Source of the DNA: a virus
Virus genome (UHGV): UHGV-1362522
Length of the DNA stretch: 46,906 nt
Strand: one strand, 5' to 3'
Shown: positions 1 to 46,906 of the stretch, one piece after another
Numbering within the stretch: position 1 is the first letter of the stretch
Layout: every line of letters begins with the position of its first letter
Position numbers and translations under genes: made by a program
Notes under the pieces: model-generated
Told to the model about the DNA's origin: nothing
What the model saw: only the letters and a program-made list of their open reading frames with translations
Database searches by the model: none

Positions 1-405
1 CAATTTGCTTCATCCGTAAATATTCCTCTTAACTCATTGCTCGGTAGTCGCAGCGGCGTACTTGCGTCCGCAAATGATGAGCAGTCACTTGCCATGATGG
101 CAATGCAGCGTCGTGACGGGTGGCTCGATTATCTTATTTCTGTGTTCGTCGAGCGTTTAATTAAATTCGGCATCATCGACAAAGCGCCAGAGGCCGGATA
201 TTACTGCAAGTGGAATGACTTGCTGGAGCCTACGCAGAACGACAAGGCAGAATTGATTGTCAAGCTGGCGCAAGCTGCGCAGAGCGCTGCGAATGCAGGT
301 TTGGACCCAATCCTGACGGCAGATGAAATTCGCTCATTCCTTGGCCTTGATCCAATAAAATTACCAGGCGGCATGAGTGAGGATGACCCATCACAAGAGG
401 AGTGA
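1..405 (+). CDS. portal protein, C-terminal part (5' end lies at 45917..46906 if the genome is circular/permuted)
   Basis: Frame 1 is open from nt 1 with no start codon. It continues the frame of the ORF that ends exactly at 46906. Acidic C-terminus (SEDDPSQEE). Stop TGA at 403-405. Confidence 0.55.
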
Positions 406-466
406 TGATATAATAAATGTGCAGCTAGGGGGCGCCCGAAAAGATGAACGTAGACATCCTGCTGCA
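406..466 (+). promoter_or_regulatory. extended -10 promoter (TGATATAAT at 406-414) plus conserved structured leader, copy A (paralog at 41566..41629)
   Basis: About 85% identity over ~35 nt to the sequence after terS: ATAATAA..GTGC(A/G)GCTAGGGGGC(G/A)CCCGAAAAG. Predicted stem UGCAGC 420-425 / GCUGCA 461-466. Confidence 0.45.
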
Positions 467-499
467 TCCTCAGTCTACGAACCTACTACGAGGTTAATC

Positions 500-592
500 A
501 TGGCAAAAAGACTCACCACGGAAGACTTCATTTCTCGCGCCAGGCAAAAACATGGCGATAAATACATTTATGATAAGTCTGTGTTTTCTTGA
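500..592 (+). pseudogene. 5' segment of the T5orf172 endonuclease gene (first Cys/His repeat), cut by an in-frame TGA at 590-592
   Basis: Starts MAKRL with an SD-like GAGGT 6 nt upstream. Same frame as 713..1405. The TGA sits in the middle of repeat 1 and the repeat continues after it (TKKQVTITCKKHGDF..GCELC). Confidence 0.4.
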
Positions 593-712
593 ACGAAAAA
601 ACAAGTAACGATAACCTGCAAAAAACATGGCGATTTTACTCAAAAAGCGGAATGCCATCTTGCTGGTTACGGCTGCGAACTTTGCGCCAGAGATGTTCGG
701 GCAAGAAAGTTA

Positions 713-1405
713 ATGACATCAAATGATGAATTTATCTCTAAAGCTAAAATGGTTCATGGTGATAAATACTCATATGACAAGTGCATATACTCAGGAAATC
801 ACAGGAAGGTGTTGGTAACATGTCAAAAGCATGGTGACTTTTCACAACAACCGGCAAACCATCTATCAGGAAATGGCTGTCCATCATGCAAACTTGAGCT
901 CCTGTCTGAAAAGTTCAGCGATAATAAAGCCTCATTCATAACAAAAGCAAGAGCAATTCACGGAAGAAGATACTCATACGAGAAAGTTAATTACATGAAA
1001 AGTTCAATAAAAGTGTGTATTACGTGTCATATCCATGGCGATTTCTATCAGACACCTAACTCGCACTTGTGGGGGTCCGGTTGCAATAAATGCACAGCTT
1101 ATGGGTTTAAACCTGCAAGTGTATATGTGGCTGAAATGGATGGGGCGTGCAAGATAGGTGTAAGCAACAACACTGAAAGAAGAATGAAAAGCATATCAAA
1201 ATCAGCAGGGAAAACTGTCGCTGTGGTTGCTGAGTACTCATTCCCATCATGGGCTGACGCGAGAAAGGCTGAATCAATGATACACAAAGAAATAAAACAT
1301 AAAAATGCAGGGTTAACCGGATTTGATGGGTCGAGAGAATTTTTCAATATATCAACCCATGAGGCGGCCGAATTGGTTTTAAAGCATGGAGGAAGAGTGA
1401 AATGA
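713..1405 (+). CDS. T5orf172 (GIY-YIG-related) domain endonuclease with N-terminal tandem HGDKY..KHGDF..GCxxC repeats; homing-endonuclease-like
   Basis: C-terminal VYVAEMDGACKIGVSNNTERRMKSI...EFFNIS matches the T5orf172/MUG113 signature. Two full ~50-aa Cys/His repeats. Inserted between portal and head morphogenesis genes. Confidence 0.6.
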   Translation: MTSNDEFISKAKMVHGDKYSYDKCIYSGNHRKVLVTCQKHGDFSQQPANHLSGNGCPSCKLELLSEKFSDNKASFITKARAIHGRRYSYEKVNYMKSSIKVCITCHIHGDFYQTPNSHLWGSGCNKCTAYGFKPASVYVAEMDGACKIGVSNNTERRMKSISKSAGKTVAVVAEYSFPSWADARKAESMIHKEIKHKNAGLTGFDGSREFFNISTHEAAELVLKHGGRVK

Positions 1406-2349
1406 AAATCCTCAGACTTAACGCCCGCCTGCCACAGCCAAGGGTGTCGCAAAGCCTGACTGACCCGTTAGGATCAGCGCCACGGCTTAATAAGATGGAT
1501 AAGGATATCGCCTCCAGATACAAACGCATTCGCGCGGCTCTTCTTGAGCTGTTCCGCAGCATTCCAGTAAGCGAAAGGAATGCTGAATCAAGTGGTAATT
1601 ATTATTATGATTTCAGCGCCTCGCGTGCTGCGTCGTTCATGGATGAACTGCAACGCCTGCTTGACCAGTTTTTGCTTGAGGGCGATACATTCGACCATGG
1701 GCAGATGTGGGCCAATATTCATATTGGCGACGCATGGGCCGCCGGAACTCAAAAAGCAAACTCAGAACTGTCAAGCCTGTCAAGTCTCTACGCTGAACAG
1801 CGACCTATGGCAGCCATCCTGTATAGCGAGCCATACCTTAACCGTCTGCAACTGGCGTACACTCAGGGGTACTCAGACTGGTCTGGGCTGAGTGACTACA
1901 CCAGACAGCAGGTTGCATCGGTTGTAATGGAGGGCATTGCCCGCGGCGCCAACCCTCGTGACATTGAAGACGATATCGTCAAGCGCGCCGACGTATCTCA
2001 TAGTTACGCACGTTCTATCGCGCAGACCGAGATAACTGGCGTACTGCGTGAGTCAAATCGCAAGGAAGTGATTGAGGCACGCGAGACGCTTGGCATTGAA
2101 ACCATCATGCTCTGGCAGTCGGCGCTAATGAAGACGACCCGTGCCACTCATGCCGCGCGTCATGGGAAGTATTACACCCCGGAAGAGATTGATGAGTTCT
2201 ACAGCGAAGGAGCAAACCGCAGGAATTGTCACTGCGCGCAGACTCCAGCATTGGTAATGGATGGCAAGCCTGTGATACTTGAAAAAACGCAGGAAAGACT
2301 CGATAAGCAGCGTGAGGCTTGGCAGGATGCACACAAGAAAGCCGCCTGA
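1402..2349 (+). CDS. head morphogenesis protein (SPP1 gp7 / Mu F-like minor head protein)
   Basis: ATGA overlap with the upstream gene and a GGAGGAAGAG SD-like. Position after portal, size (315 aa) and composition fit this family. Call is from memory of the family. Confidence 0.5.
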   Translation: MKILRLNARLPQPRVSQSLTDPLGSAPRLNKMDKDIASRYKRIRAALLELFRSIPVSERNAESSGNYYYDFSASRAASFMDELQRLLDQFLLEGDTFDHGQMWANIHIGDAWAAGTQKANSELSSLSSLYAEQRPMAAILYSEPYLNRLQLAYTQGYSDWSGLSDYTRQQVASVVMEGIARGANPRDIEDDIVKRADVSHSYARSIAQTEITGVLRESNRKEVIEARETLGIETIMLWQSALMKTTRATHAARHGKYYTPEEIDEFYSEGANRRNCHCAQTPALVMDGKPVILEKTQERLDKQREAWQDAHKKAA

Positions 2350-2541
2350 TGGCGGCCTCTGTCAAATATTACTTTTCTTGTTGTGAAGGGTGCGCATAGA
2401 CTCAAGCCATTCTATTTTGTTCATTTAAATAAACCTCTCTAAGTTCACCCATCACGCTCAGCCATGCTGCATGCTCATCCATGCCGCGCATCACCAGCCT
2501 TACGTAGCGATTACGGGCCTTAAACATCAGTAGCGGGCACA

Positions 2542-2832
2542 TTATTTGTCGCCCACCGTTGACAGGCAGACTTCACGGGCGACAGCGGCCACTTCTTTCG
2601 GTGTCTTGTCTGTCATTTTGTATGCCCCATCTACGATAGCCTTGCTGAGTTGGTTAAATTCAGCGCTATACTGGCCTCCAGAAGAAACCATCAGCGCGAG
2701 CTGCTTTGATACGCCAGCATCACGGGCTTCTGCTGCCGCTTCACCGAGCTCACCAACTGCATTGCAAAACTCGCCAGCCGACGCACCAAATGAAGCCATT
2801 GCGAATACTGCTGCTGCGATTAATTTTTTCAT
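2542..2832 (-). CDS. small secreted protein (signal peptidase I-type signal peptide)
   Basis: N-terminus MKKLIAAAVFAMASFGASA then GE. SD AGGAGA 6 nt upstream. Leftward, between head gene and lysis cassette. Confidence 0.5.
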   Translation of the reverse strand: MKKLIAAAVFAMASFGASAGEFCNAVGELGEAAAEARDAGVSKQLALMVSSGGQYSAEFNQLSKAIVDGAYKMTDKTPKEVAAVAREVCLSTVGDK

Positions 2833-2874
2833 TTTTTACTCTCCTGTGTTTGTGTATCTACATCATCGCTTACG

Positions 2875-2907
2875 ATTCAATCTACGTCAAGACTATTGTG
2901 ATAAAAT
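2875..2907 (+). promoter_or_regulatory. promoter for the lysis cassette: ATCTACGTCA motif (2880-2889) plus extended -10 TGATAAAAT (2899-2907)
   Basis: TGn + TAAAAT lies 24 nt upstream of the endolysin SD GGAGGT. A second motif copy ATCTACATCA is at 2856-2865. Confidence 0.4.
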
Positions 2908-2930
2908 AATCTGCATCACCGGAGGTAAAA

Positions 2931-3365
2931 ATGAAACTATCGCAGCGTGGCATTGATTTAATTAAACAATTCGAGGGTTACAGCTCGAAGGCATATCCAG
3001 ACCCAGCCACTGGCGGAGCGCCGTGGACTATCGGTTACGGTACAACCAAAGGCGTTAAGCCAGGCATGGTTATCACCGCACAGCAAGCGGAAAAGATGCT
3101 GCGTGACGACGTAGCGAAATTTGAAAGCGGCGTCTCGTCACTCATCACCGCCCCAACAACTCAGGGCCAGTTTGATGCAATGGTGTCGCTGGCCTATAAC
3201 ATCGGCCTTGGTAACTTTGGCAAATCAACCCTGCTGAAAAAGCATAATGCCCGCTGCTATACCTGCGCTGCTGACCAGTTCCGGGTATGGAATCGCGCTA
3301 ATGGCAAAGTCATGAACGGACTGACCAAGCGCAGGGCGGCAGAACGTCAGGTCTACATGTCATGA
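2931..3365 (+). CDS. endolysin, GH24 lysozyme (T4/P22 lysozyme-like)
   Basis: LIKQFEGYSSKAYPDPATGGAPWTIGYGTT contains the E-D-T catalytic region of GH24. SD GGAGGT. 144 aa. Confidence 0.85.
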   Translation: MKLSQRGIDLIKQFEGYSSKAYPDPATGGAPWTIGYGTTKGVKPGMVITAQQAEKMLRDDVAKFESGVSSLITAPTTQGQFDAMVSLAYNIGLGNFGKSTLLKKHNARCYTCAADQFRVWNRANGKVMNGLTKRRAAERQVYMS

Positions 3366-3607
3366 AGCGCATCAGTAACTGGCTTATCGGCATTTGGGCA
3401 TCATTCTGCTCGCTGATTCAGCTCTGGCCTGACGCCATGGTTCATGTGTGGGCTTTCATGCCTGAAGACCTCAGGTCTGCCATTCCGCCTATTGCGGTCA
3501 AGGCGATCAGCTACAGCATCCTTCTTGCCTCGCTGTTTGGAAAAATGCACGGCATGAAGAAAGAGATTAAGGCGCTGAAAAATGATTCTGCAAATCCTCA
3601 AGGCTAA
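3362..3607 (+). CDS. small membrane protein between endolysin and spanins (possible holin/antiholin or spanin-associated)
   Basis: 81 aa with two hydrophobic segments. ATGA-coupled to the endolysin stop. Confidence 0.35.
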   Translation: MKRISNWLIGIWASFCSLIQLWPDAMVHVWAFMPEDLRSAIPPIAVKAISYSILLASLFGKMHGMKKEIKALKNDSANPQG

Positions 3608-4076
3608 CTGGAAGGTTGTTGCGGCCATTATCGGCGTAGCGCTACTGGCGCTGATTATCTACGGGAAGTGGGTCAATTACGGGAAGGCGAAATATAACTC
3701 TGGATATCTGGCAGCCGTGGAGGCGCAGAAGATAAAAGATAAAGAGGCAAGCGAACAACATGAGCAAGATAAAAAGACCATCGAACAGGAAGCGCAGAGT
3801 CGCATTGATGCCGCGCGTGCTGACGCTTCCGCTGCTGCTGTTAAGTCTGGCAGGTTGCAGCAACAGCTCGCCACAATCAGAAAGCAGCTCGTCGATTATT
3901 CCCGCACTGAGTCCATTGGCAATCCAGCCTCAAACACCGGAGTTTTGCTTGCCGACGTGCTCAGCAAATCTGTCGAAAGAAACAGACAACTGGCAGAATA
4001 CGCTGACTCAGCAAGAGAAGCAGGATTGACTTGTGAGGCTCAGTACAACTCTCTGCGCAATAAAAAAGCCCCATAA
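3582..4076 (+). CDS. i-spanin (Rz-like)
   Basis: N-terminal TM segment (VVAAIIGVALLALIIYG) followed by coiled-coil, Gln/Ala-rich periplasmic part. Contains an embedded lipoprotein ORF. Confidence 0.6.
   Translation: MILQILKANWKVVAAIIGVALLALIIYGKWVNYGKAKYNSGYLAAVEAQKIKDKEASEQHEQDKKTIEQEAQSRIDAARADASAAAVKSGRLQQQLATIRKQLVDYSRTESIGNPASNTGVLLADVLSKSVERNRQLAEYADSAREAGLTCEAQYNSLRNKKAP
3808..4029 (+). CDS. o-spanin (Rz1-like outer-membrane lipoprotein) embedded in the +1 frame of the Rz-like gene
   Basis: MPRVLTLPLLLLSLAGCS lipobox, Pro/Ser-rich mature part. The ORF opens at 3760; start chosen at the Met before the signal peptide. Confidence 0.55.
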   Translation: MPRVLTLPLLLLSLAGCSNSSPQSESSSSIIPALSPLAIQPQTPEFCLPTCSANLSKETDNWQNTLTQQEKQD

Positions 4077-4090
4077 AGGGGCTTTGTTTT
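4066..4090. terminator. rho-independent terminator (bidirectional) after the lysis cassette
   Basis: GCCCC-ATAAA-GGGGC hairpin followed by TTTGTTTT. Also U-rich on the opposite strand. Confidence 0.6.
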
Positions 4091-4247
4091 AAATTAGTTC
4101 CACGGAGTTATGCATAAAGCGCCTCCATTTTGTAACCAAACATGATTGCGTTTTGATGCTCAACACTACCAGCAAACGCCAGATAGCGGCGCCCACGATT
4201 GCTGGTGATGATGTAGGCCTTTGGTACTCTATTCTGCCTTACCGGCA

Positions 4248-4610
4248 TTATTTACCAGCCTCCTCTGTCACTTTATCATTGGCGGCAGCGCGAAACAGAG
4301 TCGCGGTCAGATAAAATCCACCAAGCCAGAAATAACCAAGCGCGAACATCACTGCTATTTCGCAAAATGTCGTCACAACCTGGTATTTATGATGAATCCA
4401 TAGCGGCTTTTTGTAGCGAGCAACGGATTTATCAAGAAGGTCTTTGCTTGACAGCAAGCCAACCGATGCAATGATTGACGCAATCGACATGAACCAGAAA
4501 AAAGCCATTGCCATATTGTATGCATACACATTCTGCATAAACAGGCCGAAGTAAATCAGCGGCCACGTCAGGAAGATATCCCATGCGATGTTTCTCAGGA
4601 GTCTTTTCAT
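4248..4610 (-). CDS. integral membrane protein (3-4 TM segments)
   Basis: 120 aa, strongly hydrophobic with FWF-rich segments. Last gene of a leftward operon. Confidence 0.45.
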   Translation of the reverse strand: MKRLLRNIAWDIFLTWPLIYFGLFMQNVYAYNMAMAFFWFMSIASIIASVGLLSSKDLLDKSVARYKKPLWIHHKYQVVTTFCEIAVMFALGYFWLGGFYLTATLFRAAANDKVTEEAGK

Positions 4611-4843
4611 AGTTTCACCATCGACGCTTTGCTAACGCTTTTGTTGATGTGCTGGATGCACTTGATAATCACCCCGACCTCATCGTGAGTAAACAGGCTG
4701 CAATCATATGCAGCATTGACTTTGTCGCCAGTCACTTCAATAGTCAGGTGCTTGCCTTTTAATCGCGCGGCAAACCCATTGCACTCAAAGTGTCCTGATT
4801 CTTGCGCTGCATTATCCGCGCATGCATTGGTAACTTTCATCAC
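4607..4843 (-). CDS. hypothetical protein (78 aa)
   Basis: ATGA-coupled within the leftward operon. No recognisable motif. Confidence 0.4.
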   Translation of the reverse strand: MMKVTNACADNAAQESGHFECNGFAARLKGKHLTIEVTGDKVNAAYDCSLFTHDEVGVIIKCIQHINKSVSKASMVKL

Positions 4844-5394
4844 TTTATCTCCCCACTCAGTTCATTAACAATTAATGTTGCATAGCCAGCAATGTCTTTC
4901 CAGCTATCGTCGTATGTCGGGTCGCCATTCAGGATGCGGCCAATTTTATGCTGAATCATGTCTAGCGCCTCCTTCTGGCTCGCCGTCAGGTTATTCCAGC
5001 CGTCAACGTCGCGCATGGTATCCTTCAGTGATTGCATGATATCTGCACCGTCTTTGAACTTCCCGTAGCGAGTGCCGCGCTCGGTGATGAGGGCTTCTGT
5101 TTCATCACTGCCGCCAATGTTGGCATCATGCCACTTGCCGTCCATTATCAATTCACCAGCTTTCACGCGGCATCCTGGTGAACTGGCGCATCCATTCAAA
5201 TCATCCTCGTCGGTGATTGGCTCACGATGAGCGACAACAATATCACCAGCCTTTTCGATATCCTTATCTCGTCCTGCATAATCCGCGCTGAGCCAGTAGA
5301 TTTTTCCACTGGTTGCCGACCTCACAACCAGGACGGCATCTTCATGGCCGTTAAAATAATCAGCGCTTCCCTTCAGATATTTGTATTTCATCAC
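4840..5394 (-). CDS. hypothetical protein; C-terminal half resembles MazG/DUF550-like nucleotide pyrophosphohydrolase domains (tentative)
   Basis: C-terminal ERGTRYGKFKDGADIMQSLKD...SQKEALDMIQHKIGRILNGD...DSWKDIAGYATLI resembles phage dATP/dGTP pyrophosphohydrolase N-terminal domains. From memory only. Confidence 0.35.
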   Translation of the reverse strand: MMKYKYLKGSADYFNGHEDAVLVVRSATSGKIYWLSADYAGRDKDIEKAGDIVVAHREPITDEDDLNGCASSPGCRVKAGELIMDGKWHDANIGGSDETEALITERGTRYGKFKDGADIMQSLKDTMRDVDGWNNLTASQKEALDMIQHKIGRILNGDPTYDDSWKDIAGYATLIVNELSGEIK

Positions 5395-5591
5395 TCACCT
5401 CTCAACGTAACTTTGTTTTTCTCATCCACGCTGAAGTGTTCGCGCACAAACGCATACATTTCTTCAGCACTCCATTCACGCATTGCTACATAGCAGTGCG
5501 CGTAATATCTGACATCTCGCAGGCTTAACGGCTGGCGCTTAGCGATAATCTCAGTCAGTACTTCCAGTGGTTCTTTGCGTTGTCTCGCCAT
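5391..5591 (-). CDS. hypothetical protein (66 aa), first gene of the leftward operon
   Basis: SD AGGAGA 7 nt upstream. ATGA overlap with the next gene. Confidence 0.4.
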   Translation of the reverse strand: MARQRKEPLEVLTEIIAKRQPLSLRDVRYYAHCYVAMREWSAEEMYAFVREHFSVDEKNKVTLRGE

Positions 5592-5610
5592 TGTCGCTCT
5601 CCTGTGAAAT

Positions 5611-5670
5611 CATCTTGACTAATCTACGTCAATTAGTCAATACTAGGTGTTGTAGATTGTATCATAGTTG
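5611..5670. promoter_or_regulatory. divergent promoter/operator region with a 9-bp inverted repeat around the ATCTACGTCA motif
   Basis: TTGACTAAT-CTACGTCA-ATTAGTCAA at 5615-5640. An inverted partial motif TGTAGATTGT is at 5651-5660. Sits between a leftward (5591) and a rightward (5687) gene start. Confidence 0.45.
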
Positions 5671-5686
5671 CGAGGAGTGGTGTGGA

Positions 5687-5902
5687 ATGAAGAAGTGGCA
5701 GGAGGTGACAGAGGTTCATAAGCGCGATTGCCGGGAGACTCTGCAAATGCTTAATGTGCCAGAGTCAATCATTAAATCTATCGAGCAGCGCATTGATCTG
5801 GCTGCTATGGAGGCCGCCCATGAAGCCGAGGAAGCGCAAATGTTGTCATGGATGGACAGAACTCTACCGGGCGTTTTACATTGTGGTAAGACTACCGATT
5901 GA
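5687..5902 (+). CDS. hypothetical protein (72 aa)
   Basis: SD GAGGAG 9 nt upstream of ATG 5687. The listed ORF opens at 5567. Confidence 0.4.
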   Translation: MKKWQEVTEVHKRDCRETLQMLNVPESIIKSIEQRIDLAAMEAAHEAEEAQMLSWMDRTLPGVLHCGKTTD

Positions 5903-5985
5903 AGATGATGACGGGTATCTGCATAACCATAGTCAGGTACTCAAATATTATGGCGTTCACTATAAAGTGCTAATGGAGAGAAAAA

Positions 5986-6177
5986 ATGACTACTGATCAG
6001 GTGTATGAAAAAGAGTTGCTGAACAAGCTGGAAGAACTCGACCGCACTCGCGCTTGGGTCGAAAGCGAATTGCGCGAGGTTCGCAACCGTATGCAACGGC
6101 AAGTTAACCGCGAAATTATCGAGTGGCGAGAAGGGCGCCCGCATTTCAGCAATATTGGTGAATGGGTGGCGAAATGA
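5986..6177 (+). CDS. hypothetical coiled-coil protein (63 aa)
   Basis: SD GGAGAG. ATGA-coupled to the next gene. Confidence 0.4.
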   Translation: MTTDQVYEKELLNKLEELDRTRAWVESELREVRNRMQRQVNREIIEWREGRPHFSNIGEWVAK

Positions 6178-6410
6178 AACCAATGATGAATGATGAAGGG
6201 TTGCTGGAGTGTCCTTTTTGCGGTAGCAATGATGCTTACAGCGATAGTCAGGGAGACGATTTTTTCGTTGCCTGTGCAGAGTGTGGTAATGGAACTGACT
6301 ACTGGCTATTGCTGGATGACGCCGTAAAGAAATGGAACACCCGAAACGGCCACCTCTATACCGCTGACGACTACAAACAGGATGCACTGGAGCGCGCAAA
6401 TGGACTTTAA
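6174..6410 (+). CDS. Lar-family restriction-alleviation-like zinc-ribbon protein
   Basis: CPFCGS...CAECG zinc ribbon followed by ...KKWNTR, as in Rac prophage Lar. Start taken at the Met coupled to the upstream stop. Confidence 0.5.
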   Translation: MKPMMNDEGLLECPFCGSNDAYSDSQGDDFFVACAECGNGTDYWLLLDDAVKKWNTRNGHLYTADDYKQDALERANGL

Positions 6411-6870
6411 AACGCAAATACTAACGGTGATAGAGCGCTGCGGCGGCGCAACCAATGCCATGATACGCAAGCAGACTGGCATGACAAACCGTGCCAGCGT
6501 TACCGGCTATCTGATTGAGCTGGAGGGTATGGGATTTATTATTAAAGAGGAAGCAATTAGTCATGGTCGGCGCTGCTTTAAGTATTTCCTCAATCCCGAT
6601 AATACCGCGCTTGACCTTGCAATTCAGACCTATCTTGAGGCGAACCCTGGGCGCAAGAGCAAGCAGATAGCAGAGGCTGTCGGCGTCAATTACACCATCC
6701 TCAAGGCACGCATGCGCTATCTGGCAAGCATTGGTCAGGTTGATCGTGAAATGCTTCCCGGCGGCGCGTGGAAATATTACTGGCAGGAGATCATCCCATT
6801 TGGCATGAGCCGTGACAGGATGATGTTTGAAAAGCTGCTTGCCGGGGCGCGCCAGTCATGTGGGCGGTAA
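6400..6870 (+). CDS. winged-helix DNA-binding protein (two wHTH-like segments)
   Basis: AMIRKQTGMTNRASVTGYLIELEGMGFI and KQIAEAVGVNYTILKARMRYLASIGQV helix-turn-helix-like segments. Confidence 0.4.
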   Translation: MDFKTQILTVIERCGGATNAMIRKQTGMTNRASVTGYLIELEGMGFIIKEEAISHGRRCFKYFLNPDNTALDLAIQTYLEANPGRKSKQIAEAVGVNYTILKARMRYLASIGQVDREMLPGGAWKYYWQEIIPFGMSRDRMMFEKLLAGARQSCGR

Positions 6871-7058
6871 AGCATAAATCAGGAACCGTGCTGTTTGTCA
6901 CCAATTGTGAACGCACAGCCAATAATCGCAGAGAGATGGGGTGGATAGTGGAAGAAACAGAATGCCAGCACGAATGGGTTAGCAAAGGAAGCTATCCAGA
7001 TATTTATTATGTATGCATGTGGTGCGGAGAGTGTGCTGATGACGAAAATGACGAGTAG
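6858..7058 (+). CDS. small Cys-rich protein (66 aa)
   Basis: C-terminal CxxC...CMWCGEC. The start is uncertain; an internal Met at ~6936 is also possible. Confidence 0.3.
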   Translation: MWAVKHKSGTVLFVTNCERTANNRREMGWIVEETECQHEWVSKGSYPDIYYVCMWCGECADDENDE

Positions 7059-7329
7059 AGAGCAGTTTGAGGCGTGGTTTGAAAAGTGGTTTGGTGACAA
7101 ACCATTATCTGGATGGAGTGAGTTATGGTGCGGTGACGGGTACTCGTCAGAAACAATTGATGCAATGTGGGAATCATGGCAAGCATCACGGCAAGCGGTT
7201 GAAATTGAGCTTCCGGCTATCGAAGATAAAAGATGGTATTCATCATCCAATGGCAAGTTTAGAGAGGTTGGTTTTTATCTTGCTGTTCGTAAAATCATTA
7301 TTAGTCACGGGTTGAGGGTGAAAAAATGA
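7039..7329 (+). CDS. hypothetical Trp-rich protein
   Basis: SD GGAGAG 8 nt upstream of ATG 7039. The listed ORF opens at 7009. Confidence 0.35.
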   Translation: MTKMTSREQFEAWFEKWFGDKPLSGWSELWCGDGYSSETIDAMWESWQASRQAVEIELPAIEDKRWYSSSNGKFREVGFYLAVRKIIISHGLRVKK

Positions 7330-7670
7330 AACTACAACTTAACGAAATCATGGAAGCAACAATCAGCGAGCTGGATGACATTGATATGACGCTTGCTTTT
7401 GAGATTGAGGCTATTGAGCGCCAGCTTGCCGGTAATCATGATGCAGGCAAGGTATGGAAAGAGAAGGCAATGAAAGCGCGAGACCATATGAAACGCACCC
7501 GCGCGCTGGTTCGCACTCGACTTGATAAGCTCTATTACGGCGAAGAAAGAATGTTACACGGCGCCATTCTGGCTGAAATCCGCAAAACGATGCCTGTCGG
7601 GAAATTCATGGATGCCGTAAACCGCGCAAAAGTTAACTGCGGAATGTTAAATAAGAATAGTCCTCAATAA
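7326..7670 (+). CDS. hypothetical protein (114 aa)
   Basis: ATGA-coupled. Charged helical protein. Confidence 0.4.
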   Translation: MKLQLNEIMEATISELDDIDMTLAFEIEAIERQLAGNHDAGKVWKEKAMKARDHMKRTRALVRTRLDKLYYGEERMLHGAILAEIRKTMPVGKFMDAVNRAKVNCGMLNKNSPQ

Positions 7671-7714
7671 ATTCTCTTTCGTGGCTGTTACCTTGCACTC
7701 AGGAGGTAGCAGCC

Positions 7715-7837
7715 ATGCCAATCATACTGATATCATTCTTTGCTACTCTTTTCGCTTTTACCGCGTCTCCGCTTTACCTTCTTGCGTCCGTTTCGTGGTG
7801 CATATTTATGGTGTGTTATAATCCGGGCATAAAGTAA
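7715..7837 (+). CDS. 40-aa hydrophobic peptide with a strong SD
   Basis: AGGAGGT 7 nt upstream. Sequence MPIILISFFATLFAFTASPLYLLASVSWCIFMVCYNPGIK. Immediately upstream of the head protease gene. Confidence 0.35.
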   Translation: MPIILISFFATLFAFTASPLYLLASVSWCIFMVCYNPGIK

Positions 7838-7852
7838 GCGCGGAGAAAGGTC

Positions 7853-9253
7853 ATGATTGTCAAAATTGGCGACAAGTGGGTCGTTAAATCTAAGGATGGC
7901 TCGCACCAGTTTGGCGAGTACGACACCGAAGAGGCGGCGAAAAAGCGCCTTGCTGAGGTGGAAGCATTCAAGCACATGAATAATAAATTACAGGTTAACA
8001 TCCTGTACACCATCAACTCAGCCAGCAACATCGGTGAAAAAATCATTGATGGCGAACCGCACTATGTCATCAAGAATGTCGTGCCGGTGGTGGATGATAT
8101 TGTCATGAACGGCGGCCTGTACCCTGGCGATGAGATTAAAAAATCATTCCATGGTCTTGATGGAAAACCGGCACCATATGACCACCCGAAGATTGACGGC
8201 AAATACGTATCGGCCAACATGACGCGGGCCGCCAATCAGTTCGGCGTTGGTGCATGGATTGAGAACTCATCCCATGACGGCAGTAAGGTGCTGGTAGACC
8301 TTTATATTAATAAGGTTGTAGCCGAGCGATCTGATAAGGGCCGGGAGTTGCTTTCGAGAATTGATGGCCTCAAAGTTAACAGCGCTGACGCTGAGCCTGT
8401 TCAGGTGTCTACCGGCCTGTTACTCAACCGTGAGCAGGCATCAGGAACTTCCAAGGGTAAAAAATATTCCTGGATTGCCCGGAATATGGAGTGGGACCAC
8501 CTCGCCATTCTTCCGCCTGGTATTCCCGGTGCTGGCGGCCCTGCTGATGGTGTCGGTATATTTGCTGCTAACGGAGAAGACATTGAGCGCGTTGTAGTTA
8601 ACCTTGAGGAATCGGCAATGCCAGACGAAAGCGCAAACAAAATCAAATGGTGGCAGCGTGCAATCAATCGCCTTACTGGCAATCAATTGTCATTCACCGA
8701 TATTACCGCGCAGCTCCACAATATCATCAAGGCCGAGATGTCAGACGACTCATGGCCTTATATCGTCGCCGTTTATGATAATTACTTTGGCGTTGAGATT
8801 GACGGCACCATTTATATGCAGTCCTACATCGTCCGTGAGGATATGGTAGAATTAGTCGGTGAACGGGTTAAGGCTGTTTATAAGACAGAGCTTGAACCGG
8901 TAAAAACAACTCAAGGGGAAATCTCAATGACTAACGAGGAATTACAGGCTGTATTAGCCGATGCCCTCAAACCGGTTCAGGAATCGTTGACCGCAGTCAA
9001 CCAGAAACTGGCCGATGTGGAGGCGCAAAACAAAACCCTACGCGACCAGCTGCAAGCCAATGCAGCACAGGAAGAAACCGCAATGCGCGCCGCCATTATG
9101 GCTGAGCTGAAGTTGCCGGAATCTGCTGTTAATGCGCTGACTGGCGAAGCACTGCGTGAAACCTATGCACTCACCAGTAAAGCGGCTCCGATTTCCGGTG
9201 GGTTCCAGCCGAACCGTGCCGAAGAAGATTTTGATATGGAGGCACCTGAATAA
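7853..9253 (+). CDS. prohead maturation protease fused to a scaffolding-like coiled-coil domain
   Basis: The N-terminal 200 aa fit the DUF2213/XkdF-like prohead protease region (from memory). The C-terminal 120 aa are Ala/Gln/Glu-rich coiled coil. SD GGAGAAAGG. Confidence 0.45.
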
Positions 9254-9723
9254 TGGCTACTATCCGTTATGGCACCATCATTGGTGGCCCGGCTCGCAAG
9301 AACGACCCGCAGATTCGTGAAGGCATCATGAAGGTAGCGTTGAAGCCGGGCGCACTGGTTGACTTCGATGCTGCCGATGACAAAATCATCGAACACGCTA
9401 CCGATGGTGGTCAGGGTTTCCCTTATGTGCTCCAGCATAACTACCTCGGTGGTGGTGATGTATCTGAAGATGTTCCCGCTGGCGCTACTGGCATGGCTGT
9501 GCAGTGTGAATTTGGCGTCACCTATCACGCACTGGTTGCTAAATCTTCCGAACTGAAGAAAGGCACTCCGCTGGCAAGCGATGGCGCAGGGGCGCTGAAA
9601 GTTGCTGCTAATAAGGATAATATCCTGTTCTATTCCTGTGAAACTTACACCGTTGCCTCTGGAGGCGCTGAACTGGTTGCAGTTCGTCGTGCTGGCAATG
9701 CTTCCATGCCTGCTGGAGCTTAA
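9253..9723 (+). CDS. capsid-associated protein (decoration/stabilisation-like)
   Basis: 156 aa, Gly/Ala-rich. TAATG-coupled between the scaffold and capsid genes. Confidence 0.35.
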
Positions 9724-9725
9724 TA

Positions 9726-10799
9726 ATGGAAAAGATTATTTTTACCAAAGACTTGGTAGCCAACTCCGCAGTGGTGGCTGACCAGTGGAAACATCTCACC
9801 ATCGACCGTAAAGTGTTCTGCAATGCAGAAGCTGAACTGGCGAAAACCTACGGTGTTAACGCCACCGCACTGGTAACGAAAGATTACTGGCGCGACGTGG
9901 ATAACGTCACCACCCGCGTTTTCCGCAACGAAGCTGGTCAGGATATGATGGCTGACCTGATGGGTATCGCGGCAAACATCAACATCGGTAAGACCGTGGC
10001 AATTAGTCGCATTGCTTCCGATGCTGGTAAGGTCGTCCGCACCCTGTCTGGTCAGGAACCGGAAGATTTGGATAAAACTCGCTACGATTACACTGGCGAT
10101 GTGATTCCAATCTTTAAGACTGGATACAGCCGCGAATGGCGCGAACTGCTGGGTATGCAATCTGAAGGTTTTGACCCGCTGCTGGATGACCAGGCTAACG
10201 TCACCTTCAACCTGCGTTCCGACATGGCGCAGTACCTGCTGACCGGCGACCAGACTCTGAACGTGAACGGCGTGTACACTGGTTACGGTATCACCAACCA
10301 CCCGAACACCATTCAGGTTAACCTGAGCACCGATTCCCCCGGCCTGGATATCGACCTGCAAACCGCAACGCCAGATAAAATCGTGACCTTCTTCAATCAG
10401 GATTTCCAGGCTATTCTGGATGCGCAGAACGTATTTGAGCAGGTGACTCTGTGGGTTTCCCCGGCAGTGCGCCGCAGCTTCATGCGTCCGTATTCTGATG
10501 CGGCCGGTTTCAAAGGCGGCACTGTTGAGCAGTACATCACGCAGTTCGGCAATGGTCGCATCGGCAAGATTGGCACCAACTTCCTGCTGACTGGCAACCA
10601 TTTCGTTGGTTACGTTCGCAACGACATGTACATCCGTCCGCGTGTTGCTCAACCTGTTTCCACCTACGCAGCAGCCCGTACCAACCCGCACGATAACTTT
10701 AACTTCCTCGTGTGGTCAGCTTTTGGCCTGCAAATCCGTAAGGATTTCAATGGTCGAAGCAAAGTTTTCAACGGCTACGGCACGCAAACCGCGCTGTAA
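9726..10799 (+). CDS. major capsid protein
   Basis: 357 aa. Followed by a strong terminator. Position after the protease-scaffold gene. Confidence 0.6.
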   Translation: MEKIIFTKDLVANSAVVADQWKHLTIDRKVFCNAEAELAKTYGVNATALVTKDYWRDVDNVTTRVFRNEAGQDMMADLMGIAANINIGKTVAISRIASDAGKVVRTLSGQEPEDLDKTRYDYTGDVIPIFKTGYSREWRELLGMQSEGFDPLLDDQANVTFNLRSDMAQYLLTGDQTLNVNGVYTGYGITNHPNTIQVNLSTDSPGLDIDLQTATPDKIVTFFNQDFQAILDAQNVFEQVTLWVSPAVRRSFMRPYSDAAGFKGGTVEQYITQFGNGRIGKIGTNFLLTGNHFVGYVRNDMYIRPRVAQPVSTYAAARTNPHDNFNFLVWSAFGLQIRKDFNGRSKVFNGYGTQTAL

Positions 10800-10802
10800 A
10801 AA

Positions 10803-10826
10803 TAAAGGGGCGAAAGCCCCTTTTAA
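10803..10826 (+). terminator. rho-independent terminator after the capsid gene
   Basis: GGGGC-GAAA-GCCCC followed by TTTT. Confidence 0.7.
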
Positions 10827-10841
10827 CTATCAGAGGTTATC

Positions 10842-11036
10842 ATGGCTAAATACGAAGTTATCGCCAGCGGAATCTTTGTCAAGGATAAAGACGGTCGCCT
10901 GCGTGAGCTTGCTATTGGCGATATCATTGACGAATCAAGCCCGCACATTGAGTCAAAACTTCGCCCGGTTAGTGAGAAGATTCTGGAAGTGGCAACCCCA
11001 CAAGAATCACAGCCAAAGGCGAAGAAAACTAAATAG
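10842..11036 (+). CDS. hypothetical protein (64 aa)
   Basis: SD GAGG. Lies between two terminators. Confidence 0.4.
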   Translation: MAKYEVIASGIFVKDKDGRLRELAIGDIIDESSPHIESKLRPVSEKILEVATPQESQPKAKKTK

Positions 11037-11067
11037 AAAAGCCCCGCGAGGGGCTTTGGTTTATTTT
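11037..11067. terminator. bidirectional rho-independent terminator
   Basis: GCCCC-GCGA-GGGGC with T-runs on both sides. Ends the leftward 13.3->11.06 kb operon. Confidence 0.65.
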
Positions 11068-11201
11068 AGCGTGAACCAAACCTTATCTTCTTTTTCATGC
11101 AAGTGGTCGCGCTCTTTTGGTTCTGGAAAATCCTTTGGGGCTAACCCCATCTCGCAAGCAGTATCAAAAGAAACATCATCTTCGTCAATGCTGTCACTCA
11201 T
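11061..11201 (-). CDS. small acidic protein (46 aa)
   Basis: MSDSIDEDDVSFD... Its start lies just after the DnaN-like stop. Confidence 0.25.
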   Translation of the reverse strand: MSDSIDEDDVSFDTACEMGLAPKDFPEPKERDHLHEKEDKVWFTLK

Positions 11202-11203
11202 CA

Positions 11204-11740
11204 CTAAATCCTCATTGGCATAACGATAACTTTGGCAGTCTCGCCAGTAGGCGCACTGATGTTTGCGACGGCGGCGTTGATGTTGCCATTCAGGTCAAAG
11301 CGAACCGCCTCAAATTTCGGGTTAAACAGCTTTGCCAGCTTCTCTACATCTGCCAGATATTTGGCGTTGAAGCAGATTTGCTCTGTTGCCGCAGTCTGCT
11401 TTGGGATAACACGATCAATGTCAGGGAATCGGCCATTAATCTCAGAGCAGATACCTGCGCCTACCATGATTTCATGTTCGTCATGGTAGGTGACAATGTT
11501 TGTTTCAGTGTCCAGTAACGCATAGGAATAACGCTTAGTTGGCGACTTGCTTACTGACACGATAACGTTATCTTTCAATTTATTTTCATGCTTACTGGCA
11601 ATCATGGCGCGATGACCGTCAGTAGCGGCAACGCGACCATCAGGCATAAAGCAAATGCCATTCAGGTAATAGCGAACATCCTGTTTGGCCTGGAACATCA
11701 ACGCGCCTTCAAGAATTAACTTGCTGATTTTTAATTTCAT
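11204..11740 (-). CDS. truncated DnaN (beta sliding clamp) homolog, about half the length of DnaN
   Basis: KQDVRYYLNG, ATDGHR, INGRFPDIDRVIPK, ICFNAKYLADV and the C-terminal VIVMPMRI match the E. coli DnaN C-terminal region. Start MKLKIS with SD AGGTGA. Confidence 0.6.
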   Translation of the reverse strand: MKLKISKLILEGALMFQAKQDVRYYLNGICFMPDGRVAATDGHRAMIASKHENKLKDNVIVSVSKSPTKRYSYALLDTETNIVTYHDEHEIMVGAGICSEINGRFPDIDRVIPKQTAATEQICFNAKYLADVEKLAKLFNPKFEAVRFDLNGNINAAVANISAPTGETAKVIVMPMRI

Positions 11741-11913
11741 CACTTCACCTTTATCATGTGTTGTTTTGCAACCTTCAGGCATTCATCGAAAATCTTGCCC
11801 TTCTTTTCACTCTGGTTGCGCCTGTAGTGGGTAATTGCAGCCTCTATGGCCGCGTTGTCGATGCCTGGCAGTTTTTCGCGCAGGTTTTTCTCTATGAACT
11901 GTTCGTGGTTCAT
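11740..11913 (-). CDS. hypothetical protein (57 aa)
   Basis: SD GGAGAG. TAATG and ATGA coupling on both sides. Confidence 0.35.
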   Translation of the reverse strand: MNHEQFIEKNLREKLPGIDNAAIEAAITHYRRNQSEKKGKIFDECLKVAKQHMIKVK

Positions 11914-12110
11914 TACCAACTCTCCACCACATTTGCGCATTCATCATAAAATAAGAAATGCCTTGTTTTTTCTTCGTAACGCTTCATTTCAAATGCGATT
12001 ATGTCCTCCTGATAGTGAATTTTCTCCACCTGGCGAGCCACGCCGTCTCGCATTAGGATGTGATCGCCTTCTTTTATGTTTTTTGCAACAGTGCCAATTG
12101 TAATCATCAC
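11913..12110 (-). CDS. hypothetical protein (65 aa)
   Basis: SD GGAGAA. Coupled to the ParB-like gene stop. Confidence 0.35.
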   Translation of the reverse strand: MMITIGTVAKNIKEGDHILMRDGVARQVEKIHYQEDIIAFEMKRYEEKTRHFLFYDECANVVESW

Positions 12111-12922
12111 AGCTTCTCCAGAATCGCCAGCACTTCACTCAACTCAGCGGAAGGAAGACGCAAAAACTCCTCGGTCTCCTGTGCGACATGACCCTCAGCG
12201 ACAACCATATGATCTGCTTCTTTCAGCAACTGAATCAGGCGGTCAATCGGCTTAACTTTTTTGGCCTTGAGCGTTTTAGCCGTCACCTTATCCTTGCCCT
12301 GCGCTTTCGCTTCCTCAACGGCAGCATCAATAACGTTAACTGCATCATCTCCATGCTCGCGCGCCACTGCAACAGCGTTGGCATAGCTGATTTGGCCTGC
12401 GTTGATACGTTGCTTGATGGCATCAGGTACGTCACCAAGTGACAGGTGCATCTGCACATCAGAAACTGAGCGACCGACCTTCTTGGCGATTTCTTCATTC
12501 GTCCACCCGAACCCTTTCAGGCGCACATACGCCTTTGCACGCTCAAGCGGGTCGAGTTGCTTACCCTGACTGGATGACACCATGAAGGCGATTTTATCCG
12601 CTTCATCGCCGGTGAAGTCTTTGCACTCAATGCGCGCAATTGGTACGCCGCGCTCAATAGCTCGCAGCGCGCCAAGATAACGATGCTGGCCGTCAAGAAT
12701 CTTAATGCGCTTTCCGGCAGCATCAGGAATAACAGTTAACGCCGGGATTGGCTGTCCTGATTCCCAGCACTGCGCGAAGTATTCAACGTGCTGCTCATCG
12801 GCTTCGCGGATGTTGTACCCCGGCTCAAGATAAAGCTGGTCGACAGGAACCTGATAACCTTTGTTGACCACGATTCCGCCGCGAGTTTCTTTGTCTGAGT
12901 AAATTTTTCCGAGAGATGTCAT
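12107..12922 (-). CDS. ParB-like nuclease domain (ParB/Srx) protein
   Basis: KILDGQHRYLGALRAI matches the ParB N-terminal motif. C-terminal helical DNA-binding-like region. Confidence 0.55.
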   Translation of the reverse strand: MTSLGKIYSDKETRGGIVVNKGYQVPVDQLYLEPGYNIREADEQHVEYFAQCWESGQPIPALTVIPDAAGKRIKILDGQHRYLGALRAIERGVPIARIECKDFTGDEADKIAFMVSSSQGKQLDPLERAKAYVRLKGFGWTNEEIAKKVGRSVSDVQMHLSLGDVPDAIKQRINAGQISYANAVAVAREHGDDAVNVIDAAVEEAKAQGKDKVTAKTLKAKKVKPIDRLIQLLKEADHMVVAEGHVAQETEEFLRLPSAELSEVLAILEKL

Positions 12923-12929
12923 CTTTTCC

Positions 12930-13046
12930 TCACTTTGATAAACAGATTGCGCTGGCAATGGCGAATCCGATAACGATTAATGCCAGCTTTATTTTGAACT
13001 TATCCCACGCTTTCAGGTCTTCTTTGCGGATTTCGTGGCGGATCAT
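12930..13046 (-). CDS. 38-aa membrane peptide
   Basis: SD GGAGAA. ATGA-coupled. Sequence IKLALIVIGFAIASAICL. Confidence 0.25.
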   Translation of the reverse strand: MIRHEIRKEDLKAWDKFKIKLALIVIGFAIASAICLSK

Positions 13047-13342
13047 TGTGATTCTCCGATGGCTTTAGCAATTGCGGCATAAGCCTTGCTCAAAGCAGTG
13101 GCATTCCTTTTTGTTGGCGTAGTGAAGACTACAAGCATCTCCAGAGCCTCCAGCAATTCCGGCGCAGCGGCCATCATTCGTTGGTTGGCAACTTGAACCT
13201 CAACTTCAGGGTCAAACTCAACCCAGCCGACAGGAATAATCATTCCATAAGACTGGTCGTCCTCTGTTGATTTTGGCCCTATTGCCCTGCTGTTATCTCC
13301 AAACCACGGCCCCGGCGTACCTTTGAATTCATTCATCTTCAT
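13043..13342 (-). CDS. hypothetical protein, first gene of the leftward ParB operon
   Basis: SD GAGGTGA. Alternative starts at 13354 and 13336. Confidence 0.4.
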   Translation of the reverse strand: MKMNEFKGTPGPWFGDNSRAIGPKSTEDDQSYGMIIPVGWVEFDPEVEVQVANQRMMAAAPELLEALEMLVVFTTPTKRNATALSKAYAAIAKAIGESQ

Positions 13343-13364
13343 CACCTCTAACATTTATTGTTGT

Positions 13365-13425
13365 TTCTACGTCATCACTATAGCGACACCCTCAATCTAC
13401 GTCAACACTTTATGATAAAATTAAA
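13365..13425. promoter_or_regulatory. divergent promoters: leftward TTGACG-N17-TATAGT and rightward extended -10 TGATAAAAT, with two motif copies
   Basis: TTCTACGTCA at 13365-13374 and ATCTACGTCA at 13395-13404. Sequence nearly identical to the promoter at 37836. Confidence 0.45.
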
Positions 13426-13566
13426 CCAACAACACTCACCCCGCGCTGTTCCGTCCTGAAAAACGTAAGGCGGCGAAATTGGATATAGCAATCGGCGTTA
13501 TCGTCATAGCGTTTTCGCTGGTTCAGGTGTACAGATGCTGGAAGTTCATCATTCGGAGAATAATTA

Positions 13567-13854
13567 ATGAGAGACGCGCTTCAGCACGCCGCAAACCAGA
13601 TAATTAGTGGCACTGTCGGCCAGGTAATCGACAAAGCCGGTTATACATCCATCGGCACGGGTCTTGGCCTGAAGGTGGCAGAGCAGACGCCGGTCGCACA
13701 ATCATACATTGCCTCAATGATCCCCCATTCGATTACCGAGTGGGCAGCGGTAGCCTCTATACTTGGCGCGCTGTCACTGGTGGCAAAAAACCTTTTTGAG
13801 ATGTGGTGGAAGATTCGGGAGAGCAAAAAGAATGGCAGCACCGACAGCAAGTGA
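13567..13854 (+). CDS. small membrane-associated protein (95 aa)
   Basis: Hydrophobic C-terminal segment AAVASILGALSLVAKNLF. First gene after the rightward promoter. Confidence 0.4.
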   Translation: MRDALQHAANQIISGTVGQVIDKAGYTSIGTGLGLKVAEQTPVAQSYIASMIPHSITEWAAVASILGALSLVAKNLFEMWWKIRESKKNGSTDSK

Positions 13855-14224
13855 ACTTGTCGCCGCCATGGCGTCAAGAGGCGTAACTATCACCACGGCG
13901 GACGCAACGGGCATCCTGTGTCTGGTGGCGAGCATCACAGAGTGTCTTGAGCTTAATTACCCTGAAGACACATGCAGGCAGGATGCAATCCTACTATGGG
14001 CATCTATCCTGATCGCCTCAAATACAGCCGGAAGATACATCACCAGCCACCGGGCGCCATCTGGTGCATCGCAATCATTTGGCTATGGAAGCAAGCCGTG
14101 GATGGCCCTTTACAATCAGATGAAACTACTCGATACGGCAGACTGCACAGGCGACCTTGTGGAAGAGCCTGATGGAAGTGCAAAGCCGTGGTTTCGGGTT
14201 GTCACCGGGAGTAAGTGCAGATGA
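13832..14224 (+). CDS. head-tail connector / head completion protein (gp6-like)
   Basis: SD GGGAGAG. Position between capsid and tail genes. 131 aa. Confidence 0.35.
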   Translation: MAAPTASELVAAMASRGVTITTADATGILCLVASITECLELNYPEDTCRQDAILLWASILIASNTAGRYITSHRAPSGASQSFGYGSKPWMALYNQMKLLDTADCTGDLVEEPDGSAKPWFRVVTGSKCR

Positions 14225-14342
14225 AAACGTCAACATTAACTGTAAATATCTCAATCCGTAAATGGTGCATGCCGCTGCTGGTTATTCTGGTATTGCTGCA
14301 TCTTCCGGTTCCGCGCTGGGTTTATACTCTTGAGGCCGCACC

Positions 14343-14687
14343 ATGTCAGCAATAGCGAGATGGAGCTATACGCAGCCATGCACAATCTGGCGGCTTACTG
14401 GCAAGGATAAGTATGGCAAACCGACATTCGCCGCCCCAGAGTCCATCATGTGTGATTATGGCTTCGATAAGAATCTGACTACCGGCACTGCTGGCAATGA
14501 GATTGCACAGAAAAACACATTCTGGACTGAATACCAGGATGCGTCTGTTGGCGACTTCATCATGCTTGGCACCATCACAAGCGCTGACCCGCTGGCCGCC
14601 GGAGCTGACCAGATTAGAAACGTAGTGAATTACGGAAATACGCTGGACCGCAATGACCTGCCTGATTTTGCGCTGGTAACGGGGTAA
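14343..14687 (+). CDS. head-tail joining (head closure) protein
   Basis: 114 aa. Position in the neck gene cluster. Confidence 0.4.
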   Translation: MSAIARWSYTQPCTIWRLTGKDKYGKPTFAAPESIMCDYGFDKNLTTGTAGNEIAQKNTFWTEYQDASVGDFIMLGTITSADPLAAGADQIRNVVNYGNTLDRNDLPDFALVTG

Positions 14688-14690
14688 TGT

Positions 14691-15107
14691 ATGGCCGCTA
14701 AAATGAGAGGTATCCAGCAGGCTATTAAGCGCACTCAGCAGATAGTCGGCGAGATTACTGGTGAAAAGGCTGTGCGGGCCATAAAGAGCGCCAACTTTAT
14801 TATCCGTACTGAATCGGCTTCTATGACACCAATAGCCACATCAACACTGATAAATAGCCAGTATGACACCGTTGAGGTTAAAGGCACTCGCATAACCGGC
14901 AAGATTGGGTATGCTGCCAATTACGCACTGTATGTCCATAATGCACCTGGCACATTGCTGGGTACAAACACGCCACGCACAGGACGGCTCAAAGGGAAGG
15001 GAAATGTATGGGATAAGAGCGGCGAGCCTAAATTCCTTCTCAAGGCTGGCGAAAACACACGCGAGCTTGTCGATCAGGTAATTAAAAAAGAGATGACGCT
15101 AAAATGA
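14691..15107 (+). CDS. HK97 gp10-like neck/tail attachment protein
   Basis: 138 aa. Position. Gene-end coupling. Confidence 0.4.
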   Translation: MAAKMRGIQQAIKRTQQIVGEITGEKAVRAIKSANFIIRTESASMTPIATSTLINSQYDTVEVKGTRITGKIGYAANYALYVHNAPGTLLGTNTPRTGRLKGKGNVWDKSGEPKFLLKAGENTRELVDQVIKKEMTLK

Positions 15108-15487
15108 GAGACATGCTTGAGCTTGTTGACCAGTACCTTAGCGATGCCCATCTTTATGACGGGTGGACTAATCAGCTTGAGTTCTGGAACGATAGCGAAG
15201 TTGGCACCGAGCGCTTTATGGTGCTGCAATCCAATGGCGGCACGAGCGTAAGCAAAGGACTCGGCGGAGATTACTATTTCTCGCTCTATGTTGTCGGCCA
15301 GCAGGGTCAGTACAATATCAAGGAGACAAAAGCAAAAGCGCTTGATGTCATCTCATATATCAAAGAGCATCCCGTTGATAGTTGTATTGGCATGATTCAG
15401 TTGCAGGCGCCGCTTGGTCGCCCTACGCTTACGACAGAGCAGAGGCCGGTTTATGAATTGTTGCTGAGGGTTGTTTTTGGTGAGTAA
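15104..15487 (+). CDS. tail completion / tail terminator-like protein
   Basis: 127 aa. Last gene before the tRNAs and the major tail gene. Confidence 0.35.
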   Translation: MRDMLELVDQYLSDAHLYDGWTNQLEFWNDSEVGTERFMVLQSNGGTSVSKGLGGDYYFSLYVVGQQGQYNIKETKAKALDVISYIKEHPVDSCIGMIQLQAPLGRPTLTTEQRPVYELLLRVVFGE

Positions 15488-15564
15488 TGGTTACCGCGAC
15501 AGGATTCGAACCTGTAATCATCCGATTATGAGTCGGGTGCTTTAACCAGTTAAGCTAAACGGGA
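15488..15564 (-). tRNA. tRNA with anticodon CAT (Met or Ile2-lysidine type); acceptor stem has two mismatches, possibly degenerate
   Basis: Clean D arm (GCTT/AAGC), anticodon loop CTCATAA, T arm ACAGG-TTCGAAT-CCTGT and 3' ACCA. Pairs 2-71 and 7-66 are mismatched. Confidence 0.4.
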
Positions 15565-15567
15565 GTT

Positions 15568-15645
15568 TGGTGCACCATACTGGATTCGAACCAGTGACCT
15601 ACGGATTAGAAGTCCGTTGCTACTATCCTGCTGAGCTAATGGTGC
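15568..15645 (-). tRNA. tRNA-Arg (anticodon TCT)
   Basis: Acceptor GCACCAT/ATGGTGC, anticodon arm ACGGA-CTTCTAA-TCCGT, T arm ACTGG-TTCGAAT-CCAGT, 3' ACCA. 3-nt spacer to the neighbouring tRNA. Confidence 0.7.
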
Positions 15646-15736
15646 GTTGCGTTGTTGATTCGAATCTACACCACCAATAAAAACCTGTCAACATGATATA
15701 ATGCGATTGTTTAGCTAAACACAGAGGATTCTAAAC

Positions 15737-16492
15737 ATGGCTATTTGTACAAATGATAACGGCATCATCACAGGTCGCCAGTCTCTCATTGAGCTGGCTG
15801 ATGGCTGCTGGGATGCTGTGCCAGCAGAGGAAGACTGGAAGTTTTTTGCTCCCATGACCTCAAAAGGCGTCGACTTCAGTCCAAGCACCACCACTTCAGA
15901 GGCTGATGATGGCGATGGCTTTGTTGCGACGCTGGTCACTACCGCAGACCTCACCATTTCTGGTGATTTCGAAGTTCGCAAGGCTGACAAGGCTGATGAG
16001 TATGGCGTACATAATCTCATCAAGTATTTCGTCACCGAAGTTAAAGCGCGCCGCCAGCCGTCTGTCTGGGTTCGCCAGACCACCGGTAACACCGTTGTTG
16101 TGGCTTACTGCAACATTACTGCGCTGAGCTATGATGGCGGCACCAACGACATCATCACCGGCTCGGTTGAATTCAAGCCGTATGATGGCTCTACCGTTGA
16201 CGTGTCCAGCATCGAAGATTTGACGCTGACTACTGATATCAGTGCAGACAAAAGCGTTGCCACTAACGACAATCTGACGCTCGGTCCGGTAGTTGCGGCT
16301 GGCGGTGTCAAGCCTTATACCTACCAATGGTATAAAGACACCTCGCCGATTAGCGGTGCTACTACAGACACGTTCACCAAGGCCACTGCTGCCGCAGATG
16401 ATGCTGGTACGTACTTCTGCCGCGTAGCAGACTCTGCAACCAGCCCTGATTACGTTGACTCCACCAAGTGTGTTGTTACCGTTACGGTATAA
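15737..16492 (+). CDS. major tail protein with a C-terminal Ig-like (Big_2-type) domain
   Basis: C-terminal ...YQWYKD...GTYFCRV..., as in lambda gpV. SD AGAGGA. Extended -10 TGATATAAT upstream. Confidence 0.65.
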   Translation: MAICTNDNGIITGRQSLIELADGCWDAVPAEEDWKFFAPMTSKGVDFSPSTTTSEADDGDGFVATLVTTADLTISGDFEVRKADKADEYGVHNLIKYFVTEVKARRQPSVWVRQTTGNTVVVAYCNITALSYDGGTNDIITGSVEFKPYDGSTVDVSSIEDLTLTTDISADKSVATNDNLTLGPVVAAGGVKPYTYQWYKDTSPISGATTDTFTKATAAADDAGTYFCRVADSATSPDYVDSTKCVVTVTV

Positions 16493-16494
16493 AG

Positions 16495-16520
16495 AAAACC
16501 CCCGAAAGGGGGTTTATTTT
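16495..16520. terminator. rho-independent terminator after the major tail gene
   Basis: AACCCCC-GAAA-GGGGGTT followed by TATTTT. Confidence 0.7.
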
Positions 16521-16571
16521 CCAGCAATGGAGATGCGCGGATTATTTAAAATGGTACCGGCATCAGTATCA

Positions 16572-16910
16572 TCAATGGTCATCACCATCCTCGCTTATTG
16601 CGGCATCCAGCTGGCGGCGCAGCATACACAGCGCGCCATGCGGCATAAACTGATTAGCCATGCCATCGAATATCTGGCGGTTTAATTTATTATCAATGCG
16701 CGGCCTGATTGCTGACCAGCACGCGCGGATTGATTTGTTAACCTGACGACCTTCAATCATAGCCAGTTTTGCAGCCAACTCTACAGTAACAAGCGCATCG
16801 ATATATTGCTCGCAGGCGTAGCGGCTATCATCGCCAGATGATGTTTTCACGCATGTAAATTCACCATCGGAATGAGTGCTATCACCTTCACATACAGATT
16901 TAATATCCAT
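16572..16910 (-). CDS. Cys-rich hypothetical protein (112 aa)
   Basis: SD GAGGAAGG. Start MDIKSVCEGD. TGATG-coupled to the upstream small gene. Confidence 0.4.
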   Translation of the reverse strand: MDIKSVCEGDSTHSDGEFTCVKTSSGDDSRYACEQYIDALVTVELAAKLAMIEGRQVNKSIRACWSAIRPRIDNKLNRQIFDGMANQFMPHGALCMLRRQLDAAISEDGDDH

Positions 16911-17062
16911 CACGCCTTCCTCGTCTTGTTCTTGATGCCCCACAAAATCAGATTAGCAATAAACTCAGCGCGCCTGAGGTGAATTGCTATCGCATAGTTT
17001 ATGTCGATGCGCTGACCTGCATATGCAGATATCACATCTTCGTCGTCTTTGTTAACTGGCAT
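16910..17062 (-). CDS. small protein (50 aa)
   Basis: SD GGAGGA 6 nt upstream. Sequence MPVNKDDEDVISAYAGQRIDINYAIAIHLRRAEF... Confidence 0.3.
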   Translation of the reverse strand: MPVNKDDEDVISAYAGQRIDINYAIAIHLRRAEFIANLILWGIKNKTRKA

Positions 17063-17064
17063 TT

Positions 17065-17193
17065 TTAATCCTCCACCACTACGCCAATCTTAGCCAGCAA
17101 CAAAATCGCCTTTACGCGGGCCTCCTCATAGGTGTAACCCTGTTCGATGTAAAGGTCGATGTAAAATCTCAAATCAGCATCAGTCTCGTTCAT
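17065..17193 (-). CDS. small acidic protein (42 aa)
   Basis: SD GAGGG 6 nt upstream. First gene downstream of the leftward promoter at 17224-17253. Confidence 0.3.
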   Translation of the reverse strand: MNETDADLRFYIDLYIEQGYTYEEARVKAILLLAKIGVVVED

Positions 17194-17221
17194 ATGTCAA
17201 ACCCTCAATCACCTTATGCTT

Positions 17222-17265
17222 TCAATCTACGTCAGTCTTGCACTCCCTGTCAATGGTATAATTAC
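17222..17265. promoter_or_regulatory. divergent promoters: leftward TTGACA-N18-TAGATT, rightward extended -10 TGGTATAAT
   Basis: ATCTACGTCA at 17225-17234 (its complement supplies the leftward -10). A second partial motif ATTACGTCA is at 17261-17269. Confidence 0.4.
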
Positions 17266-17290
17266 GTCATTATGAAAACAGGATTTAGAC

Positions 17291-17998
17291 ATGAGACAAC
17301 GCACACCGCTAACAGAAATCGGAGAAATGCGCATCTCCCTGGATGACAAGTCTTTTTTCTTCAAACCATCATTTGCGGCGATGAATGAGCTTGGCTCACC
17401 AAAAGAGATTGTCGAGCTGTATGCTACGCTTAATGGCTATGAATACGCGGCTGTACTTGGCGCCATTCAGTCATTGCCATACGGCGCACAGATTCAGGTG
17501 GCAAAAATCCTGTCGCGTCCTGCCTATGGCAAGAAAGTGCTCAGCGCTGCCTGCCTCATCATGCAGTCCTGTTGCGATGATGATATCTCGGTGCTCATTG
17601 GATCATGGAAGCCGACTCCGCGCGGTGTTAAGTACGTCACCGGACGAATGCCAGTAAATGACATTATTATTATTGCTCGAAACCTGATGGAGCATGGCAT
17701 CATCGGAAAGTCTCCGCTCAAGGTTCCTCAGCGCTCGGAAAACCAAAAGCGCACAACCAGTGAGTTGAGAATGTCGGATTACATCATCTCAGCTCGCACC
17801 CATTTCGGAATCACCCGTGAGGAAGCAGAAGACCTGACCATGACCGAGTATCAGCAGATGATAAAATCAAAATACCCGGAACCGGAAGGTATGACGCGCG
17901 AGCAGTATGATGCGTCTTATGAACGGGCTAAGCTCAATAAACAGAAACTGAAAGAGAAAGCCGCCAGAAAGGCCGCTAAAAGCAAAGGAGCAAAATAA
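17291..17998 (+). CDS. tail assembly chaperone (gpG/GT-like)
   Basis: Position immediately upstream of the tape measure gene. TAATG coupling. Lys-rich C-terminus. Confidence 0.45.
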   Translation: MRQRTPLTEIGEMRISLDDKSFFFKPSFAAMNELGSPKEIVELYATLNGYEYAAVLGAIQSLPYGAQIQVAKILSRPAYGKKVLSAACLIMQSCCDDDISVLIGSWKPTPRGVKYVTGRMPVNDIIIIARNLMEHGIIGKSPLKVPQRSENQKRTTSELRMSDYIISARTHFGITREEAEDLTMTEYQQMIKSKYPEPEGMTREQYDASYERAKLNKQKLKEKAARKAAKSKGAK

Positions 17999-20900
17999 TG
18001 GCAGAAACAGTTGGCGGCATTATCTATGAGGTTGGCATTGACACATCCCAGCTAGTGGCTGGCAGTCGTGAATTGCAGTCAATGCTAAATGGACTTAGCG
18101 GGAACATGGGGCGACTTGAGGCCAGTGTAAACAGGACAGAGCGCTCTATTGGATCGATGGAACGAACAATGTCCAGCCTTTCTGGCGTTGCCAAGGGATT
18201 GTTCGCGGCGCTTTCTGTGCAACAGGTTGCGAGTTACGCCGATGCCTGGACTGAACTAAATAACAAGGTAGCTAACTCGGTTCGTACTGGAGAGACGCAG
18301 ACCGAAGTTATGCAGCGGATCTTTGATGTTTCACAAGCAACCCAGTCATCCCTTAACGGCACGGCGACTCTTTACGCCAGACTTGAGCGAGGAACCAGGG
18401 CGTACAACACCAGCGCGGAAGATTTAGTCCGCCTGACCACTATTATCAACCAGGGGTTTGCAGTATCCGGTGCAACAGCTCAGGAAGCTGAGAACGCAAT
18501 CATTCAGCTATCACAGGGTATCGCTTCCGGCGTTCTGCGCGGCGAGGAGTTTAACTCAGTGTCAGAGCAAGGCAGCCGCCTCATGGTAGCTCTGGCTGAT
18601 TCGATGGGTGTTTCTATCGGTCAGTTGAGGGCTATGGCCGCTCAGGGGCAGCTAACAACAGACGTTGTAGTTAAGGGGCTTCTGTCACAAGGGGATGCAA
18701 TCGGCAAAGAATTTGCCAACACCACCGTCTCAATCGCCAAGGGATTGCAGGTAGCCGGTAACAACGTAACGAAGTTCTTTGGCGAAAACTCGACGGTTAA
18801 ATCATTTGCAGCAGGGTTCCGAGACTCTGTCATCACAATAAGTGAGAACCTTGAGACGCTGAGCGGCGCCCTTATCATTGTAGCTGGCATAATGGGAAGT
18901 CGGTATGTTGGCGCGCTGGCAATGTCCACTGCCGCGAAAATATCAGATATAGCGGCATCAAGACAGCAATTAATAGCTGAGAATCAGCAGGCACAATCTG
19001 CACTCTTTGCCGCCAATGCCACCCAGAGAAAAGCTTTCGCTGATAAAGAGGCGGCACTATCATCTGTCGCACTTGCCCAGGCTGAATATAACGTAGCAAA
19101 AGGCAGTGCAGCCGAGGCGCTGGCTCTTGATGCTCTTATAGCTGCAAAGTCCAGAGCGAGCGCCGCGTCATTGTCTTTGGCGCAAGCTGAAAACGCACAG
19201 GCCGCGGCATCAGCGAGAGCGGCATCTGCGGCCAGAGCAGCTTCGGTAGGGGTTGGCCTTGCCAGAGGGGCGCTTTCATTGATAGGCGGCCCAGCAGGAG
19301 CGGCGACGTTAGCAGCGGGGGCAATTTTCTACTTCTGGCAAAAAGCGCAGCAGGCCAGAGAAGAATCCATTCGCTTTGCTGATAGCTTGGATCAAGTTAA
19401 CGAGTCAATGAAGGCGATGAATAACACCCAGCTAAGGGGGGTAATTGCCGACGCTAATAAGTCTATTCAGGCACAAGAGGAATATGTAAGGGATCTTGAA
19501 GACAGCATTGATAAACTTAAAGGTGAGATTGATGACTATACCGCAAGAGGAAAGCTGTTCGGAACAACAATAGAGCAAGGAAACGGGTTACTAAAAATCG
19601 CATCAGATAAAACTGATGAACTGAATCAAAAATCGCGCGACCTTGCGAACGCCAAGGAAAAACTAGCAAGAACTCAGGAAGCCGCATCTGAAGCACGCAG
19701 AACCCTTACAAACAACATGCTCACGTCTATGGGTGTGCATGACAGCCTGATTGAGAAAGGGTCGACTCTTGAGAGAGTGCAAGGAGCGGTGGCAAGAGCA
19801 TTTGGCCTGACTGCCGATGAGATAAACCGAGCGAATCAGGCCGGGCAAAACTTCAACCCAAAATCCTTGCAGGTGTCACCACCAACAGAAGAAGCTGATA
19901 AGATGATTCTCAGCCTTGAGGAGCAGAATCAGCTTTTAAAAATACAGGATGAAAGACAAAGGGCGGTAACAAAAGCACGGCTGGAGGCTCAAAAGGTAAC
20001 TGATAACCCCAATCAGATAGCAAGGGCTGCTGAACTTGCAGGGCAGATATATGATTTAAATGAGGCCGAGAAAGCAAGGGGTAAAGCGCAAAATGATGCG
20101 CAATCAGCGGCGCAAAAAGCAGCCACAGAGCAGGAGAATATCGCCAATAAACTTGAGGAACTCCGCCAGAAGTCATTGCTTACCGCTGAAAGCACAAGAG
20201 AGCTTAGCCGCGAACAGTCAATACTGGTTGCTCAGCAATCACTGGGCAAGGGAGCCACTCAGGAGCAAATTAACCTTGCCGGGCAATATGCGGCTAAGGC
20301 ATGGGATAATGCCAACGCGCTCAAGGCTCAGGCAGAGGCGGAGAAACAAAGGGTAGAAGCTGTCAAGGGATTCGCTGCATTAAAATCGCAGACATCCCCA
20401 ATGTTTGCCGTTGAAACAAATTATCAGAAGGATTTAGCAGCGCTCAATGCTTACGCGGTGGCTTACCCACAAAAGATAGCGGAGGTTGAACAGGCCAGAG
20501 CAGCTATTGAGGAGCAATACCGCCAGCAGCGCCTTGATGCCATGTGGCAGGAGTGGAGCCAGCAGAACGCTGCAACACAAGCGGCTGCTGCTGCATTTGA
20601 TGCTTTTGGGCAAACCGCAAGCAATGCCTTGACTGGTGTTTTGACCGGCTCAATGTCTGTTAGCGAGGCGCTACAGTCAATCGGCAGCACTGTGTTGAAC
20701 GCTGTGATTAACTCATTCGTTCAGATGGGTGTGGAGTGGCTTAAATCGGTGATTATGGGTCAGGTTGGGATGACCGCAGCCTCAGCGATGGCAGCGACTC
20801 AGGCTCAGATAATCGCAGCAGCTATGGCGCCAGCGGCAGCAATGACCTCGCTCGCTACAGCCGGGGCGAATGCAATCCCTGCACAGGCTGGAATTGTTTC

Positions 20901-21279
20901 CACCGTTGGTGTGGCTAAAGCAATGTCTGTTGCAGGGGCATTAAAGAATGGTGGACCTGCGCAGGCTGGCTCAATGTATCAGGTCGGCGAGAACAACCTA
21001 CCTGAAATCTTCCAGGCCAGCAATGGCAATCAGTACATGATACCTGGCGACAACGGAAAGGTTATCAGCAACAAAGACCTTAGCGGCGGTGGCAGTGGTA
21101 TCATTATTTACAATAATGTCACCAATAACAGCAGCGGAGCAACAGCCACATCAACCGCAACGGATAATGGTGACGGGTCTGTTACAATTGAGACTATCGT
21201 TGCCGACATAGAAAATGGCGGCCCTATTTCTCAGGCCATTACCAGCAACACCACTGCAACCAGAAGGGCAACAGAATAA
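17998..21279 (+). CDS. tail tape measure protein
   Basis: 1093 aa, Ala/Gln-rich with long coiled coils and a Gly-rich C-terminal region. SD AAGGAG. Confidence 0.8.
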   Translation: MAETVGGIIYEVGIDTSQLVAGSRELQSMLNGLSGNMGRLEASVNRTERSIGSMERTMSSLSGVAKGLFAALSVQQVASYADAWTELNNKVANSVRTGETQTEVMQRIFDVSQATQSSLNGTATLYARLERGTRAYNTSAEDLVRLTTIINQGFAVSGATAQEAENAIIQLSQGIASGVLRGEEFNSVSEQGSRLMVALADSMGVSIGQLRAMAAQGQLTTDVVVKGLLSQGDAIGKEFANTTVSIAKGLQVAGNNVTKFFGENSTVKSFAAGFRDSVITISENLETLSGALIIVAGIMGSRYVGALAMSTAAKISDIAASRQQLIAENQQAQSALFAANATQRKAFADKEAALSSVALAQAEYNVAKGSAAEALALDALIAAKSRASAASLSLAQAENAQAAASARAASAARAASVGVGLARGALSLIGGPAGAATLAAGAIFYFWQKAQQAREESIRFADSLDQVNESMKAMNNTQLRGVIADANKSIQAQEEYVRDLEDSIDKLKGEIDDYTARGKLFGTTIEQGNGLLKIASDKTDELNQKSRDLANAKEKLARTQEAASEARRTLTNNMLTSMGVHDSLIEKGSTLERVQGAVARAFGLTADEINRANQAGQNFNPKSLQVSPPTEEADKMILSLEEQNQLLKIQDERQRAVTKARLEAQKVTDNPNQIARAAELAGQIYDLNEAEKARGKAQNDAQSAAQKAATEQENIANKLEELRQKSLLTAESTRELSREQSILVAQQSLGKGATQEQINLAGQYAAKAWDNANALKAQAEAEKQRVEAVKGFAALKSQTSPMFAVETNYQKDLAALNAYAVAYPQKIAEVEQARAAIEEQYRQQRLDAMWQEWSQQNAATQAAAAAFDAFGQTASNALTGVLTGSMSVSEALQSIGSTVLNAVINSFVQMGVEWLKSVIMGQVGMTAASAMAATQAQIIAAAMAPAAAMTSLATAGANAIPAQAGIVSTVGVAKAMSVAGALKNGGPAQAGSMYQVGENNLPEIFQASNGNQYMIPGDNGKVISNKDLSGGGSGIIIYNNVTNNSSGATATSTATDNGDGSVTIETIVADIENGGPISQAITSNTTATRRATE

Positions 21280-21752
21280 TGGCTATAGCTTACCCATCAT
21301 GGCTACCGCTTGCGCAGCGTGCCAGCAAGAACATGACGACTCAAACCCCATTCCGCAGCGATCAGCCTGCGGTAGGGGCGCCAATATTTCAAAAGTTAAC
21401 TACCGATGTTGCAGTAACATGGAGTTTGACGTGGGTTTTCACGCTCAGGCAGGAGCGGGCATTTATGCAGTGGTTGAGAAGCCCAAATTATCTCAACAAG
21501 TGCAATGAATGGTTCACGATGGATATCGATCTTGGTGGCAGCGGATTACAGAATCAGACTTTGCACTTTACTGATTACCCCGTGCAGACAAGCATCAATG
21601 GCGGCATCGTCACATGGACTGGAAATGTCATCTGTAAAACCCTCAATAACTCCATGGATGAGTTTGATGATGTGCTTGTTGAGCTTGATGAGAGATGGTA
21701 TAGCTTCCTTGATGAAACTGTAAACAGAGAGCTACCAGAACATAGCGATTAA
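21279..21752 (+). CDS. minor tail protein (lambda gpM-like)
   Basis: TAATG-coupled to the tape measure gene. 157 aa. Position. Confidence 0.5.
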   Translation: MAIAYPSWLPLAQRASKNMTTQTPFRSDQPAVGAPIFQKLTTDVAVTWSLTWVFTLRQERAFMQWLRSPNYLNKCNEWFTMDIDLGGSGLQNQTLHFTDYPVQTSINGGIVTWTGNVICKTLNNSMDEFDDVLVELDERWYSFLDETVNRELPEHSD

Positions 21753-22240
21753 CAAAACCTGCTAAATTCGCCAAAAATAACTTTTGCGGCGTTTACATAT
21801 GCATCGTGGGCTTGCTTTGGAGACAAGAACAAGCCCAAATATTTCTGCTTCCCATTTATCTTTATGCTTGCCTGCCACTTACCACTTTGCTTGTGAAAGC
21901 TAACACCTTTGTACCCCGAGGTGTTATTCACAGTCTTAATTCTATTCATTGCGTTTTGAGATAGCGTAGCCTCCCTTAGATTGATGATTCTATTGTCGCT
22001 CCTAATGCCATTGATGTGATCTATTGCCCTCGATGGCATCTCGCCATTTACATACAGCCACGCCAAATGGCTTGCTTGATATCTAACCCCATCAATCATT
22101 ATTGTGATGTAGCTGCTTTTATTTTTCCTTCCGGCAACATCACCCTTTTTCACGGAAAATGATTTATTAACAAGCCATCTAAAAACACCGCTATCTGCGT
22201 TGTATGATAGTAACGACATAAGCTCTTTTTGCGTAATCAT
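21749..22240 (-). CDS. HNH homing endonuclease with C-terminal AP2 DNA-binding domain, inserted between minor tail genes
   Basis: HLAWLYVNG...IDHINGIRSDNRIINLREATLSQN (HNH motif) then YKGVSFHK..GKWQASI (AP2). SD GGAGA. The listed ORF opens at 22363. Confidence 0.7.
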   Translation of the reverse strand: MITQKELMSLLSYNADSGVFRWLVNKSFSVKKGDVAGRKNKSSYITIMIDGVRYQASHLAWLYVNGEMPSRAIDHINGIRSDNRIINLREATLSQNAMNRIKTVNNTSGYKGVSFHKQSGKWQASIKINGKQKYLGLFLSPKQAHDAYVNAAKVIFGEFSRFC

Positions 22241-22258
22241 GGCTATCTCCAAAAAAGT

Positions 22259-22320
22259 AACGCCCCTGCCAGGTGGAACATGGTTGCAACAAAACCATAC
22301 TGGCAAGGGCGTTAAATTTA
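22259..22320. repeat. long imperfect inverted repeat (hairpin) in the HNH 5' region
   Basis: AACGCCCCTGCCAG pairs with CTGGCAAGGGCGTT, with an inner ATGGTTGC...AACCAT stem. T-run on the minus strand next to the HNH start. Confidence 0.35.
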
Positions 22321-22418
22321 TTGTTGCTTGCTTGCCGTTTCGGGTTCCACGCCTATGCGACATGAGTAGTGTATGATATATACATCAGTATTTCAAGATT
22401 TCCTCAGGAGTATCCATA

Positions 22419-22889
22419 ATGCCAACATTGCGTGAATACCAGTCGAAAAGGCCAAACTGGAAGCTGTATGACACCATAACCTTTTATCATTCTTCATTTG
22501 GTTACGTCCGGCTGGTTGGCAACGAGTTTTCTGATGTTGTACTTGGCGGCCAGACCTACCAGCCAGTACGAATGGATGTAACCAGAAGCCAACAATCGAA
22601 CACACCGGTAATCAATGCCACGCTGAAGTTTGCAAGACTGGCTAATGACTTTAAGCAATATTTAAAGTTATGGTCAGGCTCTGGACGTATTGAGCCTATC
22701 ACTGCTTTATACCAGCGTTTTGACGAGACTGACAAAGACACACCATTAAAACCATATACGCTTTATGTTAACGATGTGACGCTTGATAAGTCTGATGTAA
22801 CTGTCTCTATCTCCATAAAAAACCCAATCAATGGCAACGTGGCAAAACTTTATGACATCACAGAATTCCCTGGATTGCGTACCGTTTGA
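22419..22889 (+). CDS. minor tail protein (lambda gpL-like position)
   Basis: 156 aa. SD AGGAG. Gene order M-L-K. Confidence 0.4.
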
Positions 22890-22902
22890 CGATTTTGAGA
22901 GG

Positions 22903-23310
22903 ATGATGCTTGGCAAGCCATACGTCGACAGGTGTTGTCACGTTGACGCGGTAGACTGCTGGGGTCTGGTGGTGCTGTTCTATCGCCTGTGCATGAATGT
23001 TAATGTTCATCATGATGACTCATATTCAAATGGCGGCGATTTTGTCACTTGTTTCAATGGAGAAGTTTCATTCTGGAAAGACACCGGTCGGCCAAAAATT
23101 GGCGATGTGGTGGTTGCCTATCGCGGGAGTCATCCGGTACATGTCGCGCTGTGGTGGGGTCGTGATAAAATACTGCATGCGCGAGAGAAAACGGCAGTCA
23201 AGACAGACCGCCTTAAAACACTCGAAAAATTATCAACAAAATTAAGGTTCCTGACTTATGCCGGTTATTCACATTCAGAAGATGCCAGGAGTTCCAAAAG
23301 AGACGGGTAA
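22903..23310 (+). CDS. tail assembly protein with NlpC/P60 peptidase domain (gpK-like)
   Basis: [10 protein letters not shown]...H...H gives the Cys-His-His of NlpC/P60. The listed ORF opens at 22831; the Met after the upstream stop is preferred. Confidence 0.55.
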
Positions 23311-25738
23311 TGTTCCTGCTGGCACTAATCTGTGGAGATGGCTGGAGAATTCCGGCCTTCCATCTGATATCAGGATTGCGCTGAATGGCCGCATTTTTGG
23401 CCCTGATGATGAATTGTCGATATCGTTAAAGCAAAACGATATTGTTAACATTTACTGTCAGCCTCGCGGCGCCATTGGCGACCTTATCAGCACGATACTC
23501 AAGCCTGTAACTAAGGTTCTTTCTTTTCTGCTGCCAAAAGCATCAACGCCATCAACCAGCACTGGAGCGACGGTTGAATCACCCAATAACAGCCTGAAAT
23601 CGCAAACCAATATTGCGCGAAACGGAGAGGCAAGACCTGACAACTTCGGTCAGATAAGGGCATTCCCTGACCTGATTCAGGAATCGCTTTTTGAATACAT
23701 TGACGATCTTAAGTACGTCACTGAGTTCATGAACTTTGGCCTTGGGAAATACACCATTTCATCGGTTCGCTATGCGGAAACTAATCTTGGTTCTCTGCCC
23801 GGCGCCACTCATATCATCTACAATCCAGGTGATGTGATCGGGCAAATCATTGAGCCTTACCAGTTCGACGGACTTGATGGTCAGGAGGTTCCAGGACTGA
23901 ACGAGTCAGAGGACACCCCGATAGAGACAGCGACCACGACATCTGTTACCAGTGGAGATTATGCTGGCGGTCAGTTGTTAATGGTCATACCAAAAAACAC
24001 TGATTTCGATTACTTTATGGGGTTATCTTTACCGCACTCTGTGTCATTAACAATAAATATCACCTACAACTCTACATCAGGGCCAGTTACTGAAAACATC
24101 CAGCTTAGTGGCAACATCATTTCAGCTGAGGAGACTGAAACTGGCGTCATTCCTGATATTCAGTATTTTTATAATTTCACATTCAATAACCTGACTGGCG
24201 CAAATCTTGGCAACCTGAGCGGCGCAACCATCAACAATACTTATTTCCAGATTGTGGATAATGAGGCGCTTGTTGTTGGCCCATATGTTGGAGCCGTGGA
24301 GTCGACGCAGGTATGGGTTCACGTTCAGTCTGAGCTTGGGCCAACCAGTGGCACGGCTGATTATCTGATCAAGGTATGGGCGGTTGATGATAATGGAGAC
24401 GCAATTCCCGGAACTGAGGAGCAGGTCGCAGATAGTATTGACAACCCATTCAATCAGACAACAAAAACCTATTATCGCACGTATAAATTAACTCCTGCTT
24501 ATGGGCTGGCTAAGTATGCCATCAGCATTGAAAGGACAAACAACTCAAACTCTGGCAACCGCGTAACGTTGCAGGCGGCGCACGCTATCAACATCCGCGA
24601 GAATGTGGTTTATCCTGATGACACCCTTGTTAAAGTGACAGTGAAGGCCACTCTTCAGCCCACATCAGTTACTGAGCGAAAATATAATGCGCTGATTACC
24701 CGCTGGACTATTGGATACAACAGAACAACCGGTACAGTAGACTATACGTTAACGCCATCAAGAAGTTTTGCAGATTCAGTGCTGCATAACTGGCTTATTA
24801 CTGCTGGTCAGCCTGAAAGCACCATTGACGTGGGAAGGCTCTATGAAATAGCTGATGCGCTGCCTGATGAGCGTCTTGGGTATTTTGATTACACATTTGA
24901 CGATGAGGATAAATCGATCGGTGAAAGAATTCAAACCATATGTGATGCAGCTCGCGTGACGGTTTTTTGGGATGATGGCGTTTTATCGTTTTCAAGAGAT
25001 GAGCAAAAATCAACACCTGAAACTGTGTTCAATACCAGAAACACGCAGGCCGATGGCTACAAAATGTCTTATGACATGACTTTGCCGGGGTCATATGATG
25101 GCGTAAGCGTTCAGTACCGAGACCCAAACACCAACAAACAGGATTACGTTTATTATAAAGTTGGAACATCTGGTATCGAACCAGGAGAGCCAACTAAGCC
25201 GAAAAAATTCGACATGCTATATGTTCGAAACCTGTATCAGGCAACAGACCGGGCTATGCTTGAGTGCAATCGCCTGATGTACTCACGCCGAGGGATGGAG
25301 ATAAAAGCGCTTGCTGATGGCGAGTGGGTGAACGTTGGCGATATGATTTCTGTTGTCGATATTTATGATTCTGTACAGCAAACAGGCGTTATCCGCTCAA
25401 GGTCTGGAAACACATTCACCACCAGTGAGCAGCTCACGGCTGGAAGCGGCCTGTTTGTGGTTATCACCGGCGCCAATGGTAATGTGTCAGAGCGTTTGGC
25501 TTGTACCGTTACTGGACTGAATACATTCGAGTGCGCATTACCATCTGACTTCGAGTTAAACATTTTTGATGGTGTTAATGTTCAGTCAGAATCAAGATAT
25601 GCCATCTCAACAGAGGTTGAGCTTGACTCAACTTTATGGACAGTCAGCCAGAAAACTCCAGGTACAGATGGCACGGTATCTCTTACAGTAACTGAGTACA
25701 ATGACGCCATGTACGCCTACACCAACCCTGTTGCATGA
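23258..25738 (+). CDS. tail tip / central fibre protein with gpI-like N-terminal domain
   Basis: N-terminal ~130 aa parallel lambda gpI (..[22 protein letters not shown]..). 826 aa in total. Confidence 0.45.
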
Positions 25739-25767
25739 TACAATAGGGCAATTAATGATTATGGAGA

Positions 25768-28245
25768 TTGCAGCCAATGGCTACTACCCCAACTAATAAG
25801 CCAATCCCTTCTGAAGATCCGCGCGACCTGAAGTTTAACGCCGGAAAGATTGATGAAGAGGTTAACGGAAGCGCTGATTACTACACCGACCGATTCAGCG
25901 TGCAGAGGCTGACGAATACCGGCAGGAATAAGCAGTTTCATGACGCACAGACTCAAAGGGAGTCTGAATTCGAGGTGTCACAGGAAGATAAGGAAGACAG
26001 ATTTCAGCAATTTCTCTTAAACTCTGGTTATCAGTTTTTAGGAGACTATGAGGACGGGCCATATACAATAACAGGTATTAATCAAGTAATTCGTTATCAG
26101 AATGAGTTCTGGCGTTTAAATGCTGGCACTAATCCACCATATACAACCACTGGAATTAATAGCGCGTCGTGGACCACTGATGTTACTCATCTGGTAAGCG
26201 TTGGTGATGCAAATTTAAGACAGGACTTATCATCTCCTGCTGGCTTATCTTATATCGGGAAAGTAAGCACCGTTGCGGCATTACGTCTGTTAGAACCTCC
26301 CATTTCCGGTGGAAGTGTTATTCTTGCACGTGCTGTAACCGGTGGACCGTTATTGAATGCGATCATGACCCACAACCCAGCCCCATCTGACGCAATTGAT
26401 GATGGCTACAGCCGTTTCGTGACTCCCGGCGGTGAAGTGTGGGACGCAGATATTAGTAACGGAACCAACGTATTTTTAGCAGGATATTCTGATTCTTTAA
26501 ATAACCTGGCGCAATGTCTTAACCTCATAATCAGCCATAAAGTTTCTAAAGTAATTAGCCGCGGTTTTGTTGCCGGCGGTATTGGATCTAAATTAGTTGT
26601 CCCTGCAAACCCGCGGGCGGATGGCGTCACCACTTTTACAATGACGGCAGCAGTAAAAATACCCACTTTCCTGGCATTACATTTGCCACAGGGTGCTATT
26701 CTGGATTACTCCGCCTTTAACTCGGAAACAGCGTTAGTCGTGTCAAACGAGTTTACCGGGCTGACGCAAAACATGATGTTCCTGAATAACGGCCCCGGCT
26801 GGGGTTCAGGCGCGGGTGCTAACGCAGGCCACAATGAGGGCGGTATTTACGCTAACGGGGCGTTGCTGAAAGGTGGTAATACGCTTAGCAATCTGAACTT
26901 TACCACCTATCCCGGTCTGCGGGTAGGTAACGTCACCTATCCCAGCGGGTCTTATGCCCACTGTAGCGGCGCGCGGGTATTTGATTTGCGTGTATCTGGC
27001 TTCGCCGAGGGGCTTCGATTCGGCTCGGTAGATACCTATATCCCGTGGATTCGCGGTTGCCATTTTACGTTCAACAATATTGGTATCGCCACCAGGACTG
27101 CTATCTCGGGGTCGACAGCTCAATGGGCTAACTCCGGGGAAAGAATGCTGGTAGATTCATGCCTCATCGCTGATAACTTTAGCCATGCTCTATCCAGAGA
27201 TGATCGAGGGGACTTTATCACTCTCAAAGATTGTAACATCGATTATAACGGTGGTGACGTTGTATTCTGCGGCCCGAAGAACTTAGGGAAAACTATTATT
27301 TCTGGTGGTCACGTGGAAGGTAATGCCGGTAAGCTGCTTAATTGTCCGACCCGCACAACCACTGCTGGCGAGAATAATCTAAAAATGACTGACGCGGTTC
27401 AATGGTATCCTAATACTGGTGTCGGTGATGTTTATGGTGGTGTTCGAGATATCGTATTTGGGACAACAATTCGAACCGTTCTCGATATGGATAATGTTGA
27501 TATTTTCTGCCGTGCTCCGTATGTTAACGGCGCGTATTCGGCGTGGAAATCATATAACCCTGCTAACCTGGCAAGAATTCGTATTAAGTACCCTAACAGT
27601 GGTCAGACGTACAGATTCTTACCTTCTTATGACGGTCAGTATGGTTACAAAATTAATAACGTGTTGTTACTCTCAGGAACAGAAAACGCTAACGTCCCAA
27701 CAACCCGAGGTTTGACGGATTTTTGGTGTATTAAGACCGGGTCCGCTACGTGCGTATACGGTGGCGCGGGGGACGCTGATAGTGATGGCTTGATCCCGGT
27801 TAAAATAACGTTAACGTCTGCTAGTGAAACGGTGCAGTTATTGCATAGCCTTGCGCAATACCCCGCACGTAATACACAGCATGCGCACGGCTTTTGCTCC
27901 ATAAAAGCGGCAGCTGCAACCGGCGCCGTTAAAGTGTCTGCCGTCGCGAGGGCGATCTCCAGCGTTACGCGATCAGCTAACCTGTCTACAGGCGCAGTTA
28001 CCGACACTGAAAAATTGTATGGCGTCAACCAGAGTTCGGCGCAAAATATCCTAACCTCTCTGGCTAACTCCACGATATCAATCACTGCTAACGATTTTAT
28101 GGGTACTCAGCCTCTTGCAGTACAGTTAACCGGAGGCCAGTATTCATATCTCGGATTCTTGTTTACTGGTTTTGTCGGAACTATCTACGTAAAACTTCCT
28201 GTATGGATGTTCTCCGATAACCATCCTTCATTCGGGTATCTGTAA
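25768..28245 (+). CDS. tailspike protein with right-handed beta-helix (pectate-lyase-like depolymerase) domain
   Basis: Conserved N-terminal adaptor-like region, then Gly/Asn-rich repeats (NNGPGWGSGAGANAGHNEGGIY...FTFNNIGIATR) typical of beta-helix glycanases. Confidence 0.55.
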   Translation: MQPMATTPTNKPIPSEDPRDLKFNAGKIDEEVNGSADYYTDRFSVQRLTNTGRNKQFHDAQTQRESEFEVSQEDKEDRFQQFLLNSGYQFLGDYEDGPYTITGINQVIRYQNEFWRLNAGTNPPYTTTGINSASWTTDVTHLVSVGDANLRQDLSSPAGLSYIGKVSTVAALRLLEPPISGGSVILARAVTGGPLLNAIMTHNPAPSDAIDDGYSRFVTPGGEVWDADISNGTNVFLAGYSDSLNNLAQCLNLIISHKVSKVISRGFVAGGIGSKLVVPANPRADGVTTFTMTAAVKIPTFLALHLPQGAILDYSAFNSETALVVSNEFTGLTQNMMFLNNGPGWGSGAGANAGHNEGGIYANGALLKGGNTLSNLNFTTYPGLRVGNVTYPSGSYAHCSGARVFDLRVSGFAEGLRFGSVDTYIPWIRGCHFTFNNIGIATRTAISGSTAQWANSGERMLVDSCLIADNFSHALSRDDRGDFITLKDCNIDYNGGDVVFCGPKNLGKTIISGGHVEGNAGKLLNCPTRTTTAGENNLKMTDAVQWYPNTGVGDVYGGVRDIVFGTTIRTVLDMDNVDIFCRAPYVNGAYSAWKSYNPANLARIRIKYPNSGQTYRFLPSYDGQYGYKINNVLLLSGTENANVPTTRGLTDFWCIKTGSATCVYGGAGDADSDGLIPVKITLTSASETVQLLHSLAQYPARNTQHAHGFCSIKAAAATGAVKVSAVARAISSVTRSANLSTGAVTDTEKLYGVNQSSAQNILTSLANSTISITANDFMGTQPLAVQLTGGQYSYLGFLFTGFVGTIYVKLPVWMFSDNHPSFGYL

Positions 28246-28255
28246 GGAGCGAAGT

Positions 28256-28435
28256 ATGTTCTATATTAAAAATAATACCGACGGCACGTATTCAGTGGTG
28301 TCGGACGAGCCGGAAGAATATTTAGTTTCGGGGGAAGGTGATATGCCAGAGTGTTTTGATGACGCTTTAGCGCTACTCAACTCACATCTGGCACTAAAAG
28401 GTATAAATAAGCCTTTAACTTTAAAAAGTGAGTAG
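28256..28435 (+). CDS. hypothetical acidic protein (59 aa)
   Basis: Perfect SD AAGGAG 7 nt upstream. Followed by a strong terminator. Confidence 0.4.
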   Translation: MFYIKNNTDGTYSVVSDEPEEYLVSGEGDMPECFDDALALLNSHLALKGINKPLTLKSE

Positions 28436-28439
28436 TATT

Positions 28440-28464
28440 AAAGGGCCGCAAGGCCCTTTATTTT
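28440..28464. terminator. bidirectional rho-independent terminator
   Basis: AAAGGGCC-GCAA-GGCCCTTT with T-runs. Confidence 0.65.
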
Positions 28465-28598
28465 AATATTTTAGTAAGGAATATGGCGGTTAGTATCACA
28501 TACGACTCATGCTGTAGCATTTGGTAATTCGCTGGTAAAAAAGGCACTATAATTGATAGAAGCGCCATAAAATGCCAGTAAGTAACACCTTTAAACAT
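28458..28598 (-). CDS. 46-aa hydrophobic peptide
   Basis: SD GGAGGA 6 nt upstream. Sequence MFKGVTYWHFMALLSIIVPFLPANY... Its stop lies inside the terminator hairpin. Confidence 0.3.
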   Translation of the reverse strand: MFKGVTYWHFMALLSIIVPFLPANYQMLQHESYVILTAIFLTKILK

Positions 28599-28971
28599 CG
28601 CATATCCTCCGACATACCACCTATACAACCCTTAAATCCTAATCCGCTACATCTTACATGGTTTGCAGGTCCAATGTATACCTGAGTTTATTCCGCTATC
28701 GCAACCGATAATTTGATGCTCCTTGATCTTTATAGCCCAATCATCAGGAAAAGAATAATTTCCGCTCTTTGATTAAACCTGTATAACACTCCCATCTGTT
28801 TTGCATGTGATGACAGCGCCAATAACAGCTACATCACATCCAAACTTAGCTATAAAGCCTTCGCTAACTTCGACAAGATCTTTAGGTATTTCATCACCTT
28901 TCTTGAAATTCCGCATTTTACATATACTCCCGCGATTAATTTTATTAACTTAAATGATATCACAATCCACA

Positions 28972-29475
28972 TCAAAACGGAATATCATCACCAAAATCCA
29001 TCGGCGGATCGTTTACCGGTGGTTTTGATGTGTTTGATGGTTGCTGAGGTTTACCCCATCCTGATTGCTGATTGCTTCCTGATTGTTGTCGCTGCTGTGA
29101 TTGTTGGTTTCCATTATCACTTGATTTACCACCAATCATTTGCATAACGCCGTTCATCGGCTGCAAGACGATTTCAGTAGTGTATTTTTCAACACCGCTT
29201 TGATCTGTCCATTTTCGAGTGCGTAATTTACCCTCTATGTATACCTGAGAGCCTTTGCGCAGGTATTCGCCAGCCACCTCTGCCAGCTTTCCGAAGATAA
29301 CCACGCGATGCCATTCTGTCTGCTCTTTCTTTTCCCCTGTTGCTTTATCGCTCCACTGCTCTGATGTTGCCAGAGACAGATTGCACACAGCGCCGCCAGA
29401 TGGCATATATTTAACTTCCGGGTCTTGGCCTAGAGTGCCAAGAATAATTACTTTGTTGATTCCGCGAGATGCCAT
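28972..29475 (-). CDS. ssb: single-stranded DNA-binding protein
   Basis: OB-fold N-terminus, Gln/Gly-rich linker and the canonical C-terminal DDIPF tail. Confidence 0.85.
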
Positions 29476-29484
29476 AATTTACCC

Positions 29485-30531
29485 TTAAAAGTTTTCGATG
29501 TTCTGTTGAGATGTTGATGGCTTCTCTTCGTTTGAAGATGACGCGTGCGCATCTGCTTTCTGGAGTTTTGCCGGGTTGAAATCGTCCTGCGGCGTGATAG
29601 TTACAGCTGCTGGAGATTCATCATTAATGAATGATTCAATGCGCTCATACTCTTCTGCTGATGCCTTCAATGTAGGCCAGATTGCACGAATTTTTGCTTT
29701 CACTGAATCAGGCAAGTTAACTGCCTCGGCAGTTAACGCAGCAACGCCTTTCGACGCCGTCATTTGAAGTTTAGAGCGCCAGTGCTCAAACTCTTCGTCG
29801 ACCTTGACACCTGAATCCACCCATTTAATTAAACCTCTCCCATGAGCCTCGCCTAAGTATCCTTCGTGTACACTATCACGGCCTGAATCAAAGAAGATTG
29901 GACGCAACTCTTCTGGTAGCTTGGTAAATTCCTGAATTTTTCCATTATCATACATCATCATGCTTACTGTCATTTCAAACATAAAATCTTTTTCGCATAC
30001 AGCATGCAATCCGAGGGATTCAGGTTTCTTGGGGTTTTTAAAACTCGTTTTCTCTCTGGCTCGCAAACACACGATGATATGCATATTGCTCTGCAAAAGA
30101 GCGCTCATGAATTTTTTATGTTCAGACTTGGCTCGCTTCCAGTCTGCCATTGCCTTACCCTGCAATAGTGGTTGCTCTGCAATATCATTGCATCCTCCTT
30201 CACCTTCCCATTCGTGCGATCCTGAATCAATAACCAGAACCTTAACGCCTGCCTCCTGAAATTCCTCGATAGCCTGGCGGTAACGAGCTGGACTAAATGG
30301 CGCATACAAATCAGCGTGCATAAATGGACCGTCAAGCTCTCCAGAATAAAGCCTGCCACGACCATTTTCAGAGTCAAGAAATCCAATTTCTTCTGGTTTA
30401 TCGACCATACCTCGCGCCATCTTTAGTGCCGTAAGCGTCTTGCCGCTACCAGACTGACCTGAAATGCCAATCACTATGCGAGAACCTGAACGCTCTGCTG
30501 GTTTAATATTAAGAATACCCATTTGCATCAC
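29485..30531 (-). CDS. RecA-fold ATPase (Sak4-like recombination protein)
   Basis: Walker A GISGQSGSGKT, Walker B KVLVIDSG, acidic C-terminus. Lies next to ssb and an exonuclease gene. Confidence 0.5.
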   Translation of the reverse strand: MMQMGILNIKPAERSGSRIVIGISGQSGSGKTLTALKMARGMVDKPEEIGFLDSENGRGRLYSGELDGPFMHADLYAPFSPARYRQAIEEFQEAGVKVLVIDSGSHEWEGEGGCNDIAEQPLLQGKAMADWKRAKSEHKKFMSALLQSNMHIIVCLRAREKTSFKNPKKPESLGLHAVCEKDFMFEMTVSMMMYDNGKIQEFTKLPEELRPIFFDSGRDSVHEGYLGEAHGRGLIKWVDSGVKVDEEFEHWRSKLQMTASKGVAALTAEAVNLPDSVKAKIRAIWPTLKASAEEYERIESFINDESPAAVTITPQDDFNPAKLQKADAHASSSNEEKPSTSQQNIENF

Positions 30532-30539
30532 CTCACTAG

Positions 30540-31496
30540 TTATAAATTAAATTGTTTTTTGAACCATTCCGGCGTTTCCATTTCGATGACCGGATTACCC
30601 ATTGAGTAGCCAGGCCATGAATTGGCTTTTTTGCATGCCTTATAGATTTCCATCGCGCTGCGCAGCTGAATGCGACCAATGCGTAACTGTTCATCAGTCA
30701 GACGAATCAACGCAGGGATGAATGGAGATTTCTTCTCCTGCACCAGAAGATTTACCGAGCGAGGTGCATGCCCATAAGCCTCGACAAACATGTCGTGCTG
30801 CATCGCCATCTTCATAAAGTACCCGAGACGCGCTGCATGGCGGAAAAACTCATCAGGCTTTGCGCTGACCGCTGTTTTGTAGTCGATGATATCGCCACCG
30901 CGAGTAAGGCAGTCAAAGCGTACTTTTGATGGCTCGCCAAGCAACTGACCGAGAATTGACACCTCGGAATAAGCACCAGAAAGCAGGCTGCTGTAATAGC
31001 TGTTTGCATGGATTACGGCGCGCATCTGCATGATGGCGTCATAATCATTGCCTTCCAGCATTGTTTTACCAGTAGCAGCCTTCTCTGCTTCTTCACGGAT
31101 AACATCGTAAATCTGCACTGTCTCGCCAGTGGCCTGAATAATTTTAATCACTTCGGCTTTAGTCTTACCTGAAAGCCCTTTAATTCCGCGCTCTTTCGCC
31201 CATGAGTTCATGTCGGAAGCTGTCAACAGCACCGTGCGATTGCCATCTTTGTCTTTTGGAAAATCTTCGACAACTGGCATGCGGGCATATTCTGCTTCGA
31301 AGCGCTCAGGCTCAAGCAGTGCGGTATGGCTACCGGTGCCGAAGACAAGAGCCTTTGATTGCTCATCTTCTTCGTCTTTGTAGCGCCACGCTGCCGGGCA
31401 GCGGTCATAGATGTTCCACAGGCCAGAGCCGTTGATGTGCTCTGTGTCAGCATGATATTGGTCATTACTGAGTTCGTTGTTTAAATAAACTTTCAT
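30540..31496 (-). CDS. PD-(D/E)XK family exonuclease (RecE/lambda-Exo-like recombination exonuclease)
   Basis: GDIIDYKT provides a D..D-x-K motif. Position in the recombination module. Confidence 0.5.
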   Translation of the reverse strand: MKVYLNNELSNDQYHADTEHINGSGLWNIYDRCPAAWRYKDEEDEQSKALVFGTGSHTALLEPERFEAEYARMPVVEDFPKDKDGNRTVLLTASDMNSWAKERGIKGLSGKTKAEVIKIIQATGETVQIYDVIREEAEKAATGKTMLEGNDYDAIMQMRAVIHANSYYSSLLSGAYSEVSILGQLLGEPSKVRFDCLTRGGDIIDYKTAVSAKPDEFFRHAARLGYFMKMAMQHDMFVEAYGHAPRSVNLLVQEKKSPFIPALIRLTDEQLRIGRIQLRSAMEIYKACKKANSWPGYSMGNPVIEMETPEWFKKQFNL

Positions 31497-31540
31497 CCAT
31501 CACCTCTTTTTATTGTTAAATCAATCTACATCAAACCACG

Positions 31541-31957
31541 TCATTCATCAAGCCCAAAATAGAATAACGTCGCTCTTTTTATCTCCTCAAGACCATAAGC
31601 AATGGCTCCAAAGTGACCCTCTGCAATGGCGCACTCAAGAACATCAATCTGCGATGGCGATACTTTTGATTTTGTCTTATCACGCCTCTTCAGCTCAATC
31701 AGGCCGCATTTATGATTAATGCCGTGAGTTAGTATCACGTTGTCGCTTACACCGCTCCTGACGCCCATCTTTCGGCGTTTCTCGACGAATTGAGGGCCGC
31801 TCTTTGTTCCAGTCTCGTTAGGCACATGAAACCACAGGACTTCAGGGAATCGGTATTGCATCCAAAGACCATAGGCCATCTGGTCAGTCTCTTCTTTAGG
31901 GCATTCTCCACGATAACCGCTATCAAATACCCATATTCCACCATCAAGCTGCTTCAA
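31541..31957 (-). CDS. VRR-NUC domain nuclease
   Basis: GVSDNVILTHG....IELKRRDK...QIDVL fits the VRR-NUC PD-(D/E)XK signature. Confidence 0.55.
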   Translation of the reverse strand: MKQLDGGIWVFDSGYRGECPKEETDQMAYGLWMQYRFPEVLWFHVPNETGTKSGPQFVEKRRKMGVRSGVSDNVILTHGINHKCGLIELKRRDKTKSKVSPSQIDVLECAIAEGHFGAIAYGLEEIKRATLFYFGLDE

Positions 31958-33878
31958 TTTGTTCTCCTATGAAATCCTTGCGGTGGATTATATCGCGGCC
32001 TTTATCGTTAAAACGATGCGTGATGCGCTTAGGCGCTCTGATTAACCCGGCGTAATGCATGAAAGTCTTCGCATCATGGCAGTCCATCATTTTCTTCATC
32101 ATTGATTTATCTTCCAGGTGCGGAAGCAGAGCCTTCATTTTAAACATGTCGCGCAGGTGCTTTGGTTTGCCTCCGAACGGATAAAACACCTCATTTGCCC
32201 AGCCGGTCTTGCCATCAGCTTTTACCACCAGGTAGCGATAAAGAACCCCCTCAGCGTCTTTAGTCAACTCGACTTTAAAATCTTGCACATCTGTCCATTC
32301 TTTATCCGTGTAGGCTCGCTCATTAAGCGCCGCATTAGGGTCGCGCAAAACGTGATCGCATTGACGGCAATAACGAGCTGTCGGGTCGTTTTTTGTGCCG
32401 CAACCATCATCAAAAATGCGGATGCCGTGCTTGTCGAAACCACAGCGGATGAAGCTGAAAAACTCTTCGCAACGACCATCTGGCGATGTTGCATCCTTAC
32501 CGATGCAGCGCCGTGCATATGGGCTGTTCATCGTCTGGCATTTAGGGCATGGAACTTGCTCTCCGCTGCGCTTGGCGCGCTGTGCTTCTGCTTCCTCAAG
32601 AATAGGGTCTTCGTACAGACCGCCAAGCTCAAACATGGTTCCGGTGAAGTCAAGGCAAAGATGGTTTTCTTTCACCAGACCTGCGGCAATCTGGTCTGGC
32701 TTCAATAATCGCATTGGTCGGCCAAGTAACTGCGTCAGAAGAGTCAGGGACATGATTTTTCTCAGGATGACAGACGTGTCCCAATATGGGATGTTGACGC
32801 CAGTCGTCAGGCAACCGATTTGCAGCGTGTATTTTTTGCGCCCGGTTGCCGCATCTTTCAGAGCTTTCCGTCTGGCTTTCTGCCCCATATCCTCGGTAAC
32901 AATGGAATAACTGCCTTCTGGTAAATATTTTGCAGCCTCCTTGCAATGTTTTTTACCTGCGCAGGTAATGAGTACACCAAGTCTGTCGCGCGTAAGCTCC
33001 ATGACTTTGAGCATTATTTTTTGCGTCAATGTACCCTGCTTGAGGATTTCTTCCTGCATCTCTTTTAGCTGGCTATCAGTGAAGTCCTGCACTCCGTCAA
33101 CGTCACTACTGGCAAACTCATGCAGATCGTATTGCAAGTCCTCGATATCCTGCCCGCCAAAGATGGTAGGGACAAGAAACCCAAGATCGACAAGGTATTT
33201 AGTGCTGATGTTGACGATTTCATGTTTCCAGTAAGCCCCTTTTATCGACTCAACGCCGCGAAATGGGCTGCCGGTGTAGCCAATGACAATCACCTCATGC
33301 CCGTACTTGGATTTGCAGCGCCGGTTAAGTTCATTCATGATGACACCGTACTGCGTCTCTGGCTGATCTGATATTATGTCCTGCCAGTTAACCTGGTGAC
33401 ATTCATCGACAAGGATGTAGCGAGGGGTAAAGTCCGAAAGCAAAGATTTTGTCACTGTGCCATCGTCTGCCGTCTTATCAAAAAGACCATTTATTATTGT
33501 GCCCTCTGTTCCCGCGATAAGCGGATAGGCATAAGCCTTACGCCCAAGTGAAGCGCTAAACAAAGAGTTTTTTACGCTCAGGTTCCAAAGCTCCTCAGCA
33601 TCCTGCTCAATAATTTCGCCTTGTCTTGCGATGACAAGCCCCTCCCACCCCATATCCTGAAACCGACGGGCAATCATGGCGATCATAATTGTCTTACCAG
33701 CACCAACTGATGCTGTCACAAAACTTGGTTTAGGTTCTCTACCAAACTTGCGGATAACCTCCGCTGTCTTTTCATACACTAGCCACTGATATGGGCGAGG
33801 TTCAATTTCCCCGGTATGGATGCTGGCACGCAGCTTATCCATATCCAGCTCAGCAATCATTGCATCAATTTTTTGCAT
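31944..33878 (-). CDS. SF2 DEAD/DEAH-box DNA helicase with C-terminal zinc ribbons
   Basis: ASVGAGKT (motif I), LVDECHQV (motif II), then CPKCQ..C and CRQC zinc-ribbon motifs. Confidence 0.7.
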   Translation of the reverse strand: MQKIDAMIAELDMDKLRASIHTGEIEPRPYQWLVYEKTAEVIRKFGREPKPSFVTASVGAGKTIMIAMIARRFQDMGWEGLVIARQGEIIEQDAEELWNLSVKNSLFSASLGRKAYAYPLIAGTEGTIINGLFDKTADDGTVTKSLLSDFTPRYILVDECHQVNWQDIISDQPETQYGVIMNELNRRCKSKYGHEVIVIGYTGSPFRGVESIKGAYWKHEIVNISTKYLVDLGFLVPTIFGGQDIEDLQYDLHEFASSDVDGVQDFTDSQLKEMQEEILKQGTLTQKIMLKVMELTRDRLGVLITCAGKKHCKEAAKYLPEGSYSIVTEDMGQKARRKALKDAATGRKKYTLQIGCLTTGVNIPYWDTSVILRKIMSLTLLTQLLGRPMRLLKPDQIAAGLVKENHLCLDFTGTMFELGGLYEDPILEEAEAQRAKRSGEQVPCPKCQTMNSPYARRCIGKDATSPDGRCEEFFSFIRCGFDKHGIRIFDDGCGTKNDPTARYCRQCDHVLRDPNAALNERAYTDKEWTDVQDFKVELTKDAEGVLYRYLVVKADGKTGWANEVFYPFGGKPKHLRDMFKMKALLPHLEDKSMMKKMMDCHDAKTFMHYAGLIRAPKRITHRFNDKGRDIIHRKDFIGEQIEAA

Positions 33879-33892
33879 TTTGAATCACCCAA

Positions 33893-34414
33893 TTATTTCA
33901 ATCGACCAAAATCTTTGTGGTATTTTTTAGATGCTATTGCATACGCCATTGCGGCTGCTTCTTTTGTGGCATGCCTTCCAAGCCATATTTTTTTATTATT
34001 AACCCATATCCAGCAAGTCCATCTACCTGTCTGCTTGCAAAAACCGACACCTTTCACTCCTGATGTGTTGTGTTTTGGGGTTCTCATGTTTCTAACATTT
34101 TCGTTAAAGTTTGCCTCTCTAAGGTTTTCTATTTTGTTGTTTAAAGGATTCCCATCGATATGGTCTATTATTAACTCAGGCCAATAACCATGCACTAACG
34201 CCCATATTATTCTATGAACCTTTATATCAAAGCCTAAAAAACCAACCTGAAGATATCCACTTACAGTCTTTGAGCCTGCAATAGCACCACGTTTAACCCT
34301 GTTTGTTGTTGTTCTTTTCCATATGAGATTTATTCCGTCATATGAAAAATACTCACGCAGCGTGGATACTGGTATTGACCTCTCTTTTGACTTCATCAAT
34401 TCGAAATCATTCAC
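33893..34414 (-). CDS. HNH homing endonuclease with AP2 domain, between helicase and primase genes
   Basis: HRIIWALVHGYWP..IDHIDGNPLNNKIENLREANFNEN then SGVKGVGFCK..GRWTCWI (AP2). Confidence 0.7.
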   Translation of the reverse strand: MNDFELMKSKERSIPVSTLREYFSYDGINLIWKRTTTNRVKRGAIAGSKTVSGYLQVGFLGFDIKVHRIIWALVHGYWPELIIDHIDGNPLNNKIENLREANFNENVRNMRTPKHNTSGVKGVGFCKQTGRWTCWIWVNNKKIWLGRHATKEAAAMAYAIASKKYHKDFGRLK

Positions 34415-34476
34415 TTTACGTTACCCTCATTCAGTGTTACGCTTAAAGCATACAAACAGTAACAGATGGAGTCAAC

Positions 34477-35367
34477 ATGTTTTATTGGGAAGATATACGA
34501 CAAAGGATGATTGGCAACTGGGAGGCCGCGCTGCTATCAATAGTGAATATTGACAGGAAGGTTTTTAATGGAAAGCATCAGCCATGCCCTCATTGCATGG
34601 GTAAGGACAGGTTTAGGTGGGATAACAACTTCGAAACAAAAGGTGACGGCGGCGCCATCTGCAACCAGTGCGGAAACGGCAGCGGAATCACCTGGCTAAT
34701 GAAGCTGTCAGGAATGACGTTTCCAGAGTCAATGGAGGCACTGGCCGGATTTCTGAACATGCACCCACGCGAAAAACTTGAGGCGATTAGAAAGCAGTTG
34801 CCAAAAGTCAATGGTGCATCGGACTGCCTTGCTCCAGAAGAAGTGGCGGCCATCATGGAAAAAGCAGGCGGCGACACTATAACCGGTAAAACTGGTGAAC
34901 TGGTGGCGATACCACTCTATATGGCTGGAACCATGTCGCCGTGCAACGTGGCTTTTCTGGCAGACGATGAAACCGTGTCATTTCGCGCGGGTTTTAGCCA
35001 TGAATACACTCGTGGAAGACTTACGCGCGGCGCAGTGACACCGATTGGTGAAAAAACAGAGTGGACATACCTGGTTGCGGATTACCTCGATGCCTGGCGA
35101 GCACACCGGCTTACCGGTGCTCATGTCTGGTGTTGCTGGTCGCCGGAAAATATGTGGGAAGTTGTGCGCAATGTGAGCGATGAACAGCGAGCTAAACTTC
35201 GCTGCATCATTAATAATAATTTCGACGAGGTATGCGCCGCCGAGAATGCTGGCCTGCCGATACTGATTACTGATGATGGTAATGATATCCGTTACAGCGG
35301 CGCCATCAGAAAAAGGCTGTATAAACCAGAAGAGCTATTTGAAGCACTAAAAAACAAACCCTCCTGA
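34477..35367 (+). CDS. DNA primase (zinc-ribbon + TOPRIM-like)
   Basis: CPHCMGKDRF...CNQCG primase zinc ribbon. Acidic D-x-D region downstream. SD GGAG. Confidence 0.55.
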   Translation: MFYWEDIRQRMIGNWEAALLSIVNIDRKVFNGKHQPCPHCMGKDRFRWDNNFETKGDGGAICNQCGNGSGITWLMKLSGMTFPESMEALAGFLNMHPREKLEAIRKQLPKVNGASDCLAPEEVAAIMEKAGGDTITGKTGELVAIPLYMAGTMSPCNVAFLADDETVSFRAGFSHEYTRGRLTRGAVTPIGEKTEWTYLVADYLDAWRAHRLTGAHVWCCWSPENMWEVVRNVSDEQRAKLRCIINNNFDEVCAAENAGLPILITDDGNDIRYSGAIRKRLYKPEELFEALKNKPS

Positions 35368-35380
35368 TGGAGGGTTTTTG

Positions 35381-35614
35381 TTATTCTATGCTAATTAAAA
35401 CGTAACCAGGAAGATATAAGCTTACATCAGCTATATGCACAATTAATTTATCAACCCTCTCACCTGTGTAATCACCATCCCATTCATAAAGAGCAAGAAT
35501 GTCTCCAACCTTAAAATTACGGTCGTTATTCCTTAGTTCAGCCCTCTTTAAACCATCAACAACAGGCCAAAAGTGTTGAGGTAATATTTTAAGTTCATGT
35601 ACTTTGCTCATCAT
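35381..35614 (-). CDS. DUF3850 (ASCH/PUA-like) protein
   Basis: HELKILPQHF...ELRNNDRNFKVGDILALYEWD matches the DUF3850 signature. Confidence 0.5.
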   Translation of the reverse strand: MMSKVHELKILPQHFWPVVDGLKRAELRNNDRNFKVGDILALYEWDGDYTGERVDKLIVHIADVSLYLPGYVLISIE

Positions 35615-37164
35615 TTCAGTCTCGGGTTCAGGTAAACAGTGTTATTAAGGAATACGCAATATCCATCTTCTTCAAGAGACGGCAAAACGTTTGACTTGAG
35701 TCTGTCATAAATGTGAGGTATACCTTTGAATGGTCTAACGTTTTTTAGTGAATCATACAGCCATTTCACAGTTACATTTGTCTTTCCTTTTTGCGCAGCT
35801 GTGCGCAATTTTTCAGCAACAACATCAATTTCTGATTTCTCGCCAGCGTATCCATTTGACTCAACGGCGTCAGTAAATGTTTTTGTTAGTGCATCATAAA
35901 CGCTTATGGCGCGGCTTATATGCTCCTCACCAATAATTTTTGATCGACGACCGCCATCGCACCAGTTTTCAGCTGCATGGAATATTGCCGAAAGCCTGAT
36001 TATCTGTTTGTCAGCCTTACCCATGGCGCCACGAAGCAAAACGTGATCCCATTTACCACCTGGCAGGAAATTCTTTTCCCACTGGTTTCGCAAAAGTCCA
36101 ATCATACGCTGCGATTCTTTAGCGAGGGAGAAAACAACCTTCTCAGAAGCCACAAGGTTATGCACAAATCTGGCATATTCCGCCTTTAGTTCTTTAGGCA
36201 TTGGCTTACTTACCGGGCAATCATTTTCCACATCCCAATGCTCACGATAACCCAGCATTGACTGCTCACGAAGCATCAGGAATCGCTCTGACAATCCGTT
36301 ACCCCTGTCGCCAGCCGACAGAATGGCATCAATACTTTCATCCTGTGCAATGACGCTGATGTTACCAAGCACATAGCCAGATGAAACGCCACGACCAACG
36401 CGAGCTGAGCCAACAAACCCTCCATCCCAGCCTTTCAGGATGACCTCGGCGTTAGATTTCCCTCCATCCTTGCCATACGAAAGGCCAAGACAGGTATTTA
36501 AAACGCTTGCCTCATCACTTATCAGGTTGAAAAAACCACCCTCATGAATTGCCTGGTGCTGCACCGCTTCTGGCGTTGCATCAGTTAACGGGTATGTGAT
36601 GGTGTAAAGACTTTCCAGTTTTTCCTTCTCTTTTGCAATGTCATCTCCAATGATGGCCTTCGCGTTCTGATTCGTCGCTTCCTTGTAGGCCTTCATCAGG
36701 TCTTCAATGCGAATGTTTATCTTTACAATTTCCTTCTCCATCTTTTTTGACAGGTTGTCATACTCAATTTTTATCGGGTTCATGTGCATTGAGTTGATGG
36801 CTGTCTTGCCAGCTGATGGCGGCTGCGACGTCACCACATACAAGGAAACAGGCAATTCAGAACCGTAGTATTCAACGCTAAAATTTCGTGTCATGGCACT
36901 TGCTACGCAGCCAAGAAGATGCATGAATGACGTGCTAACTGGGAATTGCACAGCCCTCGCTGCTGCAACTGAGTAGCGCGTTATCAGGTCTTTCCTGTTG
37001 TCGCTGGTAAGCTCTATCTCCGAGTATGTTACATCCTTCTCCTGCCCTTCCTTAATTTCCGGCCACATGTTATGGCTTGGTGTCATGCCATGATGAATGG
37101 CGACGCGAGCCGCAGAAGTGTGCGCTTCTCTTGCCTGGTTGAAGATTTCCTGTGCTGTAATCAT
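35611..37164 (-). CDS. DUF3987-family P-loop NTPase (putative replicative helicase / primase partner)
   Basis: TSQPPSAGKT (Walker A-like), LISDEA (Walker B). 517 aa. Lies next to the origin-like region. Confidence 0.45.
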   Translation of the reverse strand: MITAQEIFNQAREAHTSAARVAIHHGMTPSHNMWPEIKEGQEKDVTYSEIELTSDNRKDLITRYSVAAARAVQFPVSTSFMHLLGCVASAMTRNFSVEYYGSELPVSLYVVTSQPPSAGKTAINSMHMNPIKIEYDNLSKKMEKEIVKINIRIEDLMKAYKEATNQNAKAIIGDDIAKEKEKLESLYTITYPLTDATPEAVQHQAIHEGGFFNLISDEASVLNTCLGLSYGKDGGKSNAEVILKGWDGGFVGSARVGRGVSSGYVLGNISVIAQDESIDAILSAGDRGNGLSERFLMLREQSMLGYREHWDVENDCPVSKPMPKELKAEYARFVHNLVASEKVVFSLAKESQRMIGLLRNQWEKNFLPGGKWDHVLLRGAMGKADKQIIRLSAIFHAAENWCDGGRRSKIIGEEHISRAISVYDALTKTFTDAVESNGYAGEKSEIDVVAEKLRTAAQKGKTNVTVKWLYDSLKNVRPFKGIPHIYDRLKSNVLPSLEEDGYCVFLNNTVYLNPRLK

Positions 37165-37437
37165 TTAAACCTCATACTCGGTTGCAAATGATTCGTGTGG
37201 GTTTTCTGATAGCCACTGCTTAGCTTTAAGAACGGCTGCGTTTGCCTCTTCTGCCGTATCGAACATTCCCAAATCATATCTTTTCTTCAAAACCATCACT
37301 CTGGCGCGGAACTTTTTTGATGCCTTGTGAAAATCAACACCATAGTATCCAGTCGTTGATTTTGGTGAAGCAACCCACCTTGCTCCACGTCCTTTATCAT
37401 TCATTTTTCGCTTTAATAAAATTCCATGGTTACTCAT
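37165..37437 (-). CDS. stand-alone AP2-domain DNA-binding protein (90 aa)
   Basis: YYGVDFHKASKKFRARV..LGMFDTAEEAN is an AP2/ERF fold signature. SD GAGGGGG 6 nt upstream of ATG 37437. The listed ORF opens at 37488. Confidence 0.5.
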   Translation of the reverse strand: MSNHGILLKRKMNDKGRGARWVASPKSTTGYYGVDFHKASKKFRARVMVLKKRYDLGMFDTAEEANAAVLKAKQWLSENPHESFATEYEV

Positions 37438-37500
37438 ATCAAACCCCCTCGTCTTTTGCTCCCTAAAACATACCACCAAACTCCCCAAAAATCAACACCA

Positions 37501-37835
37501 CTCAACGCAGCGTGTTAGGGGCATCTGGGGCAGCATTGGGGCACCCTATTTGCCCCAAGCTTTTTCTCTATAAGTATATGTAATATAATAATAATAGTAG
37601 TAGTTGGGTTAATTGGGTATATTATTATTCATATTATAGATTTTATTTTAACAATAAATTAACAAACTGGCGGCGTTTTTATATATACAAGGGGATGGGT
37701 ATCAAAATTGCCCCACTGCCCCAAAAATGTTAAATCCCTTTAGTGACAAGGCTTGCGTGTGGGGCAACACCATGCCCCAGCACCTTACCCACAGGGGTAA
37801 ATTTTACCCCAGGCGGATTTATTTTCACCATCATA
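37501..37835. repeat. origin-like region: GGGGCA/TGCCCCA iterons flanking a ~120-bp AT-rich stretch, plus a leftward promoter
   Basis: Eight or more copies of (T)GGGGCA in both orientations (37519-37545 at ~10-nt spacing, 37551, 37709-37722, 37760, 37773). 37561-37680 is ~85% AT. TTGATT-N17-TATGTT points left. Confidence 0.45.
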
Positions 37836-37864
37836 TTGACGTAGATTGAGCGCCATCGTATAGT
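37836..37864 (+). promoter_or_regulatory. sigma70-like promoter TTGACG-N17-TATAGT for the rightward early gene block
   Basis: TTGACGTAGATTGAGCGCCATCGTATAGT. Contains the complement of the ATCTACGTCA motif. Confidence 0.5.
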
Positions 37865-37894
37865 TACCACACCAACAACAAAGAGGTGATAAAA

Positions 37895-38080
37895 ATGACC
37901 AAAGCAATCTACACGCGCACGCAACTGGAACCAGAAATGGGCGCAGTGAAAGCGCAAAACTTTATGATGGCTCAGGCGATGCATGCATACAGCAACGGGA
38001 AACGAGTCTGTCGCGTTTTTAGCGGCGAAGGCAAGCAAAGACGCATCGAGCAGGTAATCGTGTCATCTGGTAAAAACTAA
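37895..38080 (+). CDS. hypothetical protein (61 aa)
   Basis: SD AAGAGGTGA 8 nt upstream of ATG 37895. Confidence 0.35.
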   Translation: MTKAIYTRTQLEPEMGAVKAQNFMMAQAMHAYSNGKRVCRVFSGEGKQRRIEQVIVSSGKN

Positions 38081-38095
38081 ACCGGTTTAGCAACG

Positions 38096-38374
38096 ATGAA
38101 TAAATTACTGGCAGTGGTTTTACTAGTTATCGCTAACGCGGCAAGCGCTGAGACTATATGGGTCACGAAGTATGCGCTGACCCGTGGCATTCAGAAGTAC
38201 GAAAGCGCACAGCTATTCGCAGATGGTCAGGTGGCTGTAGTTGTCGATGTTTACTTTAAACGTGGTGAATACTGGCTTGATGAGCAACAGGCAAAAGAGC
38301 ATGCGGAGACTTTGCGGCAACGCCGGGTATCTGCACTGATGCGTGAGCTTGAACGTTTACAGGCGGTTAAGTGA
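38096..38374 (+). CDS. small secreted protein (signal peptidase I-type signal peptide)
   Basis: N-terminus MNKLLAVVLLVIANAASA then ET. 92 aa. Confidence 0.45.
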   Translation: MNKLLAVVLLVIANAASAETIWVTKYALTRGIQKYESAQLFADGQVAVVVDVYFKRGEYWLDEQQAKEHAETLRQRRVSALMRELERLQAVK

Positions 38375-38380
38375 GGATTT

Positions 38381-38821
38381 ATGGATATCGAAATTAACGA
38401 AGTTCAGGAAATTATTAAAAATCTTGAGAGCAGAGGTGAACTCTCAATCAAAGAGGAGAAATACCTCAAGATTGCAAAACTGTGCGGGAAGTTGGCTGCG
38501 GAGAATGTGGGGCTGAGTCCTTTAATCGCCGAGAACTGGAATATGCGTGACCTGCTTCGTCAGTTAATGGCTGGACGCCCAGGCGGGGTGTATTTCAACA
38601 AATGGGAGAAGCTAATCGTTGGGGTGCTGAACGAAACCCCAGCCACCGATCGCTTCGTAGCCGGGATTAAGGCTGATGGGGTGGAGGAGTTTTCGAAAAC
38701 TCTAGAGGGGGCCGCTGACATTTGTGGTAAGTCAAAAGCATGGGAGGCGCAAGAAAATTTACTTGATTTTGCTGAGCGTGGATTCGACTTCGCCAAGCAG
38801 CTGCGCGAGGGGGCCAAATGA
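38381..38821 (+). CDS. hypothetical protein (146 aa)
   Basis: Coupled to flanking genes. No recognisable motif. Confidence 0.4.
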   Translation: MDIEINEVQEIIKNLESRGELSIKEEKYLKIAKLCGKLAAENVGLSPLIAENWNMRDLLRQLMAGRPGGVYFNKWEKLIVGVLNETPATDRFVAGIKADGVEEFSKTLEGAADICGKSKAWEAQENLLDFAERGFDFAKQLREGAK

Positions 38822-39402
38822 GCAAGGTAAACCACAGCATCGCCGCAAAGCCAATTAATAAAGAAATGATTGAAACCTACCTTCATTTTGACGGTTTGGA
38901 TTTTTACTGGAAGGAAAGACCGCTTCACATGTTCAAAATTGAGGCATCTTGCATTTCATGGAATAAACGATTTGCTGGCAAAAAGGCAAGCCACACATCC
39001 TGTAAAGGCTATCAGGAAATACGCTTGCTTGGGTCAGTATATAAAGCGCATCGCTTTGTCTGGTGCATGCATAACGGCGACATACCCAAGGAAATGTCTA
39101 TTGATCATATCAACCATGACCGATCTGACAACCGTATAGAAAACCTCCGTTTAGTCACTCAGGCTGAAAATAAGAGAAACGCAACAGTCAGAAAAGACAA
39201 CTCTTCGCATGCAGTGGGAGTTCATTTCAGAAGGGACATTCGGAAGTGGACCGCATACATCTTCGATGGGGAAAAGAAAAAGCATTTAGGCACCTTTCTA
39301 GAAAGGAAAGACGCAGAGTCAGCGAGACTTAATGCAGAAAAACAACTTGGGTTTCATCCCAATCATGGGAAAGCTAAATGCGAGGCTCATTATGACAACT
39401 GA
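38818..39402 (+). CDS. HNH homing endonuclease with AP2 domain
   Basis: HRFVWCMHNG..IDHINHDRSDNRIENLRLVTQAEN then HAVGVHFRR..RKWTAYI (AP2). Confidence 0.7.
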   Translation: MSKVNHSIAAKPINKEMIETYLHFDGLDFYWKERPLHMFKIEASCISWNKRFAGKKASHTSCKGYQEIRLLGSVYKAHRFVWCMHNGDIPKEMSIDHINHDRSDNRIENLRLVTQAENKRNATVRKDNSSHAVGVHFRRDIRKWTAYIFDGEKKKHLGTFLERKDAESARLNAEKQLGFHPNHGKAKCEAHYDN

Positions 39403-39994
39403 TGTCACCGAACTGGCGCAGAGCCTGAAAGCGGCAGCAGAGAAGTATAAATCTGTTTGGGGTATTGCTCGTTATTCAAAGGCTGTTGAAGCCAGAGAGA
39501 AATTCCATGAGTTAGTGACCCCTGCCAACGTCATCGCTCTGGTAGAGGCGCTGGAGAAGGCGCAGCAGGAGAGGGAAAACTGGCGCACCAGCTTTGATAA
39601 CGAGCGGTTCCGCGCTGATAAACTCAAAGCGTATATCGATGATATGGAACCCATCCGCGCAGCAGCTGAAAAACTGGTCCGCTGCAAAGGTCGCTATCAC
39701 AGCGAGCAGAACTACCGAGCACTGGCGGCACTGTTTGGCGTGAAAACCCCGGACCTGCCGCCGTTGGAGCATGAAAACGTCCATTATGCCGATGCTGCAG
39801 AGATGGAGATTGAAGCACTGCGCCAGCGCATCGCCGAGCTGGAGTCCCGCACCGTCACTGTAGAAAACCTGCAGGAGAGCGCCTACAGAGCTGGCTTAAC
39901 TGCTGGCTGGAATCTTGGGCTGGCTAATAACAACGACGGGTTCAATAAATGCCTGGCGGCTCATGCCGCCGGCATCAAGGTGGAGGCTGAGTGA
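39392..39994 (+). CDS. coiled-coil protein (Ea22-like?)
   Basis: Starts 11 nt inside the HNH gene. Long heptad-like helical regions. Confidence 0.4.
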   Translation: MTTDVTELAQSLKAAAEKYKSVWGIARYSKAVEAREKFHELVTPANVIALVEALEKAQQERENWRTSFDNERFRADKLKAYIDDMEPIRAAAEKLVRCKGRYHSEQNYRALAALFGVKTPDLPPLEHENVHYADAAEMEIEALRQRIAELESRTVTVENLQESAYRAGLTAGWNLGLANNNDGFNKCLAAHAAGIKVEAE

Positions 39995-40209
39995 TGGCTA
40001 TAGAAAACCCGAAATCATGCCCGCACTGCGGCGGTGAGAATGGATTCCACACGAAAGAGGTTGTGGATTACAAACAGTTTTATGCTTGGGATGGTTCATT
40101 CCTTGAGGGGCAGCACACCAGCGGCATTCGCGGCGGGAAAGCGTTCTACTGCTGCGACTGCGGTCGGAATATAACATCGAGCATCAATAAGCCAGGAGCC
40201 AACCAATGA
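39991..40209 (+). CDS. zinc-ribbon protein (72 aa)
   Basis: CPHCGG...CCDCG. Confidence 0.45.
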   Translation: MMAIENPKSCPHCGGENGFHTKEVVDYKQFYAWDGSFLEGQHTSGIRGGKAFYCCDCGRNITSSINKPGANQ

Positions 40210-40346
40210 CCAGCAAATTAACCAGAGAGCGCCTGGTAAAAATTAAATCCTGGCGGGAAATTTACGGCGCAGGAAGCAACGTAATGCTGCCAGCAGAAGA
40301 AGCGGAAGAGCTGGCCTGCTTGGCGCTGGCCGCAATGGACAGCTAG
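40206..40346 (+). CDS. small protein (46 aa)
   Basis: ATGA-coupled. Sequence MTSKLTRERLVKIKSWREIYG... Confidence 0.25.
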   Translation: MTSKLTRERLVKIKSWREIYGAGSNVMLPAEEAEELACLALAAMDS

Positions 40347-40349
40347 CCG

Positions 40350-40601
40350 GTGGCTGTAACCGACGATGAGCTTAATGCCGCGCTACAGCTTCATCGCCTG
40401 AAGGTTGACGGTCACAGCCAGCTTTCGGACGCCTTCCGAGCCGGTTTTAGGTACGCTCGACGTACCGCCCCGCAGCCAGCGCCGGTAGTACCGGAGGATG
40501 TTCGCCAGGCGCTTAGCATAATGGACGATGAAATTATTGCTGAGCTGGACGCCGAAGAAAGCGCCTGCCGCTCCGCCATGCTCAACGGAGGTAAGTCATG
40601 A
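40350..40601 (+). CDS. hypothetical protein (83 aa, GTG start)
   Basis: The listed ORF starts with GTG. No SD seen. Confidence 0.3.
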   Translation: MAVTDDELNAALQLHRLKVDGHSQLSDAFRAGFRYARRTAPQPAPVVPEDVRQALSIMDDEIIAELDAEESACRSAMLNGGKS

Positions 40602-40690
40602 AACCCTACATCATCCGCCGCCTAATCGCCGCAGCATTAGCCGTATTCTGGATTGCTGCTGCATTAGCCGTCTACCTTATCGTGAGGTGA
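40598..40690 (+). CDS. 30-aa membrane peptide
   Basis: SD GGAGGT. ATGA-coupled. Sequence MKPYIIRRLIAAALAVFWIAAALAVYLIVR. Confidence 0.25.
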   Translation: MKPYIIRRLIAAALAVFWIAAALAVYLIVR

Positions 40691-40693
40691 GTT

Positions 40694-40852
40694 ATGCTGT
40701 GGAGCGACATTCAGGCTGCATGCGAAGAGGCTGACTTTCTGTACGAGGAGACTGGTAAGCATCATGACGTCATTCAGGTTGGCAGCATGATGATGGTGGT
40801 TGAGCATAACAGCATGCTTCGCCATATGTACTCGACGACGAGGTATCAGTGA
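40694..40852 (+). CDS. small protein (52 aa)
   Basis: SD GAGGTGA 4 nt upstream. Ends in CAGTGATG (TGA overlapping the next ATG). Confidence 0.25.
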   Translation: MLWSDIQAACEEADFLYEETGKHHDVIQVGSMMMVVEHNSMLRHMYSTTRYQ

Positions 40853-41046
40853 TGCCGCAAAAATCAAAGCAGGAGGTGTGGAAGGCTGCGCAGATTGAAG
40901 GCGTTGACCACTTTATAACAGCAATCGCCAAAGCCTTCCCTGATGCGATTGAGGTGGTTCACGTTCAAAGCAATAACTGTAATGTTTGGTGTTATGCGAA
41001 AACTGATGTACAATCATCTCATCAATCATCACCCACCACCCTTTAA
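40852..41046 (+). CDS. hypothetical protein (64 aa)
   Basis: GTGATG start. Followed by a terminator. Confidence 0.35.
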   Translation: MPQKSKQEVWKAAQIEGVDHFITAIAKAFPDAIEVVHVQSNNCNVWCYAKTDVQSSHQSSPTTL

Positions 41047-41069
41047 CCCGCTTCGGCGGGTTCTTTTTT
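41045..41069 (+). terminator. rho-independent terminator ending the early block
   Basis: AACCCGC-TTCG-GCGGGTT followed by CTTTTTT. Confidence 0.65.
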
Positions 41070-41148
41070 ATGCCTCATGCGGCATGGTGTAGAATCTGAT
41101 ACAATATCGAATAACGGAAAAATAGCGAAATATTGATAGGTTTTATCT

Positions 41149-41565
41149 ATGGCTAAAAAACTATTCAGTAGCGAAAATCAACCACCAAATAAGCGCGGAA
41201 AAGACAAACGAAAGCTGCTTATTGAGGCGCTGGAGCGAAAAGGGTTTACCGAGGAGACGCTTTACGACACTATCGTTGATATGGCTATTAATCAACGCGA
41301 CACTGCAATGATGAAAGAGCTTATCGTGCGATTTAGCCCCCTACCCAAGCCCGTAGCCCCTGTGTTTGAGGTCGACTTCCCTGATGATGGCACGCCGGTA
41401 GAGAAGATTGATGCAGTCATTCGCGGCATTGCATCCGGCATCATCCCAGCCGACATTGGCAAGATGTTTGCCGAAGTTATTAAGACCGGCCTTGACGTCG
41501 CGGAAGTAACAGAGCTTGCGGCGCGCCTTGAGAGGCTTGAGAAGCTACTGGAGCAGCAACAGTAA
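41149..41565 (+). CDS. terminase small subunit
   Basis: 138 aa. Basic N-terminus (KRGKDKRK), helical. Immediately upstream of terL. Extended -10 TGATACAAT upstream. Confidence 0.55.
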   Translation: MAKKLFSSENQPPNKRGKDKRKLLIEALERKGFTEETLYDTIVDMAINQRDTAMMKELIVRFSPLPKPVAPVFEVDFPDDGTPVEKIDAVIRGIASGIIPADIGKMFAEVIKTGLDVAEVTELAARLERLEKLLEQQQ

Positions 41566-41629
41566 CTGATTTATAATAATCAGTGCGGCTAGGGGGCACC
41601 CGAAAAGCGACTCATCACCGCCTGCCGCA
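41566..41629 (+). promoter_or_regulatory. TATAAT -10 plus conserved structured leader, copy B (paralog of 406..466)
   Basis: TTATAATAATCAGTGCGGCTAGGGGGCACCCGAAAAG. Stem UGCGGC 41584-41589 / GCCGCA 41624-41629 covaries with copy A (A-U to G-C). Confidence 0.45.
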
Positions 41630-41664
41630 TTCACTTCAATGATGCCCTGATGAGGAATCTATAT

Positions 41665-44184
41665 ATGGCACGCAAAAAACTCTCAGCACCAGCAATTGAA
41701 AAACTCGAAGAGATTATTGGCGATGGCGTGATTGATGCGCCTGAATCTGCGGTGTTCGGTGTTGTTAATACAGATAAGCAGATTGTTCGCAAACTAAAAA
41801 TGACGCAAAGCGGAGTTGATGACGTTAGCGACTCTGATATTGGCGTTGATCACCTGATGCCAGAAAAGCTGGAAAAGCTACTTTACCCCAAGCGTAATAA
41901 GATTGTGTTTGGCGGGCGCGGATGCTTAGCCATCGGCACGATGGTGAGGATGTTTGATGGTAGCCTAAAACGCGTAGAGGATATCGTTGTTGGCGATAAG
42001 GTTATGGGTCCAGACAGTAAACCACGAAATGTTTTAAACATCTGTCGGGGGTTTGATGACATGTATACGGTTCATCAAAAATATGCTGATGACTACACTG
42101 TCAACTCAAGTCACATACTGTCATTACGAAAGATTCCATCTGCTATCAGTGACGAGACAAAAACACCGGATGGTAAAAGAATTTATCGTTATTACCCGAA
42201 TGAACCTGAAATACTGAATATTGGTGTTTCAGAATATTTGTCGCGCGCAACTTCCAAAAAGTTCCGCCATGTCTTTAAAGGGTGGCGAACAGGATGGGAT
42301 TTTAATGACCAAAGCGTCCCAGTTGACCCGTACTTTCTTGGTTTATGGTTAGGTGATGGTTCATCTCGTGGTGTTGAAGTGTGCACGCCTGATCCAGAGA
42401 TAGTTGACTACATTCACAACGTGGCAAGCCAATACGGGATGCAGGTAAAGGTTCGCGACGATGATAGATGCCCTGTCTATGCGATAACTAATGGTCGAGC
42501 TGCTGGCATGGGAAAGAACACCAACCCGTTACTAACTAAAATGCAGCAGCTTGGGGTGATTAATAATAAACACATACCTGACTGCTATATCAAAAACAGC
42601 AGAGAGGTAAGACTTCAGATTCTGGCTGGGCTATTGGATACTGATTCGCATTATGACCAGAAAAAGAAAAGCTATTCTTTCACATCAATAAATAAAGAAA
42701 TGGCCTTCTCTTTGATGGATGTGGCAAGATCGCTTGGCTTCAAGTCAAGCATAATCAAAAAGACTGATGTCACCTTTGAATATAAAGGTGAGAAAAGAAT
42801 ATACGAAAAGGACGTATGGGAGGTGTTCGTTAGTGGTGACCTTCATACAATCCCATGCCGAGTAAAAAGGAAGATAGCAGAGAAAACCAAGTCAACCCGT
42901 GGAAAGATGACTGAGGTGTCATTGTCTTATGTCGGGCATGGTGAATACGCTGGGTTCACTATTGATGGCGATCATCTTTTCCTGCTTGCTGATGGCACGG
43001 TTACACACAACAGCGGAAAAACAAGGACAGTAACAACAATACTTACGGAGCGTGCACGCTTTAAGCCTGACAGGATAGCTTGTTTTCGTGAGATTCAGCA
43101 GTCTATTGAGGATAGTTCATATCAGGAGCTGAAAGACGAGATTGACAGGAAGGGCGAGACAAAAGAGTTTCGCGTCATCAACAACGAAATAACACACAAG
43201 GTAACGAAAGCAAAGTTCCGCTTTAAAGGCCTGTATCGCAACCAGACGACCGTAAAAGGCTTCGCTGGCATTACAGTAGCTTGGGTCGAGGAGGCGGAAA
43301 ACGTCAGCCAGACAAGCTGGGAAATCCTCACCCCAACAGTCCGCGCTGAAGGGTCAGAGATATGGGTGACTTTCAACCCAAATAAAGAGCATGACCCGAC
43401 GTGGAAAATATGGGTTGAGCCTTTTTATAATAAATTGCGCGAAAATGGCGGCATCTATGAGGATGATGAAAACCTGATTATCGAGTGTAATTACTCAGAC
43501 AATCCGTGGTTCTGGGATACTCCGCTCCCAAGCCAAATGCGGCGCATGAAAGAAACCGACTTCGACCGCTATCAATGGGTGTGGGGCGGTCGCTTTAACA
43601 AGCGTAATGATGAGCAGGTATTTGGCGGTAAGTGGCGCGTTGCTGATTTCGAGGTTAAGCCGGAATGGCATGGGCCTTACTTTGGCATCGACTTTGGATT
43701 CTCGCAGGACGCAACGGCGATGGTTGAGGTTTACATTGAGAAACTTCCTGATGACCGCCGCAACCTTTACGTCGCGCGCGAATACGGCCGTGTAGGCCTT
43801 GAGATTACCGACACACCTACAGCGATGGAGCAATCATTCCCACTCTCCAGGAAGGCAAGATGGTATGGGGACTGCTCTCGGCCAGAAACAATCAGTCACA
43901 TCAAACGCGCAGGATTTGATATCCATCCATGCAATAAGTGGCCCGGGAGCGTGGAGGAGGGTGTAACCTGGCTCAGGGGTTGCGACAGCATCATCATTCA
44001 TGACCGCTGCACACAGACTCAGGAAGAGTTCACTATGTACAGTTACAAGGTGGACAAGCTGACGGGTAACGTGCTCACAAATATTGTGGATGCGTGGAAC
44101 CACTTCATTGACGCAATCAGATATGCATGCAACGATCACATCGTACAGCGTGGCTCTGGATGGATTAGAAGGAGCAGGAGATAA
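41665..44184 (+). CDS. terL: terminase large subunit interrupted by an in-frame intein
   Basis: Exteins join to VFGGRG|SGKTRTV, a canonical Walker A. ATPase and RNaseH-like nuclease regions follow. SD AGGAA 8 nt upstream of ATG 41665. Confidence 0.85.
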   Translation: MARKKLSAPAIEKLEEIIGDGVIDAPESAVFGVVNTDKQIVRKLKMTQSGVDDVSDSDIGVDHLMPEKLEKLLYPKRNKIVFGGRGCLAIGTMVRMFDGSLKRVEDIVVGDKVMGPDSKPRNVLNICRGFDDMYTVHQKYADDYTVNSSHILSLRKIPSAISDETKTPDGKRIYRYYPNEPEILNIGVSEYLSRATSKKFRHVFKGWRTGWDFNDQSVPVDPYFLGLWLGDGSSRGVEVCTPDPEIVDYIHNVASQYGMQVKVRDDDRCPVYAITNGRAAGMGKNTNPLLTKMQQLGVINNKHIPDCYIKNSREVRLQILAGLLDTDSHYDQKKKSYSFTSINKEMAFSLMDVARSLGFKSSIIKKTDVTFEYKGEKRIYEKDVWEVFVSGDLHTIPCRVKRKIAEKTKSTRGKMTEVSLSYVGHGEYAGFTIDGDHLFLLADGTVTHNSGKTRTVTTILTERARFKPDRIACFREIQQSIEDSSYQELKDEIDRKGETKEFRVINNEITHKVTKAKFRFKGLYRNQTTVKGFAGITVAWVEEAENVSQTSWEILTPTVRAEGSEIWVTFNPNKEHDPTWKIWVEPFYNKLRENGGIYEDDENLIIECNYSDNPWFWDTPLPSQMRRMKETDFDRYQWVWGGRFNKRNDEQVFGGKWRVADFEVKPEWHGPYFGIDFGFSQDATAMVEVYIEKLPDDRRNLYVAREYGRVGLEITDTPTAMEQSFPLSRKARWYGDCSRPETISHIKRAGFDIHPCNKWPGSVEEGVTWLRGCDSIIIHDRCTQTQEEFTMYSYKVDKLTGNVLTNIVDAWNHFIDAIRYACNDHIVQRGSGWIRRSRR
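41923..43011 (+). mobile_element. intein (363 aa) with double-LAGLIDADG homing endonuclease, inserted in the TerL P-loop
   Basis: N-terminal CLAIGTMV (Hint block A, Cys1). LGLWLGDGSS and ILAGLLDTDSH are LAGLIDADG motifs. C-terminal TVTHN followed by Ser+1. Confidence 0.8.
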
Positions 44185-44204
44185 GAAAAAGCCCCTGCCG
44201 GGGT

Positions 44205-44495
44205 CTATTTATAAAGCCAGCAATGAATCCCCGCGTTGCGCATGGCGGCATAAATCACGTCATCAGACACGACCGCCATTGCCACTCTGTCTGCATCAAT
44301 CTGCTGATGCGAAGCCATGATGTCATCATAGAAAACATCGTTAGCATGCAGCCACTCATACGCATGCTTTGCCCTCATGATAAGCACATCATGCCCGGCA
44401 GAGTAGAGCGACTTAGCCAGCGCAACGTTGCCAGAAATAGCATTTCCTTCCGCATCACGCAGCACGCCATCAAGCTCGAAAATGACACATTTCAT
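44205..44495 (-). CDS. HAD-like small hydrolase (nucleotidase-like), possibly degenerate
   Basis: MKCVIFELDGVL resembles HAD motif I with Glu in place of the first Asp. VVSDDV is motif IV-like. SD GGAGAAA. Confidence 0.35.
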   Translation of the reverse strand: MKCVIFELDGVLRDAEGNAISGNVALAKSLYSAGHDVLIMRAKHAYEWLHANDVFYDDIMASHQQIDADRVAMAVVSDDVIYAAMRNAGIHCWLYK

Positions 44496-44521
44496 AAGAT
44501 TTCTCCGAGAGGTTTCATTTT

Positions 44522-44550
44522 AATCTACGCCATGCTAGAATCTACGTCAA
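44522..44550 (-). promoter_or_regulatory. leftward promoter TTGACG-N17-TAGATT built from two motif copies
   Basis: ATCTACGCCA at 44523-44532 and ATCTACGTCA at 44540-44549. On the minus strand this reads TTGACGTAGATTCTAGCATGGCGTAGATT. Confidence 0.4.
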
Positions 44551-44584
44551 GGCGCATTGACATAACTACATCACCAGGGGCATC

Positions 44585-44824
44585 ATGAAGGCATACTCAT
44601 CTTTTTCGTGGGAGCAGAAGGAAAAAATATACTCACTCGCAAGAGCTGGTGTGTCGGATGAGGCACTGTGCGAAAGGTACGATGTGGATGAGGCTATTCT
44701 TCTGCGCATGTATGATGAAGTGCTGTGTGAGTTGCAGCGGCGTCGTGGTTATAGTGGCCTGAAGACGATTAATGATTTCTTTCGGAATGTTGAGCTAAAT
44801 AACGATGAGGGTGGTGATTTATGA
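44585..44824 (+). CDS. hypothetical protein (79 aa)
   Basis: No motif recognised. Precedes the HslV-like gene. Confidence 0.35.
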   Translation: MKAYSSFSWEQKEKIYSLARAGVSDEALCERYDVDEAILLRMYDEVLCELQRRRGYSGLKTINDFFRNVELNNDEGGDL

Positions 44825-44855
44825 AGGGTATCGTATTTATGATTGAGGTGATGAA

Positions 44856-45344
44856 ATGACAACAATTGCATGGGATGGGGTTACGATTGCGCACGATAGT
44901 CAGTCCACTGCCGGAAGCCTGATTATGGCTAACCAGCAGAAGTCTTTTGTACTTGATGAAAATGATAAGTTTTTTATTTGCGGTGAGCTGGCTGTATTGA
45001 TTGTTGGTAGTGGTGCTGCTGGCGATGAACGATATGCGAAGCAGTTCATGCGTCGGGCCGTTGATGACATTATGGAGATGCCAGAAGAGCTGGACTTTAC
45101 TCAGTGGGTATTCACAGATAAAGGGAACTGTTTTGCCATCCAGAAGATTCCTGGAAATAAATATCCAGCGGTTTACGCAGTCACTCCCCCGCTTGCTGCT
45201 GGTTGTGGGCGAGACTTTGCTATGACCGCAATGTACTTGGGGCAGACTGCTGAACAGGCGGTAATTACTGCGTCAGTTCTGGATGCTTTCACTGACTCAA
45301 ATGTTAAAACATATAAATTTAAACACGGCGAGGGGGTGAAATGA
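44856..45344 (+). CDS. HslV / proteasome beta-subunit-like Ntn hydrolase (162 aa)
   Basis: MTTIAW with Thr2 as the putative nucleophile. GVTIAHDSQSTAG, GSGAAGD and PLAAGCG parallel the HslV TTIV..IAGDGQAT..GGTADA..AIGSGG blocks. Confidence 0.55.
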   Translation: MTTIAWDGVTIAHDSQSTAGSLIMANQQKSFVLDENDKFFICGELAVLIVGSGAAGDERYAKQFMRRAVDDIMEMPEELDFTQWVFTDKGNCFAIQKIPGNKYPAVYAVTPPLAAGCGRDFAMTAMYLGQTAEQAVITASVLDAFTDSNVKTYKFKHGEGVK

Positions 45345-45448
45345 TTATTGATGGTGAGTATTTTCACGATGTTAAATTGTTCCTAAGCGACAGCGGCGCG
45401 CTGCATTGTTCGCAGCAAAATGAGGGACCGGAAGAGATGACAAGTTAA
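45341..45448 (+). CDS. 35-aa peptide, ATGA-coupled to the HslV-like gene
   Basis: SD GAGGGGGTG. Confidence 0.2.
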   Translation: MIIDGEYFHDVKLFLSDSGALHCSQQNEGPEEMTS

Positions 45449-45518
45449 TCATCGACAAACACCAGGCCGCGCAGCTTATCGAAGTCCTGCAACGCTGGGT
45501 TGATGACGAGGTGAAGTG

Positions 45519-45701
45519 ATGTCGTATTTCTTCCTGATATTCGTAATCACAAGCAATACGTCCAATATGCAGGTGGTGCCGATGCAAAGCATGGAGCAGC
45601 GCCGGGCGGCCGTTACGGCAATGAAAATCGCTGAGGAAAGACGGACGTGGCGTGATGTAAGTCCAAATGTTAACAATTTGCAATGTGTTGAGGTGAAGTG
45701 A
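45519..45701 (+). CDS. small protein (60 aa) with hydrophobic N-terminus
   Basis: GAGGTGAAGTGATG junction upstream. Ends ...VEVK* on the same cassette. Confidence 0.3.
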   Translation: MSYFFLIFVITSNTSNMQVVPMQSMEQRRAAVTAMKIAEERRTWRDVSPNVNNLQCVEVK

Positions 45702-45862
45702 TGCAACTATTCTGGTCGTTCTGGGTGCCATTTAATTTTCTCTTCTGGTGGTTCGCTGCTCTAAAGGTCAATAACCCTGGGTGGAAGCACGTCGTAGCGG
45801 GAACTGTTTTTGCATTTGTCACTGGGATGGTTCCGTTCCTGATATACCAGGCGATAAAATAA
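45701..45862 (+). CDS. 53-aa membrane peptide
   Basis: GAGGTGAAGTGATG start cassette. Sequence MQLFWSFWVPFNFLFWWFAALK... Confidence 0.3.
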   Translation: MQLFWSFWVPFNFLFWWFAALKVNNPGWKHVVAGTVFAFVTGMVPFLIYQAIK

Positions 45863-45880
45863 CACCTACACCATGCTATA

Positions 45881-45905
45881 ATCCCATCCAGCGATGGGAT
45901 TTTTT
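45881..45905 (+). terminator. rho-independent terminator before the portal gene
   Basis: ATCCCATC-CAGC-GATGGGAT followed by TTTTT. Confidence 0.6.
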
Positions 45906-45916
45906 ATGGTGACGAA

Positions 45917-46906
45917 ATGTCAAAGTTAGAGGCGGTAAACGCCTATATTCAGCAGCGAGTGGCGAACAATAACAGGCTCATCGAGCGGCAGCGCCGGGAG
46001 TTTGGCGGGAAGAACCTTGACCAAAAGCACGACAGGCTTTGGTCGGAGTGTGGTTACAGCCAGGAGATTACAGCAGCAGATTTCCGCTTTGCCTACGAGC
46101 GATATCCGTTAGCTACAGCGGCGGTTAACCTTGTGCTCAATAAGTCGTGGCAAGGTATGCCCACCGTTCTTGAGCACAATGCTGATGACGAGGCAACATC
46201 CAAATGGGAAGTTTCGGTAAACAAAATCCTCAAGAAGTCAGCTCCATTTATCAAAGATGCTGATAAGCGCAACCTGATCAACCGCTACTCAGGCTTGCTG
46301 CTTCAGATAAATGATGGCGGCCAATGGAGTGATCCTGTTAATGTGACCAAAACAGGCAGAATTAAAGATGCGGCAATCGTTAGGCTAATCCCATGCTGGG
46401 AGGAGCAGTTGCGCGTTTCTCAGTGGCAAAATGACGAGTCAAAGGAGGACTACGGACAGCCTTTGATGTTCGAGTACCAGGAAAGCGCCGTTGATGATTT
46501 TGATAACGATGGTAAGCCAAAGCGATCGGTTAAAATCCACCCTGACCGCATTATTACTCTCGCAGAGGGTAGTTTCGATGGGAGCATATTCTCTGGCATT
46601 CCTCTGCTTCGAGCTGGATTTAACGCTTTAATAGACTGCGCCAAAATTACCGGAAGTTCAGCGGAAGGGCTCCTCAAAAACTCATCACGTCAATTATCTA
46701 TATCCTTCAACAAAGATAATGTATCTGTGCAATCCCTTGCGCAGCAAATGGCCGTTACGGTAGAGGAGCTGCCAGATATCCTTAATGAAGATATAGAAAG
46801 AATAAATAGCGGGATTGACGCTGCGATGTTTGGGTTTGGCAATGATGTGGATGTGCTGTCAGTAACCATGAACGACCCTGAACCGTTCATGTACGTAGCG
46901 GCCAGC
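45917..46906 (+). CDS. portal protein, N-terminal part (open at the window end; continues at 1..405 if circular)
   Basis: ATG 45917. 330 codons run exactly to the last base of the window with no stop. The window-start frame continues it. Confidence 0.6.

Follow-up and report, generated by a model that had tools for sequence, protein, structure and literature searches.

The window analysed here, meaning the whole stretch of 46,906 nucleotides, is a complete siphophage genome (~46.9 kb). Its bases 1-1,500 are 97% identical to Klebsiella phage YX3973, further relatives found there include phages of the genus Skatevirus, and the phage that carries both of the leaders described below is virulent and Skatevirus-like. 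The first leader, copy A (~406-499), follows the TGA at 403-405 that ends the portal gene and precedes an open reading frame starting with ATG at 500; the second, copy B (~41572-41664), follows the terS stop TAA (41563-41565) and precedes terL, whose ATG is at 41665. A preliminary description of the sequence had noticed a repeat of about 85% identity after terS, and the 27-mer ATGTGCAGCTAGGGGGCGCCCGAAAAG at 417-443 indeed recurs at 41581-41607 with 23 of 27 bases identical (85%). The 20-mer GCTAGGGGGCRCCCGAAAAG shared by the copies occurs exactly twice in the window, with 0 occurrences expected and none of 100 shuffled sequences reaching two; these statistics, together with the RNA-model search of the window given below, rule out a chance repeat as the origin of the duplication.

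The same description had pointed to a compensatory change in a stem, and we see it as well: UGCAGC pairs with GCUGCA in copy A and UGCGGC with GCCGCA in copy B, an A-U pair being replaced by a G-C pair. Its core inference, that a structured leader with a covarying helix lies close to a promoter, was right, and this helix is P1 of a three-way-junction RNA (Table 1). The distance of about 45 nt that had been given to the downstream genes has to be revised, as the start codons lie 34 nt (A) and 36 nt (B) past the 3' end of P1. We also abandoned the suggested helix extension AGGGGG/CxUCCU, which clashes with P2 and P3, two helices with covariation support, since its G residues form P2 with CCC (435-437) and CAUC (455-458) forms P3 with GAUG (443-446).

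Table 1. Positions of the two leaders, their parts and the genes behind them in the window.
Feature	Position	Strand	Basis or remark
Copy A extended -10-like box TGATATAAT	406-414 (TG 406-407, TATAAT 409-414)	+	directly after portal stop 403-405
Copy A three-way junction	420-466	+	RF02996 alignment 28.5 bits; R1 24.3 bits
Copy A P1	420-425 with 461-466	+	RF02996 alignment
Copy A J1/2 UA	426-427	+	RF02996 alignment
Copy A P2, loop GGCG	428-430 with 435-437	+	RF02996 alignment
Copy A J2/3 GAAAA	438-442	+	RF02996 alignment
Copy A P3, loop AACGUAGA (447-454)	443-446 with 455-458	+	RF02996 alignment
Copy A J3/1 CU	459-460	+	RF02996 alignment
Copy A site 1 ("decoy") (G)UCUACG	473-479	+	complementary to P3 loop CGUAGA(C) 449-455
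Copy A P4 hairpin	AACCU 480-484 with AGGUU 491-495	+	predicted fold
Copy A site 2 CUACG, in P4 loop	486-490	+	complementary to P3 loop, duplex -6.1 kcal/mol
Copy A Shine-Dalgarno (SD) GAGG	490-493	+	sequence
Start codon ATG after copy A	500-502	+	sequence
T5orf172-type homing endonuclease ORF, after copy A	500-1405	+	Pfam T5orf172 1.3e-11 on 593-1402
Copy B -10-like box TATAAT	41572-41577	+	6 nt past terS stop TAA 41563-41565; without canonical TGn
Copy B three-way junction	41584-41629	+	RF02996 39.9 bits; R1 32.8 bits
Copy B P1	41584-41589 with 41624-41629	+	RF02996 alignment
Copy B J1/2 UA	41590-41591	+	RF02996 alignment
Copy B P2, loop GGCA	41592-41594 with 41599-41601	+	RF02996 alignment
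Copy B J2/3 GAAAA	41602-41606	+	RF02996 alignment
Copy B P3, loop ACUCAUCAC (41610-41618)	41607-41609 with 41619-41621	+	RF02996 alignment
Copy B J3/1 CU	41622-41623	+	RF02996 alignment
Copy B site 1 ("decoy") UGAUG	41640-41644	+	complementary to CAUCA of P3 loop, duplex -4.2 kcal/mol
Copy B site 2 UGAUGAG	41648-41654	+	complementary to loop CUCAUCA 41611-41617; 7 bp, -9.9 kcal/mol
terL, after copy B	41665-44184	+	839 aa, Terminase_3 domains and Hint/LAGLIDADG intein

The reading frame behind copy A contains an in-frame TGA at 590-592 and continues beyond it, and because of this stop codon the endonuclease gene is probably a decaying pseudogene, with its leader still intact. In YX3973 the stretch matching 500-1405 is also annotated as two separate CDS, and phage Seszw (L023) carries an intact homologue of 301 aa. 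The intein of the terL product is seen as matches to Hom_end_hint, Hom_end and LAGLIDADG_3 at about residues 87-370; the terL genes of phages PJN025 and IME207 are annotated with 1,425 nt (~474 aa), too short for this intein. Elsewhere in the window, two tRNA genes lie at 15491-15564 and 15571-15645 on the minus strand, opposite the structural genes (Rfam tRNA, 53.4 and 64.2 bits).

Both copies as members of the int-alpA RNA family

Copies A and B are two instances of an already catalogued orphan family, the int-alpA RNA (Rfam RF02996). When the whole window was scanned with Rfam at curated thresholds, copy B scored 39.9 bits against a gathering score of 35.8, and in a local search of 291 nt copy A, a divergent copy, scored 28.5 bits (E 3.8e-4), so that the gathering score is exceeded by copy B only. 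Both copies align to model positions 1-71 and contain the three-way junction of the family, in which P1 encloses the hairpins P2 and P3, with the joining nucleotides C-UA-G, C-GAAAA-G and C-CU-G exactly preserved. A further family trait is a 3' tail behind P1 (consensus AgGG) with complementarity to the P3 loop (consensus CCuU); both copies have it, the tail at 474-479 matching the loop at 449-454 (A) and the tail segments 41640-41644 and 41648-41654 matching the loop at 41611-41617 (B).

The int/alpA gene context is absent from both loci of the window, the neighbours being portal and endonuclease genes at one and terS and terL at the other. It was not recovered in our family sample either, in which the E. 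coli members inspected lie between Rha and DUF551 in late regions of prophages. Since other members above the threshold also occur in varied contexts, we regard the int/alpA context as a naming habit and not as a structural criterion.

An independent covariance model, R1, was built from 16 unrelated family members. Run without filters on the whole window, R1 found only copy B (32.8 bits) and copy A (24.3 bits), and the next match, at 10.5 bits, was a plain hairpin. No third or degenerate copy of the leader was found in the window with this model, the remaining matches being plain terminator hairpins such as those at 10803-10824 and 28439-28460. Four symmetric GC-rich hairpins between A and T runs, at 4065-4085, 10804-10823, 11038-11057 and 28439-28460, resemble bidirectional terminators and are the sole other weak RNA-model matches in the window.

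A search pattern of the junction nucleotides matched at least 120 loci in viral contigs and at least 120 in species-representative bacterial genomes, and the matches listed gave a family sample of 133 non-redundant members (51 viral, 82 genomic). Most of the viral pattern matches listed carry P1, P2 and P3 of differing sequence. Members scoring above the RF02996 threshold come from Bacillota, Bacteroidota, Planctomycetota, Chloroflexota and Nitrospirota, and also from Thermodesulfobacteriota, Alphaproteobacteria and an E. coli prophage, which makes the family far wider than its name. The motif originates from Weinberg et al. 2017 (NAR 45:10811; PMC5737381) and belongs to the many orphan structured RNAs catalogued in that year to which no function is assigned; the main text of the paper has no discussion of it. 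In the literature that we searched, "int-alpA" was found only in a table of sRNAs and, as a gene order, in a table of satellite elements, and Rfam types RF02996 as "Gene; sRNA" with function unknown.

The structure itself was examined in 51 distinct R1 homologues among the matches listed. In these sequences 96.5% of the cells of P1, P2 and P3 are paired, compared with 35-50% in a control in which the partners were slid by 1-3 columns. Changes on both sides of a pair were counted in 256 cells versus 73.5 ± 6.6 in shuffled alignments, and they affect 12 of the 15 base pairs. Strong covariation is seen in P1, P2 and P3 alike across the family sample. On the sense strand G-U pairs outnumber A-C pairs by 26 to 7, which indicates that this strand is the structured one, as expected of an RNA. 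The joining nucleotides are identical in all 51 R1 matches, which had been collected with a pattern that fixed the junction.

Folding energies of the single sequences are ordinary, with z-scores of -0.67 and -1.57 that are not significant, and the minimum-free-energy fold yields P1, P2 and P3 for copy A and departs from the family fold for copy B. Thermodynamic support was discarded on these grounds, and in view of the unremarkable z-scores the case for the structure is comparative, not thermodynamic. We also considered the core of a hammerhead or another ribozyme. The junction strands of the hammerhead are 7, 3 and 1 nt long, those of the leaders are 2, 5 and 2 nt long, and on this informal comparison a ribozyme core was rejected. 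The P2 loops of the family are often palindromes of 4-6 nt (AGCU, GGCC, GAUC, UGCA, CGCG); those of the window lie at 431-434 and 41595-41598, copy A having the palindrome GGCGCC. Such loops could be a signal for loop-loop dimerisation or a by-product of hairpin symmetry.

Complementarity of the P3 loop to the Shine-Dalgarno region

In the sample of 133 members, the longest Watson-Crick run between the P3 loop and the sequence after P1 has a mean length of 5.5, versus 3.7 with swapped loops, and at least two downstream sites with at least five Watson-Crick pairs to their own P3 loop are present in 64% of the members versus 8% with swapped loops, the sites having been chosen by complementarity and the exchange of loops between members being the sole guard against circularity. 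The first of these sites, site 1, begins 6-9 nt past P1, and site 2 reaches to -8 or -7 relative to the start codon, the position of the SD, with a spacing of 13-14 nt between the two sites. Site 1 is the longer of the two in 49 cases and site 2 in 11. The segment behind site 1 pairs with the one behind site 2 in a further small helix, P4 (mean run 4.58 versus 3.29 in the control), which puts site 2 and the SD into its loop. In nearly all members a start codon on the same strand follows 20-45 nt after P1.

The two copies of the window carry the same elements. The pairing of the P3 loop with site 1 in copy A is a predicted pseudoknot of 6-7 bp with a duplex energy of -9.8 kcal/mol, and site 1 covaries with the loop in two relatives (L100 and L062) and in copy B. 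In copy B, site 2 overlaps the SD GAGGA (41652-41656), and the ATG of terL lies at 41665-41667. Copies A and B have different loops, different sites 1 and different sites 2, yet within each copy the three remain complementary; this is internal covariation beyond the P1 pair. The bias of the duplexes is opposite in the two copies: the decoy is stronger in A (-9.8 versus -6.1 kcal/mol), and the SD duplex is stronger in B (-9.9 versus -4.2 kcal/mol). Several candidate functions had been offered in the preliminary description, and of these a translational control hairpin fits best, the P3 loop being complementary to the SD region in A, in B and across the family.

An intrinsic terminator (GC-rich stem and U-tract) was looked for at both copies, and neither gave a terminator-like call. 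The tails read UCCUCAG in A and UUCACUU in B, and with no U-tract and no call a terminator identity was rejected.

Transcription context and mobility of the leaders

The preliminary description had proposed a duplicated promoter. TATAAT is present at both copies and is preceded by the TG of an extended -10 element at copy A; that element is not duplicated, as copy B has no canonical TGn. The box TGATATAAT is invariant in 8 of 8 aligned leaders of the Skatevirus type, and the TATAAT of copy B is conserved in IME207 and in copy B of Seszw. The window holds 17 matches to the pattern TGnTAnAAT where 7.9 are expected, and most of them lie upstream of genes on the plus strand. The -35 boxes are poor at both copies, and a two-hexamer promoter scan calls neither. 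The invariance of the box and the over-representation of TGnTAnAAT make an extended -10 promoter plausible at copy A, and its predicted transcription start would fall at ~420-422, the 5' edge of P1.

A -10-like box ending 7-13 nt before CTAG was counted in 21 of 51 viral and 21 of 82 genomic members, versus 3 and 5 in a control window, numbers that may be confounded by stop codons outside Skatevirus. In the members with such a box, the predicted starts would fall at or within the 5' strand of P1. A promoter universal to the family was rejected, since the -10 signal is weak over the 133 members when they are aligned on the start of P1 and, when anchored on CTAG, is seen in about a third. For more than half of the sample (74 of 133), an ORF in the same orientation stops a median of 22 nt (mode 11-13 nt) before the leader begins, so the family is basically intercistronic and the promoter is an optional add-on. 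A separate sequence, the 11-mer AATCTACGTCA, is found at 2879-2889, 5621-5631, 13394-13404, 17224-17234 and 44539-44549 on the plus strand and at 37837-37847 on the minus strand, plus about 17 near-copies. With up to two mismatches it has 23 matches versus 10.2 expected, a number reached in 0 of 100 shuffles, and it usually lies 10-20 nt upstream of TGnTAnAAT. It is absent from both int-alpA leaders and has the appearance of another class of promoter or regulator site, specific to the phage.

The genes that follow family members are diverse and mostly without a Pfam match. Homing endonucleases (HNH_3, HNH, T5orf172, GIY-YIG, NUMOD4/AP2) and replication initiators or primases are the classes recognised most often, followed by the Rha and ANT regulators, integrases and Dam. 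With so many kinds of genes behind the leader, a dedicated role for late or packaging genes, another of the functions initially considered, is unsupported. The idea that the element is mobilised together with a homing endonuclease gene is supported by the arrangements in two relatives. Skatevirus phage PJN025 has no leader at either portal/head-morphogenesis or terS/terL. Its single A-type leader stands, together with the same TTEDFISRA-type endonuclease ORF, behind the head-morphogenesis gene, and this occurrence at a different site indicates that the leader and the endonuclease gene move together. In IME207 the order is leader B, HNH_3/AP2 endonuclease, terL, and homology breaks exactly at the start codon.

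Related leaders are found well beyond these phages. An Oceanospirillum phage has a nearly identical leader 3' half upstream of a KilA-N gene, with GAACA as J2/3; another subtype with 75-86% identity occurs in phages of Vibrio, Enterobacter, Edwardsiella, Klebsiella, Pantoea and Pseudomonas; and in E. coli prophages the leader lies upstream of a DUF551 moron (an accessory gene inserted into a phage operon), between lysis and packaging genes. Within one genome, P1 and P2 are shared by both leaders, with GGGGCRCC in the window and TCCGGCCAGA in Seszw (compared regions 420-443 and 41584-41607, and 7354-7408 and 12631-12684, respectively), and the 3' half, which comprises the P3 loop, site 1 and site 2, is particular to each locus and conserved from genome to genome. 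Gene conversion that broke off near GAAAAG could have produced this mosaic, or a common P2 may have been selected.

A viable, genome-reduced engineered mutant of Seszw has lost the endonuclease gene and the 3' half of leader A (PMC9825161), from which it follows that copy A is dispensable to the phage. In the Seszw mutant 70L (L242, MZ375307), isolated as a large-plaque phage, an engineered deletion (positions 400-470) joins leader A, cut off midway through P3 and so still with its promoter, P1 and P2, directly to the ATG of the head-assembly gene, with AAGGUGA of the P3 5' strand as a makeshift SD.

A translation gate, its alternatives and known systems

We propose that each copy is an int-alpA member serving as a portable cis-acting 5' leader that gates translation, a reading to which we give about even chances. 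The P3 loop would be an intramolecular anti-SD. Paired with site 1 in the pseudoknot, it would leave the SD free and translation on, and in a loop-loop contact with site 2 it would mask the SD and turn translation off. The rigid junction may fix the geometry or bind a conserved factor and would thereby bias the choice of site. Such a self-folding, portable module would let an inserted gene set its own translation rate whatever operon it enters, and its usual passengers would be homing endonuclease, moron and replication genes. Copy A would have arrived here with the now decayed T5orf172 endonuclease gene, and copy B now sits directly on terL. The proposal builds on the fold, the triad of loop, site 1 and site 2, the SD in the P4 loop, the spacing to the start codon and the portability. 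Against it count the ordinary folding z-scores, the deviating minimum-free-energy fold of copy B, the sRNA typing by Rfam and the dispensability of copy A. Given the opposite duplex biases of A and B, one on/off logic for both copies would be no more than an assumption. The invariance of the junction nucleotides across phyla suggests a partner or ligand outside the gate model. We advance only tentatively the broader possibility that int-alpA RNAs are in general portable intercistronic translation gates and not sRNAs, in which the loop would toggle between the decoy and the real SD, the junction would read a universal cue, and selfish or accessory cassettes would carry the whole. Candidates for the cue are a ribosome component, RNA polymerase or a metabolite, and candidate carriers are homing endonucleases, morons and replication genes of satellites or phages.

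Several other explanations were weighed. The typing by Rfam speaks for a trans-acting sRNA, a short RNA that would start from the -10 box and end past P1, its P3 loop pairing with remote targets or with its own read-through mRNA. At least five U within the 8 nt after P1, resembling a terminator, in 46 of 133 members and the -10-like box upstream of about one third of members agree with this, but the window copies have neither U-tract nor terminator call, nearly all members stand at the short distance given above before a same-strand start codon with their best loop partners in cis, and most lie between co-directional genes, and we consider such an sRNA quite improbable. A riboswitch-like leader would be a refinement of the gate, with the junction UA, GAAAA and CU binding a metabolite, an ion, a protein or a ribosome component and so choosing the site for the P3 loop. 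We hold this unlikely: the uniform junction of the 51 model matches and the threshold members in Bacillota, Bacteroidota, Planctomycetota, Chloroflexota, Nitrospirota and Pseudomonadota favour it, but the downstream genes have no metabolic theme in common, P1, the usual switching helix, is long, GC-rich and outside any alternative pairing, and the collection of members is biased by the pattern that fixed the junction. A role in mRNA stability or processing, in which the element would protect the adjoining segment of mRNA from RNases or be cleaved by one, likewise has a low probability in our estimate. It leaves the covarying triad of loop, site 1 and site 2 and the invariant junction without an account, although P1 starts at the predicted 5' end and members most often start just clear of a ribosome terminating at the upstream stop codon (mode 11-13 nt).

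An element directed at RNA polymerase, either a processive antiterminator similar to the put RNA of phage HK022 or a transcription attenuator on the late operon, would suit the position directly behind a promoter-like box, the two copies per genome, the conservation across phyla and the U-tract after P1 in some family members. We regard it as very improbable, for it leaves the SD pairing and the fixed start-codon distance unexplained. The put RNA has two stems, lacks a closing helix and binds the zinc-binding domain of the RNA polymerase beta' subunit (PMC9378689), R1 has no match in positions 24000-36000 of HK022 (best 7.9 bits), a range with the put region, and no terminator-like site lies just downstream of A or B. 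The antitermination site mentioned in the preliminary description is not supported by these results, and a put-like antiterminator was rejected, with neither structural nor model similarity to HK022. A feature acting at the DNA level, such as a homing-endonuclease target, a recombination hotspot or a single-stranded DNA structure, is equally hard to credit. Endonuclease genes do adjoin the leaders, and the leaders are mosaic, with 5' halves common within a genome and 3' halves specific to the site; against this stand the excess of G-U over A-C pairs (26 versus 7) on the sense strand only, the compensatory changes that keep pairing and not sequence, and the strict same-strand relation to SD and start codons.

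The window offers a tractable handle on int-alpA function, as two leaders with differing loops and targets and with opposite decoy and SD strengths occur in one small virulent genome, leader A in front of a decaying homing endonuclease gene and leader B in front of an essential terminase gene. An sRNA of unknown function is thereby replaced by a model that can be tested by mutation, with an anti-SD loop, a decoy, a hairpin loop that displays the SD and a start codon at a fixed distance. Should the gate prove true, it would account for the way in which mobile genes shield and restrain their expression within essential phage operons, and phage engineering would gain a compact insulator part of natural origin; otherwise the leaders are simply two further instances of a known motif.

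The leaders share with the int-alpA motif its three-way junction, its joining nucleotides CUAG, CGAAAAG and CCUG and a 3' tail complementary to the P3 loop. They differ in lying among the packaging and head genes of a virulent Skatevirus-like phage instead of an int-alpA interval, copy A moreover scoring below the threshold, and in contrast with the sRNA typing by Rfam their anatomy points to a cis-acting leader. The activator pseudoknots of the rep genes of IncI-alpha and IncB plasmids (PK-repZ and PK-repBA) activate translation, are blocked by an antisense RNA and need translation of a leader peptide. The leaders would resemble them in that a hairpin loop pairs beside an SD, there that of a replication-initiator gene, and sets its translation, and they differ in that neither an antisense RNA nor a leader peptide is seen at the window copies. 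The put RNA of HK022 is similarly a promoter-proximal structured RNA of ~60-70 nt with two copies per phage genome, but it acts on RNA polymerase without a link to a ribosome-binding site (PMC9378689), and its architecture of tandem stem-loops without a closing helix is not seen in the window copies.

The nearest functional precedent for the proposed gate would be the control of homing-endonuclease genes in phage T4, where the genes I-TevI, I-TevII, I-TevIII, segB and mobE have hairpins that sequester the ribosome-binding site and embedded late promoters (PMC2988022). In both cases an RNA structure that masks, or here would mask, the SD lies upstream of an endonuclease ORF, a promoter or promoter-like box stands at the edge of the structure, and the gene is placed inside an essential operon. 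The T4 hairpins, unlike the leaders, are simple and lineage-specific, and their promoter excludes the inhibitory arm. The leaders combine a conserved three-way junction with a predicted pseudoknot and a decoy, across phyla and in front of many gene types, and since their loop lies downstream of the predicted start, the anti-SD loop would, in contrast with the T4 hairpins, be contained in all transcripts.

Follow-up and report, generated by a model that had tools for sequence, protein, structure and literature searches.

A truncated DnaN homologue widespread in phages and prophages looks like a minimal clamp-binding-motif pocket

The pocket of the bacterial beta sliding clamp, DnaN, is a hub through which more than 12 replication, repair, and recombination proteins gain access to DNA, and it is the target of the antibiotic griselimycin. 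Several viral proteins act as processivity factors or target the host clamp. Herpesvirus processivity factors include the monomeric UL42 and the C-clamps UL44, BMRF1, and PF-8, and the host clamp is targeted by Gp168 of Staphylococcus phage Twort, by ORF240 of phage G1, and, through a clamp-binding motif, by MuC of phage Mu. Closer in kind is a product of the bacterial gene itself, beta* of E. coli, which arises by an internal, UV-inducible start near residue 135 of dnaN and comprises domains II and III. Work by Skaliter, Paz-Elizur, and Livneh in the Journal of Biological Chemistry in 1996 reportedly ascribed clamp function to it, with an oligomeric state unlike that of full-length beta.

Here, we analyze a 178-aa phage protein, hereafter the mini-clamp, which is homologous to DnaN (E. 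coli P0A988; PF00712/PF02767/PF02768; TIGR00663) and ends in the same C-terminal MPMR(L/I). Like beta*, it has lost the N-terminal part of the clamp up to roughly the boundary between domains I and II and retains the pocket; unlike the mini-clamp, which lacks half of domain III, beta* keeps that domain complete. The herpesvirus factors UL42, UL44, BMRF1, and PF-8 have no sequence relationship to the mini-clamp and differ from it in possessing two full domains, a documented basic DNA-binding face, and a partner that is the virus's own polymerase. In factors of the UL42/UL44 type, the C-terminus of that polymerase docks in a cleft. With Gp168, ORF240, and MuC the mini-clamp would share phage intervention at the interface between the clamp and its clients. 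However, those proteins are ligands or blockers of the clamp, whereas the mini-clamp is a homologue of it and would mimic the receptor site.

The gene occupies positions 11204..11740 on the minus strand (stop codon TAG at 11204-11206) of the window, that is, the whole stretch of 46,906 nucleotides analyzed here (UHGV virus genome UHGV-1362522). The window is approximately 90% identical at the nucleotide level to the Klebsiella siphoviruses ZC2, ZCKP8, DP01, and BUCT541; the phage shares T1-like replication and recombination genes, and its relatives are unclassified Caudoviricetes. The mini-clamp reading frame is intact over 178 codons. Most gene callers choose an ATG at 11782, 14 codons earlier, which gives a protein of 192 aa, but the 178-aa start fits better, because the N-termini of diverged homologues align to it and a Shine-Dalgarno sequence, AAGGTG, lies 5 nt upstream.

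The mini-clamp gene is the fifth of 6 co-directional leftward ORFs, all on the minus strand. The first encodes a 103-aa protein of phrog_1273, function unassigned (13043..13354), and is followed by genes for a ParB/KorB-like DNA-binding protein (12107..12958; phrog_1033; Pfam HTH_ParB and KorB), a 65-aa protein without a family match (11913..12110), and a 66-aa protein of phrog_4439, likewise unassigned (11740..11940), the stop codon of which overlaps the ATG of the mini-clamp. The last ORF, encoding an acidic 47-aa protein without a family match (11061..11204), starts within the mini-clamp stop codon. Upstream of the operon, a sigma-70-like promoter sequence, TTGACG-17-TATAGT (13377..13405, minus strand), agrees with the consensus at 10 of 12 positions, a consensus match only. 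A GC-rich hairpin with T-runs on both strands (11038..11057), located between the end of the operon and a convergent capsid-side gene (10842-11036, plus strand), is likely a bidirectional terminator. The leftward operon as a whole has the major capsid gene (9726-10799, plus strand) on one side and the downstream rightward head and tail genes on the other. Neither the mini-clamp nor its ParB-like neighbor matched any defense model of PADLOC-DB, and the idea that the mini-clamp is a component of an anti-phage defense system was rejected for want of such a match.

An earlier note on this DNA had recognized five signature blocks of DnaN in the protein, and all five are present, in order and in register with E. 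coli DnaN. QDVRYYLNG (mini-clamp residues 20-28) is identical to E. coli DnaN 149-157 at 9/9 positions and ATDGHR (residues 39-44) to 171-176 at 6/6, whereas the remaining blocks align as NGRFPDIDRVIPK with DGRFPDYRRVLPK (E. coli 238-250), ICFNAKYLADV with IGFNVSYVLDV (317-327), and VIVMPMRI with YVVMPMRL (359-366). BLASTP against DnaN of E. coli MG1655 yields 32% identity over 177 columns (E 1e-12), and the resemblance as a whole greatly exceeds chance. When all PDB chains were searched with phmmer, the mini-clamp retrieved only beta sliding clamps down to an E-value of about 0.3, with DnaN of Enterobacter (3.2e-13) and E. coli (9.2e-12) among them. A profile built from 83 diverged family members reaches 92.6 bits against E. 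coli DnaN (E 1.3e-30) and an E-value of 2e-25 against the clamps of the PDB. A bacterial DnaN proper has three clamp domains and approximately 366-380 aa, and the mini-clamp does not reach the curated thresholds: it scores 40.2 bits for the DnaN equivalog TIGR00663, far under the cut-off of 137.65, and 20.2 and 14.8 bits for PF02767 and PF02768, both below the gathering score of 27, with PF00712 absent. The AlphaFold2 model computed from the 83-sequence alignment is a compact monomer with a clamp-like fold (mean pLDDT 96.9, pTM 0.91). In both sequence and fold, the mini-clamp is homologous to clamp domains; it is a true DnaN homologue in which domain II is joined through the II-III connector to the second half of domain III.

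Residues 1-101 (11438..11740, minus strand) are the equivalent of domain II, starting at the domain I/II boundary near E. coli residue 128, and carry the pocket residues R23, L26, T40, G42, H43, R44, and A45. Residues 103-114, GRFPDIDRVIPK (11399..11434, minus strand), correspond to the connector between domains II and III (GRFPDxxRVxPK; E. coli 239-250), which contributes the pocket residues P106, invariant in 83/83 family members, R110, and V111. Residues 115-178 (11207..11398, minus strand) represent the second beta-alpha-beta-beta-beta half of domain III (E. coli approximately 313-366), with the pocket residues N125, Y128, I154, I172, M174, P175, M176, and R177 and a DnaN-like C-terminus, MPMRI (MPMRL in DnaN). 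Profile comparison assigns the N-terminal 115 residues to domain II (DnaN 123-244; 54.9 bits). For the C-terminal 63 residues, the score is 30.8 bits with DnaN 305-366 but just 7.6 bits with DnaN 245-312; therefore, the protein has neither domain I nor the first half of domain III, as had been proposed from the sequence. The mini-clamp thus differs from DnaN in length (178 versus 366 aa), in lacking domain I and residues ~251-312, and in charge (pI 8.7 versus 5.25). It differs further in the channel-lining surface of domain II, where in the AlphaFold2 model the second helix (E. coli 197-208) gives way to a 9-residue loop, SKSPTKRYS (residues 64-72). Most relatives carry a similar G-K-x-I-P-x-K loop at this place, and a minority keeps a helix-like segment.

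These deletions bear directly on the ability to form a ring. The absent residues ~251-312 of DnaN include I272/L273 and I305, and the spacing between P242 and M362 shrinks from 120 residues in DnaN to 68 in the mini-clamp. I272A/L273A is the monomerising mutation of the beta clamp (PMC11139829). In addition, PDB entry 3PWE, which was among our PDB matches, contains an R103C-I305C crosslink. In DnaN, domain I of one protomer meets the I272/L273/I305 region of the next head to tail, which gives a six-domain ring; because both are deleted in the mini-clamp, it has no part of this canonical interface. Hence the earlier conclusion that the protein cannot form a normal three-domain clamp protomer stands, whereas the accompanying suggestion of a heterodimer poison of host DnaN acting through that interface becomes unlikely, both interface halves being gone.

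One could still ask whether the mini-clamp is a sliding clamp of another build, a closed or C-shaped oligomer, either mixed with host beta or homo-oligomeric. In the latter case, new interfaces could form, and four protomers of 1.5 domains each would together have the 12 beta-alpha-beta-beta-beta units that a ring requires. The mini-clamp has kept the clamp fold, the edges normally buried under domain I and under the missing half of domain III would be exposed, and beta* is reportedly a precedent for a clamp in an altered oligomeric state. Nevertheless, we consider such an oligomer improbable, given that both canonical interface halves are deleted, that one of the three expected channel-lining helices has been lost in the mini-clamp and in most relatives, and that AlphaFold2 confidently predicts a compact monomer (pTM 0.91).

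The gene has been sequenced and labeled many times. One database entry (P0001) that bears the name 'DNA polymerase III, beta subunit' matches the mini-clamp at 100% identity, as does a protein of an IMG/VR contig (L010), and proteins of named Klebsiella phages and of a bat-derived siphovirus are 83-94% identical to it. GenBank has used labels of this type since the record of Bcep43, the gp15 of which is called 'DNA Pol III b subunit fragment'; the homologue in Serratia phage Eta is a 'putative beta-clamp protein', gp7 of SO-1 a 'putative DNA polymerase III beta subunit; possible moron', and that in RSU-F4K5 a 'putative DNA polymerase III beta sliding clamp'. One genome paper took the gene, as 'DNA polymerase III beta subunit', for a phylogenetic 'signature protein' (PMC9901506). 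In the literature covered, outside of which most subscription journals lie, we found no functional study of the family.

A different label is attached to the corresponding protein cluster. The mini-clamp matches PHROG 3007 with an E-value of 6e-59, residues 1-178 aligning to profile positions 1-186 of 190, and is in every essential respect a member, with the same length class, deletion, motifs, and types of gene neighborhood. It shares with this family a length within 170-215 aa, a start at domain II, a deletion of approximately 52-60 residues in domain III, a DnaN-like C-terminus, and carriage by tailed phages or prophages. PHROG 3007 and, following it, many RefSeq entries are labeled as RusA-like Holliday junction resolvases. 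That the mini-clamp is such a resolvase is suggested only by this label, with its strong profile match, and by the RefSeq annotations derived from it. A Pfam scan at E<=10 reveals just the central and C-terminal domains of DnaN and no RusA, every significant match by fold or sequence is a clamp-fold protein, and GenBank submitters have named the same genes beta subunit or beta-clamp, leaving next to no probability for a resolvase. The 'RusA-like' label on PHROG 3007 is a misannotation that has spread through RefSeq phage genomes. It also follows from these records that neither the existence of the gene nor its homology to DnaN is new; what is new is the argument for a clamp derivative reduced to the pocket.

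How old is this derivative? The earlier note had taken the resemblance to enterobacterial DnaN as close and indicative of recent capture from the host. The identity to E. coli DnaN is only 32%, and recent capture is unsupported, because acquisition from a Klebsiella or E. coli host would give a far higher value. The family is, moreover, old, large, and widespread in phages and prophages. An exhaustive HMMER search of 1.84 billion representatives (50%-identity clusters) returned 2124 matches at E<=1e-3, of which 157 also pass E<=1e-10. Among the 150 best matches, nearly every protein has a length of 170-215 aa, and full-length DnaNs begin at an E-value of about 1e-11. Short members are 27-50% identical to the mini-clamp and share one derived architecture, as judged from their sequences: all 92 with the three anchor motifs have the deletion in domain III, the distance from the proline of FPD to the methionine of MPxR being 61-96 residues (median 68), compared to 120 in DnaN. 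In the same 92/92, the histidine of TDGH sits at position 41-63, which means that domain I is absent from them as well, and in 76/92 the C-terminus lies 1-3 residues past MPxR, as in DnaN. No domain fusions hinting at function were present among the hits of the family search; the one apparent fusion, a 1004-aa protein (P0243), proved to be a WD40 false positive, and other longer matches are less-truncated DnaNs.

By tblastn, homologues with identities from 94% down to 25% were detected in 281 phage records, with hosts in the genera Klebsiella, Salmonella, Escherichia, Shigella, Serratia, Sodalis, Proteus, Vibrio, Shewanella, Edwardsiella, and Burkholderia. The supposition that T1-like genomes have no equivalent holds for T1 itself, in which the best match amounts to 3.3 bits, but not in the face of these 281 records. 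Homologues are also encoded in 281 IMG/VR stretches, including prophages of isolate genomes, and BFVD contains many viral models of 178-210 aa with TM scores of 0.8-0.9 to the mini-clamp. An ancient proteobacterial origin of the family is plausible, since the whole-family profile, built on an alignment biased towards relatives of the mini-clamp, scores highest against enterobacterial clamps and next highest against those of other gammaproteobacteria.

The gene is also under strong purifying selection and is being maintained: in 104 pairwise comparisons among 15 close relatives, dN/dS had a median of 0.10 and a maximum of 0.24. The most deflationary account of the locus, namely a recently captured, decaying fragment of host dnaN with no function of its own, can draw on the fact that the best-scoring solved relatives are enterobacterial clamps. 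It is very hard to reconcile, however, with 32% identity, a median dN/dS of 0.10, an intact reading frame with a good ribosome-binding site, and an architecture that recurs across 281 phage records from many host genera and across 157 clusters (50% identity; E<=1e-10), and we regard it as highly improbable.

What selection has preserved is most apparent in the clamp-binding-motif pocket. In the beta clamp, subsite I of the pocket consists of R152, L155, T172, G174, H175, R176, L177, P242, R246, V247, V360, and M362, and subsite II of H175, N320, Y323, V344, M362, P363, M364, and R365 (PMC11139829). We mapped these 18 residues onto the alignment of the 83 family members, which are 27-50% identical to the mini-clamp. 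Mean identity to E. coli is 0.72 at the pocket positions and 0.22 at the other 133 aligned positions, a contrast matched by 0 of 100,000 permutations (p<1e-5). When the alignment columns are ranked by conservation, the first six all belong to the pocket (P242, 100%; G174, 99%; M362 and R152, 96%; P363 and H175, 95%), as do 10 of the top 13. The mini-clamp itself has 14/18 pocket residues identical to those of E. coli, and the replacements L177A, V344I, and V360I are conservative or hydrophobic. Pocket residues common to the mini-clamp and DnaN include R152, L155, T172, G174, H175, P242, N320, Y323, M362, P363, and R365; R176 is likewise identical in the mini-clamp but variable across the family. 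Among bacteria, the least conserved pocket positions are G174 and V344 (PMC11139829), of which V344 is variable in the mini-clamp family too.

The half of domain III that has been retained is exactly the half that supplies N320, Y323, V360, and M362-R365, and the mini-clamp looks, from its sequence, like the minimal unit containing the whole pocket. The contrast between the pocket and the rest may in part reflect structural constraint or a bias in homologue detection, because the pocket residues are the most conserved part of DnaN itself. Of the roles suggested at the outset, a clamp mimic or decoy and a module interacting with a polymerase or the clamp loader would both fit the very strong conservation of the pocket, whereas the heterodimer poison is made unlikely by the loss of the interfaces.

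To which ligands the pocket might be offered can be approached through gene content. The window encodes an SSB (28972-29475), an AAA_24/Sak4-like protein (29485-30531), a RecE-like exonuclease (30540-31496), two helicases (31944-33878 and 35611-37164), and a primase (34477-35367). A DNA polymerase gene is absent from the phage in the window, as it is from Skarpretter, and both must therefore use host Pol III. The family as a whole is not tied to polymerase-less phages, a link that we considered and rejected because SO-1 encodes its own DNA polymerase (gp38). Nor does the family have a fixed gene partner: when 87 loci were reduced to 25 clusters at a threshold of 60% identity, no neighbor family occurred in more than 5/25 clusters. 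The commonest neighbors are a primase (5 clusters) and an SF2 helicase (4); a Band-7 protein, DNA methyltransferases, and ParB-like proteins recur as well.

The gene lies inside structural modules, but on the opposite strand, in SO-1, Bcep43, a Proteus phage, and the window; in a large group of prophages it is found between a Bro-N/Rha-type (antirepressor) gene and the integrase end. The pattern is that of an accessory early gene, 'moron'-like, and not of a core replisome subunit.

A search for a phage-encoded partner with a clamp-binding motif gave no convincing candidate. The strict forms, QLxLF and QLxLxF, occur in none of the 86 ORFs of the window, and none was found in the polymerase, helicases, or primase of SO-1; among the 963 neighbor ORFs of the 87 loci, motif counts are near chance. 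Loose internal matches do occur in ORFs of the window, one of them, QMHLSL, inside the HTH of the ParB-like protein. The gene directly upstream of the homologue contains QADLF in 11/31 prophages, but we attribute this match to chance, as it lies within a folded Bro-N/Rha-type motif (…GQADLFRLILRS…) and is unconserved among homologues.

The main rival to the interpretation that we prefer (see below) places the protein on DNA. According to it, the mini-clamp would be a non-encircling tether or adaptor bound to phage DNA or to a phage replisome or ParB-type protein, its pocket holding a motif-bearing enzyme; clients could be the host Pol III core, ligase, a repair enzyme, or a methyltransferase partner, and no clamp loader would be needed. 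By analogy, it might resemble the monomeric UL42 of herpesviruses or, in the manner of tau, couple Pol III to the phage helicase. Besides the conserved pocket, which would serve this role as well, the charge of the family is consistent with it: unlike DnaN, the family is mostly basic, with a median pI of 8.5 and 64/83 members above 7, and the loop that replaces the channel helix is rich in Lys and Arg (SKSPTKRYS; family consensus G-K-x-I-P-x-K). So are the recurrent neighbors, which include primase (5/25 clusters), SF2 helicase (4/25), ParB-like proteins, and DNA methyltransferases, with ParB being co-operonic with the mini-clamp in the window. Nevertheless, phages that use Pol III normally need no adaptor, as any primed template receives beta from the clamp loader of the host; the family is also present in phages with their own polymerase, that of SO-1 (gp38) being free of a clamp-binding motif; and many genomes carry the gene as a lone insert on the reverse strand, well away from the replication genes. 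On balance, we judge a tether unlikely, albeit a serious contender.

The interpretation that we prefer, tentatively and with a confidence short of even, is that the mini-clamp is a stand-alone clamp pocket, incompetent for ring formation, which would serve as a soluble decoy for motif-bearing proteins. It would bind proteins with QLxLF-type clamp-binding motifs while not topologically bound to DNA. Host clamp clients would be the likely ligands, because a convincing motif is absent from the phage proteins searched; the candidates are the clamp-loader subunit delta, Pol II, IV, and V, Hda, MutS and MutL, RecB, and the alpha and epsilon subunits of Pol III. Through competitive titration, clients with a single motif would be soaked up and kept away from host clamps or phage DNA, whereas the multivalently anchored replicase, on which the polymerase-less phage of the window depends, would be less affected.

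Beyond this, the mini-clamp could possibly, although we hold this with some doubt, be a receptor-side clamp mimic that captures host motif proteins and thereby rewires or disarms the host clamp interactome during infection, candidate targets being RecB of RecBCD, the SOS-induced Pol IV, II, and V, Hda, MutS/L, and free delta. [quoted passage not shown] Phages are also known to act on the clamp by other means: the lambda sRNA PreS raises DnaN (bioRxiv 10.1101/2024.10.31.621285), and MuC of phage Mu recruits the beta clamp to late transcription and, when overexpressed, leads to over-initiation in the host (PMC12867686). Two considerations weigh against a soluble decoy. A strong general competitor for the pocket would also hit the alpha-beta and delta-beta contacts that the window phage needs, and the basic character of the family, together with its primase, helicase, ParB, and methyltransferase neighbors, fits a DNA-bound role at least as well.

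Finally, the retention of the pocket by a protein that has discarded the parts needed for the ring would imply selection for binding of pocket ligands off the ring. The recognition of the clamp identity would correct the 'RusA-like Holliday junction resolvase' misannotation across RefSeq phage genomes, and the mini-clamp could serve as a compact, 20-kDa monomeric scaffold of the pocket for inhibitor screening. With the ligand identified, it would become apparent which of the host's clamp clients is most important to phages, be it a repair polymerase, RecBCD, Hda, or the loader. If the mini-clamp is indeed a receptor-side mimic, it would represent a new class of host-takeover or anti-defense effectors, widespread in the phages of proteobacteria and probably beyond.

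The 178-aa truncated DnaN homologue (mini-clamp; window 11204-11740, minus strand) belongs to PHROG 3007, a phage family of short clamp-like proteins labeled "RusA-like Holliday junction resolvase". All sequence and fold comparisons contradict this label, which has nonetheless spread to many RefSeq phage records (e.g., NC_071151, NC_071150, NC_048112, and NC_005342); the original GenBank submitters had entered these genes as beta subunit or beta-clamp. Members of the family are mostly basic, with a median pI of 8.5 and values above 7 in 64 of the 83 diverged proteins of alignment A1, compared with 5.25 for Escherichia coli DnaN and 6.1 for the equivalent DnaN segment. This basic shift could reflect DNA binding or, alternatively, the attraction of acidic motif flanks.

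In the window, a GC-rich hairpin with an 8-bp stem and flanking T-runs on both strands (11038-11057) lies between the convergent genes 10842-11036 (plus strand) and 11061-11204 (minus strand). Probably serving as a bidirectional terminator, this hairpin would keep the capsid transcript apart from the leftward operon that encodes the ParB-like protein and the mini-clamp.

Elsewhere in the genome, the large terminase subunit (41650-44184, plus strand) comprises 844 aa, whereas that of ZC2, a closely related Klebsiella siphovirus with ~90% nucleotide identity to the window, has 480 aa. Pfam domains identified in the protein include Hint (residues 92-178), a LAGLIDADG homing endonuclease (309-375), and Terminase_3 (454-648), with the first 2 inserted N-terminally to the latter, an arrangement that identifies an intein in the subunit. 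An HNH endonuclease gene (phrog_99; 33893-34414, minus strand), located between the helicase and primase genes, is likely another homing-type insertion, in this case within the replication module. We note that a relative, Klebsiella phage RSU-F4K5, carries, amid the head-tail joining genes and on the opposite strand, a TnpB-like gene annotated as "transposase/putative RNA-guided endonuclease" (17071-18186); no open reading frame of that size was found in the matching region of the window.

Within a large cluster of prophages (loci L043-L089), the mini-clamp gene is always immediately preceded by a mosaic Bro-N/Rha/antirepressor-like gene and always followed by a 74-aa open reading frame, with a ParE-like toxin domain protein encoded 3 to 6 genes upstream and an integrase 3 to 6 genes downstream.

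Among phages, the gene is oriented oppositely to the capsid and tail genes around it in SO-1 (locus L006, 4992-5510), Bcep43 (L005, 4998-5579), and Proteus phage PM-CJR (L008, 5028-5489). In SO-1 and Bcep43, it is a lone gene; in PM-CJR and the window, it is part of a small leftward unit. Because this opposite-strand placement within or beside the capsid and tail blocks recurs in several unrelated phage groups, including that of the window, the mini-clamp gene appears to have been acquired repeatedly, in a moron-like fashion, at similar places.

Follow-up and report, generated by a model that had tools for sequence, protein, structure and literature searches.

The 46.9-kb window, i.e., the whole stretch of DNA analysed here (UHGV-1362522), comprises the genome of a virulent Klebsiella siphophage in essentially complete form. 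The element of interest is contained in a divergent intergenic gap, which is bordered by the start codons of an AP2-like gene on the minus strand (ATG at 37437) and of a DUF7540 gene on the plus strand (ATG at 37895). The features of the locus are collected in Table 1. Over the 1 kb around the repeats, identity amounts to 91% with Klebsiella phage KlebP_265 and to 74–75% with Salmonella phage Vi II-E1, Shigella phage DS8, IME207, and Akira. A first-pass annotation of this DNA had described a leftward replication operon encoding an AP2 protein, a DUF3987 protein, and a primase. The AP2-like and DUF3987 helicase genes do lie together on the minus strand, but the primase falls outside this operon since it is encoded on the plus strand. 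The cumulative GC skew of the genome reaches its minimum at 37–38 kb; this provides weak support for an origin, since gene orientation flips at the same place.

Table 1. Coordinates of the genes and sequence features in and around the divergent gap.
Feature	Position	Strand	Details
Primase	34477–35367	+	Zinc ribbon of primase-helicase type; putative trans-acting partner
DUF3987 helicase	35611–37164	-	Candidate initiator; Pfam DUF3987, E 2e-35
Predicted C-terminal winged helix of the helicase	35614–35853	-	Residues ~438–517
AP2-like protein, 90 aa	37165–37437	-	Variable gene slot, probably outside the core element; Pfam AP2, E 8.8e-5, below the curated cut-off
Divergent intergenic gap	37438–37894		458 bp, between the AP2-like and DUF7540 genes; holds the whole element
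P_L, probable leftward promoter	37469–37497	-	TTGATT-17-TATGTT; 8/12, own reading
Left repeat arm	37517–37557		Three direct copies and one inverted: AGGGGCA 37517–37523 (+), TGGGGCA 37526–37532 (+), TGGGGCA 37537–37543 (+), TGCCCCA 37551–37557 (-)
AT-rich block	37561–37690		~130 bp; candidate DNA-unwinding element; most conserved part 37569–37666
Weak repeat-like pair, middle of AT-rich block	37605–37620	+	TGGGTTA 37605–37611, TGGGTAT 37614–37620
AGGGGAT/TGGGTAT, right edge of AT-rich block	37690–37702	+	AGGGGAT 37690–37696
Right arm, inner pair	37709–37723	-	TGCCCCA 37709–37715 and 37717–37723; both point at the AT-rich block
Right dyad	37760–37779		TGGGGCA-N6-TGCCCCA (TGGGGCA 37760–37766, TGCCCCA 37773–37779)
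Outer right repeats	37785–37811		TTACCCA 37785–37791 (-), AGGGGTA 37793–37799 (+), TACCCCA 37805–37811 (-)
P_R, predicted rightward promoter	37836–37864	+	TTGACG-17-TATAGT; scan score 10/12
DUF7540 gene	37895–38080	+	First gene of the rightward plus-strand block
TerL, large terminase	41650–44184	+	Rightward operon

Copies of a short motif cluster on both sides of an AT-rich block within the gap. The three GGGGCA copies listed by the first-pass annotation are present (starts at 37518, 37527, and 37538), but their spacing is 9 and 11 bp rather than 10–11 bp; the TGCCCCA/TGGGGCA copies that it placed further along were recovered to within one base, with one of them at 37717 where 37716 had been given. 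Beyond this initial list, degenerate copies were recognised (TGGGTTA, AGGGGAT, TTACCCA, AGGGGTA, and TACCCCA), which brings the total to about 14 elements. These copies of a 7-bp motif point mostly inward and include two dyads, of which the left one (TGGGGCA-N7-TGCCCCA) is made up of the last two copies of the left arm. The window as a whole contains 11 TGGGGCA and 18 GGGGCA/TGCCCC copies, of which 7 and 8, respectively, fall inside 262 bp. When 18 sites were placed at random 20,000 times, the largest cluster never exceeded five; the Poisson probability of the observed cluster is approximately 2e-15, or 4e-13 when corrected for the number of windows. Such a cluster of a short motif, far above chance, is as expected of an iteron origin.

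The block between the two arms proved real, though less AT-rich than first described: 37561–37680 contains 79% A+T rather than 85%, and 84% is reached only over 37562–37662. Calculation of nearest-neighbour energies identified 37562–37662 as the least stable 100-bp duplex of the window, with a z-score of 5.45 compared to 2.95 for the runner-up; with a 130-bp window, the AT-rich block gave a z-score of 5.0. In terms of predicted duplex stability, the repeats of this locus are thus accompanied by the adjacent, easily melted AT-rich element that characterises iteron origins. We also considered cruciform or single-strand structure within this block and rejected it, given a z-score of -0.68 relative to shuffled sequences and apparent arms that are low-complexity ATAATA runs.

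The region was aligned across 31 distinct versions drawn from GenBank and IMG/VR. The first-pass annotation had proposed related phages as a check on the repeat array, and the array withstood it: the repeat positions are kept in all 31 versions. All four positions of the left arm are retained with the GGG[G/T] core. Over the repeats as a whole this core is invariant, the consensus is TGGG[G/T]NA, and the fifth base varies freely, even among phages with identical helicases. Either TGGGTTA or TGGGGTA is found in the middle of the AT-rich block in 29 of the 31 versions, and AAGGGGAT is kept at its right edge in nearly all of them. On the other side, the position of the right inner pair varies more among relatives (T[G/A/T][C/A]CCC), the right dyad is present in each of the 30 full-length versions, and TACCCC at the last outer position is invariant. 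The centre-to-centre distance between the dyads takes only two ranges of values, 222–222.5 bp and 231–232 bp, which differ by about one helical turn; we give this pattern little weight because it probably reflects a single indel event. Covariation between half-sites at the fifth base was likewise set aside as evidence, as it is seen at the left dyad (13 C/G, 11 A/T, 7 C/T, and 0 A/G pairs) and fails at the right one. The GenBank record of Vi II-E1 annotates the dyads as repeats, nothing more. Separately, a terminator scan flags the left dyad and, in some relatives, inward-facing dyads.

The most conserved part of the block, hereafter the AT core, shares 82–99% identity with the window in all relatives, compared to 25–60% for the adjacent promoter/leader region. 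Exact searches with the AT core in IMG/VR gave no matches outside the same phage group. Conservation of this core goes far beyond the needs of a simple unwinding element; part of it may be transcriptional, since promoter-like hexamers occur inside the core in every relative.

The repeat/AT/repeat module is flanked by back-to-back promoters and overlaps neither of them. The first-pass annotation had reported promoters in both directions. Its rightward promoter is borne out by the promoter scan and by conservation: P_R lies 26 bp past the last repeat, and its TTGACGTAGA is invariant in all relatives and also present in a contig encoding a helicase with 64% identity to that of the window. Its leftward counterpart is less secure. 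P_L, about 20 bp beyond the first repeat, is weaker than P_R; it agrees with the consensus at only 8 of 12 positions by our own reading and falls below the scan threshold. At the equivalent place, DS8-type sequences carry TTGCAA-17-TAGTAT, and the scan called minus-strand promoters in S13a (TTGTGA-17-TATGAT) and ZX4 (TTTACG-17-TATCAT).

The candidate initiator is the DUF3987 helicase, which is always present where the repeat layout is found; roughly 1,100 phage genomes encode this helicase. Kazlauskas and colleagues predicted that DUF3987 proteins are replicative helicases of mobile elements (PMC5862659). Searching the PDB by sequence with the helicase gave no match at E-values up to 1, and Pfam returned DUF3987 only. 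An AlphaFold (AF2) model built on 44 homologues reached a pLDDT of 90.2, and its best PDB matches in Foldseek were MCM AAA+ chains (E 1e-4, probability 1.0), with PriRep of SaPI5 (7ola_B) a weak match far down the list (E 0.065). The last 80 residues follow an H-E-H-H-E-E pattern, as in a winged helix. Modelled alone (pLDDT 75.6), this predicted domain matched IclR-type, MCM4, ORC, forkhead, and other winged-helix domains; the matches are weak (E-values of at least 0.04; TM 0.59 for the MCM4 winged-helix domain), as is usual because the domain is so small. An apparent correspondence between winged-helix residues and repeat sequence, i.e., G-[I/A/M]-P with GGGG repeats and G-Q-x in T1-like phages, was discarded since it is confounded by phylogeny.

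The AP2-like protein had been put forward as another possible binder of the repeats, which now appears unlikely. Its PHROG matches are the AP2 parts of HNH endonucleases, and its gene is absent in S13a, MK54, L076, Ymer, and Avpd1. In VLCpiS13a, MK54, and the contig with the 64% identical helicase, the slot is occupied by unrelated small genes and the repeat layout is kept; Ymer and Avpd1 also keep repeats without AP2. As the gene is replaced in relatives that retain the repeats, we rejected the AP2-like protein as a core factor.

Counterparts of the module were found in more distant phages. Pectobacterium phage Ymer encodes a helicase 51% identical to that of the window, together with a homologous primase, SNF2 helicase, and RecE; in contrast, its TerL and TerS are not detectably similar to their counterparts in the window, and its DNA aligns with the window nowhere outside the motif. 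The Ymer layout comprises three direct copies and one inverted copy of GTGGGGAA, an AT-rich block, two copies of TTCCCCAC, and a GTGGGGAA-N5-TTCCCCAC dyad, so that the order and orientation of its repeats match those of the window. The contig with the 64% identical helicase keeps the TGGGG repeats and the AT block as well as the promoter, and in Aeromonas phage Avpd1, with a helicase of 37% identity, an AT-rich inverted repeat is surrounded by GGGGAT and GGGGAA/TTCCCC elements. In these three genomes, the sequence of the AT core is not shared with the window. T1 likewise encodes a helicase, primase, SNF2 helicase, and RecE homologous to those of the window and a terminase that is not; its least stable block (z-score of 5.9) lies in the syntenic divergent region, with TGTTAATC/GATTAACA repeats on either side, and comparable regions are seen in phage tiwna and a Webervirus. 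Because Ymer and T1 share the replication genes of the window but not its terminase, the layout travels with the replication module and not with the packaging genes.

These observations lead us to propose, with a probability of roughly two in three, that the module at 37517–37811 is a bidirectional replication origin bound by the phage's DUF3987 helicase. An origin had already been suggested from the repeats and the AT-rich block; comparative evidence beyond the view of that first reading strengthens it, and it remains the best-supported interpretation. The classic iteron and unwinding-element form assigned to it does not hold, as the repeats are 7 bp long and two-sided rather than 17–22 bp long and one-sided. 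Replication would start within this module, and the helicase, rather than another shared protein, would be the factor that binds the repeats.

The proposed mechanism is as follows. The approximately 14 TGGG[G/T]NA repeats, mostly inward-facing on either side of the AT-rich block of about 130 bp, would serve as binding sites for the putative C-terminal winged helix of the MCM-like DUF3987 helicase. Helicase rings would assemble on both arms, which include the two dyads some 21–22 helical turns apart. The rings would then melt the AT-rich block, where the duplex is predicted to be the weakest in the genome, and would load themselves with no need for a separate loader; synthesis would be initiated by the phage primase together with the host polymerase. 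In the close relative KlebP_265, no polymerase encoded by the phage was reported (PMC11769527). Opening may also be aided by outward firing of both promoters, which would drive negative supercoils into the untranscribed module.

We weighed this origin against the possibility that the module functions in transcriptional control only. The repeats and dyads would then be operators bound by a phage regulator (the helicase itself, the AP2-like protein, or the DUF7540 product of the first rightward gene), the AT core would hold promoters or UP elements, and DNA looping by this regulator between the dyads, about 222 bp apart, would control the divergent early promoters. Such a role would accommodate two dyad-symmetric sites whose distance shifts only by about one helical turn, and the promoter-like hexamers conserved in all relatives would explain the invariance of the core; genes of a small, DNA-binding type also stand first in each operon. 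Iteron plasmids, moreover, use inverted repeats for Rep autoregulation. However, the repeats lie at least 20–26 bp upstream of the -35 hexamers and overlap neither promoter, and some 14 sites spread over 300 bp far exceed what a divergent promoter pair needs. Nor does it fit that AP2 is replaceable and that Ymer has the layout beside different neighbouring small genes, and control of transcription leaves the extreme instability of the centre, both here and in T1, without an explanation. We consider it unlikely that transcriptional control accounts for the module.

In the pac site of phage P1, hexamer clusters flank the cleavage region across a central region of about 90 bp; these hexamers carry GATC and are under Dam methylation control. 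The hexamer clusters around a centre resemble the present layout, and the module could accordingly be read as a pac site, in which the small terminase subunit would recognise the two arms of repeats and the AT block would receive the first cut. Several observations are in line with packaging: at least six relatives have database records or contigs that begin or terminate within the AT block, the breaks being scattered over the equivalent of 37585–37661, the Ymer record breaks in its own AT block, and TerL is encoded 3.8 kb downstream in the rightward operon. Two genome papers on T1-like phages, the phages covered being TLS and SU57, report finding no origin, and pac of T1-like phages has been placed in the corresponding untranslated region (PMC7718038), which is also where the T1 record starts. 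A pac site should nevertheless co-vary with its terminase, whereas Ymer shares the motif, its arrangement, and the replication proteins with the window and has a terminase unrelated by detectable similarity; T1, where the layout is analogous, gives the same picture. Further differences from P1 are that the layout tracks replication genes and that GATC is absent. In KlebP_265, with its 91% identity in this region, no termini were detected by PhageTerm (PMC11769527), and other records of the group are cut elsewhere. In addition to the scatter of the break points, the record of KpV2811, a KlebP_265-like phage, lacks about 35 bp between its ends; this gap and the scattered breaks fit assembly failure, since the AT-rich DNA is of low complexity. 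We consider a pac site very improbable.

The least probable of the alternatives is a conserved recombination linker, in which the AT core would be a patch of homology for arm exchange and the repeats incidental. The genome is indeed mosaic at this place: its left arm is of KlebP_265 type (96–99% identity) and its right arm of VLCpiS13a type (93–98% identity), with the switch at the AT core, and the conserved core therefore also marks a junction between arms that have different nearest relatives. Yet a mosaic junction is the expected by-product of any conserved cis element, a linker leaves the enrichment, orientation, and conserved positions of the repeats unexplained, and the repeats recur without the AT core sequence in Ymer, Avpd1, and the contig with the 64% identical helicase. 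Other candidates were dismissed: a permissive Rfam search of 37300–38000 gave no match to a non-coding RNA; intrinsic terminators at the dyads are contradicted by the absence of a T-run in S13e- and MK54-type sequences and in the right dyad of the window, and by the absence of any gene reading in; there are no four suitably spaced G-runs on one strand to form a G-quadruplex; and a cos site disagrees with the inconsistent ends and with the permuted genome reported for the close relative KlebP_265 (PMC11769527).

Among described systems, the origins of Staphylococcus aureus pathogenicity islands (SaPIs) are closest to the origin proposed here, by functional likeness rather than strict family membership. 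In SaPI origins, 6–12 iterons of 5–6 bp flank an AT-rich centre on either side, in opposite orientations; their MCM-like Rep binds these iterons through a winged helix, melts the DNA, and self-loads without a loader (PMC9371898). The present element also has short iterons on both sides of an AT centre, with at least two per side and in opposite directions; here the motif is 7 bp with six specified bases and occurs about 14 times, and the right arm consists mostly of minus-strand copies plus the dyad. Similarly, the candidate initiator is modelled as an MCM-like AAA+ helicase that ends in a winged helix, albeit with weak E-values for the latter, and a separate primase is encoded nearby. There are also differences. 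SaPI origins lie directly downstream of rep, whereas this element is located upstream of the operon that encodes the helicase, on the far side of the AP2-like gene, and the helicase belongs to DUF3987 rather than to the DUF927 family of SaPI Rep. SaPIs are satellites, in contrast to the present virulent siphophage, which has a Gram-negative host and carries the element between divergent promoters.

The iterons of lambda and of plasmids such as pPS10, RK2, F, and R6K are direct repeats of 17–22 bp on one side of the AT region. The lambda ori lies inside the O gene; lambda and the plasmids recruit host DnaB via a loader, and the plasmids need DnaA boxes. The present element resembles these origins in that putative initiator repeats adjoin an AT-rich unwinding region near replication genes, the AT part being the more conserved. 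It differs in its two-sided 7-bp repeats, in the use of the phage's own helicase as predicted, and in its lack of DnaA boxes. Within 37300–38000, the DnaA-box cluster, IHF sites, and GATC sites of an oriC-like, DnaA-dependent origin were not seen: only two one-mismatch matches to a DnaA box were detected, one of which is a non-conserved repeat copy, and there was no exact IHF consensus and no GATC.

The Drexlerviridae provide a further comparison. In these phages, as here, a large divergent gap heads the helicase operon, and its centre, the least stable DNA of the genome, is accompanied by short repeats in two orientations; in contrast, the repeat sequence differs, being TGTTAATC/GATTAAC in T1 and GATAACA in tiwna. 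The divergent region of T1-like phages is a parallel prediction, not a characterised system. Our proposal may nonetheless extend to them: together with the corresponding regions of Ymer, Avpd1, and the T1-like Drexlerviridae, the present element may form one conserved class of origin of DUF3987-carrying virulent siphophages, in which the helicase would be its own initiator, its winged helix would read repeats of 7–8 bp set in phased arms about the weakest duplex of the genome, and its rings would self-load. We advance this class tentatively, as a proposition a little short of an even bet.

A search of the literature on this phage group found no published assignment of an origin. The kind of element is already familiar, and the gain lies in annotation and testability, not in concept. 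Siphophages of Klebsiella, Salmonella, and Escherichia, together with their T1-like cousins, are common both as candidates for therapy and as contaminants in laboratories; with a defined candidate of 300 bp and a candidate binder identified by name, the question of their origin becomes directly testable. If the module is an origin bound by the helicase, the widespread DUF3987 family would acquire a function, and an engineering handle would become available, e.g., origin-bearing plasmids that are amplified on infection. If the broader class also holds, it would locate the origin that T1-like genome papers report as not found, and would represent a bacterial-virus analogue of SaPI Rep and of the double-hexamer origins of eukaryotic viruses.

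Judged by sequence identity, the origin-like intergenic region at 37438-37894 is a mosaic junction. Its left arm shares 96-99% identity with the relative KlebP_265 and 30-76% with VLCpiS13a, whereas its right arm shares 93-98% with VLCpiS13a and 52-74% with KlebP_265. The changeover from KlebP_265-like to VLCpiS13a-like sequence is located at the AT core, the conserved part of the AT-rich block, which is common to both. The core carries two promoter-like sites, and both were found in all relatives scanned; these sites may be part of the reason why the core sequence is so unusually invariant.

Independent records in GenBank and IMG/VR start or stop within the AT core, at positions scattered over the equivalent of window 37585-37661. 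These are the records of ZCKP8, ZCKp20p, ZC2, KpV2811, Akira and IMGVR 3300045988_062303; a record of the Pectobacterium phage Ymer (L077) has its ends within that phage's own AT block. About 35 bp are absent between the two ends of the KpV2811 record. Two explanations are considered for them: assembly failed in AT DNA of low complexity, or the physical ends are imprecise.

The slot at 37165-37437 on the minus strand, directly upstream of the helicase gene, varies in content, and the same slot is present in the related sequences L006, L007, L008, L009, L014 and L076. It is occupied either by an AP2 gene, of type 1 or of type 2 (65% identical), or by a small ORF that is unrelated; at least three such ORFs occur. 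In the annotation of pIS4-A and of BUCT610, the AP2 type 2 gene has been put in the wrong frame, and the copy in the Vi II-E1 record is given as a pseudogene.

A second, GGCGCGGCTCTC-like motif is common to the origin-like regions of Ymer and the Aeromonas phage Avpd1. The window has just TGGCGGCG at 37668-37675, and TGGCGGCG is confined to the right arm of the VLCpiS13a type. In T1-like phages, too, the helicase operon is headed by a large divergent intergenic region, analogous to that of the window. In T1, this region holds the least stable block of the genome (203-303, z 5.9), with TGTTAATC/GATTAACA repeats on its flanks. Published genome papers on T1-like phages report no origin and assign the packaging initiation site, pac, to the divergent region (pac: PMC7718038).

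Features of the window and of the phages compared with it
Feature	Sequence	Coordinates	Strand	Details
Promoter-like sites (n = 2)	Window	37585-37651	-	TTAACC-16-TATTAT; TTAAAA-16-AATAAT; 9/12 matches each
138-aa ORF	Window	41149-41565	+	Immediately 5' of TerL, expected place of small terminase subunit
Large terminase (TerL)	Window	41650-44184	+	844 aa
GGCGCGGCTCTC-like motif	Ymer (L046)	about 165-176
GGCGCGGCTCTC-like motif	Avpd1 (L045)	868-886, 1033-1051, 1123-1141
Analogous region	T1 (L047)	1-540 and 48675-48836
Analogous region	tiwna (L048)	2348-3020
Analogous region	Webervirus (L049)	2669-3175

The sole match of the 138-aa ORF is a PHROG of unknown function; the small terminase subunit was likewise not identified in KlebP_265 (PMC11769527). 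Just 5' of this ORF, 41090-41190 is among the least stable DNA of the genome. The large terminase itself aligns to other terminases in two separate pieces, residues about 6-85 and 455-844, while residues about 85-455 match an "intein-containing DNA helicase" from Jersey-like Salmonella phages. Coverage of at least 80% of the 844 residues is reached by only 11 phage records. On these alignments, the large terminase appears to contain an intein.

What the first reader, a model, noticed from the sequence alone, without database searches (positions are those of the whole stretch)
41923..43011. Intein with double-LAGLIDADG endonuclease inserted precisely in the TerL Walker A motif
Removing residues 92-454 of the terL ORF joins ..IVFGGRG to SGKTRTV.., recreating a canonical P-loop GGRGSGKT. 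The insert starts CLAIGTMV (Hint block A with Cys1) and ends ..TVTHN followed by Ser(+1). It carries two LAGLIDADG motifs (LGLWLGDGSS and ILAGLLDTDSH).

TerL would be inactive without splicing, so packaging depends on intein excision.
Basis: partly seen in the sequence, partly recalled or inferred. Interest (0 to 1): 0.6.

Follow-up and report, generated by a model that had tools for sequence, protein, structure and literature searches.

The report
Mobile intein splitting phage terminase P-loop
The DNA-packaging motor gene of this Klebsiella-type phage is interrupted, in the middle of its ATP-binding loop, by a self-splicing mobile protein element (an intein with a homing endonuclease); this is a well-known kind of element, though this copy is unannotated and has clearly moved between phage genera together with its flanking gene sequence.

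Summary
Nucleotides 41923-43011 encode a 363-aa in-frame insert in terL. Removing it rejoins GGRG|SGKT, a canonical Walker A motif.

The insert is a class-1, PI-SceI-type intein:
- Cys1, a block B Asn/His, a C-terminal His-Asn and a +1 Ser are present.
- It carries a complete double-LAGLIDADG endonuclease domain with both catalytic Asp residues and the active-site Lys.
- Support comes from Pfam, an AlphaFold model (pLDDT 92) and Foldseek (PI-SceI, E 4e-29).

Close relatives such as KP591P1 have a 476-aa TerL with a gap exactly at the insert.

The intein travels as a cassette of about 1.55-1.7 kb (about 41550-43105/43225). The cassette includes the whole N-extein and 95-215 nt of the C-extein. 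It is 93-100% identical across three phage genera whose remaining terL is saturated at silent sites (dS 2.4 against 0.05-0.18). This indicates recent lateral transfer with co-conversion. The endonuclease domain is under purifying selection (dN/dS, written ω, 0.10-0.25).

Inteins in TerL P-loops are already well documented. This is a new, unannotated member in an Sf6-gp2-like (Terminase_3) TerL, at a less common register: G|SGKT, not GK|T. Splicing and cleavage were not tested. Interest is modest.

The parts
41665..44184 (+). terL precursor gene (839 aa from ATG 41665; the ORF is open from ATG 41650, giving 844 aa). It encodes N-extein, intein and C-extein.
   Evidence: ORF list. Homologue annotations start at the equivalent of 41665. 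It is the only terL in the window.
41665..41922 (+). N-extein (86 aa), ending ...NKIVFGGRG, the first half of Walker A. This 'type A' allele is found only together with the intein.
   Evidence: In the phage collection the allele occurs at 96-98% aa identity in 11 records, all of which bear the intein; the next best full-length match is 57%. Its GC3 of 0.42 matches the intein and not the 0.59-0.63 of intein-free N-exteins.
41923..43011 (+). Intein, 363 aa, class 1, PI-SceI-like (Hint splicing domain with an inserted double-LAGLIDADG homing endonuclease).
   Evidence: Coordinates are. Support: Pfam; TIGR01443 intein C-terminal region at 16.2 bits against a 15.6 cut-off; PI-SceI by sequence at E 2e-20; AF2 pLDDT 92.4; Foldseek 1lwt at E 4e-29, TM 0.76.
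41923..42297 (+). Hint N-lobe (intein residues 1-125). It contains block A (Cys1, CLAIGTMV) and block B (..YTVNSSHILSL, Asn61/His64), plus a small insert that corresponds to part of the DNA-recognition region of PI-SceI.
   Evidence: C1 and H64 are invariant and N61 is at least 90% conserved in a 39-sequence alignment.
42298..42876 (+). LAGLIDADG endonuclease domain (intein residues about 126-318). Motif 1 is at 42337-42366 (Asp145), the Lys216 codon is at 42568-42570, and motif 2 is at 42619-42651 (Asp241, followed by an unusual Ser242 where at least 90% of relatives have Gly).
   Evidence: D145, K216, D239 and D241 are invariant. K216 aligns with the KNIP Lys of PI-SceI. I-DmoI fold matches are. 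ω is 0.10-0.25.
42877..43011 (+). Hint C-lobe (residues 319-363), with block F/G: GEYAGFTIDGDHLFLLADGTVTHN.
   Evidence: G344, D357, V360, H362 and N363 are invariant. It aligns to PI-SceI ...YYGITLSDDSDHQFLLANQVVVHN.
43012..44184 (+). C-extein. It begins with Ser+1 (SGKTRTV..., the second half of Walker A), has Walker B VAWVEE at 43276-43293, and ends with the RNaseH-like nuclease domain.
   Evidence: Alignment of the spliced product to Sf6 gp2 (4idh) at E 1e-39, with GGRGSGK aligned, is.
41550..43225 (+). Laterally transferred 'intein cassette'. It comprises the 3' tip of terS, a 99-nt spacer, the whole N-extein, the intein and about 215 nt of C-extein. The core shared by all intein-bearing phages ends at about 43104; the window, Segz_1 and ST46 share an extension to about 43225.
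   Evidence: Sliding identity and informative sites are. dS by segment is.
41149..41565 (+). Upstream terS-like ORF (138 aa). It is not part of the intein. It marks the 5' mosaic joint: it is ZC2-like in this window and different in the other intein-bearing phages.
   Evidence: The function is assumed from its position; it was not tested.

Best explanation
terL is translated as an 839-aa precursor whose ATP-binding P-loop is split between Gly and Ser of GGRG|SGKT by a 363-aa class-1 intein.

Proposed mechanism, inferred from conserved residues and not assayed:
- Cys1 performs the N-S acyl shift, assisted by block B Asn61/His64.
- Ser+1 attacks the thioester.
- Asn363, assisted by His362, cyclises and releases the intein.
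- An O-N shift leaves a 476-aa Sf6-gp2-like TerL with an intact Walker A motif.

The excised intein, and possibly the precursor, is a PI-SceI-like double-LAGLIDADG endonuclease with catalytic Asp145/Asp241 and Lys216. During mixed infection it would cut an unoccupied terL P-loop site. Repair from the intein-bearing genome would then copy in the intein together with flanking extein DNA.

This history is visible in the sequence. The intein sits in a cassette of about 1.55-1.7 kb that has moved recently among Roufvirus-like Klebsiella phages and two Salmonella phage genera, with conversion tracts of different lengths.

Shown: the anatomy, the fold, the conserved catalytic residues, the intein-free orthologues, the cassette boundaries, and purifying selection. 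Inferred: splicing in vivo, current endonuclease activity, and the target site.
For: - Coordinates and restoration of GGRGSGKT.
- The Terminase_3 score rises from 109 to 125.9 bits, and the profile match extends to position 3, once the insert is removed.
- HMM hits: Hom_end_hint 7e-21, Hom_end 2e-10, LAGLIDADG_3 6e-8; intein C-terminal model above its cut-off.
- PI-SceI is the best PDB match by sequence and by fold on a pLDDT-92 model.
- C1, H64, D145, K216, D241, H362 and N363 are invariant in 39 homologues.
- Five intein-free relatives align with a clean 363-aa gap.
- About 200 records of this TerL family are contiguous across the site; 11 carry the intein.
- The window has a single terL, and the same allele occurs in seven cultured phages.
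- Cassette evidence: window against Segz_1 is 93-100% identical over about 41550-43225 but 40-70% upstream and declining to 65-80% downstream.
- dS is 0.07 (N-extein), 0.18 (intein) and 0.05 (proximal C-extein) against 2.4 in the rest of terL.
- GC3 is 0.42 in the N-extein and intein against 0.59 in the rest.
- The 3' tract ends at about 43104 in pIS4-A and KpV2811, at about 43225 in the window, and about 580-700 nt past the intein in Segz_1.
- Endonuclease-domain ω is 0.10-0.25.
- TerL P-loop inteins that splice and cleave have been demonstrated in mycobacteriophages (PMC5050341).
Against:
- No unoccupied cognate site was found anywhere. That is, no 'type A' terL allele lacking the intein exists in the phage records, IMG/VR, the JGI metagenomes or the protein collection.
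- Known intein-free alleles differ from the rejoined site at 12-16 of 36 nt, or 7-12 of the central 24. Current targets of the endonuclease are therefore unidentified.
- Ordinary phage recombination could have moved the cassette without any endonuclease.
- Ser242 replaces a Gly that is at least 90% conserved next to catalytic Asp241.
- The dN/dS estimates rest on few substitutions (19 synonymous and 12 nonsynonymous in the endonuclease domain).
Confidence: 0.9

Rival explanations
1. The intein splices, but its endonuclease no longer homes. On this view the intein is fixed in its extein lineage, and the cassette has spread among phages only by the general homologous or illegitimate recombination that makes all of these genomes mosaic.
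For: - No empty cognate site exists in any collection searched.
- Intein-free alleles are 33-44% different around the site.
- Ser242 replaces the near-invariant Gly after the second catalytic Asp.
- The neighbouring terS and downstream genes are also mosaic without any intein involved.
Against: - Purifying selection acts on the endonuclease domain (ω 0.10-0.25). All catalytic residues are retained, and the ORF is intact in the 12 full-length alleles compared.
- Three different 3' tract lengths are all anchored on the intein.
- If flanks are always co-converted, 'type A' flanks would never be seen empty. The absence of empty sites is therefore also expected under active homing.
Confidence: 0.3
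2. The intein has been co-opted as a conditional, environment-sensing splicing switch that times or gates terminase activity. Such switches are described for RadA and DnaB inteins.
For: The position in the P-loop makes TerL activity strictly dependent on splicing. P-loop retention has been argued to reflect function (PMC4760082). Conditional splicing is documented for other ATPase inteins (titles and abstracts of PMC4513877 and PMC6195587).
Against: - Nothing in the sequence points to a sensor.
- The distribution is sporadic: 11 of about 210 records of this TerL family carry the intein, and close relatives do well without it.
- The cassette's foreign base composition fits a selfish element better.
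Confidence: 0.07
3. The 363 aa form an integral, non-splicing accessory domain of TerL, or the insertion is an assembly artefact.
For: None found.
Against: - Orthologues at 91% nt identity in the C-extein lack the insert precisely.
- All splicing residues are present.
- The insert would sit inside the phosphate-binding loop.
- The same junction occurs in 11 GenBank records and 12 IMG/VR contigs.
Confidence: 0.01

Closest known systems
PI-SceI (Saccharomyces cerevisiae VMA1 intein; PDB 1vde, 1lws, 1lwt; Pfam Hom_end_hint + Hom_end)
   Same: - Bipartite architecture: a Hint splicing domain with an inserted double-LAGLIDADG endonuclease.
- Shared residues: Cys1, an Asn-x-x-His block B, ..DHxFLL...V(T/V)HN at the C terminus, LGLW(I/L)GDG and LAGL(I/L)D(S/T)D motifs, and the KxIP lysine.
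- It is the best match by sequence (E 2e-20) and by fold (E 4e-29, TM 0.76).
- Its host protein is also a P-loop ATPase.
   Different: - Only about 24% identity.
- 363 aa against 454 aa, with a much smaller DNA-recognition insert in the Hint domain.
- +1 Ser instead of Cys.
- Ser instead of Gly after the second catalytic Asp.
- The host is a phage terminase, not a V-ATPase.
Mycobacteriophage TerL P-loop inteins (TerL1-a and TerL1-b; Kelley et al. 2016, PMC5050341)
   Same: - An intein inserted in the Walker A P-loop of the large terminase ATPase domain.
- Sporadic distribution among related phages.
- A LAGLIDADG-type endonuclease.
- In that work, TerL inteins at five other insertion sites spliced (TerL1-a was not among those assayed), and two of them cleaved intein-less partner alleles.
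   Different: - Those hosts are Terminase_1 and Terminase_6 proteins of actinobacteriophages. The paper states that only those families carried inteins in that set.
- Here the host is an Sf6-gp2-like Terminase_3 TerL of an enterobacterial siphophage.
- The TerL1-a site lies between Lys and Thr (GK|T); here the site is three residues upstream (G|SGKT).
- No experimental data exist for this intein.
Metagenomic Terminase_3 inteins P0006, P0022 and P0027
   Same: They share the TerL family, the P-loop and the PI-SceI-like intein family (40-42% identity). They group with the window's intein in 74 of 100 NJ bootstraps.
   Different: They are inserted at GGRGSGK|S, three codons downstream of the window's site.
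P-loop inteins of other NTPases: DnaB-b, phage helicases (SETP3-like Jerseyvirus, Jedunavirus JD001), PhoH, thymidine kinase, ABC ATPases
   Same: They belong to the same intein family at 32-45% identity. Nearly all lie in Walker A. A minority use the same register as here (PhoH GLWG|SGKT; helicases APTG|SGKG and LPTG|SGKT; an unnamed ATPase GSSG|SGKS).
   Different: The host proteins differ, and most use the GK|[ST] register.

Membership tests
Class-1 intein (Hint splicing domain) | An in-frame insertion that is absent from orthologues, whose removal restores a conserved host motif | tested here: met
   KP591P1, VLCpiS13a, VLCpiS13c, ZC2 and MK54 TerL align with a gap exactly at the 363 aa. 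The flanks rejoin to GGRGSGKT.
Class-1 intein (Hint splicing domain) | Block A N-terminal nucleophile (Cys/Ser/Thr at position 1) | tested here: met
   Cys1 is invariant in 39 homologues.
Class-1 intein (Hint splicing domain) | Block B (T/N)xxH | tested here: met
   The sequence is N61-S-S-H64. H64 is invariant and N61 is at least 90% conserved. My recollection that PI-SceI likewise has Asn rather than Thr at this block B position is from memory and was not tested here.
Class-1 intein (Hint splicing domain) | Block G penultimate His, terminal Asn, and a +1 Cys/Ser/Thr | tested here: met
   The sequence is ...TVTH362N363|S. H362 and N363 are invariant. TIGR01443 scores 16.2 bits against a 15.6 cut-off on the full protein.
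Class-1 intein (Hint splicing domain) | Hint fold | tested here: met
   Pfam Hom_end_hint E 7e-21. The AF2 model has pLDDT 92.4. Foldseek returns PI-SceI, TliVMA, PI-PfuI and Prp8 inteins.
Class-1 intein (Hint splicing domain) | Autocatalytic protein splicing that yields ligated exteins | not testable with these tools
   This is inferred only. The window has a single terL, and cultured phages carry this allele.
Double-motif LAGLIDADG homing endonuclease (PI-SceI type) | Two LAGLIDADG helices, each ending in a catalytic acidic residue | tested here: met
   LGLWLGD145G and LAGLLDTD241S; D145 and D241 are invariant. Pfam Hom_end E 2e-10 and LAGLIDADG_3 E 6e-8.
Double-motif LAGLIDADG homing endonuclease (PI-SceI type) | LAGLIDADG endonuclease core fold (two repeats of helices and strands) | tested here: met
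   The model's secondary structure over residues 136-304 and I-DmoI and PI-SceI fold matches.
Double-motif LAGLIDADG homing endonuclease (PI-SceI type) | Site-specific cleavage of the intein-less allele | not testable with these tools
   No empty cognate site was found. The nearest intein-free alleles differ at 12-16 of 36 nt.
Double-motif LAGLIDADG homing endonuclease (PI-SceI type) | Signature of mobility: sporadic distribution, transfer incongruent with the host gene, co-converted flanks | tested here: met
   11 of about 210 family records carry the intein. Cassette dS is 0.05-0.18 against 2.4 for the rest of terL. Conversion tracts are nested. This is indirect evidence; it does not prove that the endonuclease caused the transfers.
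Terminase_3 / PBSX-family large terminase (Sf6 gp2-like) | N-terminal ATPase with Walker A and B plus a C-terminal RNaseH-like nuclease, scoring above the curated family thresholds | tested here: met
   PF04466 scores 125.9 bits on the spliced product and PF17288 scores 53.3 bits. TIGR01547 scores 128.8 bits against a 105.05 cut-off. Sf6 gp2 (4idh) matches at E 1e-39 with GGRGSGK aligned. Walker B is VAWVEE.
'Classic' P-loop intein insertion site (between the invariant Lys and Ser/Thr of GxxxxGK[ST]; e.g. TerL1-a, DnaB-b) | The intein lies between the Lys and the Ser/Thr of Walker A | tested here: not met
   Here the insertion is G|SGKT, three residues upstream. Most of the homologues whose N-terminal junction could be read use GK|[ST], and about a fifth use the G|[ST]GK-type register.
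   The nearest genomes are Roufvirus pIS4-A and unclassified Klebsiella siphophages at about 90% nt identity. No T1-group record appeared among the listed best hits. No direct comparison with T1 was made.

The most novel reading that the evidence does not exclude
The endonuclease is active and the intein is still invading. Because every invasion co-converts about 0.4 kb upstream and 0.1-0.7 kb downstream, the intein carries its own low-GC TerL N-terminal module (86 aa) into each recipient. This would explain why that N-extein allele is never seen without the intein.

On this reading the element acts both as a vehicle that swaps the 5' module of the packaging motor across phage genera and as a weapon in mixed infections, cutting the terL of intein-free competitors. 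In addition, the lineage may have shifted its insertion point by three codons within the same P-loop relative to its nearest Terminase_3 relatives.
Probability: 0.25. Interest if true: 0.55.

Novelty: new member of a known kind. Interest (0 to 1): 0.3.

Why it matters
In practical terms, terL in at least seven sequenced Klebsiella, Salmonella, Aeromonas and Vibrio phages and 12 IMG/VR contigs is annotated simply as 'terminase large subunit', at about twice the normal length. None of the five intein-bearing GenBank records I opened notes the intein. This affects TerL-based phylogenies and taxonomy of this group, because the first 86 codons and about 100-700 nt after the intein are xenologous.

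Biologically, it is a clean natural example of an intein moving between phage genera with nested co-conversion tracts, in therapeutic-candidate Klebsiella phages. It also offers a cultivable system in which intein homing and interference between co-infecting phages could be measured.

Conceptually it adds little. Inteins in terminase P-loops, and the P-loop as an intein hot spot, are established.

Tried and rejected
1. I searched for an unoccupied cognate site with degenerate junction patterns. KIVFGGRGSGKTRTVT and GGRGSGKTRTVTTI gave 0 hits in IMG/VR, and GGRGSGKTRTVTTI gave 0 hits in the JGI metagenomes. A positive control for the occupied junction gave 12 IMG/VR contigs.
2. tblastn with the N-extein alone found no intein-free record carrying it. 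A search of the large protein collection with the spliced junction found intein-free relatives at no more than 71% identity, plus a fragment that starts inside the intein.
3. I looked for a bacterial or prophage donor of the cassette. The genome-contig scan found only inteins at 32% identity.
4. There is no second intein and no second terL in the window.
5. The promoter and terminator scan at the 5' cassette joint found nothing.
6. I tested whether the intein groups with other inteins using the same G|SGK register (PhoH, helicases, the GSSG ATPase). It does not; it groups with Terminase_3 GK|S inteins. That result rests on NJ with 74% bootstrap and long branches, so it is only suggestive.
7. 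Literature searches for any mention of an intein in pIS4-A, pYD38-A, KpV2811, Segz_1 or Roufvirus found none in the held library. Subscription journals and InBase could not be checked.
8. I rejected the integral-domain, assembly-artefact, group I intron (the insert is in frame and has protein-level motifs) and free-standing endonuclease-gene readings.
Full report
**1. The observation**

The + strand ORF 41650-44184 encodes 844 aa. CLAIGTMV begins at residue 92 and TVTHN ends at residue 454. This is nt 41923-43011 (1089 nt, 363 aa), exactly the coordinates given. Removing it joins ...RNKIVFGGRG to SGKTRTVTTI..., which restores the Walker A motif GGRGSGKT. The two LAGLIDADG motifs lie at intein residues 139-148 and 233-243, nt 42337-42366 and 42619-42651.

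The only correction concerns numbering. All annotated homologues start at the Met that corresponds to nt 41665, and a GAGGA motif lies 8 nt upstream of that ATG. The precursor is therefore probably 839 aa and the intein residues 87-449. Nucleotide coordinates do not change.

**2. What it is**

Pfam hits on the insert are Hom_end_hint (E 7e-21), Hom_end (E 2e-10) and LAGLIDADG_3 (E 6e-8). These are the families built around the yeast VMA1 intein PI-SceI. The flanks are Terminase_3 and Terminase_3C.

With the insert removed, the Terminase_3 score rises from 109 to 125.9 bits and the match extends to profile position 3. NCBIfam places the host protein in the PBSX-family large terminases (128.8 bits against a 105.05 cut-off). 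It also detects the intein C-terminal splicing region just above its cut-off.

PI-SceI is the best solved-structure match by sequence (E 2e-20). The alignment covers Cys1 to residue 55, both LAGLIDADG motifs, the KxIP lysine and the C-terminal ...DHxFLLA..V.HN.

An AlphaFold2 model built on 39 homologues is confident (mean pLDDT 92.4, pTM 0.89). Foldseek returns PI-SceI first (E 4e-29, TM 0.76). Next come the TliVMA, PhoVMA and PI-PfuI inteins, the Prp8 mini-inteins for the Hint part, and I-DmoI for the endonuclease part.

In the 39-sequence alignment the invariant residues include:
- Cys1 and His64 (block B);
- Asp145 and Asp241 (the catalytic acids of the two LAGLIDADG helices);
- Lys216, aligned with the KNIP lysine of PI-SceI;
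- His362 and Asn363.

Asn61 is at least 90% conserved. One departure was seen: Ser242 stands where at least 90% of relatives have Gly, directly after Asp241. The four other intein-bearing TerL alleles aligned at the protein level also read DTDSH here.

The spliced TerL aligns to Shigella phage Sf6 gp2 (PDB 4idh) at E 1e-39, with GGRGSGK matched residue for residue. Walker B (VAWVEE) lies 89 residues into the C-extein.

**3.

The window is a Roufvirus-like Klebsiella-type siphophage. It is about 90% identical over 25 kb to vB_Kpn_ZC2, BUCT541, ZX4, pIS4-A and others. Most of those relatives have a TerL of 474-480 aa.

KP591P1 is 91% identical at the nucleotide level across the C-extein. It aligns with a gap that coincides exactly with the 363 aa. 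So do VLCpiS13a, VLCpiS13c, ZC2 and MK54.

In the phage collection about 200 records of this TerL family are contiguous across the site. Eleven records carry the intein, representing seven phages: pIS4-A, pYD38-A, KpV2811, Segz_1, ST44, ST46 and ST65. IMG/VR adds 12 contigs with the occupied junction.

The refutation criterion, that homologues carry the insert as an integral domain, is therefore not met. The distribution is sporadic, as expected for a mobile element. The five intein-bearing GenBank records I opened annotate only 'terminase large subunit', with no note on the intein. I also found no paper in the held library that mentions an intein in these phages.

**4. The surroundings: the intein sits in a transferred cassette**

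*Identity profile.* Against Segz_1 (genus Segzyvirus) and ST46 (Macdonaldcampvirus) the window is 93-100% identical from about 41550 to about 43225. That stretch is the last few bases of terS, a 99-nt spacer, the whole N-extein, the intein and about 215 nt of the C-extein. Upstream, identity is only 40-70%. Downstream it falls to 65-80% within the same gene.

*Silent-site divergence, window against Segz_1.* dS is 0.07 in the N-extein, 0.18 in the intein, 0.05 in the first 71 C-extein codons, and 2.4 (saturated) in the remaining 319 codons.

*Comparison with an intein-free relative.* Against KP591P1 the pattern is the reverse. The C-extein is 90-97% identical, but the N-extein is only about 50% identical at the nucleotide level.

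*Association with the N-extein allele.* Full-length matches to the 'type A' N-extein (96-98% aa identity) occur in the phage collection only in the 11 intein-bearing records. The next best full-length match is 57%. Two further records in the 90-95% identity band cover less than 80% of the query and were not examined.

*Base composition.* N-extein GC3 (0.42) matches the intein (0.42). It does not match the rest of terL (0.59) or intein-free N-exteins (0.59-0.63).

*3' ends of the tract.* These differ between phages:
- about 43104 in pIS4-A and KpV2811, which then revert to KP591P1-like sequence;
- about 43225 in the window;
- about 580-700 nt past the intein in Segz_1 and ST46, whose C-extein stays Roufvirus-like that far before becoming Skatevirus/Deseoctovirus-like.

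The Segz_1/ST46 pattern implies transfer from a Roufvirus-like donor into the Salmonella phages.

*5' joint.* The joint at about 41545-41557 is sharp. It abuts a terS that is itself mosaic: ZC2-like in the window and different in the other intein-bearing phages.

Nested conversion tracts anchored on the intein are what endonuclease-initiated double-strand-break repair predicts. They do not by themselves exclude ordinary recombination.

**5. Is the endonuclease alive?**

Evidence for activity:
- All catalytic residues are retained.
- The ORF is intact in all 12 full-length alleles compared.
- The endonuclease domain has ω of 0.10-0.25 in the comparisons with enough substitutions, for example 19 synonymous against 12 nonsynonymous changes between the window and Segz_1.

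Evidence against, or unknown:
- I found no empty cognate site in the phage records, IMG/VR, the JGI metagenomes or the 5.8-billion-protein collection.
- The intein-free alleles of relatives read GGRG|SSKT, GGRA|STKT, GGRG|SAKT or GGRG|SGKT. They differ from the rejoined site at 12-16 of 36 nt, or 7-12 of the central 24.

Two readings fit these facts. In the first, the intein is fixed in its extein lineage and the cassette now moves by general recombination. In the second, the enzyme tolerates degenerate sites, and co-conversion always replaces the recipient's flanks, so 'type A' flanks are never seen empty. I favour an active or recently active enzyme, at roughly 60:30. Only a cleavage assay or a phage cross can decide.

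**6. How it most likely works**

The precursor cannot bind ATP, because the phosphate-binding loop is interrupted by a folded 363-aa protein. This is an inference, made in the same way for mycobacteriophage TerL in PMC5050341.

Canonical class-1 splicing would produce the 476-aa TerL and release the intein. The steps are the Cys1 N-S shift, attack by Ser+1, Asn363 cyclisation and an O-N shift.

The window has a single terL, and seven cultured phages carry this allele. Splicing in vivo is therefore strongly implied, but it has not been shown.

**7. Comparison with what is known**

Terminases are a recognised common target of inteins in phages, and the P-loop is a recognised intein hot spot in ATPases (PMC4760082). 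In mycobacteriophages, TerL inteins at seven sites have been described, including two in the P-loop. Splicing was demonstrated for five representative inteins and endonuclease activity for two (PMC5050341).

The present element differs in three respects:
- Host family: Terminase_3 (Sf6-gp2-like) rather than Terminase_1 or Terminase_6.
- Host range: phages of Enterobacteriaceae.
- Register: G|SGKT rather than GK|[ST].

Among 120 homologues of the intein (32-45% identity), nearly all sit in Walker A motifs of very different NTPases. These include DnaB, thymidine kinase, PhoH, ResIII helicases, ABC ATPases, RecA, dTMP kinase, AAA+ proteins and Terminase_3. Most use the GK|[ST] register. About a fifth of those whose N-terminal junction could be read use the G|[ST]GK-type register seen here. 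Phage helicase inteins of Jedunavirus, Jerseyvirus and a Vibrio phage (38-39% identity) use GGGK|T.

In an NJ tree the window's intein groups with three metagenomic Terminase_3 inteins inserted three codons downstream, with 74% bootstrap support. It does not group with the inteins that share its register. This hints at a shift of insertion point within one host family. The support is weak and the branches are long.

**8. Verdict**

It is a new, unannotated member of a well-known kind of element. Its value lies in annotation, in caution for TerL-based taxonomy of this phage group, and in a tidy natural record of intein-linked gene conversion across three genera. I score interest at 0.3.

Noticed in passing
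window 41149-41565 (+): The terS-like ORF upstream of terL is itself a mosaic module. It is 0.90-0.98 nt identical to Klebsiella phage ZC2 but only 0.4-0.7 identical to the terS of the other intein-bearing phages, even though their terL is 97-98% identical. The joint at about 41545-41557 coincides with the 5' end of the intein cassette. The same TerL N-terminal module is therefore paired with several different small-terminase types.
   Followed up: partly
window 41566-41664; compare L001 2092-2247, L006 2583-2738, L026 465-611, L028 465-611, L029 453-611: Intein-free relatives annotate a small 147-159-nt CDS that overlaps the end of terS and the start of terL. Intein-bearing phages instead have a 99-nt non-coding spacer containing a perfect hairpin, CTGATT-TATAAT-AATCAG, at 41567-41584. 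No promoter-like or terminator-like consensus was found there.
   Followed up: partly
L003 (Segz_1) and L005 (ST46), terL C-extein: In the two Salmonella phages the C-extein stays Roufvirus-like (0.78-0.93 identical to KP591P1) for about 580-700 nt past the intein. It then switches to Skatevirus/Deseoctovirus-like sequence (0.82-0.95). This indicates the direction of transfer (Klebsiella-type phage to Salmonella phages) and a much longer conversion tract than in the window.
   Followed up: yes
window 43105-43224: This 120-nt patch directly downstream of the core cassette is 99% identical to Segz_1 and ST46. It is only 82% identical to pIS4-A and KpV2811, which are otherwise the closest GenBank terL relatives (dS 0.5-1.1 against 0.04-0.09 around it). 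It looks like a second, independent conversion event.
   Followed up: yes
window 44856-45344 (+): A 162-aa ORF corresponds in position to a gene annotated 'peptidase HslV family protein' in VLCpiS13a. It is present in only some relatives. A minus-strand 96-aa ORF at 44205-44495 corresponds to a gene annotated 'polynucleotide kinase' in ZC2.
   Followed up: no
window 15488-15645 (-): Adjacent tRNA-Met (CAT) and tRNA-Arg (TCT) genes, as also annotated in pIS4-A.
   Followed up: no
L009 1460-1975 (MK54); H140 (VLCpiS13e): Intein-free relatives carry free-standing homing endonuclease genes next to the terminase genes. MK54 has a 'homing endonuclease' just upstream of terS, and VLCpiS13e has an HNH endonuclease under the terL match. 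The terS-terL region therefore appears to be a general hot spot for mobile nucleases in this phage group.
   Followed up: no
P0001-P0120: A single PI-SceI-like intein family (32-45% identity) occupies Walker A loops of at least a dozen unrelated NTPase families in metagenomes. It uses two discrete registers: GK|[ST], and G|[ST]GK three residues upstream.
   Followed up: partly

Follow-up and report, generated by a model that had tools for sequence, protein, structure and literature searches.

Proteasome homologues encoded by phages and prophages were described as a family, PPH, in 2021 (Fuchs et al.; PMC8665760). Members of this family are about 140 aa long, belong to group I together with HslV and BPH, carry no propeptide, lack H2 and the C-terminal elements S12 and H5, and occur in Caudovirales and in prophages; the published representative is WP_042125023.1 (PMC8665760). 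In HslV, Ala79 and Lys80 line the pocket for the C-terminal tail of HslU (PMC6429459), and the pore cluster of Arg86, Arg89 and Lys90, mutation of which cripples HslV, is remodelled on HslU binding (PMC5777263). BPH binds epoxomicin, its substrate is not established, and its authors raise the possibility of a missing cofactor; when BPH is made in E. coli, removal of Met to expose Thr1 is seen by mass spectrometry (PMC5777263). Connectase also has a proteasome-like fold and is a ligase, not a protease (PMC8665760). As BPH and connectase demonstrate, it is unsafe to read function from the proteasome fold alone. The literature on the function of phage HslV-like or PPH proteins was found to consist of annotation-level mentions, with no experimental work on any PPH member; gp116 of Erwinia phage RAY, which is labelled 'HslVU protease family' in one paper, is reported there to localise to the phage nucleus.

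The protein considered here, of 162 aa, is encoded in the genome UHGV-1362522. The window, which is the whole stretch of DNA that was analysed (46,906 nt), is a complete, circularly permuted siphophage genome of about 47 kb, and its relatives are Roufvirus pIS4-A and Klebsiella phages YX3973 and KpV2811. The protein is already known both as a kind and as a member: it matches PHROG 1040, 'peptidase HslV family' (E 8.8e-28), and has annotated, near-identical orthologues, among them gp67 of KpV2811, for which the RefSeq label is 'peptidase HslV family'. An earlier account of this DNA made from its letters (the sequence-only reading) had implied that the protein was new, a claim that does not hold, as the family had been described in 2021 (PMC8665760) and the KpV2811 orthologue had already been annotated. 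Taken as a whole, the evidence is best explained if the protein is a compact, active Thr1 protease of the PPH family that is independent of HslU and that modulates fitness without being part of the virion, and we consider this explanation probable.

Downstream of terL (41650-44184) and ahead of the portal gene, which starts at 45917, the gene is found among the following features.
44191-44204: terminator-like hairpin between terL and the PNK-like gene.
44205-44495, minus strand: truncated PNK-like gene.
44585-44824, plus strand: 79-aa ORF (PHROG 13301), directly upstream of the PPH gene and conserved in relatives with or without PPH.
44825-45449, plus strand: indel cassette of about 625 bp, delimited by blastn breakpoints and holding PPH and the 5' part of the downstream small ORF.
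44845-44851, plus strand: Shine-Dalgarno sequence GAGGTGA, read from the sequence, 4 nt before the ATG.
44856-45344, plus strand: gene for the predicted proteasome-like Ntn (Thr1) hydrolase assigned to the PPH family, 162 aa plus stop codon.
45341-45448, plus strand: 35-aa ORF, overlapping the PPH stop codon (ATGA).
45516-45701, plus strand: 60/61-aa ORF (PHROG 26819), also found in relatives without PPH.
45698-45862, plus strand: 53/54-aa strongly hydrophobic ORF, with a TGATG overlap between its start and the stop of the 60/61-aa ORF.
45880-45901, plus strand: terminator-like hairpin (9 base pairs) with TTTTAT after it, downstream of the cluster of small genes and before the portal gene.

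The 162-aa ORF with its MTTIAW start, as proposed in the sequence-only reading, is confirmed at 44856..45344 on the plus strand, with a Shine-Dalgarno sequence upstream. Its location between terL and the portal gene is likewise correct, but it does not adjoin terL, as the PNK-like gene and the 79-aa ORF intervene. The same reading had coupled the ORF to three downstream micro-ORFs, and the overlaps exist, the first through ATGA and the second and third joined through TGATG; the first, however, is a remnant. This 35-aa ORF is a frameshift-truncated form of an ORF of 53-70 aa (MIIE...DKHQAAQLIEVLQRWVDGEE), of which most relatives have an intact copy, and the conserved C-terminal coding part of the truncated ORF persists out of frame at about 45449-45521. 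The 53/54-aa ORF, judged from its sequence, probably encodes a small membrane protein. The portal ORF, formed by joining 45917-46906 to 1-405, encodes a protein of 464 aa, and the KpV2811 portal, of 482 aa, aligns through its residues 1-457 with residues 1-455 of this protein. The hairpin and T-run at 45880-45901 separate the group of small ORFs from the portal gene. Elsewhere in the window, a gene in the scaffold/protease position lies at 7853-9253. A promoter scan of the gap at 44496-44584 returned two sigma70-like sites, which is not above chance (2.9 expected), and no promoter is claimed because of this chance-level count and because the plus-strand site overlaps the start codon of the 79-aa ORF. 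PADLOC, applied to PPH and five neighbours, gave no defence-system match.

In this Roufvirus-like Klebsiella siphophage, PPH forms an optional cassette, and the slot that it fills between terL and the portal gene is variable. In blastn comparisons the homology breakpoints are sharp, with homology ending at 44824 (pIS4-A) or 44866 (ZCKP8) and resuming at 45450, so that PPH and the 5' part of the next ORF together make up the cassette of about 625 bp. The cassette is present here and in phages of the KpV2811/YX3973 type, and the slot is filled by other small ORFs in Aeromonas phage pIS4-A and Klebsiella phage ZCKP8. Of 62 phage records matched by this region, only 14 have a PPH of 80% identity or more, and the PPH of the window is 97.5% identical to KpV2811 gp67, whereas the adjoining portal is only 65% identical. 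Because of this patchy presence and the disparity between the two genes, the PPH gene is regarded as accessory and horizontally exchanged.

On the evidence of sequence profiles and a predicted structure, the protein belongs to the proteasome-like Ntn hydrolase superfamily, which has the alpha-beta-beta-alpha fold. Profiles were needed because single-sequence searches were weak or empty: the match to Pfam Proteasome (PF00227) reached 14.3 bits (E 0.032), phmmer with the single sequence against PDB sequences gave no match, and NCBIfam, with its curated HslV model included, gave no family at E ≤ 10. The profile built from 111 homologues, by contrast, matched the catalytically active proteasome subunits beta8/beta5 at E 8e-13 to 1e-10 and HslV at E 9e-11, and in the beta5/beta8 and HslV matches residue 2 of the family was aligned to Thr1 of the mature enzymes. 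Pfam Proteasome was matched singly by 44 of the 111 homologues at E ≤ 0.01, although the 162-aa protein itself falls below the gathering cutoff of 22.4 bits. In an exhaustive profile search, 4150 clusters (50% identity) matched the family profile at E ≤ 1e-3, 440 of them at E ≤ 1e-10; together with the PHROG match, this places the similarity well above chance. The homologues collected have a median length of 149 aa (range 132-197), and a further Pfam scan, of ten longer homologues (208-311 aa), for fused domains recognised none.

The AlphaFold2 monomer model from the 111-sequence alignment has a pLDDT of 92.2 and a pTM of 0.88, and supersedes an earlier AlphaFold model from 11 sequences (pLDDT 67; TM about 0.45 to proteasome/HslV). 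In this model a single helix (residues 58-67) lies between strands S4 and S5, and the C-terminus consists of H4 and then one strand at 150-154. When the model was compared with the PDB by Foldseek, ranks 1-9 were all HslV chains, from S. aureus, T. maritima, T. brucei, E. coli and B. anthracis (TM 0.58-0.66), followed at lower ranks by archaeal beta, yeast beta5, BPH (rank 22) and Anbu (rank 40); all 50 of the 50 PDB matches listed were HslV, proteasome subunits, BPH or Anbu. The model also matched 41 viral structure clusters. The homologue profile, the confident model and the Foldseek ranking together support the proposal of the sequence-only reading that the ORF encodes an Ntn hydrolase of the proteasome-beta/HslV superfamily.

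Each of the HslV-like blocks quoted in that reading is also present: besides MTTIAW (residues 1-6), these are GVTIAHDSQSTAG (8-20), Lys29, GSGAAGD (51-57) and PLAAGCG (112-118). Residue equivalences were taken from alignments to beta5 and to E. coli HslV, the sequence of which, as used in hhalign, is identical to PDB 1e94 at 174 of 175 positions. In proteasome numbering, T2 corresponds to Thr1, D14 to Asp17, K29 to Lys33, G53 to Gly47, G116-C117-G118 to Gly128-Ser129-Gly130, D143 to Asp166 and T146 to Ser169; the Lys block is thus the equivalent of the catalytic Lys33, and the Gly blocks are those of the oxyanion Gly47 and of the Gly-Ser-Gly loop 128-130. The expected conservation of Thr2 and of the Lys and Gly blocks was found, as M1, T2, D14, K29, G53, G116 and G118 are invariant in the 111 aligned homologues, the invariance of T2 and of the start being partly by design, because the set was picked for an MT start. 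D143 is kept in 106 of the 111, and the column of residue 146 holds Thr or Ser in 109. The column of residue 117, equivalent to Ser129, holds Ser in 99 homologues, Cys in 8 and Thr in 4; the present clade has Cys117, which could change its activity. Since mean column identity across the 111 homologues is 20%, the invariance of the catalytic positions points to purifying selection on the active site.

An MTT start is found in 111 of 120 homologues, and therefore the family has no propeptide, and Thr is N-terminal after loss of Met. Among the nine others, four (P0026, P0031, P0080 and P0104) have TTIA after a short N-terminal extension, a pattern in these sequences that suggests miscalled starts. 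Thr as second residue is permissive for methionine aminopeptidase.

Assigned by the features in the published description, the 162-aa protein fits membership of PPH: it is compact, begins MTT with no propeptide, has neither H2 (in alignment and model) nor S12/H5, and is encoded by a tailed phage. It is probably an active, compact relative of proteasome beta and HslV, as judged from its sequence and the model. In the mechanism that we favour, host methionine aminopeptidase would remove Met1, the free alpha-amine and hydroxyl of Thr1 would form the catalytic triad with Lys29 and Asp14, and Gly53 would provide the oxyanion hole, so that peptide bonds would be cleaved in the manner of the proteasome. 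The protein would probably self-assemble, and late in infection its probable targets would be host or phage proteins, either unfolded or specific ones. Canonical docking to HslU is probably not involved, because the surface of HslV that binds and responds to HslU is deleted. The enzyme would modulate fitness rather than take part in building the virion. The term 'protease' is used here for PPH in an inferred sense, by analogy, because BPH has no established substrate and connectase is a ligase.

The first alternative to be weighed is that PPH is an Ntn enzyme that is not proteolytic and uses the Thr1 chemistry for ligation or transpeptidation of one target, or for hydrolysis of a non-protein amide. 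Connectase provides the example of a proteasome-like fold that acts as a specific ligase, and in relatives that form rings the chamber is closed by a surface that loss of H2 alters. PPH, however, is placed in group I with HslV and BPH, apart from connectase, and keeps the helix H1 that connectase lacks (PMC8665760). Its substrate-binding-strand motif, DSQSTAG, is moreover close to DSRATAG of proteasome beta5. A non-proteolytic role is accordingly thought unlikely.

A little less weight is given to the possibility that PPH acts as a surrogate HslV, with phage rings that dock on host HslU and redirect or sequester host HslUV, so that host or defence proteins are degraded or phage proteins are spared. 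No PDB structures match the model better than HslV chains, 'HslV family' is already the public annotation, and the hosts of the carrier phages in the tblastn set are all Proteobacteria. Proteobacteria generally encode HslU. No AAA+ unfoldase was found among the neighbours or the ten large window ORFs scanned, which would be in keeping with dependence on a host partner. The alignment to E. coli HslV by hhalign nevertheless opens about 15 gap columns facing HslV 63-93, most of this segment being deleted; because H2 is absent, the protein has neither the Arg86/Arg89/Lys90 pore cluster nor the Ala79/Lys80 pocket for HslU. Lys28 of HslV is aligned to Ala25 of the 162-aa protein in a column that is variable in the family, the position of Asp166 is of the proteasome type (D143) where E. 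coli HslV has Cys159, and in sequence the family is no further from proteasome beta5 than from HslV. A precedent for the loss of this interaction is BPH, which descends from HslV and no longer depends on HslU (PMC5777263). Pairing with host HslU, which the sequence-only reading had put forward, therefore appears doubtful on the grounds of the missing H2 segment, the variable Lys28 column and the lack of a match to the NCBIfam HslV model. The missing H2/HslU-interface region and the lack of a curated HslV match also led us to reject the protein as an HslV orthologue.

The genomic context of PPH bears on a possible role in the head. By tblastn, the protein was found in 120 phage records (Klebsiella, Salmonella, Erwinia, Xanthomonas, Escherichia and Proteus phages), and a relative is encoded in 118 IMG/VR stretches. 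The IMG/VR search started from an 11-sequence alignment and used the patterns MTTIAWD or D[FI]AMTAM only, and the context survey is therefore biased towards Proteobacterial phages. In the survey, ORFs were called and clustered at 80 IMG/VR loci, and PPH lineages were defined at 55% identity. Of 22 such lineages, at least 11 have terL or portal within five genes, co-oriented with PPH in every case except lineage 8. The typical order is PPH, a terS-like gene, terL and portal; one P22-like lineage has terS of 162 aa, terL of about 498 aa, portal of 722 aa and scaffold of 303 aa, and in lineage L080 PPH comes directly after a portal/adaptor-like gene. In other contexts PPH follows DNA polymerase and primase or lies near an HNH endonuclease; in Jerseyvirus it precedes holin genes, and in Xanthomonas OP1 it stands among small, mostly unannotated genes. 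No conserved partner gene of PPH emerged from the survey. The enrichment of PPH near packaging genes looks real and is hard to interpret, as insertions are classically frequent where the lysis module meets the terminase module, the lineages are not independent and the search patterns bias the sample. PPH could be tied to packaging or to assembly of the head, and not just inserted at a hot spot, but the enrichment reads as late-operon placement instead, a role in head assembly being disfavoured because close relatives with the same head module do not have the gene.

These data also bear on whether PPH is a second head-maturation or packaging protease for portal, scaffold or capsid proteins, an idea raised in the sequence-only reading. 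The position between terL and portal, the proximity to these genes in at least half of the lineages surveyed and the arrangement in L080 would agree with such a role. Absence of the gene from pIS4-A and ZCKP8 at the same slot, however, argues that it is accessory and not a maturation protease; in other phages its neighbours are genes for lysis or replication, or small genes without annotation, and the window already has its scaffold/protease-position gene at 7853-9253. A second maturation protease is thus highly improbable, and the candidate was rejected on accessory status and variable context. The more cautious statement of the same reading, that PPH may not be the head protease, is probably right, given that the gene is optional and that no match to the prohead-protease families HK97 gp4/S78, ClpP/S14 or S49 was obtained in Pfam or PHROGs.

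That the protein is a catalytically inert remnant, or a purely structural or decoy protein, is very unlikely: Cys stands for the Ser129 equivalent in this clade, the coupled downstream ORF is frameshifted here, which hints at local decay, and some jumbo-phage paralogues are clearly degenerate, yet all other catalytic positions are intact and invariant against the low mean identity of the alignment, and many independent phage genomes carry the ORF at 85-98% identity.

A bolder version of the favoured explanation, to which we attach little probability, is that PPH is a late, unfoldase-independent Thr protease cassette, swapped horizontally to destroy a specific host factor, and that jumbo phages carry pairs of active and inactive subunits. 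A defence protein with terminase, portal or capsid proteins as its trigger would be one such target. This would account for PPH so often leading the packaging operon, as it does in at least 11 of 22 lineages, and duplication in jumbo phages into active and inactive subunits would be a miniature parallel to the evolution of proteasome alpha and beta.

Phage-encoded relatives of the proteasome are widespread, as indicated by the 4150 profile-matched clusters and the 41 viral structure clusters. To learn whether PPH is a protease, what its targets are, whether it needs a host ATPase and how it assembles without H2 would reveal how phages manipulate the proteome of the host or their own, and how this fold can be pared down. 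The present locus is no new kind of element, but it offers a tractable example, an optional cassette of about 0.6 kb in a Klebsiella phage with natural relatives that lack the gene, and for this reason knockout, host-range comparison and biochemistry are easy to design. Its remaining interest lies in this natural comparison of phages with and without the gene at one locus.

Of the known systems compared, HslV (ClpQ) is the best match among solved structures, at a TM of about 0.65, and shares with the 162-aa protein the exposed N-terminal Thr (MTT/TT) without a long propeptide and the alignment of Asp17, Lys33 and the Gly-Ser-Gly motif. Unlike HslV, the protein has no H2, pore cluster, HslU pocket or conserved Lys28, no hslU gene adjoins it, and the NCBIfam HslV model does not match. 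The 20S subunits beta5 and beta8 are the best sequence-profile matches (E 8e-13), and the motifs DSxxTAG, GxAAD, GSG and D..(S/T)G all align, Asp166 included. The 20S beta subunits differ, however, in having propeptides, H2 and C-terminal elements, and in their need for alpha rings and a four-ring particle.

BPH (PDB 5OVS/5OVT) resembles the 162-aa protein in belonging to group I and in having no propeptide. It descends from the HslV lineage, has no known unfoldase partner, and its HslU-interface residues are not conserved; it was first found in Betaproteobacteria, and its active site is proteasome-like and forms an adduct with epoxomicin. Unlike the 162-aa protein, BPH is longer (183 residues in the matched 5OVT chain), retains H2 as well as H1 and bears a long acidic pore loop; it is chromosomal and linked to stress-response operons, not phage-borne. 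PPH as published is closest. The protein differs from it in length (162 aa against about 140 aa), in small insertions around residues 30-44 and 98-112, and, in this clade, in the Cys at the position of Ser129, and it shares with PPH the Thr1/Asp17/Lys33 triad with Gly47, the single-domain architecture, and occurrence in phages and prophages of Proteobacteria.

The window represents a complete genome in circularly permuted form, with the break within the portal gene, because the portal reading frame leaves the end of the window and is taken up again, without a shift, at position 1. The two parts together encode a protein of 464 aa, which is 65% identical, over residues 1-455, to the portal protein of the related Klebsiella phage KpV2811. 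The features around the packaging and structural genes are as follows.

45917-46906 joined to 1-405: portal gene, in frame across the window end
713-1405: 230-aa ORF between the portal gene and the Mu-F-like head-morphogenesis gene (1402-2349)
7853-9253: ORF of PHROG 760 (unknown function)
9726-10799: major capsid gene (DUF6260), two genes downstream of the PHROG 760 ORF
12107-12958, minus strand: ParB-like partition protein (PHROG 1033, E 8e-87)
41650-44184: large terminase gene terL, 844 aa, with an intein at 41923-43011
44205-44495, minus strand: 96-aa ORF, polynucleotide-kinase (PNK)/HAD-like
45341-45521: remnant region with a 35-aa ORF that overlaps the stop codon of the proteasome-like hydrolase (PPH) gene

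The 363-aa intein in TerL comprises a Hint domain and a LAGLIDADG homing endonuclease, and is inserted within the Walker A loop (GGRG / C...HN / SGKT). The long form is shared with KpV2811 and the Aeromonas phage pIS4-A, whereas the TerL of relatives such as the Klebsiella phage ZCKP8 and of several IMG/VR loci is about 480 aa long and lacks the intein. The 96-aa ORF, which is transcribed in the direction opposite to the packaging genes and matches phrog_415 only partially (profile positions 22-164 of 218), is kept at the same position in all relatives examined. The 230-aa ORF contains Cys/His motifs that recur (HGDF...CPSC and HGDF...CNKC). Because the corresponding place in ZCKP8 is occupied by a gene annotated as an HNH endonuclease, the ORF may represent an inserted mobile endonuclease.

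The sequence-only reading named the ORF at 7853 a conventional prohead protease candidate. Its matches to head-maturation-protease PHROGs are only weak (3e-5 and 2.5e-4), its own family is of unknown function, and its score against Pfam DUF2213 is borderline, just below the cutoff (21.5 bits against 22). The C-terminal part of the product is coiled-coil-like, and the protein may plausibly be a protease-scaffold fusion. The ParB-like gene also lies amid the structural genes.

The 35-aa ORF is the frameshifted remnant of an ORF of 53-70 aa with a conserved C-terminus, DKHQAAQLIEVLQRWVDGEE, which is unbroken in most related phages. In the window, the C-terminal part lies in a different frame and terminates where TGATG joins it to the following ORF. 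The frameshift may mark a true pseudogene, stem from an error in sequencing or be a site of recoding.

In IMG/VR, three loci carry two PPH-like copies in tandem, with C-terminal extensions.

L023, 6001-7209: tandem pair, jumbo-phage contig
L062, 5264-6537: tandem pair, jumbo-phage contig
L061, 3219-4492: tandem pair, 22-kb contig, genes identical to those of L062

The jumbo-phage contigs are 227-233 kb long. The second copy of L023 starts with MSV and has lost the equivalents of the proteasome active-site positions Gly47, Ser129 and Asp166, which suggests a partner subunit that is inactive. The L023 pair would be a small-scale counterpart of the proteasome alpha/beta subunits, or of inactive beta subunits.
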